The notes below the pieces were generated by a model that worked only from the letters and a program-made list of their open reading frames with translations, was not told the DNA's origin and ran no database searches. The translations under genes were made by a program, and so were the position numbers. Shown piece by piece: positions 1-47,869 of a DNA stretch of 47,869 nt. The stretch is from Scenedesmus sp. PABB004. Lineage: Eukaryota. The stretch lies in the NCBI GenBank assembly GCA_014905635.1, contig JABVCE010000047.1, forward strand, positions 62,001 through 109,869. Direction: 5' to 3'. Position 1 is the first letter of the stretch. Every line of letters begins with the position of its first letter.

Positions 1-582
1 GCCGCGTGCGGGCCGCCGCCCTGCTCGCCGCGCGGCGGCCGCGAGCCCCGACCGCGCGCGGCTGCCCGCGGCTACGCGCGGCCACCGCTCTCCGCTGGCG
101 CCAGGCACGCGCCCGCCCCGGCTGCGGGCCTGCCTGGCCTGGCCGGCGCTGAGCCTGCCGCACCACCGGGGCGCCGCGGGAGCACCGTCGACGGCCGCCG
201 CCGAGCGCGTGCGGGCGCGCCAGGCGGCGTGCGGCCAGGCGCTGGCGCCGTGCGCCTGGTGAGCGTCCACGGCGGCACCTGCACGCGCGCTGGCCAGCGG
301 GCTGCACCGCGCTCCAGCGAGGATTGTGAACCTCACCGGAGGTCTGGCGCAGTCGCGCATCGCGCGCGCCGCGCGGCGCGCCCGGCCGGCGCTGCACCAC
401 ACAGCCCCTGCAGCCCCCACGCGCGCAGCACCCAGGGACGCCGCGAACGCGCTCCCGCCACACGTCTCGCGCGCGGTAGCGGCCGGGCGGGCGCAAGCGC
501 CGCGCGCCCGCCGCGCGGCGTGGGAGGCGCGCCGGGGACGCACGCCAAGGCGGCCGGTGGCGTGGGTGGCGCGCGGGGCGCC

Positions 583-1692
583 ATGTGCGCGGCAGGCCAG
601 CACGGCGCTCAAGATGCTCGGGGTGCGCGCCGCGCGGGCACGCCAAGGGCGGCCACGAGCGCTTCACGCCGCATGCCCGTCGCTCACCGACCGCCCGCGG
701 CGCGCGCAGGCGAGCCCAAGCCGGCCAGGCTGGAGGCGCCGTCCCGCGCCGCCGCCGGGGCGAGCCTGCTGGCCCGGCTGCGGCGCCAGGTGACGGGTGC
801 GGCCAGGCAGAGCAATGACCAGCTGCTGCCTCCCGTCACGCACTCTGGCGGCGAGGACGAGAGTGCCGCTGCCGCGGGCGACGCCGGCAGCCCAGCGCGC
901 GCGCAGCGCAGCGCCCTCGCGGCGGCCCGGCTGCAGCGCCTGTCGCAGCGGGTGCCGTCGCCCACCACCAGCACCAGCAGCGGCAGCAGTGTGGAACCGC
1001 TGCGCAAGCGCCCCGCCGAGGGGGGCGGCGCGGCGGAGCTGGTTCAGCGCCACAAGCTGGCCAAGGCGGCCTACGACACCCTCACGCGTCCGCAGCGGCA
1101 GCGCGACGACGACGAGCACCGCAGCCAGCAGCCGCAGCGCCCAGGCGACCTGGCGCCGGCGCCGTCGCTGCCGGCGCTGTCGGTGGTGGTGCGCGCGCTG
1201 CTGCAGCTCGCGGCGGAGCACGGCTCGCCCGCGGTGGCGGCGCAGCTGCGCGACCAGCTGCTGGCGCAGGTCAAGGCCGCGACCGCGGCCGCGCGCGGCG
1301 CGGGGCAGCCCGCCAGCGTGGCGGCGGCGCTGCACGGCGCGCTGCCGGCGCTGCGCGCCGCGGTGCGGGGCGTGTGCGGCGAGGCGCAGCTGGAGCTCGC
1401 GGCGGCGGCGCTTGCTGGCGAGGACGCGGCGGCGGTGGTCATCCTGCCCGAGGCGGCGCCGCGCCCAGGTCGCGGCGGCGACGCCGGGCCGGCGGCCTGC
1501 CCGGCCCGCGGCATCGCCGGCGGGGCGGCGAGCGCCCTGGAGACGGCCCTGCTGCAGGCGGAGTGCGAGGTCCAGCTCGGCGGGCTGGCGCTGGCCGAGG
1601 CGCGCGGCGGGGGCGGCCTGAAGCTGGGCGAGGCAGACATGGAGGCCCTGCTCGCCGCGGAGATGGCGTCGGCGATGGCGGCCGAGCTGTGA
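583..1692 (+). CDS. Hypothetical Ala/Leu-rich protein (start at ATG 583 or 673 uncertain)
   Basis: Open frame with coding-like codons (CTG/GAG/CAG) and helical-looking segments, ending at TGA 1690-1692 and followed by lower-GC UTR-like sequence. No recognisable domain. Confidence 0.5.
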   Translation: MCAAGQHGAQDARGARRAGTPRAATSASRRMPVAHRPPAARAGEPKPARLEAPSRAAAGASLLARLRRQVTGAARQSNDQLLPPVTHSGGEDESAAAAGDAGSPARAQRSALAAARLQRLSQRVPSPTTSTSSGSSVEPLRKRPAEGGGAAELVQRHKLAKAAYDTLTRPQRQRDDDEHRSQQPQRPGDLAPAPSLPALSVVVRALLQLAAEHGSPAVAAQLRDQLLAQVKAATAAARGAGQPASVAAALHGALPALRAAVRGVCGEAQLELAAAALAGEDAAAVVILPEAAPRPGRGGDAGPAACPARGIAGGAASALETALLQAECEVQLGGLALAEARGGGGLKLGEADMEALLAAEMASAMAAEL

Positions 1693-2239
1693 GGCGCGCC
1701 GCCAGCACGGCGGCGCCCTGGCGAGCACGGCCGCGCTGGCTTGATCTGACCTGCCCCTTGCACACTGCATAGTGGCGGCATGTTTGCGCTCGCCGCCCGC
1801 ACCCCCCTTTCGGCTATTGCAACGCTGCGTGTGCGGATGCCCCCCTTCCTTTGGTGAGCACTGCAGGGCAACAGCCCTACGCCGGGCCTCGATGCCCCTT
1901 GACACCACCTAGAAAAGCCTGCCGCGCCTGCATGCCTTTATTCTCGGTGCCAACCAACTGCGACGTGCATATCTTGCTGGTGGGCATCTCTTCATAACAC
2001 GGCAGTCAATGCGTTCGTTGATCGATCGGGCCTATGCTGCATGCGGACCTCACTGCGCGTGCCGCCTGCAAACGGGTCGGAGCTCGGCAATGACTCTCTT
2101 TTAATGCTTATGATCGCTTATGATCGCCGCCGTCCCCAACACCAACGCCAACCCCAATCGCGCCAACCTCGCCTGCAGCTCGTGCCCCTGCCCAGGCCGT
2201 CAGACCTCTCCCGCACCCCAGTGCCTGCTCAGCCTCGGC

Positions 2240-5200
2240 TCACGGCTGGCCTGCGCTGCCCGGCGCTCGCTCGCTCAGCAGCTGCAGCCACAGCTCCGCC
2301 AGCGGCGGCCTGTGCAGCGCGTGACGGGGCGGGGCAAGACGGGGCGGGCGGGGCGGGTCGGCGCGAGTGCGAGCAGCCGCGGCGGCGGTCGGCTGGCTGG
2401 GCCCGGGGAGGGGCCCCGCCGGCGCGCGCCGCGCACCGGTTGAGCAGCGCGTCGGCCGTCGCCTCGCCCTCCTGCAGCACGCCCTGCAGTTCGGCCACGC
2501 TGCCCACGGCGCCGCCGAGCAGCGTGAGCAGCTGCGCGCGCTCGGCGGTGCCCGCAGAGCCGGTCGGCTGCGCCGGCGCCGCGGCGCCGCCCGGCAGCGG
2601 TAGCGGCCGCTCGCCGCCGGCCGCCGGCTCAAAGAGCAGGTTGACAGACACGCCGCCGCTGCTGCGCCGCCGCGGCGGCGCCCAGCCGCCACTCACGCCA
2701 GCTGGGGGCGCGCCCAGGCCGGCGGGGCCGCGCGGCGGCATCACCTCGCTCGGGGGCGTGGCGCTTTGCTGGGGCGCCCCGCCTGCACCCTGGCTGGCGC
2801 CGGCGCCGCTGCTGCTGCTGCTGGCGCTTGCGCTCGTGGTGGTGAAGGAGACGTCGATGCTCGTGATCGTGACGCCCCCCGCCCCCGCCCCCGGCCCAGC
2901 GGCTGCGCCAGCCGCGGCGCCGCCTGCTGCGCGCGGCGCGGGGCTGAGCTCCTCGCCGCCGCTGCCGCCCCTGCAGCTCGTGGCGCAACTGTCGCTGCCG
3001 CCGTTGCTGAGCGCCAGCGAGCGCCTGAAGCGGCGCAGCAGGTAGGCGGCGCCGCCCTCGCGGCCGCCCTCGCCCTCGCCCTCGCTCGAGGCGCGCGGCG
3101 TCTCGCACGCCTGCAGCACCGTGCTGCCCAGGCTGCCGCCGCGCTCGCTCGGCGTGCCCCCTGGCGGCATGTGCTCGTCGTCGGCCGAGCCCGCGCGGCG
3201 CAGCTGACCCGCCGAGTGCGAATCCGCAGATGCGCTGTACGCCGGTGCGCCGTCGACGCTGCCGGCACTGCTGGCGGCGCGGCTGGGCCCCGCGCCGTGC
3301 TGCCAAGCAGCCGCCGCGCCCGCGTCGTCGGCCGCGCTGGTTGCGCTGCCGTGCGGCCCGCTCGGCGAGGGGCTGCTGAGGCTGCTGAAGGAGCCGGGCG
3401 AGCCGGCCTCCGCCGCGACAAGCGCCGACAGCCGGCCCGCCCGCACCAGCAGCGACCGCGCCGGGGTGCGCTCGGCCGCACCCGCCTGGACCAGCGCGGG
3501 CGGCGCCGCCTCGGCACCTGCCTGGACCAGCGCGGGCGGCGCCGCCGCGCTGCTCGCCGCCAGGATGCGGCGCATCAGCGGGGACGCCACCTGGCTCCAT
3601 GCAACACGCGGCGCGCGCGCGCCGCGGCTGCCCGCTTCGCAGGCGACTGTGTCGGGCGTGGCCAGGGCCAGGCACGCGGCGCTCGCAGCCGGCTCGCCCG
3701 CCGCCGGCTCCTCCGCCGCTGGCTCGCTCGCCGCCGGCTCCTCCGCCGCTGGCTCGCCCGCCGCCGGCTCCCTCGACGACAGGAGGCGCCGCATCAGCGG
3801 CGAGACCACCTCGCCCCACGGCAGCTGCCTGCGGGCGCCGCACGCCACGCCCGCGACGGGCGTGCTCGGCTCACTGCTGCTGCCATCGCTTGCTGCGCCA
3901 TCCATGCCGCCCTCGCGCGGCGCGGCCGCCGCCTCATCGCAGTCAGCGACACTGCCGCCGCTGCTGCTGCTGGTGCCGCTGCCGCTGCTGCTGCTGCTGC
4001 GCCGTGGCGGCCGCACGGACAGCCCCAGTTCAGCGTTGAGGCTGCGCGCCAGCAGCGGCGCGTGGAGGTGGCTGCTGACGCCAGCGCTGCTGGCGCTGCT
4101 GGCGGGGGGGCTGGCGCTGGCGCTGTGCTGCAGCTCCACGTGCTGCCCCACCGGCGTGTAAAGAGGGTTGAAGCTCGCCCACGCCTCATCGGGGAGGTCC
4201 AGGTGCGCTGGCGCGCGCTGCTCAGCCAGGCCCAGCAGCGAGTCCAGCGCCGACTCGCACGCTGAGCCCGACGGCGACGCCGGCCCCGCTAGCGGTGGCG
4301 GCGGCGGTGGCGCGGCGCCCGACGAGCCCCCGGGCAAGCGCGCGCCGGCTGGCGGCGGCAGCTGGCGCCCGCTGAGCTGTGGCGGGAGCTGCGGCCCCTC
4401 CTCGCCGCAGGGCGGCACGTGGCGCTCGTCCTGGCTGCTGGCAGGAAGCAGAACCATGTCTGGCGACCCGTGCCGCCCACTGCCGCTGTGGCCGCTGCTG
4501 CTGGCGCTGTCCGCCGACGGCGACCCTGCTTTGGGGTGCGCCGAGGCGCTGCTGGTGCCGGCGCTGGCGCAGCAGTTGGCGTCTGCACTGCTCCTGCTCA
4601 GGCTGGTCCTCCCTGACAGGTCGGACCACCCGGGCGACCAGGCAAGGCGCAGCGCCTCCGGCAGCCCGGGCTCCGGCAGCCCGGGCTCCGGCGGCACCTG
4701 CGTCTGCGGCGGCTGCGCCTCCAGCGGCTGTGCCTCCAGAGGCTGCGCCTGCAGCTGCTGGCGGGCCAGGCAAAAGGCCAGATCAGCCATCACCAGCCGC
4801 CACCGCTGGCCGTGCAGCTGGCGAGCTGCCGGCTGCGGCTCCGCCTGCGCCAGCTGCTCGCACACGCCGCGCGTCGCTGGCTCGTCCGGGTCCTGCCCAT
4901 CTGGCCCAACAGTGGGCCAGCCGCCCCCACCAGCCTGCTGCCATGCTGCTGTCAGGGACTGTGGTGGCAGCTCTGCGAGGCCCGGCGGGCCGGGCGCCAC
5001 AGCCCCCTGCTCAAAACGCCGCGCCCCAGGGCTGCCGGCGTCGACGTGCGCCGCGCCAAGGCTGGCATCACTGCCATGGCCGCTGTCGGGGCGCGGTCCC
5101 CGCACCACCGCAGTGGGACCGTCGTCGGCCGCGGGTGCCGCTGGCGCCAGCCCGCCGCTGCCGGCGCTGGAGGCGCTGCCGCTGGCCCCCCGGCTGCCGT

Positions 5201-8200
5201 TGAGGCTGCGCAGCGCGCGCAGCAGCGCCACCGGGTCGTCCACGTCCCCCACGCACGCCAGCAGCTGCAGCCACTCGTCCGAGCCGCGCTGCAGCGCACC
5301 CAGCAGCTGCTGGCTGGCCGCGCTCGCCCCGCGCGCGACCGCGGCTGCGGGGGCGCCGGCCCCCGCTGCCGCCGCGCCGGTGCCGTCGCCGCCGCCGTCG
5401 CTGAGCTCTGGAGAGCTCGGCGCAGCACTCGCGCCACGCGGCGGCAGTCCCTGCGCTACGGCCTCGGGGCTGCCCAGGCGCTCCTGCAGCTGGTCCACGA
5501 GCAGCTGCTGCTGCGCCAGCGGCCCAGGGCTGCCGGCGCCGGCGGCTGCCGCGCCTGGCGGCTCCGCTTCGGCCGACCCCGCCGCGCCGGCAACAACGCC
5601 TGGCGTGGCGGCGCGGCTGTTAGGGAAGTCCTCGCTGCCTGGCGAGGCCTGCGTGCGCCCGACCATGCCCAGGAGCTGCTCCGCTGCCAGCCAGCTGCCA
5701 CTGGCAGGCAGCAGCTCCGCGACAGGCACCGCCGTGGCGCCGCCGCCCGCCTCGCCAGCCGCTGCTGCAATGGCGGCCGCCTGCTGGGAAACAGCAGCTG
5801 CCTCGCAGCCGATTGCTGCCTCCGGGCTCGCGCCGCCGTCCACGCTGCTGACGGGCTGCAGCTCCGCCGCCTCCGCCTGCGCCAGCTCCGGAGGCGGCTC
5901 TCCCGCGGCTTGCTGCGCCGCGGCCGCGGGTGGGCTGGCAGTCTCCGGCTGCGGCTGCGCCCTGTCCGAGGGGCTGGCCAGGCCGCTGGGGCTGCTCCAG
6001 CTCTCACCGCCGCTGCTGGCCCGGGGCGTGGCCACGCCCGCGTCGCGTGCAGCCTCGGCGGGCCAGCCAGAGGCCAGGAGGGCGTCCATGGGCGGCCGCG
6101 GGGCCGCCGGCAACAGCCGGCGCTGCAGCAGCGAGGGAAGGGCCGCCGCGCCCGCCTGCGCCGCCAGCACACCGCTGCCGGGCCGGCCCCCAGGGGCGTA
6201 GGCGGGCGTGGAGAACTCCTGCTCCGGTCGCAGTGCCGCCGCGGCACGGGGCGTCTGCGGCGTGGAGTCGCCACGGCACGCCCCGGCGCCGCGCTCCGCG
6301 CCGAGCCCGCCTGCCTCGGCAGGCGCGGGTGCGGGTGCGGGCAGAGCGGGCAGTGCGGGCTGCACCGGCCAAGCCGCCGCCTCGCCTGCGCCGCTGCCGT
6401 CCTGCAACGACGCCTGGGAGAGCTCAGACTCCAGAAACTGCAGCGCAGCGCCCGCGAGGTGGAGCAGGGCGCTGTCGAGCATGGTGGCCTCGCTCACGGC
6501 CGGGCCGCCGCGCCCCTCTGCTGCCTGCACCAGGGCGCCAGGTGCGTCCAGGGCCGGCAGCTCCGCGGGCGCCCACGCCGCGGTGAGCGGCCCAGAGAGC
6601 GCCGCCGCCTCTGGCGCGGAGCGCAGCGGCCGGGGCGAGACGGCCAGCGGCCGCACTGCCCCCAGCGAGGCTGCCGCTGCACAGCCGCCGCCGCCGTCGC
6701 CGCCGCCATCAGGTCCATCACGCGTGCTGCTGAGGCGCCGGCTGTAGCGGAAGGGGCTGCTGGGCACCATGCCGGAGGGGCGGGCGGGCGAGTAGAAGGC
6801 GGCCGCGCTCGGCACGTCCAGGGAACCACCACCCCCAGCACATGAGCTGCGGGGCGACCTCACGTCAGCCGCCTGCAGGCTGGCCTCCTGCTGGTGTGCT
6901 GCCAGCGCCGGCGAATCTGTCTGCAGCGCTGGGTGCGCCGCGTCCGTCTGGCCCGCCGCGTCCGCCAGCTCTGCAGCCGCCTGCTGCGCCGGCGCATCTG
7001 TCTGCCCCGCCGCGTGCGCCTGCTGCGCCGCGTCCGTCTGCCCCGCCGCGTGCACCTGCTGCGCCACGTCCGTCTGGCCCGCCGCGTCCGCCAGCTCCGC
7101 AGCCGCCTGCTGCGGCGCCGGCGCATCTGTCTGCAGCGCCGCATGCGCCTGCTGCGCCACGTCCGTCTGGCCCGCCGCGTCCGCCAGCTCTGCAGCCGCC
7201 TGCTGCGCCGGCGCATCTGTCTGCAGCGCCGCGTGCGCCTGCTGCGCCGCGTCCGTCTGCCCCGCCGCGTGCACCTGCTGCGCCACGTCCGTCTGGCCCG
7301 CCGCGTCCGCCAGCTCCGCAGCCGCCTGCTGCGGCGCCGGCGCATCTGTCTGCAGCGCCGCGTGCGCCTGCTGCGCCGCGTCCGTCTGCCCCGCCGCGTG
7401 CACCTGCTGCGCCACGTCCGTCTGGCCCGCCGCGTCCGCCAGCTCCGCAGCCGCCTGCTGCGGCGCCGGCGCATCTGTCTGCAGCGCCGCGTCCGCCACC
7501 AGCACGCCTGGCAGGTGCAGCTCCTGCCAGCATGGCAGGCCTTGCTCGTGCTGACCCTCCTGCTCCGCCGTGCGCAGGAGCAGCAGCAGCTGGTCGGTCA
7601 AGTTGGCGCTGCCCGCGAGGCCCCGCGTTGCCGCAGCGAGAGCAGCAGCTACCGCCGCAGCTGCGCCCTCGTTCGCCGCTGCTGCCACGCGAGCAGCCTC
7701 CCGCTCCGCTGCGTCCGACCCGCTCTCCGGGCCGTCGCCAACCTGACACGCCACGTCGACGCCAGGCGGCTGCGCCGCGCTGGAGCCTCGACTCGAGGAG
7801 CGACGCTGCCTGCCCCTGCTGACCGGGTGAGGCACGTGGATGCGCCGGCTGCTGTGCGGCGCGACACTGCGCTGGAAGGCGGTTGCCAGGTTGCGCTGGA
7901 CGCCTGGGCTCCAGCCGCTGCCTGCTGCTGCTGCTGCCCCCCCGCAGGTGGCTGCAGCCTCGCCAGCGGCCCTCTGTATGCTCCTGTCGTCGCCGCCGCC
8001 GCTGCTGCTGTCGCCGCCGCTGCTGCTGTCGCCGCAGAAGCTGATGCTGCCACTGGCCGGCGCGTGAGGGTGCAGCACAGAGGCCAGCAGGCTGGCAGTG
8101 CCTGCGGCAGCGTCGTCCCCGCTGCTGCTGCCGCTGCTGTCGCTGCCCAAATGCAGCAAGCGCGCCCGCTGCACGAGCCTGCTGGGCGGCTGCCGCTTGC

Positions 8201-9554
8201 GCACAGTCGTCAGCCACTCTGACAGGTCCCAGCTGCGTTCAAAGCCGACCGCACGCCCGGCTGCTCCGCCGGCCGTTGGCCAGTCGCCGTGCAGCCTGGC
8301 GGCGCGGTTGGCTGGCGCCGAGGCCGCCCGCTGGCCGGCTTTGAGCGCGACCAGCTCCGCTGGCGGCGGCGGCGTGGCAAAGGGCGCTGGCGCGGGCTGC
8401 ACCGCGCCCTGGCTGCCGGCGGCACCGCCGCGGCCGCTGCTGCTCGCGCTGGGGCTTTCTGCGCTCAGCGTGCGGTCGAGGCCAGCCGCGGCGGCCGCCT
8501 GCTGACGCCGCGGCTGCTGGCGCGCCAGCCTGAGCACGCTGGCGTCCTCGCCGCGGCGGGGCGCCAGCCCGCCAGCCCGCTGCGCGCTCGCTGCGTTGCC
8601 GTCATCCGACAGCTCCACGCCGCGCGCGCGTGCGCGCAGGCGCTCCTCGAGCTCCCCCCTGACGCTTGCAGGCGGGGGCGGCGCGTGTGACTGGCGCTCC
8701 CCCTCTCCCTGGTGCTGCTGAAGCTTTCGGAGCAGCTGCGTGAGGGCTGCGTGGCTCGGCGGCGTGCCAGTGACGTGCGGCTGCAGCACCGCCTGCTGCT
8801 GCTGCCCCCGCATCGCCTGCAGCCGGTCGTAGAGCTTCGCCAGCGGCAGGGGGCTGGGCGAGGCGCGCAGCTGCGCCCCAACCTGCTCCTGCAGCCGCAG
8901 CTCCCAGTCCAGCTGCTCCTCGCGCGCCAGCTGCTCCTCGCGTGCCGGCTGCTCCTCGCGCGCCTGCTGCTCCTCGCGCGCCAGCTGCTCCAGCGGCGAG
9001 CGCCGCCGCGCGGCGGGGCTGTCGGCGCGCTGGGCCTGCAGCTGGGCCGCTGGCGGCTGCAGCGCCTGGTCCGCGTGAGGCGCAGCGTCGCTGCTGAGCG
9101 CCGCCTGGCGCGCCTGCCGCGGCAGCGATGGGGGCGTGCCCGCCGGCCACTGCGCCCGCTCAGAGGGGCTGCTGCCAGGCGCCACGCCGGGGTTTGTCCT
9201 GAGCTCCTGCTCGCGCTTGGCCATGCTCAGCAGCGAGGGCGCCACGCCGCGCGTGCCCAGGACGGCCCGGGGCGAGCCGACGCCGGGGCTGGCTTCGGCG
9301 GCCGGCGGCGACGCGCGCGCGCCGCCCTGGCGCACGCCGCGCCGGCCGCGCGGCTTGGCCGCCGCCTCCCCGGGGCTGGGCTGCTGCGGCTGGCGCGGCG
9401 GCGTGCGCTTGTCAAGCGGCACGCCCCGGGCGCGCGCGTCCTGGTCGCAGCTGGGCAGCTGCGCGGCCCGCGCCGCGCCGCTGGCCACCAGCTGCGCCAC
9501 CGCGTCATGGCGCGCCGGCGGGGGCGAGCACGCGCCTCCGCACTCGCCCTCCAT
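2240..9554 (-). CDS. Very large (~2,400 aa) low-complexity, probably disordered protein; one 3' intron
   Basis: 7.3 kb open frame from ATG 9554. GT-AG intron at 2436-2310 (CCG|gtgcgc...gtcac...cacag|GCC) gives the C-terminus ...DALLNRPPLAELWLQLLSERAPGSAGQP* with TGA at 2240-2242. Confidence 0.7.
3691..3770. repeat. 15-bp coding tandem repeat (EPAA[G/E/S]), about 5 copies
   Basis: Repeated ggctcgcccgccgcc / ggctcctccgccgct units. Confidence 0.8.
6915..7497. repeat. Coding tandem array with a ~129-bp higher-order unit, encoding 14 [G/L]QTD motifs
   Basis: Near-identical modules (DAAGQTD, HAAGQTD, HAALQTD, APAPQQAAAELA) are visible in the DNA and in the 2441-aa translation. Confidence 0.95.
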
Positions 9555-10128
9555 CGCCGCCGCCGCTCAAGCGAGCTGTCGCCCGGCCGACCGAGCCAGG
9601 CGCTGCTGCATGCGCCCAGCCAGCGCCAGGGAGCACACCCCGCAGGGCGCTGAGTTCCACGCCGCTGCCAGAAGGCAGCGCCGGGTGCGCACGGCGCCTG
9701 GGCGGCGAAAGCTGCGCACGGCGCGGGGCGGCGCGGTCAGGCGGCGGCGCGGGCACCGCCACGCGAGCGCCTGGAGGCGCGCAACCGCAAGCTCCGACGC
9801 ATCGGCGGGCTGTCTGAGGCCGCAGCGGTCGGGGCGGCCCAACTCGACGCGGGCCGCTGCCGGTGCCCCCCGCGCAGCACTCGCTGCGGCCCGCTCGTGG
9901 ACGTGCGCGCGCTGCGTCTCACCTGCGTGCCGTGCCGGCGGGCGTGGGCGCGCGCGCGGCCGCGCGTTGTTGCCGGCCGGGCTGCGCAGCCACCGCCGCG
10001 ATCGTGAGCTGGGCGTGCCGGAGAGACCGCGCAGTGGCGCTGGGAGAGCGCGGCGGGCTCGGCGTCGCGCGTGCGAGCAGTCAAACTTTCGCGCCTCAAC
10101 CGCAACCGCCGCGTGACCATGAGCCTTG

Positions 10129-13100
10129 TCAGCCGCCGCGGCCCAGGAGCTGCGCCTGCACCGCGCCGACCGTCCACGCCAGCTCCCCCTGCTGGGTGGC
10201 GGCCAGGTGCTCCAGCACCGGCAGCGCGACGGCGTGCAGGTCGGGCAGCACCGGCGCGACCGCGTCGAGCGGCAGCCACGCCAGCAGCGCCCCGAGCAGC
10301 CCCACCGCGACGGCGGCCTCGCCGACCTGCGTGCCGCTGCGGGTGCCGCTCGGCGGCGCCGCGTCGCCGTCCTCCAGCCCCGCCCACTCGCCGCTGAGGC
10401 CAAACTGCGCGAGCGCGCCGTGCAGCGCCTGCAGCAGCAGCTCCTCGCGCTCCGCCGCGCCCACGCGCGCCGCCAGCATCGGCGACAGCCGCTGCCGCCC
10501 GGTGCGGTCCAGGCCCACGCCCGCCTCCGCGCCGTGCTCGCCCGCCAGCGCCGCCAGCAGCCGCGCAGCGCACGCGCGCGCCCGGCTGGCGCGCACGCCC
10601 GCGGCGTCGGGGGCGCCGCCGCCGGCGTCGCGCCCGCCGCGCGCGCCGAGCAGGGCCAGGCCCGCGCGGAAGGCGCCGACCCACGCGGCCGCGCCGCCGC
10701 CGCCCTCCGCCGCGCCCCACGGCGCGGCGGGCGCGAGGGACACGGCGAGCGCCGCGCCGCGCGCGGCGGCGAGCGCGTCGCTGCCGCGCATGGCCGCGAC
10801 GAGCGCTGCGCCCAGGCTTCGGTCCGCGCCCGGCACGCCCTCCTCCCACAGGCTGCCCGCGAGCAGCGCGTGCACCGCGGGGCGCACCGTCGGCTCCGCG
10901 AGCGCGTGCAGCGCCGCCGCGGCCGCGCCGCCCGCGCCCGGGTGCTCCTGGTGGCGGCAGAGCAGCAGCAGCAGCGCGCGCGCCGTCTGGCTCGCCGCGA
11001 GGCTGCTGCAGAGCTCGACCGTGCCGGCGCAGGCGCCCGCCGCCGCGAGCGCCTCGGCCGCCGCGGCCGCGGCGCCGAGGTCGGGGCTGTGCAGCAGCGA
11101 CACGCAGCCGCCCCACGGGCTGCCGCCGCCGCCGCCCGCGGCGCAGAGGCGCCGGCAGAACGCCGCGTGCGCGCCGGCGCCGCCGTCGTCGAGGCCGCCG
11201 CCGGCGCCGACGCCCGCGGCGAGCGCGTCGCCCGAGGCGAGCAGGATGGCCGCGAGCTGCGCCGCCTTGGACGCGAGCTCGGGCGAGCCGGCGGCCAGGC
11301 AGGCCGCGAGCGCGGGCACGGTGTCGGCGTGCGCGCACAGCGGCGCCGCGAGGCTGTGCCCCGCCTGCGTGCACACGTCGCCGCGCGAGAGCGGGCGGAA
11401 GCAGCTGTCGTGCGGGTCGACGCGCGGCGTGAGGTGCAGCAGCACGTCCAGCGCGGCGCCGGCCAGCGCGTGCACGCGCTCCCGCCACGCCGCCTGCGCC
11501 GCAGCCGCCTCGGGGCTGGGCTCTCCCGCGCTGCGCGGCGCCCGATCCGCAGGCGCCTTGCGCTCGCTGCCGCCGGCCAGGCGCGACTGCAGCGCTGCCT
11601 TGGCGCCCCGCCACCAGCCGGGCTTGCGCCCCTTGCCCTCCTGGTCGCGCTGCGCCGCCGTGTCGCCGCCGCCGCTGCCGCCGCCGCTGCCGCTGCCGCC
11701 GCCGCTGCCGCTGCCGCCGCCGCCCTCCTGCCCCTCCTGCTCGGCGCCGTCGCCCCGCGCGTCCTCGAGCTGCAGCAGCAGCTCCATGACCTGCGTCAGC
11801 GCCGCCGCGTCCCAGGGGTCGGCCGCCAGCATGCCCTCCAGCTGGCCCATCATCGCCGCCACGACGTCGCCAAAGCCGGCGGGCGCGGGGGCGGCGGCGC
11901 CCTCGTTCGCGTCGTCCGCCTCGGACACGCGCTGCAGCTGCTGCTCGTTGGGGGCGCCGGTGAGGCTGCGCCGCGCGTGGCGGTGCTTGTGCTTGTGGCG
12001 GTCGCGCGCCTTTTCGCGCCTTGCCAGCTGCAGCTCCTCCAGCACCGACAGGATCTGGTGGATCGCCGCCGCCTCGTCTCCCAGCTTGGCGTCGGCCAGG
12101 CCCAGCAGCCCCGCCACCAGCCCGCTGTCGGTCAGCGAGCTGTCGCCCGGCGGCACGAGCTGCTCCGGCGGCGCCCGCCTGCTGCCGGCGCTCGGGCCGG
12201 CCCCGGCCGCGGCGCTGCTGCTGCTGGCGCCGTTGGCGTCGCCCCTGGCCGCGGCGGGCTGCTGCGCCAGCAGCGCCGCCTCCTTGCAGACCCACTTGAG
12301 CATCGACGGCAGCTGCTCGGGCTCGGTGCGCTCGTCGCCGATGTGGCGCAGCAGGCCGCGGCCGAGCTGCTCCAGCGCGTCGTGCCGCGTCACGCGGTGC
12401 TCCGCCACGCGCGCCGCCAGCACGCGCAGCTGGCGCAGCGTGCTCTCGGGCAGCGCGTCCTGGGGCCGGCGCGCGGCGCGCGGCTTGCGTTGGGCGGTGC
12501 CGCCCCCTCGGGCGGGCCGCGCCGCGCTCCCCCCGCCGCCCCCTCACCGGCAGCAGCGGCACGTCCAGCAAGCCCTGCACCGCGCCGCCCGCGACCTTGA
12601 GCTCCGCCGCCAACAGGCAGCGCACGTCTCGCGCCTGCAGGACGCGCAGCAGCCAGTGCTGGACCCGGCAGGCCTGCACCGCGCCGTGCAGCCCGCGCAG
12701 GCAGGAGTGCACGCCGGCTGCGCGGCGGCGGGCGGGCGCGACAGCGGGACGGCGACGTGAGGCGGGCGGCGGCGGCCGGCGGTGACGGCGGGGACGACCG
12801 AGCTGCCAGCGCGGGCTCAGGGAGCTGCGCGCCACCCACCGACGGCGGCCAGCAGCTGCTCGTCGCCGGCCACCTCCTCGCTCTGCAGGGCGGCCTTCTG
12901 CAGCCGGGTGACCACGTGCGTCAGGTCGGCCGCGACGTCACCGATGAGCGCCACGTCGCGCGTGTTGAGGTCGGCTGCGGCGGCGGCGGCGGCGGCGGGC
13001 AGCGGCGGCACGTCGGGCGGCGGCGGGCGCGACGGGGAAGGTGGCACACGCGGCCTGCGTTCGTCAAGAGCAGGGCGACCTGCGCTGCCCAGCGAATGCT

Positions 13101-13279
13101 GCCGCGTAGCCGTGCAGCGGCGGCGGCCCACACTCACTGCCGCCGCCGAGTGTGTTGTGCAGCGCAAAGCACTCCTCAACGCAGCCGGCCAGCTCCGCAG
13201 GGACAGTCAGGGACATCGGTCCCGGCAGCGCGCCATCGCCCCCGGCAGCGCGGCGCGCGCTGGAGGGCGCGGATGCCAT
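10129..13279 (-). CDS. Hypothetical protein with an N-terminal helical-bundle-like region and C-terminal ARM/HEAT-like helical repeats (4 exons)
   Basis: Phase-consistent introns at 13137-13080, ~12837-12717 and ~12547-12460 join ORF 13064..13279, 12817..13179, an exon at ~12548-12716 and 10129..12423. ARM-like segments include TVPALAACLAAGSPELASKAAQLAAIL and CVSLLHSPDLGAAAAAAEAL. Confidence 0.6.
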
Positions 13280-13604
13280 CGGCCCCGCCAGCGCCGCGCT
13301 GGGCCGGCCGAATGCCGCGGGAGGCGGGGATGAGTCAGGTCTTATTGAATGCCAGGTGCCTGGCCGCTCGGCGCCGACGGCAAGCCGGTCGCTTCGCCGA
13401 GCAACTGCTCCGATGCGGGTGCCGCAGGCTGCTGCTGCCCAGCGCGTGCGGAGCGAGATGCATGGCTCGCGTTGCCAGTGGCGGTGCGGGAGCTGTGCGC
13501 TAGCTCACCGCGATCGCGGCGACGGGCAGCGGAGAGACAGGGCACATTGACGGCGTCACCAGCGGCACGCGCCGCCGCACGCGCGCGCGCGGGGCGCGCC
13601 CGCC

Positions 13605-15333
13605 TCACTGGTGCAGCGCGCGGTTGAGCTCCGCCAGCTGCTCGACGAGCGCCGGCGGGAGCGCGGCGCCGTACCGCGCGGCGTGCGCCTCTGCGCAGCT
13701 CTGCCACGCCGCCGCCGCGGCGGGCGCGCCGGGGCCGCGAAGGGCGGCTGCCGCGGCGGCCAGCTTCGCGGCGGTGATGCAATGCAGGTCGCTGCCGGGC
13801 GACACCGCCGCCACGGCCGCCAGGCAGCGCGCAAGGCTGGCAGCCTCGGCCTCGGCGTCGCCGAGCGCCGCGTCCGCGTCTGCGCCGGCGGCGAGCGCCG
13901 GCGGCGGCGCGGTCGTCAGGGCGCGCGGCCGCGCGCGTGCAAGCCCGCTGCAGCGGCGTGCTCGGGCCAGCAGCTGCTGCCCCCTCTCCCCGCCAGGTGG
14001 CGGGCACCCACCTGCGATGAGCTCCAGGCAGGGGTACGCGCTGGCCAGCAGCTGGTGCCGCAGCAGCGGCTGCACGCGCCGCTCGCGCAGCCTGGTGGGC
14101 GGATGGCGCACGCGCGGTGGAGGGGGTGTCAGGGCGGTGGTGACCGTGCGCAGCGCGCGCGTGCCACGGCGTGTGCGGCCTGGCCGCGCCGGCGCTCACT
14201 CTTCGGTCAGCAGGCCCAGCATGGCCGCCGCCTGGCGCCGCACGTCGGCCACCGCGCCCCGGCCCGCGTCGCCCGCCTCGACGGCGCGGGCCAGCCGCGG
14301 CGCAAACGCCTGCGACACCTGCGGGCCGGGCGGGCGCGCGGGCGTTGGCGCCGGCCGCCGGCGCCGCGTGGCGCGCACGCCCGCGCTGGCTGCGCGCGCG
14401 GGCGGCCCAGCGCACCCGCGAGACGACGTCCTGCAGCAGCTGCGCCGTGCTGGGCGCGAGGTCCTCCTCCGCGCGGCACCTCGCGCAGGCGCAGCTGAAG
14501 CCAAACCCGGCCGCGAGCGCGGCGCGGCGGTCGTCCAGCGGCCGAATTTGTGGGTTGCCAAGGTACGATATGGTCACCTCCTCGCTGGGCGACATCCGCC
14601 GCGCCGCGCGCACGACCATGCACCGCGCGGCGCCGGGGAGCACCCAGTTGATGGCCGACGGCGCGCAGTCGTGGTTGAACATCGAGAAGGGCCCCCAGAG
14701 GCCCAGCAGCGCCACGGGCGCCCGACCCGCAAGCGCCGCGGCCGCGAGGTCGTCATGTCGGTCGCCGTACGCATTGAACCGGCACACGTCCACCAGGCGC
14801 TGCAGCGCCTCGTCGGTCACCGCGCCGCCCTCGCTCCCAGGCGTGTGCGCCGCCGCGAGCAGGGCCGCGTCGTGCAGGTCCAGCGGCGGCTGCGGCGCGT
14901 CGTCGCTGCCGTCAAAGAGCAGAGCCGCCCACGCCGCCGTGTTTTCACCCCAGTCGCGCGCCAGCGCGACCTGCAGCTGCTCCACTGACAACGGCTCGTG
15001 CGGCGGCCCCGTGACGACGCCGACAGGAGGAGCGAGCAGCAGGAGCTCGCCGGGCTGCAGTGGAGCCGTGGCGATGACGCCGCGCCCACGCCCCTCGAGC
15101 TCCGCCACACGCAGGCCCGGATGGACGTACGAGCTGGCCGCGCCGTCGGGGTCCAGGAGCAGCACTTCGTCCGCCGGGGGCGCCGCAGCAGCACGTGGCA
15201 GCGGCGGCAGCGGGCGGCGGGTCGCGGACGCGCGGCGCGCGGACGCGTTGGACGACCCCGAGCAGCGCGGCGTCCGACCGGCCTGACCGGCGGCCCCGCG
15301 CCGCCTACAGGAGGCGCGGCGCTGGAGCAGCAT
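13605..15333 (-). CDS. SET-domain (SMYD-like) lysine methyltransferase with a possible transit peptide (4 exons)
   Basis: Motifs GRGRGVIATAPLQPGELL, FNAY, FSMFNHDCAPS, EEVTISY and post-SET FGFSCACARC. Three GT-AG introns at ~14416-14319, ~14199-14092 and ~14011-13881. Stop at 13605. Confidence 0.85.
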
Positions 15334-15534
15334 CGCGCCGGCGGGTGCAGCAGCGCCGCTGCCAGCCGCCCGCTGCTGCCGGAGTCCACCGCGCGCGCTG
15401 GTTCGTTTGGCGCGCGGAGGCGCAGGAAATGCGGGAGTGATCGGGAACGTGCATCCACGGCATGTTTCCACTGTGCCGCCAAAAAAGCCCCGACTAACCC
15501 TGCCGCCGAACCCTGCCGCCAAACCCTGCCGCGG

Positions 15535-17501
15535 TCACCGCCACCGCCGCGCTGCCTGCGCGCCCGCAAGCGCTCCCGCGCTGACGCCGCTGCCGCCGGT
15601 GGCGCCAGACCAGGCGCCGCCAGAACCGACGGCGCCCGACCAGGCGGCGCGAGACCAGGCTGCGCGGGCCGAGCGCGCGAGCGAGCGCGCGCTGCCGGCG
15701 AGCCACGCGCCCGCGCTGCGCGCGGACAGCACCGCCGCCGACAGCGCCGTCGCCGGCGCCGCCGGCGCCGTGCGCGGCCGCAGCGGCGGCGGCGGCGCGT
15801 AGCGCGCGACGCTGTGGTGCGTCACCGTGGCCTGCAGGCTGGCCGCGAGAGCGATCTCGCGGCCCGCCTCCGCCGCGGCGCGCTCCCCGAGCACGCTCAA
15901 TCCCGCCAGCAGCGCCTCAAGCTGCTGCACCAGCACCGCGGGCGGGCCCCGCGCCTGCCCGCCCGCGCCGCCGCCCATGGCGGCCAGCAGCGCCCGGAGC
16001 GACGCGCTGCGCGGCACGTGGCGCCGCTGCGGGGCGCGGCCGCCGCGCGGCGGCGGCGGCAGCGCGTCGCCGCCCGCGGCGCCGCCCGCGGCGCCGCCCG
16101 CGCCCAGCCGTGGGCGCGCCGGCCGCGCGGCGGCGCCGTCGGCGCCCGCGAGCGGCCCGCCCGCCGGCGGCGCGCTGCCGGCGGCGGAGAACGAGTCCAT
16201 GGCGTCAAAGCAGCACCCCGCCGGCGGCGCGGGCGGCGTGCCCGCGGCGCCCGCGGCAGCCCCGCCCAGCGCCGCGCCGAGGCGGCCCAGGTCGCCGACG
16301 TCCTGCAGGCTGCACGTCACGACGCCGCCGCCGTCGCAGCCGTCGGCGCCGCCCCACGCCGCAAAGGCGGACGCAAACGTGGGCGGCGGCGCGGCGTGGC
16401 CGAGCTCCTGCAGGCCCCACAGCGCGTCGCTGAAGCCCGGCAGCTCCGGCGCGTCGGGTGGCTCCTCCCCCGGGTGGCCCTGGGCGCCCGCCTCGCCGGG
16501 ATGGCCCACATCCCCCGCACCCTCGCACGCCGCCGCGACCATGGCCGCCAGCTGCGCGGCGCTCAGCGCCACCGCGTCGGAGCAGCTGCGGCTGCCCAGC
16601 AGCAGCGGCACCTCGAGCGACGGCTCGCTCCCGAGCAGCGTCTGCTCCTGGCCGTCGTCGCCGCCGCCGTCGCCGCCGTCGCCGCCGCCGGCTGCGCCGC
16701 CAGCGAGTGCTGGCAGCAGGCCAGAGCTTGAGGGCCAGCTCTCGGCGACGGGCCTCTGCGCCGCGCCCGGCCCAGGCGCCGGGCCAGCCTCAACGCGGTG
16801 GGACCAGCCGCCCTGGCCAGCCAGCGCCGCGTCCAGCACCTCCGTCCGGGCACTAACGCTGCCGACTGGCGCGGCGCTCGGCGCAGCCGCGACGCCCCCC
16901 TCCGGAGGCGGGGGCGGCGGCGCGCTTGGCGGCCTGCGCTGCTGCAGCGACGCCGCGCGGCGGAGCGACGGTGGCCGCGGCGGCAGCGCCGCCGATGCCT
17001 GCCGCAGCTCCCCCGGCCACAGCTGCTCCGCCGGCTGCTGCTCCAGCGGCTGCGGCACCTGCTCCTGGCCCTGCTGCAGCTGCTGCTGCAGCTGCTGCAG
17101 CTGCTGCTGCCCCTGCTGCTGCCCCTGCTGCCCCTGCTGCCGCCCGAAGCGGCCCTTGTGCAGCGGCGAGGCCTCCTCGACCTGCACGACCAGCCGCGGT
17201 GCCGCCTGCGCCGCTGCCTGCGCCGCCGTCTGCGCCGCCGCCTGCTGCTGCGCCGCGGTGGCGCGCAGGAAGTCGTCGGCGTCGTGCCGCGCCGCGCCGC
17301 GCAGCAGCTCGGCGACCGAGTCGGGGCTGTGCCGCGCGCTCGCGAGCTGGCGCGACAGCAGGGAGACCTGGCGCGCGGACGCCGACGTCGCATGCTGGTG
17401 CTGCTCGCCGCCGGGGAGCTGATGAGCTCGGGGAAGGGCTGCGGCGCCGGCGCCAGCAGCGGCGGCGCGTGCGGCGCCGGCGGCGCGGCCGCACGCCCCA
17501 T
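15535..17501 (-). CDS. Hypothetical low-complexity poly-Q protein; 5' end uncertain
   Basis: Long coding-like frame 15535-~17440. A short intron after ATGGGGC (ATG at 17501) would supply an in-frame start. No domain recognised. Confidence 0.45.
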
Positions 17502-18091
17502 GTGCGGCGGCGCGATGAGCCTCGCCGAGCTCAGCGCGCCGCCATCACCGCTGCCGGCCGCCGCCGTGCGTGCGGCGCGGCGGGGCGCAGCCACCGGCGG
17601 CGCTGCTGCCGCCGGCACGCGACCGCGACCTTCGCCGCTCCGCCGCTAGGCCCGGTGGTGCTCCCGCCACGCGCGTCGACGGTGGGCGGACGGCCGCGGG
17701 CGCGGGCCTCGCGAGGCGTGCGCCGCAACGTGGCCCGCGGCCACCTGGGCTCCCCGCGCCACGCCGCTGCGGTGGAGGCGCTCGTTGGCAGGCGCGACGG
17801 GCGACGCGCGAGCGGGGGAGGCCGCCGCTGCTGGCCGGCGCAGCCGCCGCCGCTGCTGCTGGCGCGGCGCAGTCGCTGTGCGCGCCTGCTGGCCGCGTGC
17901 TTGTGCTCTGACGAGGCGGCCGGTCTGAGGGTGAGCTGCAGCGGCGGCGCGCTTGCGCCGCAGCGGTTCTGCCGCGCCCGCCGGCGCGCGGCGCGTTCCC
18001 GCACGCGCGACACGCGTTGCGTTGTTCCCGCGCGCCGCGAGCTGTCTCAGCGCCTCTCAGCGCGCTCGCCGCACGTCGCGCGCGCCGCGCG

Positions 18092-19318
18092 TCACTTGTA
18101 CACGCCCGCGAGCGCCCAGCGCGCGGCAAAGCCGAGCGCGCAGCAGCCCGCCTGCATGGCGAGGATGCGCGCGCAGAGCGCGTTCTCGCCACACGGCCCG
18201 AGCGCCTGCAGCGTGAGGTTGACGAGGTTCCAGTCGGGGGTCGGCTTGGGGCGCAGCAGGCCGGTCGCGGGGTCAAACACGGGCAGGCGGTGCCGCGGGC
18301 AGGGCACGAGGCCGAAGAGCTGCGGCACGCTGTACACAAAGTTGGCGACCTGGGGGATGAGGAAGAGCAGCAGCGTCTCGCTCGTGTGCCCCAGGATGCT
18401 CGCGACCGCGATGGTCATGCCCGCAAAGTACGTGAACGTGTCGCCCACAAACACGGCGCTCGGGTACCAGTTGAAGAGCAGCAGCGCGAGGCTCGTCGCC
18501 GCGAGCGGCGCGGTGAGGTAGACGCTGAACAGGTGCCCGTCCGCGACGGCGCCGCGCGCCGCGCCGGCGAGCTGGCCCAGGCTGTGCGCGAGCATCGCGC
18601 ACGCGACGACAAACGTCTGCCCCGCCTCGAGGCCGTTGACGCCGGCGAGGATGTTGATCGAGTTGGTCGCAAAGATGGTCAGCGCGACCATGTAGGCCTT
18701 GTACGCGAGCCCGAGCTCCAGGAAGCCCGGCAGCCCGAGCGCCGCCTGCAGCGGCTTGGGCACCGCGACGCCCGTGCCGCCGCTGTAGGCCACCAGCAGC
18801 GGCAGGCTGGCGAAGAGCGGCAGCACGAGCTTGACGCGCCAGGGGATGTCGAGCACGTCGTCGGCAAAGCCGAGGAAGACCATGAAGCCGATCGTCGCCA
18901 GCGCGGCGTTGTAGTCCACCAGCCAGGCGTCGGCCAGCGTCTCCAGGTGCAGCGGCTCCCGGAAGCCACTGCTGACCCAGCCCACGAGGCTGTTGACGTC
19001 GTAGTAGTGCAGCAGCTCAAAGCAGATGATGCAGAGCAGGAACACCGCCGCCGGCGCGAGGCCCACGGCCTCCGGGATGGGCGTCTCGCCGGCGGGCGTG
19101 CCGCGCTTGTTGAGGTCCTTGCCGCAGATGCCGCGCGCCAGCGTCTTGCGCGCCAGGACGGGGATGAGCCATCGCGTCGCCGCAAAGCCGGCGCAGGAGA
19201 CCACCACGCTGACCAGGATGCTGCGGAAGGTCTTCTGGTCGTCGATCTGGAACAGAAAATAGGCCGGCGCCGCCAGGCCCGCCAGGGCCAGCAGCAGCAG
19301 CTGGCCCTCACGTTGCAT
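18092..19318 (-). CDS. ALG7: UDP-GlcNAc:dolichyl-phosphate GlcNAc-1-phosphate transferase (GPT/DPAGT1), intronless
   Basis: 408-aa multi-TM ORF with CGKDLNK, IPEAVG, LGFADDVLDIPWRVKL, TNSINILAGVNGLEAGQ, FNWYPSAVFVGDTFTYFAG and PCPRHRLP. Confidence 0.97.
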   Translation of the reverse strand: MQREGQLLLLALAGLAAPAYFLFQIDDQKTFRSILVSVVVSCAGFAATRWLIPVLARKTLARGICGKDLNKRGTPAGETPIPEAVGLAPAAVFLLCIICFELLHYYDVNSLVGWVSSGFREPLHLETLADAWLVDYNAALATIGFMVFLGFADDVLDIPWRVKLVLPLFASLPLLVAYSGGTGVAVPKPLQAALGLPGFLELGLAYKAYMVALTIFATNSINILAGVNGLEAGQTFVVACAMLAHSLGQLAGAARGAVADGHLFSVYLTAPLAATSLALLLFNWYPSAVFVGDTFTYFAGMTIAVASILGHTSETLLLFLIPQVANFVYSVPQLFGLVPCPRHRLPVFDPATGLLRPKPTPDWNLVNLTLQALGPCGENALCARILAMQAGCCALGFAARWALAGVYK

Positions 19319-19463
19319 CGCGCCGCGCGGCGATCAGGCGGCGGCGGGGGCGGGCATGGCGGGCAGGGCCGGCTGGGGGGGCCGGGCTGGCGGGGGGCGC
19401 GGCGGCGCGCGCTGTGGCGGCCGCCGGCGCGCGCGGCAAGAAGCGCGAGAGTTCTGCGGGCGC

Positions 19464-19901
19464 CGCCCCGACGCGCGTCGCGACAACCCGCCCGCCTGCC
19501 GCGCGCGCGCGGCACCCAATCGCTCCGATCGCTGTGCCCTCTGGGTGTGCTCTTGTGCCTGCCCTCCTCACGCCCGGGGTGCTGCGTGCGCGAGCGGCGG
19601 TGCTGCCGCGCGCCACGCCACGCCAACCGCCGCCAACCGCTGCGGGGCGCGAGCGCGCAAAGCCTCTGCCAACTGCATTTCTCAGGCAGACTGCATGCCT
19701 CGCAAAGCGGCACACAACTTCCTGCACGCACGCGAGCAATGGACCAGCCCGCTCACACACGTTCAGCCCGCCAGGCACCAGCCGGCGCCGGCGCGCCCTT
19801 GCGCTCGCGCGCGGCGCTCAGACCAGCCCCTCCGCCAGCTCCAGCAGCTGCGCGGACGTCGCGCCGCGCGCGCGAGCGGCCGCCAGTGACGCCACCACGC
19901 C
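19464..19901. repeat. Direct repeat copy A (~440 bp)
   Basis: Aligns almost base for base with 21680-22117 (offset ~2,216 bp) with a few substitutions and indels. Confidence 0.95.
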
Positions 19902-21506
19902 CGGCCTGCCCCAGGCCTCCTCCACCATCGCCGCCTCCTGCTCGGCCGCCTCCTGCTCCTGGCTGTCGTCGCCGTACCCGAGCTGCTCAACGCCGCCCCC
20001 GCCGCCCACGCGCAGCGAGGTGAGCGAGGAGAGCTCGGCGAGGCGCAGCAGCTCCCAGCCCAGCGAGCAGGCTGGCATCACGAGCTCGCACAGCCACGTC
20101 AGCCGCAGCACGGCGCCGAGGCCCTGCACTGTCGCGGTCGCCTCGAGGGAGGTCAGGCCCGCCGGCAGCACCTCGCCGCCCTCAAGCAGCGGCCGGCCCT
20201 GGCGAACGGGGCGGCAGGCTGGGTGGGGCGCGTGCGCCTGCGCGGGCCGCGCGCCGCCTGCGGCCCAGGCACAGCGCGCGCCCGGCGGCGCGCCGCCTGC
20301 GCGGCGCAGAGTGCGCGCCTGGGGCACGAAGTGCTGCGCGACGTCGGCCTCGTCGCCGTAGCCCTCGTCCTCGGGCGGCGGGTCGGCGCGCAGCGCCAGC
20401 CGGCGCAGCCGGGTGAGGTGCTGCAGGTTGAGCGCGCCCTCCGGGTGCGTCGTGAAGCCCAGCGTCAGCGACTCGAGGCTCGCCGGAAGCCGCGCCAGGG
20501 CGCTCGCCAGCTTGCGCGGCGTGCCGCCGCCGACGCGGGGCAGGCACAACGCCGTCAGCCCGCTCAGCGCGCGCAGGCCGCCGCAGAGGCCGTGCAGCGG
20601 CAGCGGGGGGAACGAAGGGGCCTGCGTGGGCACCGCGCTCACGTCGAGGGACGCGAGGTGCGGCAGCGCGGCCAGCGCGGCCGCGAGCGCGGCGGGGTCG
20701 TGCGTGGTCTCGTCCTCGTCATATACGGTCAGCGACAGGGCCGTGAGCAGCGCGCCCGCGACCGCGGACAGCACCGCCGGGCTGGCCGGCGACAGCGCGA
20801 GCTCGCGCAGCGCCAGGCCGCCTGCGCGCGCGCGCCGCACACGGGCGGCGGCCGTGAGCAGCAGCGCGTGCGTCTCTGCGGTCGGCCGCTCGCGCGACGA
20901 CCGGTCGTCCGCGCCGCGCGCGGCGCGGGCTGTCTGCTGGGCGGCGGCCTCACCCTTGGCGGCGACGGCGCGCAGCGCCGCCACCACTGCCGCCTGCTGC
21001 TCGATGTCGGGCGCGCGCCCCGCGTAGGGCGAGCTGTGGTCGTTCTCCCACCCGCAGCCGCCGCACATCCCGCAGCAGCCGCAGCAGGCGCGGTAGGCGG
21101 GCGCGGGGCGGGACAGGAAGTCGTCCGTGATGGGCGCGGCCACGCGCGGCAGCTGGAGGTCGAGCGCGCCCAGCAGCGCGCCGTGCCGCGCCAGCCAGGG
21201 GGCAATGTGGCCGACGTTGACGGCGTCGGCGTCGGTGTCATAGAGCCATTTCCCGCGGGCGGCGAGCGCGCGCGCTTCGGAGGGCGGCGGCAGCACGCCG
21301 CGCACGCGCCCGCGTCGCGCGGCGTGCGTGGCGCGGCTCAGCGCGTGCGAGACGCACAGCAGCCGGCACACCAGCGCCTGCTCGGCCGTCGGCTGCTCAG
21401 CGAGCAGCAGCGACAGCACGAGCTCCTCGCGAGGCGTCGCTGCCGCGAGCGGGCCCGCGGCCGCTGCCGGCGGGTCCCCCGAGGTGGCGCGCTCGGGCTC
21501 GGCCAT
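19818..21506 (-). CDS. Leucine-rich-repeat-like protein (algal LxxLxL type)
   Basis: ATG at 21506 (MAEPERAT). Repeats include LRELAL, LTALSL, LPHLASLDV, LSGLTALCL, LPASLESLTL, LTRLRRLAL and LSSLTSLRV. One in-frame GC-AG intron at 20318-20199. TGA at 19818. Confidence 0.7.
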   Translation of the reverse strand: MAEPERATSGDPPAAAAGPLAAATPREELVLSLLLAEQPTAEQALVCRLLCVSHALSRATHAARRGRVRGVLPPPSEARALAARGKWLYDTDADAVNVGHIAPWLARHGALLGALDLQLPRVAAPITDDFLSRPAPAYRACCGCCGMCGGCGWENDHSSPYAGRAPDIEQQAAVVAALRAVAAKGEAAAQQTARAARGADDRSSRERPTAETHALLLTAAARVRRARAGGLALRELALSPASPAVLSAVAGALLTALSLTVYDEDETTHDPAALAAALAALPHLASLDVSAVPTQAPSFPPLPLHGLCGGLRALSGLTALCLPRVGGGTPRKLASALARLPASLESLTLGFTTHPEGALNLQHLTRLRRLALRADPPPEDEGYGDEADVAQHFVPQARTLRRAGGAPPGARCAWAAGGARPAQAHAPHPACRPVRQGRPLLEGGEVLPAGLTSLEATATVQGLGAVLRLTWLCELVMPACSLGWELLRLAELSSLTSLRVGGGGGVEQLGYGDDSQEQEAAEQEAAMVEEAWGRPGVVASLAAARARGATSAQLLELAEGLV

Positions 21507-21679
21507 TGCGGAGCGGCTGGCGGTGCTGTCCCGCGCAGGGACGGCGAGCGGCGCGTGGCGGGCAGCGGCGGCCTGAACGCGGCCAGGAGGCCGCAGCAGG
21601 CCCGCACGCGGCGGTTTTGGCAAGAGGCGGATCGCAGGCGGCGATCGGAGGGCACACGGACGCAGCAGCAGCAAGGGGG

Positions 21680-22117
21680 CGCCCCGACGCGTCGCGACGA
21701 CGCCCGCCCGCCTGCCGCGCGCGCGCGCCCGATCGCTCCGATCGCTGTGCCCTCTGGGTGTGCTCTTGTGCCTGCCCTCCTGACGCCCGGGGTGCTGCGT
21801 GCGCGAGCGGCGGTGCTGCTGCGCGCCGCGCCACGCCAACCGCCGCCAACCGCTGCGCGCGGGGCGCGAGCGCGCAAAGCCTCTGCCAACTGCATTTCTC
21901 AGGCAGACTGCATGCCTCGCAAAGCGGCACACAACTTCCTGCACGCACGCGAGCAATGGACCAGCCCGCTCACACACGTTCAGCCCGCCAGGCACCAGCC
22001 GGCCGGGCGCGCCCTTGCGCTCGCGCGCGGCGCTCAGACCAGCCCCTCCGCCAGCTCCAGCAGCTGCGCGGACGTCGCGCCGCGCGCGCGGGCGGCCGCC
22101 AGCGACGCCACCACGCC
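21680..22117. repeat. Direct repeat copy B (~440 bp)
   Basis: See copy A. Contains the same GVVASLAAARARGATSAQLLELAEGLV* tail. Confidence 0.95.
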
Positions 22118-22281
22118 GCACGCAACCGAGGCTGGAGAGGTGCCTGCGGGCGGCGGCGCGCGGGCGCGCGGGCGGCGGCGCGCGGGCGGCGGCGCGCGGG
22201 CGTCAGCTCGGGCGCCGCCGCTCGCGGGCTGGACCGCAGCGCGCACGCGTCAACGGCAACCGCAGTTCCAGCCCCGCGCGA

Positions 22282-22358
22282 GGCCTCGGCCCCTTAGATG
22301 TACCATCACAGAGATCAGGTTGTGTATTAGGTCTGTCTATTGGTTTTCGTCAGTGGCC
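22282..22358 (-). ncRNA. Box C/D snoRNA guiding 18S GCCC[Um]UAGAUGU (plant snoR19-like)
   Basis: C box UGACGA, D' CUGA, C' UGAUGG, D CCGA, terminal GGCC stem. Guide ACAUCUAAGGG is complementary to conserved 18S CCCUUAGAUGU and D+5 falls on U. A second element, ACAGACCU, matches the adjacent AGGUCUGU. Confidence 0.8.
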
Positions 22359-22429
22359 GGCGGGGCTGGCCGCGGCTGCACGCACGCACACGCACGCACA
22401 CGCACGCAGCCACGCAGCCACGCACGCAC

Positions 22430-22521
22430 GGCTCTCGGGAAGAGAGTTAAAGTGTGTCCACACCCCGGCAGGCGACACGCCTGCCGGTCGGTCCACTATT
22501 TGATTGCCTCGTCACCGAGCC
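22430..22521 (-). ncRNA. Box C/D snoRNA guiding LSU AAG[Am]GAGUUAAA (U26/U81 region)
   Basis: C box UGACGA (22509-22514), D box CCGA (22435-22438), GGCUC/GAGCC stem and an internal hairpin. Guide UUUAACUCUCUU is complementary to the LSU 5' domain sequence AAGAGAGUUAAA. Confidence 0.75.
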
Positions 22522-22763
22522 CACACCAGCGTCGTTGCCGCAGCGCGCGCAAGTCACGCGCGCACGCGCACGCGCAGCGCCGGGTGGCCCACCTGGTGCT
22601 CGCTCGCTCGCTCGCTGTCGGCCCTCTGCAGGTGCGCCTGCAGCAGGGCAGCGGCGGCGCGGAAGGGCGGCGTGAGGGCGGCGGCGCGCGTGAGGGCGTG
22701 AGGGCGCGTGAGGGCGGCGCGCGGGGTTGCGCAGGTGCGGGTGTGTGGGTGTGTGGGTGCGGG

Positions 22764-22930
22764 TGGTGTCGCGGGCGTAATTCGTCGGTGCTCATCGCGC
22801 GCGAGCGCTCGCACTCACGACTCAAACGACCGCATGTTGGTGTGTGCCCTATGGGGACCCCGGCCCTACGGCGCGTGCAAGCGATGCCGTGCCGCACGCG
22901 CTAACGAGCTGGGGGAAGATTGGGCAGTTG
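22764..22930 (-). ncRNA. Two-hairpin box H/ACA snoRNA; 3' pocket snR36-like (18S UAAUU[psi]GACUCAA)
   Basis: H box ACACCA and terminal ACA at 22767-22769. The 3' pocket UUGAGU/AAUUA sits ~14 nt from ACA. The 5' pocket AAUC/UCCCCAU fits 18S AUGGGGA[psi]AGAUU. Confidence 0.7.
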
Positions 22931-23022
22931 GGTGTGCGACGACGACGGTGGTGTAGGCGAGCAGGCAGGCGCGGCGGCAGCAGCAGCAGCAACGGGCGCG
23001 CGCGCGCGACAGCAGAGCAGGA

Positions 23023-23090
23023 GGCCTCAGCAGCCATTGTATCATCACGCGTCAGCCGGTAATTCCATATTTGCAAGAGCATCACCGGCC
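23023..23090 (-). ncRNA. Box C/D snoRNA, snR77-like (18S CGG[Um]AAUUCC, yeast Um578)
   Basis: C box UGAUGC, D' CUGA, C' UGAUGA, D CUGA, GGCC stem. Guide UGGAAUUACCG, with D'+5 on the expected U. Confidence 0.88.
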
Positions 23091-23167
23091 CGCCTGCTGC
23101 TCGCGCACGCCAGCGACAGCGACAGCAGCAACACGGCACACGCACACAGCACGCGCGCGCCCGGGGA

Positions 23168-23235
23168 GGCTCAGGACTTCTTAGAGGTAAGATCATCAGG
23201 AGTCTGTGGATTGACAGATAAGTGTCATCGTCGCC
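23168..23235 (-). ncRNA. Double-guide box C/D snoRNA: U61-like (18S ACU[Um]CUUAGAGG) plus snoR14/SNORD110-like (18S GGA[Um]UGACAGAU)
   Basis: C box CGAUGA, D' CAGA, C' UGAUGA, D CUGA. Guides CCUCUAAGAAGU and AUCUGUCAAUCC are both complementary to conserved 18S sequence and both obey the +5 rule. Confidence 0.9.
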
Positions 23236-23310
23236 AGGGCGCGCGCGCACCGGAGCTGCACACGCACACGCACGCGCGCGCGCGCGCGGCCACGCCCCGC
23301 GGGGCACCGC

Positions 23311-23396
23311 GCGGAGCTCTCAGAGACCCATTCATGCATCACTAGGATCAGTCGGCACTTCCTAACGTTGGGATGGGTTCAGCACCGAGCTCCGCG
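23311..23396 (-). ncRNA. Box C/D snoRNA, U49-like (LSU UCGG[Cm]UCUUCCUA)
   Basis: 9-bp terminal stem GCGGAGCUC/GAGCUCCGC, C box UGCUGA, D' CUGA, C' UGAUGC, D CUGA. Guide UAGGAAGUGCCGA has one U:U mismatch and D'+5 falls on C. Confidence 0.82.
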
Positions 23397-23672
23397 CCCA
23401 CGCACGCGCACGCACCGAGACACACGCACGCGCGCACGCGCTGGCACCAGCGCGCGCAGCCAGAAACACAAAGTGTGCGCGGCCGCTGGCCGGGTCGCGC
23501 GCGGGCGCACCTGCGGGCGCGGCGTGTGCTCGGGGTCGCGTGGCGCACGCCGGCGGGGGCTGGGCCTGGGCGCAGGCGTGGGCGTCGGCGGGCGGCGGGC
23601 TCGGTGTGCGGCGCGGCGCGCGCGGCGCGGGGGCGTGGGGCTGGCGCGGGGCTGGCGCGGGGCTGGCGCGGG

Positions 23673-23832
23673 CGATGTTGCCACCGTTATGGCACTGGCC
23701 GAGCCCTGGGTTGGTGCGGTGGCCAGCTTCCTATAGTGGCGGGTGCTCTCAGCACAACTCCAGCAGACGAGGTCAGCGCGGCGCAGGCGCCGGAGCGCCT
23801 GCGCTGCTCCCACGCCCGTGGCAGAGAGGCTG
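23673..23832 (-). ncRNA. Two-hairpin box H/ACA snoRNA, snR34/U65-like (yeast LSU psi2826 and psi2880 equivalents)
   Basis: H box AGAGCA (23744-23749) and ACA (23676-23678). The 5' pocket CUGCCAC/GCUGG fits CUGGC[psi]UGUGGCAG. The 3' pocket AUAGGAA/GCC fits GGC[psi]CUUCCUAU. Confidence 0.78.
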
Positions 23833-24072
23833 GAATGCGTGTGCCGGTGCCGGCTGGCTGCTGGCTGCTGGCGCGCTGCGCGCTGCGCGCTGCGCGCATG
23901 CGCATCCCATCCAGCCCGCTCACCAGGCATGGGGGTGTTGGGAGGGAGCGGCAGTAGCAGCGGCGTCAGGCGGTCGACGCGCCCTGGGCAGACAGCGAGG
24001 CGGGGCGTGGCGCGAGGGCAGCGTCAGTGTCCGACAACGGCGCGCGGGGAGGCGGCGCGAGCGCGTGTGGAG

Positions 24073-24212
24073 GGGTGTTTGAGCCTGGTTTGACACAGGG
24101 CCGGTGGTGGTGCACCTGCCCTGCAACACGAAGCCCACGTCACTGTAGCACACGCAACAGGGACATGCAATGCACAGAAGGCACAGCTGTCCGGGGTTTG
24201 GTGTGTGCAAGT
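24073..24212 (-). ncRNA. Box H/ACA snoRNA, snR35/SNORA13-like (18S UUUGAC[psi]CAACACG, m1acp3-psi site)
   Basis: The 3' hairpin pocket CGUGUU/GUCAAA lies 16 nt from ACA (24076-24078). The upstream hairpin ends in ACAGUG (imperfect H box or a separate single-hairpin RNA); its target is unassigned. Confidence 0.8.
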
Positions 24213-24407
24213 TGCGCCCCGGCCCCGCGCCCGGGCGTCCGCGCGAGCACGGCGGGCTCACCTCGCGGGCGAGCGCGGACGGGCGCGGAGGGCTCGAGGA
24301 GTCTGAGGCTGAGGCAGGCCTGCACACGGCGCGCGGCAGGGCGGGGCGGGCGGGGTGGGTGCGCTCCGACGAGCGTGCGCGCGAGCGCGGTGCCGGCGGG
24401 CAGCGGT

Positions 24408-24553
24408 GCTTGTGCCAGCGAGACAGGTCAGCGGCGGCCCACGGCGGGAGGGCCGCGCTGGTTTATGGTCTGGCGAGGCCGTGGCCTGGTGTGCGCTCCC
24501 CATGACACCCGTTGTGCACAGAATCACAACAGGCAACGCCTCTGTGAAGAGCG
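24408..24553 (-). ncRNA. Two-hairpin box H/ACA snoRNA (LSU AUGAC[psi]GAACGCCUCU and snR42-like GAGACAGGU[psi]AGUUU)
   Basis: H box ACACCA (24487-24492) and ACA (24411-24413). Pockets AGAGGCGUU/GUCAU (14 nt from H) and AAAC/ACCUGUCUC (15 nt from ACA). Confidence 0.85.
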
Positions 24554-24827
24554 GTGCTGCCGGCAGCGCGGCGGCGCGCGGGCCGCGGCTGCAGCGGCCG
24601 CGCGCGGCGCGCGACGGGACAGCAGGCCGGGGCGCCCCGGCACACACGCACCAGGCGGCTGGAGCCGTCAGGGGCCGTCAAGCGGGGAGGTGGCGCGCGC
24701 TGCGCCTGCGCGGGCGCCGGAGGCGGGCGGCGCGTGAGCGCGTGCGCGCGCGCGGCGCGGGCATGTTCGCGCCCCCGCAGCAGGCAGGCGGCGTCAGCGG
24801 CCGCCGGCGCGTGGCGGCGGCGCGGGC

Positions 24828-24893
24828 TGGTGTTGCCTCTGTTTCATACCGCATGCCTCATCGGCGTCAGCATGCGGTTCAGAGCAGGGCATG
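24828..24893 (-). ncRNA. Candidate single-hairpin ACA snoRNA, target unassigned
   Basis: Stem UGCCCUG/CAGAGGCA, internal loop CUCUGA/AUGAAA, upper stem ACCGCAUGC/GCAUGCGGU, and ACA 14 nt from the top of the pocket. Confidence 0.6.
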
Positions 24894-24960
24894 CGCGCGC
24901 CGCGCGCCAGGCCGGCGCTGTCGCTGCCGCTGCGCCGCCGCGCGGTGGGGCGGCGGCGGC

Positions 24961-25060
24961 GAGGTGGCTCGGTGGTGGCGTTGTGTGTTCGATTCCGTGC
25001 CGGTTTGCATCCCCACGGCGTGTCGGTAGAGGGAACCTGGGTATCGTCATCGCCGACCTC
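24961..25060 (-). ncRNA. Box C/D snoRNA, snoR30/SNORD100-like (18S AGA[Gm]GGAGCCUG)
   Basis: C box CGAUGA, D' CCGA, D CCGA, GAGGU/ACCUC stem. Guide CAGGUUCCCUCU has one G:U pair. A second element, CGGAAUCGAAC, is complementary to the adjacent 18S GUUCGAUUCCG. Confidence 0.82.
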
Positions 25061-26002
25061 GCCGCCGCCCCCGCGCGCGATCGGCCGTCGCCGCCGCGGC
25101 GCCGCGCTGCGGCGCACCTGCTGGCGTCGGCGCGCTCCGTGGATCGGCGCGTACGGCGGCGGAGAGCCTTGTGAGAGCCTTGTGCATCGCGAGGTCGGCG
25201 CTGCGGGGCGCGCGGCGGGCCCTGCGGGGCGCACGGGGCAGGGGCGGCTGGGCATTCGGCAGCAGGTGCCCGCGGCGGCGCTGCGCAAGGGCTGGAGGTG
25301 CCCGCGCGCCCGGGGTGCTCGTTGCACGCGCCCAACCTCTTACTGCCACGCGCGTGCGGCAGGGCGCGCCCTGTCCGCGCCAGGGCTGCCGCCCGCGCCT
25401 GGATCGCGCCCTGCTATGCGCGCGTGCGGCCGCGCTGCGCGGCCGCGCCCGCCCGGCAGTCGCGCACCTTCGCAGCCTAACCTGCCGGGCCAGGCCGTCG
25501 TCGCTGGGCGCGCTCAGCCGCCATCGATCTCGGCGGCCGCGCCTGGGGGGACCCAAGCTGGCGCGGCAGCGTCTGGCTGGGACTCGTTCATGGCTAATGC
25601 TGGGCGCTAGGCGGCGGCGGCGGCGGCGCCGGCTGCGTGCGGACGCGACGGCTCAAAAACCCTGCACCGCCGCCGTTACCCCGCGGCCCAGCTTTTTCTC
25701 GAGAGCTCCAGGAGCGCCGCTCCTCTGACGGCAGGTTGGCGTGCAGCAGACCACCGGCCGATGTTGCAGGCCGTGCCGCGCGACAAAAGAAGCGCATTTG
25801 TCGATCAACCGAGCCCTGACCAATCGAGTGGTGCACGCCAAGGCGGCCAAAATCGCACCGCGAGTCCAGTTCAGTGTGTCGCGCCGCGGGCACCGGGTCC
25901 CCCGACTGGAGGCCTGGAGAGCGAGCCCGGAGGGCGGGCGCACGGGCGCACGGGCGCCGCGCGCGCCCGTGCCGCGCCGCGCCGCGCTGTGTGCCGCGCA
26001 GC

Positions 26003-27108
26003 TCACTCGTGGACGACGCCGGCAAGGACCGCGGCGATGACGCCGCCGGCCATCTGCGCCGCGACGTAGAGGCCCACGAGCTTGAGGTCCATGCCAAACG
26101 CGAGCGCGGGGCCCAGCGCGCGTGCCGGGTTGATCACGCAGCCCGTGAACGGCCCCGCTGCGGCGGCGCCACGCGGCGCGCGTGAGCCGGGCGCGCGCGG
26201 GCGGCGCGCGGGCGCGCAAGGCAGGGGGGCGCGCGCGCGCGCATGCCGCGCGGTGGCCGCCGGGACCGCCGCGCACCCGCCATGATTGCCGCCATGACCG
26301 CCGCGGCGATGCCGATGGGCGCAGCCGCGGCAAACGCGGACGACGCGACGGCGCAGCCGTACACGGTGAGGCCGAGGCCGGCGGTCATCAGCGCCTCCCA
26401 GGCGAAGATGGCCGCCGAGCTCACGCCCGCGGCGGGCGCGAAGACGCCCGGCGACGACGCCCCGGTGAGCCACGCGCACGCGAGCGCGCCGAGCACGCAG
26501 CCGGCGACCTGCACGGCCATGTAGGCGAGCGCCTTGCCCGCGCTGACCTTGCCACGGAGCATGAGCATCAGGCTGACCGCGGGGTTGAGGTGAGCCCCGG
26601 ACGTGCGGCCAAAGGCGAAGACTGCGACGCGCCGGCGGGGGCGGCGCGCCGGGCTCGCAGGGGCTCGCGCGCCGGGTGCTCCGGCCACGGCCGGCAGCGC
26701 CCGCGCCGCGCGACTCACTCATGCCCATGAGCGCCAGGCCGTTGCCGGGCGCCGCGAGCGCCGCCGGCACCGCGCCGCCGATGACCTGGAACAGCGCGGA
26801 GCCGGTGAACTCGCTGGCCAGCTCCTTGGTGGTCGCGCCGCTGCGAGAGGCGCACGGGGCGTGTCGGGACTGGCCAGGCCCACGCCGCTGCCCGCGCGCG
26901 GCTGGGCACGCGTCTTCCGGAGGCGATCGAAGCGCAACGACCGGGCAGCCGCGCCGCACCCGTCCGCGGCAGCCACGTCGCGGCGGGGCGTTACGCCGGG
27001 GAGGCGAGGGCGCATGACGGCCGCGCCGGGCAAGCGCGCGCTGGCGAGCCGGCGCGGCAGGCCGGCCGCAGGCGCGACGCGCGGGGCAACAGCGGCGAGG
27101 GCGGCCAT
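26003..27108 (-). CDS. Aquaporin / major intrinsic protein with an N-terminal transit-peptide-like extension
   Basis: ELASEFTGSALF, SGAHLNPAVS, E-x-x-x-T (WEALMT) and GPFTGCVINPARALGPA are spread over spliced exons. The first intron boundary is unresolved. Confidence 0.9.
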
Positions 27109-28067
27109 GGCTGGTGGGCGTGGCGTGGGGGGAGGAGGAGGCCCAAGGAGTGGCGCGAGCGCGCACCAGCGCGGGACAGAGATCCGAGCGAGGTGCAGAG
27201 CTGGCAGCGGTTAGGCGACCGTGAGCGTGCCGCGCCAGCCAGACGGCCGGGCGCGCCCGCGCCGCGCAAACCTCAGATTTGGATCGCGGCCAAGCCTCTG
27301 CGCGCGCCGGGGCTGCCGACGGCGGGCGTCACCGGCGGGCGCGCGCAGCAGCGGGTGACGGCGATCGGTGACGGCGGTCGGCGGCGGCCCATCGCGCACG
27401 TGGGCTCTTCTTACTCCGCCCGGTCTGGGCCCGGCGCAATCCCCCGTGTGGCAGTGCCGCTGACCCAACTCTCGCGCGCGCCCTCGGCACGCAGCGTCAA
27501 GGCAGGCGCCCAGCCGGCCACCGGCCGGCCGTGCTCCGGCCGCCTGCCCGCACGCACCGCGGTGCTGTGCGGCAGGCAGGCGGCAGGCGGCGCCCGGGCG
27601 CCAGTCGCAAAAAGAGGCGCTCACAGTGTGGCGACAACGCACGAGACAAAACGCGCCGCGCGCAAGCAAGGCTTGCGCGCGCAAGCAAAACGAGCGCGAG
27701 CGTGTGCGACGCAGCATGGCTGCTGCAAAGCCAAAATACGTGGGTTCCTCTAGCCAGCCGGCCGGCCGGCCAGGCACTGTGCTCCAAACTGACCAGCCGT
27801 CGTGTGCCCAGAGCATGCGCGTGTACAGCAGCAACAAGGCTTCGGGCGCTCGTGCGCTCGGAGCGCACGCGTGAGTGGGCCCCCAAAAAGTCGACGAAGC
27901 ACGGGGCCGCGTGCCTAGGCCTCCAGCGCATCGCGCAAGGTGAAAAACTTGCGTCGCCGCCACGGCGCGGGGCCGCGCGTGGAGGGCAAGAGATCCGGCG
28001 CCCCACCCGAGGGTCCTCGCACGCACGTCGCTGCGCCGCCCCGTCTCTAGTCGCCGGGCGGGGCGCG

Positions 28068-30803
28068 TCACACGGCCTTGGCGACCGCGCCCTGGTCGCG
28101 GCCGGGCGCCTGGTCGCGCGGCCCGACCACGTCGAGCGCGCCCGCCTCGGCGTCGGACTCGCTGCCGGCCTCGGCGGGCGCGCCCGCGACGACGCGGCTC
28201 CAGAGCCAGTGCTTCTTGACGATGACCTCGTCCAGCTCCTCCAGCGGCACGCCCTTGGTTTCGGGCACCGCCAGGAGCACAAAGACCGTCATCAGCACGA
28301 CCCAGCCGGCGAAGAAGAGGAAGGTCGCCCACTTGAGGGCGCAGAGGAGGGTGAGGAAGATCTGGCCGATGAAAAAGGTGAAGATGAAGTTGACAAACGT
28401 GTTGATGCCCGTCCCCGCCGCGCGCGTCTCGAGCGGCTGGATCTCGCTCGGCACCAGCCAGCCGAGCGGGCCCCAGCTCCACGCAAAGCCTGCGCGCGCA
28501 CGCGCGCGCCGGGGCGGGGCGGGGCGGGGCAGGGCAGGGTGGGCGCGCGGCTCCGCAGCGGACAAGGCGGCGCGCGCGGCGGCGCGGGCGCAGCAGCGCT
28601 GCGGCGCGGCGCACCAGCGACGTAGAGGCAGATGAGCGCAATGATCGCGCTGGCCATGGCGGGGCTGGTCGCGCCGCCCTCAAAGTTCTTCTTGATCAGC
28701 ACGCCCACGAGCACCTCGCACACCAGCATCTGCAGCCCGCCCTGGAGGAAGAGGAACTGCGGCGCGCACGCGCGCACGCGCGGCCGTCGGCGGCCGGCAA
28801 GCCAGCGGCGCGGGCGGCGCGGGCCGGGCGGCGCGGGCCGGGCGGCGCGGGCCGGGCGGCGCGGGCCGGGGGGCACGGGCCTGGCGCCGCTGGCGGGCGC
28901 AGAGGCGGCGGCGGCGGCGGCTGCGCGGCGCGGCGGGGGCGCGCACCCGGCGGCCAAAGCGGTCCACGACGGCGATGGCGACAAAGGTGGAGCCCACGTT
29001 GACGGCGCCGGTGATGACGGTGGACAGCAGCGCCGACTCGGCGCCTGCGCGCGGCGCGGCGCGGCGCGGCGCGGCACGGCGGGCGGGAGCGCGGGCGGGC
29101 GGGCGGGCGTGAGCGCAGCCGCCGCACGGGTGCTGGCGGCGCCGCGCTGCCGCGCGGCCGCGGCCGCGCACCCTGGCCGGCGGCCTGGAAGAGCTGTGGC
29201 GCGTAGAACATGATCGCGTTGATGCCCGTGAGCTGCTGGAACATGGGGATGAGCACGCTGATGAAGAGCTGCGGCCAGTAGCGGCGGCGCAGGATGGTGC
29301 GGTAGGGGTTGTGGATGTGCGCGCTGAGGCGCACCGCCTCGGTGATGTCCTCAAACTGCGGCGCGGACCGGACCGGACCGGGCGGCGGCGCGGTGAGCGC
29401 GCGGCGCAGCGCGCGGGGCGCAGAGCGCGGGGCGCAGAGCGCGGGGCGCGGGCGCGGGCCGACCTCGACGTCCACGTTGGGCGTGCCGCGGATGCGCTCC
29501 AGCACGCGGCGGCCGTCGTCGGCGCGGCCGCGCTGCACGAGGCTGTTGGGCGTGTCGGGGAGCATCATGGACCCGAAGAACAGGATCAGCGACGGCACCG
29601 CGCCCGTGGCGAGGCTGATGCGCCAGCCGTAGGGCTTGAGGCCCTGCGTCGCAAAGTTGATGAGCTGCGCCGCGAGGATGCCGACCGTCACCGCGAGCTG
29701 GAACATGATGTTCAGCGCACCTGACGCGCGGCGCTCGGCGGCGAGCGGCCGGGGTGCGGCGTCCGTCGCAGGCGCGGGGCGCAGGGGCGCCGGCTGCGCG
29801 CGGCGCGCGGCGCGCAGTGCGCCCCGCCCCGCCCCGCACCGCGCAGGCGGAAGGGCGCCATCTCGCTGAGGTAGAGCGGCGTCGCCTGCGTGGCAAAGCC
29901 GACGCCCACGCCCTGCGCACCGGGGCGGCGCGGCGCGAGACGGCGGCGTGAGGCGGGGGCGGCGTGCGGCGGGGCGGCGCGGCGCGCGCGCAGCGCGCAG
30001 CGGTGGGCGCCCGCGCGCCTCACCAGCACGAGGCGGCCGACCACGAGCATCGCGATGTGCACCGCCAGCGCCACCAGCGCGGTGCCGACCAGGAAGCACG
30101 CGCCGCCGGCCATCATGGTGGCCTTGCGGCCGTAGCTGCGGCGCGCGGCGCGCGGCGCGGTGAGGCGGGCTGGCGCGGCGCGCCCGTGCTCGCCCCCGAC
30201 TCCCCGCTCTCGCCCCGACTCGCGCGCGCGCGCGCTCACCGCTTGCAGGTCCAGCTGCCCACCATGGCGGCCGCAGCGCCCGAGAGGAAGAGGCAGGAGG
30301 TGAAGAGCTGGAGCATGTGGTCGTTGAACTTGCAGAACGGGTCGTTGCCCGCGGCGTGGTGCCCGAAGAAGCGCGACGAGAAGCCGTCGTGCGCGATCAC
30401 GCCTGCCCGCGCGCGGGCGCAGCGGCCGGCGGCCGGCAGCGCGCTCAGCCGGCCAGCCCCAGAACATGGGGGCGGGGGGGGGGGGGCTAGGACGCCCGGG
30501 CAGGCGGCGCGGCGCGCAGCGCAGTCGCGGGCACGCACCGCCGGTGATGCCGTTGTCAAAGCCAAACAGGAGGCCGCCGGAGGCCGCGATCGTGGCGATG
30601 AGGATCACTGGCGAGCGGCGCGCGCGGCGGGGCGCGGCGGTCAGGCGGCGGCGCGCGGCAGCCAGGCTGACGCCGCGGCCGAGCCGTCCCGGCCGGCGGC
30701 GCGCTCGAGGCGCACCCGCGGGCGTGGTGCGGCCCTGGTAGAGCTGGCAGCGCGTCGCATCGAAGCTGGAGCCCGCGCGGGCGACCATGCCGCCGCCTCC
30801 CAT
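28068..30803 (-). CDS. Hexose/H+ symporter of the HUP/STP (sugar porter) family, 10 exons
   Basis: [75 protein letters not shown] and [10 protein letters not shown]. Nine GT-AG introns. Confidence 0.95.
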
Positions 30804-31489
30804 CGTGGCGGGCGAGCCTGCGGCATGCGCGAACGGCGGCGGGCGCTCAGCGGGCCGCGGCCGGCGCCGAGTACTGCCACCGCGTCGCTCCGGGCGACGT
30901 GCGAAAGATCGCAGCCGCCGCCGAGCAGCGCTGGCGCGCGCAGCGGCGGTGGGCAGCCCGCGCGGGATGGGCCGCTACACGAAACGCTGGCGGCCGCGCA
31001 AGCCCGCGCCGCCGGGTCTGGGAGCGCCGCGCCGCACCTGTGAGCTCTCGGGCGGCAAAGCGCGGCGGCTGCGCGGCGGGCGGGCGCGAGCGGGGGGCGG
31101 GAAGGTCGCGGGCGAGCAGTGCGCGCGGGGCTCGGGGCTGCGCCGATCTCCACTGCTATGGGAGATCAATGGCGGTGGCGGCGGGCGGGCGCGCGGAAAT
31201 GCGCGAGTTCGCGTGTGACCGAGCTGAGGTGGCACCTGGCAGCTGGCAGGCGTGAGCCATGACCTGCCCGACACTCGCGTCGGCCTGCCCCCCCAGCGTG
31301 TGTGACCATCACGCGCGGCCAGCCTGGCGACCGCGGCGCACCCGCGGCGGATGATTCACAGCCGCCGTTCACGGCTGGTTGCAGCAGACCTCTCTCGCGC
31401 TCGCGCTCCCTCGCTCACTGCCGAGCAGGTGCACCTGTTGTGTGACCAGCAAGCAGCACACGCTGTGCAGCACCACCACCGCCCCTCGC

Positions 31490-32981
31490 TCAGGCGGGCG
31501 CGCTCTCCTCCCGGCCGCGCGCGGCGGCGCTGTTGGCCGCCGCGCGCGCAAGCAAGGCGGCCTGCCCCGCGGCCACGCCGCCGGGCTCGCCGCGCCACGC
31601 CGCCAGCGCGGAGGCCTGCAGCGCGCGGCCGTAGCTGAAGGACAGCACCCAGGGCGTGGGCCCGGGCGCCGCGGCCATGAGCGCGAGGTGGCGCGTCGCG
31701 TCGGCCTCGCTCTGCCCGCCGCTCAGGAAGACGATGCCCGGCACAGCCGGCGGCACGGTGCGGCGCAGCACGCGCAGCGTCGCGGCCGCCACGGCGCCCG
31801 GGTCGGCGCGGGCGGCGCCCGCGCCCGGCAGCACCATCGAGGGCTGCGCGGCGCGCAGCGCGCACGGGCGGGCACGCACGCGCGTGAGCGGCAGAGCCGG
31901 CGCGGCGCGCACAGCCCCACCCCTTCTCTGCGCAGGGGCGGCAGCCACACCTTGAGCAGCGTGCCCTCCAGCACCACGCCCGCGTCTGCCAGCTCCTTGA
32001 ACACGGCCGCCAGCACGCGCTGCGTGACGGCCTCGCAGTCCGCGAGGTCGTGGCCGCCCTCGGCCAGCACCTCGGGCTCCACGATCGGCACCAGCCCCGC
32101 CGCCTGGCACACGGCCGCGTACATCGCCAGCCCGCGCGCAGCAGCGGCGACGGCCGCCTCGCTCGGCAGCGGCGCCGCGCCGGCCGCGGGCGGGCGGATG
32201 CTGATGACGGCGCGCCACTTGGCAAAGGCGGCGCCGGCCTCCCTGTAACGCTTGCAGCGCGCCGCGAGGCCGTCCAGCCCCTGCGCGCGGCGCGCGCGCA
32301 CCCAGCCGCTTGGCGCCGCAGTGCGGCCCGCCGCCGCCGTGCGGCCCGCCGCCGCCGCCGCCGCCGCCGCTGCGCGCCGCCGCGCGCGCCGCGCGCTGCG
32401 GCCGTGCAGCGGGAGCTGTCGCTCGCTGCCGTCGGCGCGCGCCTGCGTGAAGGTCTCCGCGGGGCTGCCCGGCAGCGGCACGAGGCCGGTGTCGACCTTG
32501 ACGCCCAGCAGCACGCCCGCGCCGGTCAGCGCGTCGACCACGCGCCCGCCGCGGCTGCCCGCCTGGAAGAGCGTCTCCTCGTACAGGATCACGCCTGGCC
32601 CCGCCCGGGGAGCGCGGCGGCAGCAGCGGCGGCGGCGGCAGCGGCGGCGGTGTGTGCCGGGCAGGGGGTAGGCGGCAACCACGTCACGGGACTCACTGCC
32701 CGGCGTCACAGGCACCCGGCGGCGCCCGCCGCGGGCAGCGGCGGCGGCGCAATTGCCCGGCAGCAGCGCGCGCGCGGCGGCGCACCCGAGATGTGCTGCT
32801 CGATGCCGGGCGCGTTGAACAGCATCTCGCGCAGGGCCGTCCTGCTTTCCGGCGTGTTCTCGACGCCAATGCTCGCCAGGCGCTTGCCCACGGTGGCGGT
32901 GGACTCGTCTGCAGCGAGGATGCCCTTGCCCCCCGCCACCAGGCGCGCCGCGACGCGCGCAAGCTCCAGCTCGTCCACCAT
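31490..32981 (-). CDS. FBA: Class I fructose-bisphosphate aldolase, 4 exons
   Basis: [66 protein letters not shown] and SFSYGRALQ. One GC-AG intron at 32442. Confidence 0.95.
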
Positions 32982-33407
32982 TGGAGCGCCGCAGCTGGGC
33001 GGGTCAGACGCGGCGCCGCCTGCGAGCTGCAGCGCCAGCAGCAGCAGCAGCAGCGGGAGCAGCAGCAGCGGCGCGGCGCAGTCGCGGGGCGGCGCCAGGA
33101 CGGCAGCGGGCAGGCCCGACGGGACGATGACGAAGTGCAACGTTAAGCGGGCCAATGCGCCAGCAAGCGGCGCGCGGCGAGCACGGGGGTCCAGGGCCCA
33201 GGGCGGCGCGCACGCGCACGCGCGCTCTCCAGGCCCGGCAGCACCCGGCGCGGTCAAGCAGCCGGCGCGGACAAGCAGGTAGGTGGGCCGCGCCAGTCCC
33301 ACACGACGGTCAAGTCAAGTCGAGCGTCACGCATAGTCCAAGCTCAGACGGGGTCGGTCTGTCGGCAGCATCAAACGCGCCAGGCCAATCCAGTGAATAG
33401 TAGCAAT

Positions 33408-34403
33408 CTACCCCCGCGGCGGCCATTCGTCCAGCCGCCACAGCAGCGCCGCGTCGGCGCTCGCCGCCCTGCCCGCCTGTGCGAGCGCGGCTCCAGCGCC
33501 GCTCGCTGCGAGCGGCGCGGCCGGCAGCGGCGCCGCGCCCGCCGGCGCACAGTCGCCCAGCTGCCGCAGGCCGGCGCCGAGGTGGGCAAAGGCCTGCCGC
33601 GACAGCGCCAGCTCCATGTCGCTGCACCGCACCGCCGCGGCGGCGTCGGCGAGCACGCGCTCCGCATCGCTGCGCGCGCGGCCCGCCGCGGCTGCCGCGC
33701 CTGCTGGTGCTGCGCTGCAGCGCGCCAGCGCGCCTGTGGAGCTGCGCCGGCGCAGCTTGGGCCTCGGCGAGGGGCGGCGGCAACGCCGCCTCAGGTGCCG
33801 AGCGCTGCGCTGGCGCAGGGGTGCGCGGGCCCTGGCCAGCGCCCTCGACGGGCGCCAGCTGCCCTGTGCTGCCACGCTGGCCGAGCTGCGGTCGGGGCGT
33901 GCGGGCGCCACCAGGCGTCGCCAGCGCAGCTGCCGGGAGCTGCGGGCCCGGCACCGCCGGGGGCAGGCTGCGGCTGCGCGCGCCCAGCGCGGCCGGCGTG
34001 CGCTCGGCGCTCGCCGCGCGGCGCGGCGCGGCGGCCGGGGCCGACCCGCCCTCCAGGCCGCGGGCTTTCTCCTGCGCCCACCACGCCGCGAGGCCGCTTG
34101 GCGCCGGCTGAGGCGCAGCCGCTGCTGCGCGCTCCGGCGCAAACGGCATCGCGTGCGGGCCGTGCGCACGGCCCACGTCGAGGACGAGCAGCGTCGCCGC
34201 AGCCGCCAGCACGTCCACGCCAGGCGCGCCCGTGGCAGCGGCGCCGGGGGGCGCGGCAGCGGCGACGAAGGGCGCGGCAGCGGCGCCTGGCGCGACAGCG
34301 GCGCCGCGCTCGCGGGGCGCCGCGCCCTCACTCGCGCTCTCGCTGGCGCTCTTGCTCGCGCCCCCACCCGTGCTCGAGCCCTCGCTCGCGTCTGGAGGCT
34401 GCA
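33408..34403 (-). CDS. Hypothetical protein (probably 2 exons)
   Basis: The ATG 34403 frame (MQPPDASEG...) and a second coding-like frame ending LLWRLDEWPPRG* at 33408 can be joined through a CAG acceptor near 33734. The donor is uncertain. Confidence 0.4.
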   Translation of the reverse strand, partial: CSLQTRARARARVGARARAPARARVRARRPASAAPLSRQAPLPRPSSPLPRPPAPLPRARLAWTCWRLRRRCSSSTWAVRTARTRCRLRRSAQQRLRLSRRQAASRRGGRRRKPAAWRAGRPRPPRRAARRAPSARRPRWARAAAACPRRCRARSSRQLRWRRLVAPARPDRSSASVAAQGSWRPSRALARARAPLRQRSARHLRRRCRRPSPRPKLRRRSSTGALARCSAAPAGAAAAAGRARSDAERVLADAAAAVRCSDMELALSRQAFAHLGAGLRQLGDCAPAGAAPLPAAPLAASGAGAALAQAGRAASADAALLWRLDEWPPRG

Positions 34404-34768
34404 TGAGAGTGCGGCTAGCTCGAGCTGCCCCTGGCGGCAACGCGGCGCGTGCTGCGCCGGCGGGCGCTCATTCGCGCTCGGGCGGCCCTCGGCGGGCAGT
34501 GTGAGCGGACAGGAGGTTGGCGGCGTGCTGGGCAAGCGCTGGCGGCGCGCTGGGCAGGTCCACGCTCAGCCCCGAACCGCCGCGCTGCTGCCGCGCGCCC
34601 CGCCGCGCAGCGCAGCACGCTGCTGTCGGCACGATCGCTGCACGCGGGCTGTCGCGGGCCGCAGCGCGCTCGTGGGGCGCAGTCGCCGGTTGCACACAGG
34701 CAGCGCGCCGGCGCCAGGCCTGCTTGCACAGCAGGCGCGCACAACAGCCCCGCGCCGGGGCGCAGCGC

Positions 34769-36854
<2,086 letters not shown>

Positions 36855-37757
36855 CGCGCCGCCGCGCCCGCCGCAGCGGTTGCTGCTGCTGCGTGCGCCG
36901 CCGCGCGGCCAGGGGCGCGAGCGGCCCGGCGCGCGGGCCCGTGTGGCTGCGAGCTTTCAGGCGAGGTACCAGGGCTGGCCGGGGAGCGCGCGCGCGAGGC
37001 CGCAGGCAGGGCGCGGCGTTCAGTTTGGCGCAGATGGCCGTGGCGTCTGCTGGCTGCGTGCGCGCGTGGGCCGGCGCGGCGCTGACTGGATCGGCGAGTG
37101 CGCGGGTGAGGCCGGGACGGCGCAGGCCGGCCAGGTCGCGCGGTTTTGAGGCATGACATGAGGCGGGGCGCAGCGGCCGAGCGCGCGCCGCCGCGGCAGC
37201 TGCCGCAGCGGCGACAGCGGCGGCGTGCGCCACAGCGGCTGCCGGTGCTGTCTGAGTGCCTGGCTCGCTCTGCTCGCTGCCCTGACCGCCCTGCTGATCG
37301 TGCGCCGCCCCCGGTGTGCGCGCCGAGGCGGCCAGCAGCGGCATCGTCACCGCCTCCGTCGGCCGCCAGCGCGCGTGGCTTGCCTGCCGGGTCTTGCACC
37401 AGCGGCAGCCGCCCCTGCGGCCGTCAGGGCTTCAAGCGCCGACGCAGCCGCGCGCCCGCAGCGTCCGCTCAGACCACACTCCCCGCGTCCCTCGTGTCCC
37501 TGGTTGAGCACCCTTGGCCGGTGCCCGGCCTCCCACCCCCGTCAGGCGCAGAGACGCGCGCGCCCGCCGGCGCCCAGGCGCAGCTGCTGCCGGCATCGCG
37601 CCGGCGCGGCGGCCGCTGCTGGTGGCGCCCACCGGCGGCGTGCGCCGCCCCCGCCGCGCATGTTCAGTGCCTGTTGCCCGCCCCGCCGCCCCCGTCGCGC
37701 CCCAACCTCCTCCCCCGCCCCCGCCCGCCGCTCGCGCTGCTGCGTGGTCGGCGTGCG

Positions 37758-38584
37758 TCACTTCTTGCCGAGGTAGAGGTTGACAAAGATGGCCGCAAGG
37801 ATGAGCAGCAGCGGCAGCAGCAGGTTCAGCGCCTTCGCGCCGCCGCCGGCCTTGGCTGCCGACGGGCCGCTGTTTTTGCTGGTCGGCGCGGAGTCGCCGC
37901 CCTGCGCCGGGCGGGGGTGGGGGCGCGGCGGCGGGCGCGGTCGGCGAGCCGCGGCGACGCTGCGACCGGTCTGCCGCAGCAGCCGGCTGCTGCGGTCGCC
38001 CCCGCGCGCGCGCGGGGCGTCTGCCTCGCAGCCGACGCCGCTGCACCGGCTGCATCAGCCCCCTCGCCCCCGCCGCCGCTCTGCGCCGCCCGACAGCTGG
38101 CAGCAGCGGCGGCGCTGCCAACCGCCGCGCCGCGCCGCCGGCCGCGCCGCGCCGCGCCGCCGCCGGCCGACGGCGGTGCGCCGGGCCGTCGACCCACGGG
38201 CGCGCGGTCCCCGGCGCCGCCCAGGCCCCGAGCGGGCGCGCACCGCGTAGGTGCCGATCAAGTACTTGTCCAGCAGCTCGCGCGCGCTGTTGCTGTGCCC
38301 AATTTCCTCAAAATCCTGCGTTGAATCCTTGCCTGCGTCCGGGGCCGCGCGCAGTGCCTCGGCCGGGCCCGCCGCGCGCCGTGCACGTCGCCGGCGCGCT
38401 GCGATGCCTGCCCGCGCCGCGCCCCGGCGCCGCCCGCACCTGCGGAGGTGAGGATGATGTCGTAGCCGCCCGGGTGCTCCTCCAAGAAGTCGGTGACGTT
38501 GTAAACCTTGCCGTGCACGACGAGCCAGCAGTCCTTGTCGCTGGTGTGGCGTTTGCACTCGTCGAGCGTGTACGTGGCGGCCAT
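37758..38584 (-). CDS. CYB5: Tail-anchored cytochrome b5, 3 exons
   Basis: DCWLVVHGKVYNVTDFLEEHPGG and GKDSTQDFEEIGHSNSA, with a C-terminal TM segment LLLPLLLILAAIFVNLYLGKK*. Confidence 0.95.
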
Positions 38585-38960
38585 GCTGCCTGCCGGCGCG
38601 TACGCAGCGAGGGGGACGCACGGGGAGTGTGCACGGCGGGCCCGCGCCCCGCGAGCAGCACGGCAGCAGCAGGAGGCAGACCGCCGGCCGCCTGGTCGCG
38701 GTTTGGCGCTGCGCCCCAGGGACACGCCCGGGCGCGGCCCGCCTCTTCAGTCAGTCGTCATCAGCGCAGCGCCGCCGCCTGCGCGAGCCGAGGCGCCCCG
38801 CTGGCGGTTGGCACTGCCCCGGGCAATCAGCATCCGCCCGCCACCGCCGGCCCGCGGGTCCAGCCGGACAGCTGACGCCCGCACGCGCAGCGGGGTCCCC
38901 ACATCTTGCATCCGTCGCGCGCTGCGCCCGCCGGCGGCAGCGCACTGATCCGGCGGCGGC

Positions 38961-41900
38961 ATGGCGGAGGAGGCGGCGAGCTCGGGGCTGTTTGGGGTGT
39001 TTCTGCTCAGCATCTCGTCGCTCTTCCTCATCCCCTACACCATCCACTACCTCTGCTCCGCGGGGGAGGATGCCACCACGCAGCCCGTGGCCAAGGTGCG
39101 GCCGCGGCGCCGGGCCGCGCCGGTCGCAGCAGCGGCGGTCGCGGCCTCGCCGCCGCCGCCGCCGCTGCCGCTCGCGCCGCCGCCCACGGCGCGCCGCCCC
39201 TGGGGGTCTGCAGAGCCGGAAGAAGGACACGCCGGGCGAGCGGCTGCAGCGCTTGTGCACCAAGGGTGAGGGGGGCGGGGCGCAGCCGCGCGCTGCCGCG
39301 TCGTGGGGCGCGCCAGCGCCGTCGCGAGCCGCCGCCGCGGCAGCGGGCGCGGCGCGCGGCCGCCGCAGGCGCTGCCGCGGTCGCGCTCCACTGCGCGGTC
39401 TGCCCGCCTGACCCACTCGCGCGCGCGTGGCGCAGGCAACCTGCTGCTGCTCGCCGCGTGGGTGGTGTGGTTTGCGCTGCTGACCTACACGCAGTCGTCC
39501 ATGGCCAGCATGAAGCCGTTTGACCCGTTTGAGATCCTCGGCGTCCCGCGCGACGCCACGGACCGCGACATCAAAAAGGCCTACCGCAAGCTCTCGCTGC
39601 AGTACCACCCAGACAAGGCGCGCGGCGGCGGGGGGCGGGGGCAGCGCCGGGCTGCCAGCAGCGCCGGGCAGCGCCGGGCAGCGCCGGCAGCGCCGCGGCG
39701 CCGGGCGCGGCGCCGCTGACGGCCCGCCGCCGCGGACGGCGGCCGCTGCGCGCAGAACCCCGACCCCAAGGCGGCGCAGTACTTTGCGAGCTTTGTCAGC
39801 AAGGCCTACGCCGCGCTCACCGACGACGTGAGCCGCCAAAACTACGAAAAGTACGGCCACCCCGACGGCCCGCAGGTGCGGCCAGGGCGGCGCAGCCAGG
39901 CAGCGCGGCGGGCCCCGGCCGACGGAGGCGCTCGCGGCGCCGCGCCCGCCGCGCCGCCGCCGCGCCGCGCGCCCGCCGCCGACGCGCGCGCCCGCGCCAC
40001 GCCGCCGCCGCGGCCAGGGCATGAACCTGGGCGTCGCGCTGCCCGACTGGATGTTTGCCAAGGACAAGAAGGCGGCGCCGCTGATGCTGCTGGGGCTGGT
40101 GGGGTGTGGCATCCTGCTGCCGCTGGGGCTGATGACGTGGTACATGCTCTCCAGCAGCAAGTTCAGCGGGCCAAACGGCATCATGAACGACACCTTTGCC
40201 ATCTTCATGTACAGCAAGCAGTGCATCAAGGAGTCGCAGGTGCGGCGCGCGCGCGCGGGGGGGGGGGGGGGGGGCACGACGATCGCAACACGCAGTGCGC
40301 AGCACGGCACACACAGCACCCAGCACCCAGCACCCAGCACGCAGCGCGCAGCAGGCAGCCCAGGGTGCGGCACCCGCCCGCCGCTGCAGCCCGCCGTGGC
40401 GCAGCGGCGACCCTGGGCGCGCCGCCAGCACCGCGGCAGGGCTGCTTTACGCAGGCCACGGGCGCCCCACACCCCGTCTGCGTCAGTTTTCCCTGCCACA
40501 GCCTTGCGCGCGACGCGCCGCGCGCCTCGCGCCCGCCGCGGCACGCGGGACGTGGCGCGCGCCGCCCACGCGCCGCCGCCGCGCCGCCGCCGCGCCGCCG
40601 CCGCGCTGCGCCGGGCCGCAGTCTGTCGTGCGCATCCCCGAGACGCTGCTGTGCGCGATGGAGTTCATCACCCTCTACACGCCGCCCGAGCACCAGGCGC
40701 CGATGCAGGAGGTGCGCAAGGCGCTCGCGCCGTGCTACCCAGACCTGCTCGCGCTCAACAACAAGACCTTCTGGCAGCGCAAGGTGACCGCCACGCGCCC
40801 GCCGCGGCGGCACGCCGCGCTGCCGCCGCCGCTGCTGCGCTCGCCGTGCGCGCTGGGGCAGACGCGCGGGCGGATGATGCCCGTCAACGTGTGCGCGCTG
40901 ACCGCTGCCCGCGTGGCCGCAGGCGGGCGTGGTCAAGGCGCACCTGCTGCTGCTGGCGCACCTGGAGCGCATGGGCGACGACGTGCCGCCGCAGCTGCAG
41001 GCCGACCTCAAGTGAGCGCGCACGGCTGCGGCGCGCGCGGTGGCGCGCGCCGCACGCGCTGAGCCTGCTCGGCCGCCGCTGCGCGCGCACCGGCAGGTAC
41101 GTGCGGTCCAAGGTGCCCGCGCTGCTGGAGGAGATGGTCAAGCTGGCCACGCTGCCCCGCACCGCGAGCGGCTGCGGCTGGATGGTGAGTGGCGCGCGCG
41201 CGTTGCCGCAGCGCGCCGGAGCCGGCTGCCGGCGCAGCAGCGCGGGCGGCAGGCGCAGCAGCGCGCGCTGCGGCGAGCTCACCGCCGCCGCCTGCGCGGT
41301 CGCGCAGACGCCATCGCTGGCGTGTGTGGAGATGATGCAGTGCATGGCGCAGGCCATGCCCGTGGCGACGCGCAAGGGCGGCGGCAAGATGGGCGACGCG
41401 CTCGCGCCGCTGCTGCAGCTGCCGGGCTTTGACCAGGAGGTGGTCAAGCGCCTGCGCAAGCGCAAGATCAACGGCCTGACCGGTGCGCGGCCTCACACAC
41501 CGCGCCGCCGCCCGGCCCTGCGCGCCGGAGGGCAGCGCCGCGCTGCGGCTGGCCCGCCGCCGCCGCGCCTGACGCGCCCGCCGCCGCCGGCGCGCGCTGG
41601 GGCCCTGCCCGCGCGCGGCGCAGACCTGCAGGTGCTGCCAGAGGGCCAGCGCGCGGCGGAGCTGAGCTGGGCGGGGCTGGACGCGTCGGCGGCTGAGGGC
41701 GTGAACCTCTTCCTCAGCGCCATGCCCCGCCTCTCCGTCGCGGCGCTGTGCGAGGTGGAGGGCGAGGAGGAGATCATGGAGACAGACCCCGTGCACTGCA
41801 GGGTGCGCGACACCGGCCGCCCGCGCGCGCGCCGCGGCGCCGCCCGCGGCGCCGCCCTCGGCACCGCCCGCTGCGCCCCGCGGGGCGCGCGCCCCCCGAC

Positions 41901-43061
41901 GCGCGCGCCTGCCCGCCCACGCGCGTGCTGCCCCGCCCCGCCCCGCCGCGCTGCCCCGCGGCCGCAGGTGCGCGTGCTGCTGTCGCGGCCGAGCCACGCG
42001 ACGCCGGGCTACGCGCTGCGCGGGTCGGGCGTCCGCGCGTACACGCCGCTCAACCCTGTGCCCCGGGACGAGTCGTGGTACTTCTTCCTCACAGAGCCCA
42101 GCACCAACGGCGTCATCGCGTGGGCCAAGGCGCGGCCGCACGCAGCCGCGCGCGACACTGCGCGAGGCTGCGCCGGGGGGGGGGGGGGGGCGGCGGGCCG
42201 CGCGGCGCGGCGCGCGCGTGCGGCCGGCGCGGCTGCCGCCTGCCGCTCACGGCCGCTGCCCCGGCGCGCGCCGCGCGTGGTGCAGGTCAACCTCATGGAG
42301 GCGGAGCGCGAGGGCATGGCGCACCCCGAGGCCTTCGCGCCGGAGCCCGCCGCCGCGCCCGGCGGCGGCGCTGCCAACGGCGTGGTTGCGCTCGCCGGCG
42401 CCGCCGCTGGCGCCCCCGCGGAGCGTGCGGGCCAGGAGGTTGACCTCGTGTTCATGGCGCCCAAGGCCGCGACCTACAACCTCAGCCTGGTGGTCATGAG
42501 CGACTGCTGGGTGGGCGTGGACGAGACGGTGCAGGTGCGCGCCGCGCCGCGCGCGGGGCCGAGCAGGGCACCACCACGGCGCGCCGGCCTGCTGCGCGCG
42601 CAGCGGTCGTTGTTGCCGCGCCCGGCCGGACGCGGCACGCGCACGACACCCGCGCACGACACCCACGCGCGCCCCCCTGCCCCCCTTCCGCCCGCAGCTG
42701 AAGCTGCGCGTCGCGCCGCTCACCCGCGCCGCCGCCGAGAGCCGCTTGGCCGCTGCGGCGGCCGGCAAGCCGGCCTTCAGCGACACCGACAGCGACGCCG
42801 GTGCGCGCGGCGACGGGGGCTTGTGCTGGCTCGCGCGGCTCGCGCTCGCTCGCTCGCTCACTGCGCGGTGTGCACGACGCGGCGGGCCGCGCCCTCACGC
42901 GCTGCCGCGCCCGCGGCCGCGCCGCCGCAGACGGCAGCGACGGCAGCGACGGCAGCGGCAGCGGCAGCGAGAGCGAGGGCGACTACGACAGCGAGGAGAC
43001 GGGCGAGGAGGAGAGCGAAGACGGCGACGGCGCCAAGCCGCAGGCCGACCGCTCGGAGTGA
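38961..43061 (+). CDS. SEC63: ER translocon J-protein SEC63/ERdj2, about 14 exons
   Basis: N-terminal TM segments, J domain FDPFEILGV...[34 protein letters not shown], a Sec63/Brl domain ([23 protein letters not shown]) and an acidic C-terminal tail. Confidence 0.95.
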
Positions 43062-43537
43062 GTGCCCCGCGCGGCCCCGGCGCACTCTCGCGCGTGCGCA
43101 CGCGCAGCTCGGCGGCGGGCGCTTGGTCGCGCTCGTTCTTGCGGCGGTAAACTGTGCACGACGTGGTTGGCCCGGCATGTCGTTCACGCGCGCCCGAGGC
43201 TTGCTGCGCCCGCAGCGCCGAGGGCCTGCGCGCGCTGCGGAGCAGCGTCAGTCGCCCGCTCGAGCGCCGGCACGCCAACGGTTGCCCCCCGGCCTCGGTC
43301 GCCCGCACCGCTGTGCGCGGCTGGCCTTTCTCGATTCAGCCGCTTGCTGTCGCGTGCAAAGCTGCCGCCGCCGCCAGACGGCTGCTGCCAGCGCGACGGC
43401 GGCGCGCTAAGCTCCGCAGCCCGCAGCAGCCCACGGCAGCGCGCGAGCGAGGACGCCAGCGGCCAACTCGCGGGGCTGCGACCGCCTATCCCGCGCTGAC
43501 CGGCGCGCGGAGGCCAAGTTCTGGATAGCCTCCGACC

Positions 43538-45909
43538 ATGCCGCCGAGCGCAGCCCGCCGGCCGAGCGCAGCCCGCCGGTGGTCCCTGCGAGCTCTGATC
43601 CTCATGCTACTGGCTGCAGCATCCCAGGGCGCCGCTGCGCGAGGTGGGCACTTGCGGCCGCGGCGGCAGCGGCGCGGCGGCAGCAGCGCGGCGGCAGCAG
43701 CGCGGCAGCAACGCACTAGGCGCAGCGACATGCCCCCAACTCCAGCCCACCCCCCCCCCACCCCCAACCCCAGGCCTAGGCACGGTGGCGCGCTGCGACG
43801 GCCTGCCGGCCGTCGACGTGTCAGCCGGCACGACTCCCAGGGCCGTTGTGCGCGCGGCGTACGGGGACGCTGCCGCGGAGCTGCCCTGGCGCTCGCTCTG
43901 CCAGCTGCTGCAAGCGTGCAACGCCGGGCTGCCCTGCACCAGCAACCGCCCGCTCGCAGCCGCGCTGACGCTGGCGGTGCCGCCGCTGCCGACGGGGCCG
44001 TCAAAGCGCAAGACGGGCGCGTCGGCGACGTTCAACCCGGAGCCGCCGGCCAGCGGCGAACCCGTCATCGTGTCGCGCGGCGGCGGCGGCGTGACCGTCG
44101 CGCAGGCGGCGCCGACGTGCACCGTCAGCGTCGCACCGACGGGCCTCATCCGGGCGGCAAACCTGAGCAACGCATGCCCACTGTACTACAATGGTGAGGC
44201 CGGCGGGCGCCGTCGCAGCGCCACGCGGTGCGTCGCTAAGCGCTGAGCTGACCCCCTCCCCTCCCCCCCGGGGCCGGCGCAGGCTGCAGCGGCCCTTCAG
44301 ACGCCGTGCCCTATCAGGCGCGACTCACTCCCGCATGCATGTCGCATGACATGTGCTACGCCTGCAGTGCGTTGCGCGGCGCGCGGCGGCGCGCGGCGGG
44401 CCGCCAGCGCGGCGCCCCCTATCCCTGCCGCTCCCTTCCCCGCCCCTGCACAAAGATTGACCCCTCCCCGCCGCGGGCCACGGCGCTCACATATGCCAGG
44501 TTGGAGGGTCGTCGGCAACAACACGAGCAAGGCTGCGAGGCAGAAGGCATGTGACGACCGCTTCAAGCAGACCATGCTCAACCTCTGCGACCGGTGGTTT
44601 GGGAACACCAGCGCCTTCCACCTCACCGGGTGCAAGGCGACGGCCAACACCATGTACGCGGCCGTCGCCCTCGGCGGCAGCTCCTTCCACACCGAGTACG
44701 AGTGCCCCGGAAACATGGACGCCGTGGGGTTCCCCACGTTTGGCCTTGTACCCACATTCATCCCAAGTGCGCGCCGCTAAAGCCCTGCTGCTCTTGGGGG
44801 GGGGGGGGGGGGGGCGCCGGGGCGGCGGCCCAGGGCCGCCACGCGCCGCCGCCGCCTGCCCGCCCGCCGCCGCCGCGTGCCCTCCCGCCGCCGCCGACTG
44901 CTGTCCCGCCGACGCCGCGTGCCCTCCCGCCGCCGCCGCCTGCTCGCCCGCCGTTGCCCGCAGGCTTCCCCACCTATGCGATCATCGCACCGATCCGCCA
45001 GTGAGCAGCGCGCCGCCGCGCGGCGCTGCGCGTCGCGCGCCTGCGCCCCACCGCCCCCCCCCCCACCCCCCGGGGCGCAGGGGACCTTGGGGCTTTTGGA
45101 CAGGGTGGGCGGAGTGTCCAGCTGGCTCCTGGCTGAGTGGCTTCCGCGCGCGCGTGGAGGCCGACCAGTACCTCGGCGACGACACCGCGCTCAACGAGCT
45201 CATGTTTCGCTGCTCCGACGCGGCCGGCGGCGCGACGGCCTCCAACCTCACAACGAGCACGTTTTACAGCTACTGGGGCGCCGACTACAACTACTGGGGA
45301 GACTGGGGCGACTGGTGCGTACGCCGGCGGTGCAGCAGCAGGCACCAGCTGTTCCGCAGCGGCCCCAGCGGCACGCGCCGCCGTGCTCGGCTGCCGGGCG
45401 GCAGCCCACGCGGCGTGCCCCGCCCTGACCGCGCGCGTGCAGGGTCAACTGCCCCACCGGGCAGCACATTGTCGGCCTCGACCTGGCGGTGCAGGACGCG
45501 GGCGCAGACGACACGGCCGCCAACACGCTGCGGGTGCGGCGGATGCGCGGCGGCACGCGCGCCCGTGTGGCGCGTGAGCGTGCGCTGAGCTCACCGCCAC
45601 GCGCCCTGCAGGTCCGGTGCAGCGGCGGCGGCACCCTCACGCAGCCCAACACGCTGGGCCGAGGGTACTTTGCGGGGCGCTTTGTCAACTGCCCGGCGGG
45701 CATGGCCGCGTGCGGCGCGCGCACCAAGATGGAGCAGCCGGGCGTGGCCGGTAGGTGCTGCGGCGCGGCGCGGCGCGGCGCGGCGCGGAGCGCCACAAGC
45801 GCGCGTGGCGTGCCGCGCTTGTGCGCCGCTCACAATTCCCGCCGCCGCCGCAACCGCAGACGACTCAGCGCTCAACTCGGTGAACTTTGTGTGCTGCCCA
45901 AAGCCGTAG
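43538..45909 (+). CDS. Secreted multidomain protein: signal peptide, LysM-like domain, secreted phospholipase A2-like domain, VMO-I beta-prism; 9 exons
   Basis: Hydrophobic N-terminus. VSAGTTPRAVVRAAYG...LQACNAGL...LTLAVP resembles LysM. N|GCSGP...PACMSHDMCYAC...KACDDRFKQTMLNLC...CKATANTMYAAV resembles sPLA2. Three VMO-I repeats carry DDTALN, DDTAAN and DDSALN. All eight introns are phase-consistent. Confidence 0.85.
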
Positions 45910-45980
45910 CGCGGGGGCTGCGTGTTGAGGCCCTGGGCTGTCTGGTCTAAACCCCGGCCTAAACCCTGGCCTCGGTTGTT

Positions 45981-46053
45981 GCGGCCGCGGCCCCGGCTGA
46001 CGCGGCCGCGGCTCCGGCTGACGCGGCCGCGGCCCCGGCTGACGCGGCCGCGG
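45981..46053. repeat. 21-bp tandem repeat (gcggccgcggccccggctgac), about 3.5 copies
   Basis: Directly visible, just downstream of the VMO-I gene stop. Confidence 0.85.
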
Positions 46054-46864
46054 CCGCAGCTGGAGCGCGCTGAGCTGGCGGGGCGGTGAAGCAGACGCCG
46101 CGGGTGACAGGGGCGGCGGCAGCACATAAGCGAGCTGGGGCGTGCCCTGGCGGCAGCGTTGCTCTGGCGGGGGAGGGGAGGGTGTTCACGGGTTTGCCCC
46201 GACGGGGTGCCCCAAGATTGGTATTGATGCGCGGACCTGCTGCTTGCTTATAAGCGCATGCTTCGCACGCTGCGAAGGTGCTGCCTCCGCAGCTCCGCAT
46301 CCTCCTGTAAGCCCAGATGCGCTTACAAATCTGCAGTGTCGCTTCCACCACCCACGTCACGCGTCCACGCGTTCACCCAGAATAATGGCGGGGCACGGCA
46401 CGCTGTTGCGTCGCAATATGCCGCATCGCCCGGGGGCGATGCGGGGTGTGCGGCGGCGCGGCGGCGGCGGCTGACTGCTAGCAGTCGGTAGTGGCGCAGC
46501 GCGTGTGCAAGCTGACTAGCGCGTGAGCACGTGCTGTTGGTGCCATGGCACCCGCTGCCGCGCGGGTCTCAGAGTGCCGGCGGCCGTATGCGCGTGCTGC
46601 GCAGCGCGCGCCGGGCTGCGTTCGCTCACACACCTAGGGCCGCGCGTGTGGGCGGCCTTTGCATGGGGCATCGTGTTGGCGAAGCGAGCATGCAAGGTGC
46701 TGAGCAAGCACCTCGCATTATCGCTGCAAGGCTGGCCCACGCCCGCCGCGCTGAGCATGCGCCGACACTCTTTTCTTGGTAGAGGATGTGGGAGATCACT
46801 CGCAATGCGGTTGCATGACCATACGGGCCCCTTCCCAGGCAATCACTGACACACGCGACGTATG

Positions 46865-46886
46865 TAACCCTTAAACCCTAGCCCTA
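46865..46886 (-). repeat. Short degenerate interstitial telomere-like tract, inverted relative to the telomere
   Basis: taacccttaaaccctagcccta. A similar ctaaaccccggcctaaaccct occurs at 45947-45967. Confidence 0.55.
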
Positions 46887-47084
46887 GAGCCGCATCAAGG
46901 CGGGCTTGGACGGATTCAAGCGTGGCCTCGAGCTTCTCGCCCCGCCACCATCGACGGGTATGAGCGCTCACAATTCCAGCTCGCTCGGCGACGCTTGAAG
47001 TCGCATGGTAGCTCTGCAGCGATTGCGGTGCCGACGGGAACGCATGAGAGAGCCGGCCGCAAAAGTGGATGAAACGCAGCCCCG

Positions 47085-47353
47085 ATTCGCTTGAACTGTG
47101 GTGCGGCGCGGTGAGCGATGCGCTGGCGGCGGCGCGGCAGCGGCTCGAGGACACTGCGCGAGCTCAACACCTTCCCCGGCCTCCGCGTCGTCGAGGCGTC
47201 GCGCATCCCGCGCCTCGGCGGGCGCCTCCCGCCGGCGCTCGCGCACCTGCGCGGCCTGACGGTGCGCGCCGCGGCGCGGGCGTCGGCCCCCGTGGCGCCC
47301 GCACTCTAGGCGTGCGCCAGCAGGCACCCGTGGGCAGTCGCGGCGCCGCCTCA

Positions 47354-47392
<39 letters not shown>

Positions 47393-47576
47393 TGCCACCG
47401 GTGCCGCCGCCGCGTCGCAGGAGTTGGATGCTGCGAGGTGCGGCTTGTCCGGGCCGCTCCCGTTTGCGTGGGCGTCGCTCACCAATCTCACGAGCCTAGA
47501 CGTCTCAGCCAACGCCCTGACCGGCGCGCTGGTCTCTGAGTACGGCGGGCTGGTGGGACTGGCAGCTCTAGTTTAG
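47085..47576 (+). pseudogene. Fragment of a plant-type extracellular LRR gene, cut by the telomere
   Basis: Exon ...LRELNTFPGLRVVEASRIPRLGGRLPPALAHLRGLT, intron 47262-47420, then exon ELDAARCGLSGPLPFAWASLTNLTSLDVSANALTGALVSEYGGLVGLAAL running directly into telomeric repeats. No intact 5' part was found. Confidence 0.8.
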
Positions 47577-47869
47577 GTTTTAGGTTTTAGGTTTAGGGTT
47601 TTAGGTTTTAGGTTTTAGGTTTTTTAGGGTTTAGGTTTTAGGTTTAGGTTTTAGGGTTTAGGTTTTAGTTTTTAGGTTTAGGTTTAGGGTTTAGGGTTTA
47701 GGGTTTAGGGTTTAGGGTTTAGGGTTTAGTTTAGGGTTTAGGGTTTAGGGTTTAGGGTTTAGGTTTTAGGGTTTAGGGTTTAGGGTTTAGGGTTTAGGGT
47801 TTAGGGTTTAGGGTTTAGGGTTTAGGGTTTAGGGTTTAGGGTTTAGGGTTTAGGGTTTAGGGTTTAGGG
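47572..47869 (+). repeat. Telomere, (TTTAGGG)n with a degenerate proximal zone
   Basis: G-rich strand runs 5'->3' to the window end. The proximal ~120 bp has TTTTAGG, TTTAGG and TTTTAGGG variants. Confidence 0.99.

Follow-up and report, generated by a model that had tools for sequence, protein, structure and literature searches.

Composition of the locus

The sequence analysed here (the window) comprises 47,869 nt of a contig of Scenedesmus sp. PABB004, a very GC-rich green alga, and has a GC content of 76.8%. Within it, an intergenic locus of about 3 kb is flanked by an aquaporin gene and a downstream protein gene without a name. A preliminary description had claimed that this region lacks a credible ORF and holds lower-GC islands, and both observations are borne out. 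Stop-to-stop ORFs of at least 150 aa in 22200-25600 are all flat in GC by codon position (0.67-0.81) and none is credible; nearby genuine coding exons have values of about 0.68-0.83/0.60-0.62/0.92-0.98. Low-GC islands (41-nt windows below 62% GC, with a length of at least 60 nt) number 74 in the window, 12 of which fall in 22143-25190, resulting in a density of 3.9 per kb versus 1.4 per kb elsewhere. These 12 islands represent 11 units, because one H/ACA unit yields two islands.

All 11 units have snoRNA anatomy and lie on the minus strand, spanning 25060-22275 (Table 1). As had been proposed, six carry C/D boxes and terminal stems, and five fold as hairpin-hinge-hairpin-tail H/ACA structures, with nine of the ten H/ACA hairpins folding at z -1.8 to -3.4. 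As predicted from its sequence, this span is a real snoRNA gene cluster.

In the Infernal/Rfam check that had been suggested, snoRNA families are matched on the expected strand, with every score under its gathering threshold. In E-value mode, the search of 21500-25800 gives 21 rows, 18 of which name a snoRNA family on the minus strand. Across the whole window at E<=0.05, three of five rows are snoRNA families, and all three lie inside the cluster region. The sub-threshold families, found in plants and animals, are snoR77Y, snoR134, SNORD61, snoR30, SNORA65, snoR14 and SNORD49. No meaningful family match was obtained for sno2, sno3, sno9, sno10 and sno11, and the search with sno10 gave none even at E<=10.

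Table 1. Predicted snoRNA units and putative host exons, in minus-strand order
Feature	Coordinates	Strand	Remarks
Putative first host exon	25118..25195	-	donor G/GTGCGCC at 25118/25117; 5' end undefined
sno1, snoR30-like box C/D	24965..25060	-	Rfam snoR30 29.6 bits, E 0.0017
sno2, H/ACA	24761..24891	-	H box ACACCA; ACA 24766-24764
Putative exon 2, 54 nt	24652..24705	-	splice motifs
sno3, H/ACA	24408..24553	-	two pockets, LSU targets
Putative exon 3, 58 nt	24262..24319	-	splice motifs
sno4, snoR134-like H/ACA	24073..24210	-	Rfam snoR134 35 bits (gathering score 40)
Putative exon 4, 60 nt	23924..23983	-	splice motifs
sno5, U65/snR34-like H/ACA	23673..23832	-	Rfam SNORA65 22.5 bits
Putative exon 5, 55 nt	23511..23565	-	splice motifs
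sno6, U49-like box C/D	23312..23397	-	terminal stem 11 bp
sno7, two-guide box C/D	23167..23240	-	Rfam SNORD61 32.6 bits and snoR14 22.1 bits, one locus
sno8, snoR77Y/snR77-like box C/D	23019..23096	-	Rfam snoR77Y 41.7 bits (gathering score 52), E 1e-5
sno9, H/ACA	22764..22926	-	3' pocket 13 nt from ACA
Putative exon 6, 33 nt	22593..22625	-	splice motifs
sno10, box C/D	22430..22521	-	C box GUGACGA, D box CCGA, terminal stem 5 bp
sno11, snoR19-like box C/D	22268..22369	-	core 22358-22282, outer stem 10 bp
Putative terminal host exon	21680..22143	-	copy of downstream gene's 3' end

Guide elements and their predicted targets

Targets were tested only on four green-algal-type metagenomic rDNAs (L060, L004 and L074 among their labels), and their Arabidopsis numbers were assigned from spacing rather than from an alignment. 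Site identities come from PMC8053127 (Table 1) and PMC8351944 (Supplementary Tables 2-3).

Among the C/D units, sno1 has the C box AUGACGA, CCGA as both D' and D box, and a flanking outer stem of 14 bp. Its D' guide places D'+5 on an 18S G equivalent to Arabidopsis G390/human Gm436, and a further element of 11 nt is complementary to the rRNA immediately 5' of the D' guide duplex. The sno8 D' guide forms 11 Watson-Crick bp with the 18S 530-loop, targeting U580 of Arabidopsis (human Um627, yeast Um578), and an extra 8-nt pairing adjoins the duplex. Both guides of sno7 are directed at 18S: the D' guide (box CAGA) corresponds to that of snoR14 and selects Arabidopsis U1232 (human Um1288), and the D guide corresponds to that of U61, with Arabidopsis U1381 (human Um1442) as its target. 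The D guide of sno11 (C box CUGACGA, D box CCGA) is directed at 18S U1445 (Arabidopsis numbering), for which the table lists no human or yeast equivalent. An additional 8-nt element of sno11 is complementary to the Gm1431 region, 8-15 nt upstream of the D-guide target, but this pairing is not at D'+5 from any canonical box. The D' guide of sno6 (13 bp, one mismatch) places D'+5 on an LSU C equivalent to Arabidopsis C2869/human Cm4426, adjoining the U65 site. Its C box, GUGCUGA, is atypical, being off consensus at the position needed for the kink-turn, and a search of the reference rDNAs for a target of its D guide found none. Finally, sno10 contains a GC-rich hairpin inside the unit, and its D guide forms 12 Watson-Crick bp with the LSU 5' domain, targeting an A (L060 LSU position 376) that is absent from the Arabidopsis site tables.

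The H/ACA units are directed at both rRNAs. In sno2, hairpin 1 (z -2.6) has a 6+6 nt pocket, 14 nt from the H box, with full complementarity to the 18S residues on either side of a U (L060 position 892) for which the site tables list no equivalent; hairpin 2 (z -0.5) is GC-rich, with no evident pocket. The 5' pocket of sno3 (5+9 bp in L060, 3+9 bp in L004) points to an LSU U equivalent to Arabidopsis U3100/human U4659, and its 3' pocket (10+4 bp, in all four references) to the snR42/snoR97 site (Arabidopsis U2965, human U4522, yeast U2975). The two pockets of sno5 (5' 5+7 bp, 3' 3+7 bp) select LSU uridines 54 nt apart, equivalent to Arabidopsis U2816 and U2870, human U4373 and U4427, and yeast U2826 and U2880. 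The sno4 3' pocket (6 + 8-9 bp, 16 nt from ACA) targets a U in 18S helix 31, the snR35 site (yeast U1191, an m1acp3-pseudouridine; human U1248; Arabidopsis U1192); the target search for its 5' pocket gave none convincing. The sno9 3' pocket (5+6 bp, in all four references) targets an 18S U lying 4 nt 5' of the sno4 site, the snR36 site (yeast U1187, human U1244, Arabidopsis U1188), and its 5' pocket (7+4 bp, irregular geometry) points to 18S L060 position 1542, for which the site tables have no equivalent.

Taken together, the cluster contains seven C/D guides and eight H/ACA pockets complementary to segments that the four rDNAs conserve; for the C/D guides the pairing covers 11-13 bp and the segments are identical in all four. 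By spacing, 12 of the 15 targets match recorded modification sites of Arabidopsis (10 mapped, 2 predicted only), human or yeast, the three unlisted ones being those of sno2, the sno9 5' pocket and sno10. In the 18S of L060, D+5 positions fall at 388, 577, 1229, 1376 and 1441; the mapped Arabidopsis Nm sites are 390, 580, 1232, 1381 and 1445, guided by snoR30, snoR77Y, snoR14, U61 and snoR19 (PMC8053127; PMC8351944). With the exception of snoR19, these are the same families as the Rfam matches. The LSU targets in L074 (5313, 5366, 5367 and 5462) have a spacing of 53/1/95, identical to that of Arabidopsis U2816 (U65), C2869 (U49), U2870 (U65) and U2965, and the sno3 5' pocket target lies a further 135/136 nt on, fitting U3100/human U4659. 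The sno4 and sno9 pockets select 18S positions 1189 and 1185, 4 nt apart as are yeast U1191 and U1187. The guides that had been assigned to the snR77/snoR77Y, U61, snoR14, U49, snoR30, snoR19, snR34/U65, snR35, snR36 and snR42 sites are all recovered, and on the reference rDNAs the C/D guides obey the D+5 rule. Pocket-to-box distances (H or ACA) are 13-16 nt, compared with the 14-16 nt of the preliminary description, with the sno9 3' pocket at 13.

Counting both strands, the window has 617 CTGA/CCGA boxes, just 4 of which come with a perfect 11-nt guide to a segment identical in the four rDNAs, and three of these four lie on the minus strand of the cluster region. Scores do not separate C/D guides from shuffles (27-30 versus a shuffle 95th percentile of 26-30). 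Judged by counts, the search for H/ACA targets lacks specificity (9 distinct conserved matches on the minus versus 11 on the plus strand; 5 versus 4 under stricter rules), and the U65-like pockets are lost when a lower stem is required. These weak H/ACA counts, the missing gathering-score match and the 62 further low-GC islands of the window outside 22143-25190 would suit a reading of the islands as chance low-GC patches or degenerate repeats instead of functional snoRNA genes. We regard this as extremely improbable given the coincidence of most targets with listed sites, several of which are guided in Arabidopsis by exactly those families to which the Rfam matches point here. Moreover, 44 mapped Nm sites in the roughly 1800 nt of Arabidopsis 18S put a single coincidence at about 1 in 40, and it is observed for five of five 18S C/D targets. 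The analysis shows snoRNA anatomy together with guide-target complementarity at known modification sites.

A putative non-coding host gene

The spacers between the snoRNAs fall into two classes: five of the ten are 59-92 nt long and contain no predicted exon, and five are 199-275 nt long with one predicted exon each. In every long spacer, a CAG acceptor is followed by a segment of 33-60 nt and then by a GGTG(A/C/G)G donor, which is the correct order. Motifs for the proposed junctions 25118>24705, 24652>24319, 24262>23983, 23924>23565, 23511>22625 and 22593>22143 are present exactly, as sequence motifs only. The six donors read G/GTGCGC, GTGCGT, GTGAGC, GTGAGC, GTGCGC and GTGGGC, and every predicted intron ends in CAG. 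C-rich tracts precede all six predicted acceptors, with a C-over-G skew of 0.24-0.32 in the last 60 nt of the introns versus a mean of 0.08 at all 67 CAG sites. Two of the donor heptamers, GTGAGCC and GTGAGCG, recur unchanged in two homology-verified introns of the RPT4 gene, and GTGCGC is a six-base match to the aquaporin intron placed by Pfam-profile coordinates and reading frame.

Neither the predicted exons nor the putative terminal exon show the GC3 periodicity typical of the genome's coding exons, and an ATG in putative exon 1 opens just a 35-codon ORF that stops in exon 2. At the far end, 22118-21680 is a 93-100% identical copy of 19902-19463, which comprises the last ~85 coding nt of the downstream gene and ~355 nt beyond (3' UTR and further). 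The GAS5/UHG-style non-coding host put forward in the preliminary description is plausible, as splice motifs, spacer lengths and absent coding periodicity fit it. That the locus is transcribed, spliced and processed, that the host is non-coding and that the rRNA sites are actually modified is inferred.

Our preferred reading, which we consider probable, is that 25.2-21.7 kb of the minus strand is a single RNA polymerase II unit, with the six C/D methylation guides and five H/ACA pseudouridylation guides in introns of a non-coding host. In the likeliest layout, six introns with 2, 1, 1, 1, 4 and 2 snoRNAs would separate five exons, each 33-60 nt long, in a host RNA without protein product that terminates in a recently duplicated copy of the 3' end of the neighbouring gene. 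After splicing, the introns would be debranched and trimmed by exonucleases, and those with multiple snoRNAs would need cuts in the 59-92 nt spacers too. Trimming would be blocked by Snu13/Nop56/Nop58/fibrillarin on the kink-turn closed by the terminal stems in C/D units, and by Cbf5/Nhp2/Nop10/Gar1 on the hairpins in H/ACA units.

Polycistronic precursors cut and trimmed by nucleases underlie most land-plant snoRNA clusters. The 11 genuine snoRNAs could likewise form an independent polycistronic cluster with an unspliced precursor, in which the 'exons' would be spacers. The intergenic location agrees with this, as does the loose donor pattern GGT[GA][ACG]G, which occurs 8 times in 3.3 kb versus ~9.6 estimated from base composition. 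GC donors occur in four of the seven homology-verified introns of the window, starting GCGCGC; motif-based splice prediction is therefore weak in this genome, and other exon layouts are possible. We nevertheless judge an independent cluster unlikely, for it leaves the two spacer classes, with their ordered acceptor-segment-donor arrangement, in need of explanation, as well as the two heptamers shared with verified introns and the C-rich tracts. Furthermore, Chlamydomonas clusters are reportedly extensively intronic, and the best RPT4 match of the window is from Tetradesmus, presumably of the same class. A precedent for independent clusters exists in Ostreococcus tauri, where 10 of 12 clusters are independent and intergenic and 2 intronic, and 72 of 131 snoRNAs occur singly in introns of protein-coding genes (PMC7671301).

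Alternatively, the snoRNA-bearing introns could belong to the 5' UTR of the downstream gene, so that the host would be protein-coding. Cluster and gene share a strand, the ATG (21506) lies only ~175 nt beyond the end of the duplicated 3'-end copy (21680), and frame 0 of the spliced model is stop-free and continues into the downstream ORF. What makes this doubtful is that 22142-21507 is flat by codon position (0.80/0.71/0.77), with periodicity beginning sharply at the ATG (0.83/0.60/0.92). The implied 5' UTR would also be ~1 kb long with upstream ATGs, and would include the duplicated 3' UTR of the very gene it precedes, presumably together with the polyadenylation signal.

Comparison with known systems

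The guides select nucleotides identical to those of snoR30, snoR77Y/snR77, snoR14, U61, snoR19, U49, U65/snR34, snoR134/snR35, snoR161/snR36 and snoR97/snR42, by D+5 or pocket geometry. The guide elements are conserved enough for sub-threshold matches to seven land-plant/animal families, although every score stays under the gathering threshold; as a further difference, three C/D RNAs have UGACGA/CCGA boxes. Arabidopsis snoR14 and U61 are two neighbouring genes of one cluster (PMC5122169), whereas both guides are combined in sno7. Unlike Arabidopsis snoR134, sno4 has no match to the second site, U1104. O. tauri is likewise a green alga combining intronic and polycistronic expression, here predicted from sequence, but differs from our intron-cluster model in having mostly single intronic genes and intergenic clusters (PMC7671301).

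The cluster resembles Chlamydomonas-type intronic clusters and UHG/GAS5-type hosts and is of a kind already known. Chlamydomonas reinhardtii is said to have, in a chlorophyte nuclear genome with GC-rich flanks, several snoRNAs per intron and both C/D and H/ACA genes in introns, a location predicted here. Its clusters are reportedly mostly tandem copies of one snoRNA within protein-coding genes, in contrast to 11 different snoRNAs over six predicted introns of a host without coding signal. Vertebrate UHG and GAS5 and Drosophila dUHG are non-coding snoRNA host genes with one snoRNA per intron. Like them, the present host would have short exons with little coding capacity, snoRNAs in one intron after another and only a short, early-ending ORF; the spliced host RNA would therefore be an NMD substrate. 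It would differ from them in that three of its six predicted introns are polycistronic and its putative terminal exon was recently copied from the 3' end of a neighbouring gene. A snoRNA gene cluster of this sort is a normal, usually unannotated component of a eukaryotic genome.

A snoRNA cluster in GC-rich DNA

The minus strand of the window, between about 25.2 and 21.7 kb, almost certainly carries a genuine snoRNA cluster. It comprises eleven predicted units (sno1 to sno11), of which sno1, 6, 7, 8, 10 and 11 are of the box C/D type and sno2, 3, 4, 5 and 9 of the H/ACA type. Upstream on the same strand lies an aquaporin gene (Pfam MIP on exons at ~26625-26026, stop near 26005), and downstream lies a minus-strand gene (ATG 21506, stop 19820) that has a GC content of 0.83/0.60/0.92 by codon position and no Pfam match. 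The preliminary description had proposed that low-GC islands in 22143-25190 mark snoRNAs in a region devoid of any credible ORF, and both points were borne out. In the 47,869 nt of the window, with an overall GC content of 76.8%, 74 islands were found (41-nt windows below 62% GC, length at least 60 nt). Twelve of these fall in the interval (3.9 per kb versus 1.4 per kb elsewhere in the window) and correspond to the 11 units, while the ORFs of the interval show flat GC across codon positions. Annotation based on proteins would leave these 11 additional guide RNA genes as 'intergenic'.

The proposed division into six C/D and five H/ACA units also holds. C/D units were recognised by a 5′-proximal C box (RUGAUGA) and a 3′-proximal D box (CUGA) that a terminal stem brings together. 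All six have C and D boxes and internal C′/D′ boxes; their terminal stems measure 4-14 bp and are frequently extended by a GC-rich outer stem. The C box varies: UGACGA occurs together with CCGA in three of the six, sno7 has ACGAUGA, sno8 has GUGAUGC, and GUGCUGA in sno6 is off consensus, a weak point of the C/D assignment. The D′ box of sno1 is likewise CCGA. In sno1, sno10 and sno11, the UGACGA/CCGA combination presumably replaces the U.U pair of the kink-turn by C.C. The CCGA boxes are apparently functional, as counting from two of them leads to G390 and U1445, both mapped in Arabidopsis. In sno10, a perfect 10-bp GC-rich hairpin (22465-22490, minus) lies between the D′ and C′ regions and accounts for an RNA length of ~92 nt. 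A strict regular-expression scan for C/D units on both strands of the window gave a single match, sno10, and is too strict to serve as a census.

H/ACA units were defined by a hairpin, an H box (ANANNA), a second hairpin and an ACA three nt from the 3′ end. All five show this hairpin-hinge-hairpin-tail order, with the boxes directly after the stems; in the sno4 hinge (ACAGUG), the final base deviates from ANANNA. Nine of the ten hairpins have z-scores of -1.8 to -3.4 against mononucleotide shuffles, the exception being the GC-rich second hairpin of sno2 (z -0.5).

Rfam, which the preliminary description had named as a check, gave no match in the window at curated thresholds. In E-value mode snoRNA families appear on the minus strand, making up 18 of the 21 Rfam rows in 21500-25800. 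Over the whole window at E<=0.05, three of five rows are snoRNA families, all three at the locus. The best matches are to seven families: snoR77Y (41.7 bits, gathering score 52), snoR134 (35, 40), SNORD61 (32.6, 43), snoR30 (29.6, 60), SNORA65 (22.5, 70), snoR14 (22.1, 40) and SNORD49 (13.7, 37). Since all seven stay below the gathering score, we term the units functional counterparts of these families and not Rfam members. Elsewhere in the window, a partial-model match to the bacterial sRNA family isrG at 17032-17109 (plus strand; 35.6 bits, gathering score 100, E 6.5e-6) is probably a composition artefact of GC-rich DNA.

Guides and their rRNA targets

Guides were compared with four green-algal-type rDNAs from metagenome contigs, fetched with a published 18S probe; these are foreign to the alga and not its own rRNA. 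One of them (L060) was annotated by Rfam (18S 1078-2878, 5.8S 3638-3791, LSU 4141-10659 with group I introns), and three additional units (L074, L052 and L004) were picked by BLAST. Rfam finds eight group I intron matches in L060:1078-11802 (one at the 18S end, seven in the LSU), and a 5S gene is linked downstream of the LSU in this unit. Only pairings present in all four rDNAs were counted, unless stated, and L060 positions were assigned to Arabidopsis sites from their spacing and the identity of the base rather than from an alignment.

Predicted guides, boxes and reference introns. Known methylation sites and their guides are from PMC8053127 Table 1 and PMC8351944 Supplementary Tables 2-3.
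Feature	Position or target	Pairing or strand	Known equivalent or evidence
sno1 D′ guide (box CCGA)	18S G388 (L060)	12 bp, 1 G.U	Arabidopsis G390 (snoR30); human Gm436
sno8 D′ guide	18S U577 (L060)	11 bp	Arabidopsis U580 (snoR77Y); human Um627; yeast Um578
sno7 D′ guide (box CAGA)	18S U1229 (L060)	12 bp	Arabidopsis Um1232 (snoR14); human Um1288
sno7 D guide	18S U1376 (L060)	11-13 bp	Arabidopsis Um1381 (U61); human Um1442
sno11 D guide (box CCGA)	18S U1441 (L060)	11 bp, extendable to 15	Arabidopsis U1445 (snoR19)
sno6 D′ guide	LSU C immediately 5′ of a sno5 target	13 bp, 1 mismatch	Arabidopsis 25S C2869 (U49); human Cm4426
sno10 D guide (box CCGA)	LSU A376 (L060)	12 bp	
sno5 5′ pocket	L074 LSU 5313	5+7 bp, 15 nt	Arabidopsis U2816 (U65); human U4373; yeast U2826
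sno5 3′ pocket	L074 LSU 5367	3+7 bp, 15 nt	Arabidopsis U2870 (U65); human U4427; yeast U2880
sno3 3′ pocket	L074 LSU 5462	10+4 bp, 15 nt	Arabidopsis U2965; human U4522; yeast U2975
sno3 5′ pocket	135-136 nt 3′ of L074 LSU 5462	5+9 bp (L060), 3+9 bp (L004)	Arabidopsis U3100; human U4659
sno4 3′ pocket	18S 1189	6+8-9 bp, 16 nt	Yeast U1191; human U1248; Arabidopsis U1192 (snoR134)
sno9 3′ pocket	18S 1185	5+6 bp, 13 nt	Yeast U1187; human U1244; Arabidopsis U1188
sno2 hairpin 1 pocket	18S 892	6+6 bp, 14 nt	No listed equivalent
sno9 5′ pocket	18S 1542	7+4 bp	No listed equivalent
sno1 C box (UGACGA) and D box (CCGA)	25050-25044 and 24975-24972	Minus	Sequence
sno10 C box (UGACGA) and D box (CCGA)	22515-22509 and 22438-22435	Minus	Sequence
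sno11 C box (UGACGA) and D box (CCGA)	22353-22347 and 22289-22286	Minus	Sequence
RPT4 intron, GCGCGC donor	35875-35745	Minus	Protein alignment; ends CAG
RPT4 intron, GCGCGC donor	35519-35396	Minus	Protein alignment; ends CAG
RPT4 intron, GCGCGC donor	35290-35199	Minus	Protein alignment; ends CAG
RPT4 intron, GCGCGC donor	35012-34856	Minus	Protein alignment; ends CAG

A C/D guide, upstream of D or D′, was required to pair with 10 nt or more of rRNA and to place the methylated nucleotide opposite the fifth position (the D+5 rule). Seven guides pair over 11-13 bp. As had been claimed for most guides, the D+5 rule is followed: six D+5 positions coincide with mapped Arabidopsis Nm sites by spacing in the four foreign rDNAs. 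The 18S numbering offset between L060 and Arabidopsis is 2-5 nt, and spacings are equal within 2 nt. The seventh target, that of sno10, is absent from the tables of PMC8053127 and PMC8351944. No conserved rRNA target was found for the D guide of sno1, sno6 or sno8, nor for the D′ guide of sno10 or sno11. Three units pair additionally beside the main duplex: sno1 over 11 nt (-15 to -5 from the target), sno8 over 8 nt (-12 to -5) and sno11 over 8 nt (-15 to -8), the last near Gm1431, the other site of snoR19. In this they resemble many Arabidopsis C/D RNAs as described in PMC8053127. The sno7 unit (23167-23240, minus) combines a snoR14 guide (D′) and a U61 guide (D) in one RNA, and Rfam matches both families there, whereas in Arabidopsis they are separate neighbouring genes of one cluster (PMC5122169).

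An ad hoc duplex score does not separate real C/D guides (27-30) from the 95th percentile of shuffles (26-30), but a more stringent test anchored on the boxes does. Both strands of the window together have 617 CTGA/CCGA boxes; of these, four follow an 11-nt perfect complement to a segment common to the four rDNAs, and three of these four fall at the locus on the minus strand. GC-rich 11-mers match rRNA by chance across the whole window; conserved antisense 11-mers containing A or T number six at the locus versus about five elsewhere in the window. The latter (+8234, -46982, -40064, -27990 and -2100) were rejected as snoRNAs, as they have no snoRNA anatomy around them.

For the H/ACA units, the pattern sought was a bipartite pocket that pairs to either side of an unpaired U-N, 14-16 nt from the H or ACA box. 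Eight pockets pair over 10-15 bp at distances of 13-16 nt, the 3′ pocket of sno9 being the one at 13. Six of the eight fall on listed pseudouridines, two of which form the established pair of a single family likewise matched by Rfam. Of the two remaining pockets, that of sno2 is paired over its whole length and the 5′ pocket of sno9 has irregular geometry. The LSU positions 5313, 5366 (the sno6 target), 5367 and 5462 reproduce the spacing of Arabidopsis 2816, 2869, 2870 and 2965 exactly. The sno4 target corresponds to the hypermodified U of helix 31 (PMC8351944 Supplementary Tables). Of the six listed pseudouridine sites, four are mapped, and two, Arabidopsis U1188 and U1192, are predicted only (PMC8351944 Supplementary Tables 2-3). 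For sno4, a weak 3+7 bp LSU match was rejected, since the 18S match in helix 31 is longer and makes use of the pocket as folded; the 5′ pocket of sno4 does not pair with the equivalent of Arabidopsis U1104.

In the H/ACA search control, nine distinct conserved matches were obtained on the minus strand versus 11 on the plus strand; stricter rules gave five versus four, with a mean of 0.79 in 24 other window segments. Demanding a lower stem is too strict and loses the U65-like pockets, while grouping by exact target string misses the helix-31 pocket of sno4. As the match count does not exceed the plus-strand control, support comes from the identity of the sites and not from their number. Pseudouridines make up only ~4-9% of rRNA uridines in yeast and human (PMC12273003).

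The putative host transcript

The host would be a spliced RNA with six predicted introns, of which introns 1, 5 and 6 contain two, four and two snoRNAs and the others one each. The junctions originally proposed start with GTGCGC (after an exonic G), GTGCGT, GTGAGC, GTGAGC, GTGCGC and GTGGGC, and each intron ends in CAG. As a yardstick, we used seven introns of 92-235 nt from the same window: six of the proteasome gene RPT4, rebuilt against a Tetradesmus protein, and one of the aquaporin gene, located from the reading frame and the coordinates of the Pfam profile. The best RPT4 matches are Tetradesmus obliquus (71% identity), followed by Haematococcus, Chlamydomonas eustigma, Trebouxia and Coccomyxa, which supports a very GC-rich green alga as the source of the DNA. 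Among the seven introns, three start with GTGAGC or GTGCGC, their heptamers being identical (GTGAGCC, GTGAGCG) or near-identical to four host donors. The other four, all in RPT4, start with GCGCGC. Near three of these there is no in-frame GT donor, and in the fourth a GT donor would insert 10 residues into a conserved ATPase segment. GC donors account for roughly 1% in most eukaryotes, far below the four of seven introns examined here. GC donors are thus common here, making exon calls from motifs unsafe. Nothing relevant on abundant GC-AG introns in GC-rich chlorophytes appeared among the titles of the matches listed, though such work may be published. At 22000-25300, the GC-donor-like heptamer GGCGCGC occurs four times on the minus (sense) strand and 18 times on the plus strand.

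A loose donor pattern occurs eight times at the locus versus ~9.6 estimated from base composition; the tight pattern GGTG[AC]GC occurs five times, four of them being predicted donors. Three features favour introns independently of donor motifs. The snoRNA spacers fall into two classes, five of 59-92 nt and five of 199-275 nt, and a predicted acceptor-exon-donor set is present in every long spacer and in no short one. Over their final 60 nt, the predicted introns show C-over-G skews of 0.24-0.32, compared with a mean of 0.08 for all 67 CAG sites. Finally, a branch-like motif (CT[CGA]A[CT]) lies 33-69 nt upstream of four of the six acceptors. We lean towards snoRNAs that are intronic in a non-coding host as drawn and regard an independent, unspliced cluster as unlikely.

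The introns might instead belong to the 5′ UTR of the downstream gene. One frame of the spliced model is open throughout and joins the downstream ORF in the same frame; stop-free frames are common at such GC content, and the 636 nt before the downstream ATG show no codon periodicity. The first ATG of the spliced model opens only 35 codons, ending in exon 2, and GC by codon position in the predicted exons is flat (0.73/0.73/0.82, versus 0.68-0.80/0.61-0.62/0.93-0.95 in real exons). We consider this 5′ UTR alternative distinctly improbable.

The putative terminal exon (22143-21680) bears on how the preferred non-coding host would end. Its segment 22118-21680 is a 93-100% identical copy of 19902-19463, giving a direct repeat of ~440 nt, spaced by ~2216 nt, that flanks the body of the downstream gene. 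The copied segment derives from the last ~85 coding nt and the ~355 nt downstream of that gene. Within its coding portion the copy differs by two substitutions, each introducing G or C at a third codon position, and the copied frame is blocked in the host by upstream stops. The remaining host has no similarity to the downstream gene. We read this, from sequence comparison, as a host that would use the duplicated 3′ end of its neighbour; the duplication may also be an assembly artefact.

A broader picture, which we offer as tentative and somewhat doubtful, is that of a young or recently rebuilt non-coding host that took its last exon and terminator from the ~440-nt neighbour duplication, in a genome where GC pressure is reshaping both C/D kink-turns and intron donors. 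Were this correct, nature would have provided in this locus an experiment on the origin of snoRNA hosts and on the limits to which kink-turn and 5′ splice-site sequences can drift.

Significance for green-algal snoRNAs

Non-coding snoRNA hosts are classic in animals, and in Chlamydomonas snoRNA clusters are reportedly intronic as a rule (Chen et al. 2008). Ostreococcus has a mixture of intronic and polycistronic snoRNA genes (PMC7671301). The locus would combine features already known from Chlamydomonas, Ostreococcus and animal hosts. The sno3 5′ pocket is a candidate guide for the equivalent of Arabidopsis 25S U3100 (human U4659), a site without an assigned snoRNA in the Arabidopsis table (PMC8351944 Supplementary Tables 2-3). 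The sites covered include the 18S 530 loop, helix 31 with its hypermodified U, and LSU domain V beside the peptidyl-transferase centre, so that deleting one locus would probe several conserved modifications together. Homology searches found land-plant snoRNA families almost absent from green algae, a gap for which a limit of the method was suspected (PMC5122169). Here, guide and target together reveal, in a chlorophyte, counterparts of ~10 guide families of plants, yeast and human, while their sequence models remain below threshold.
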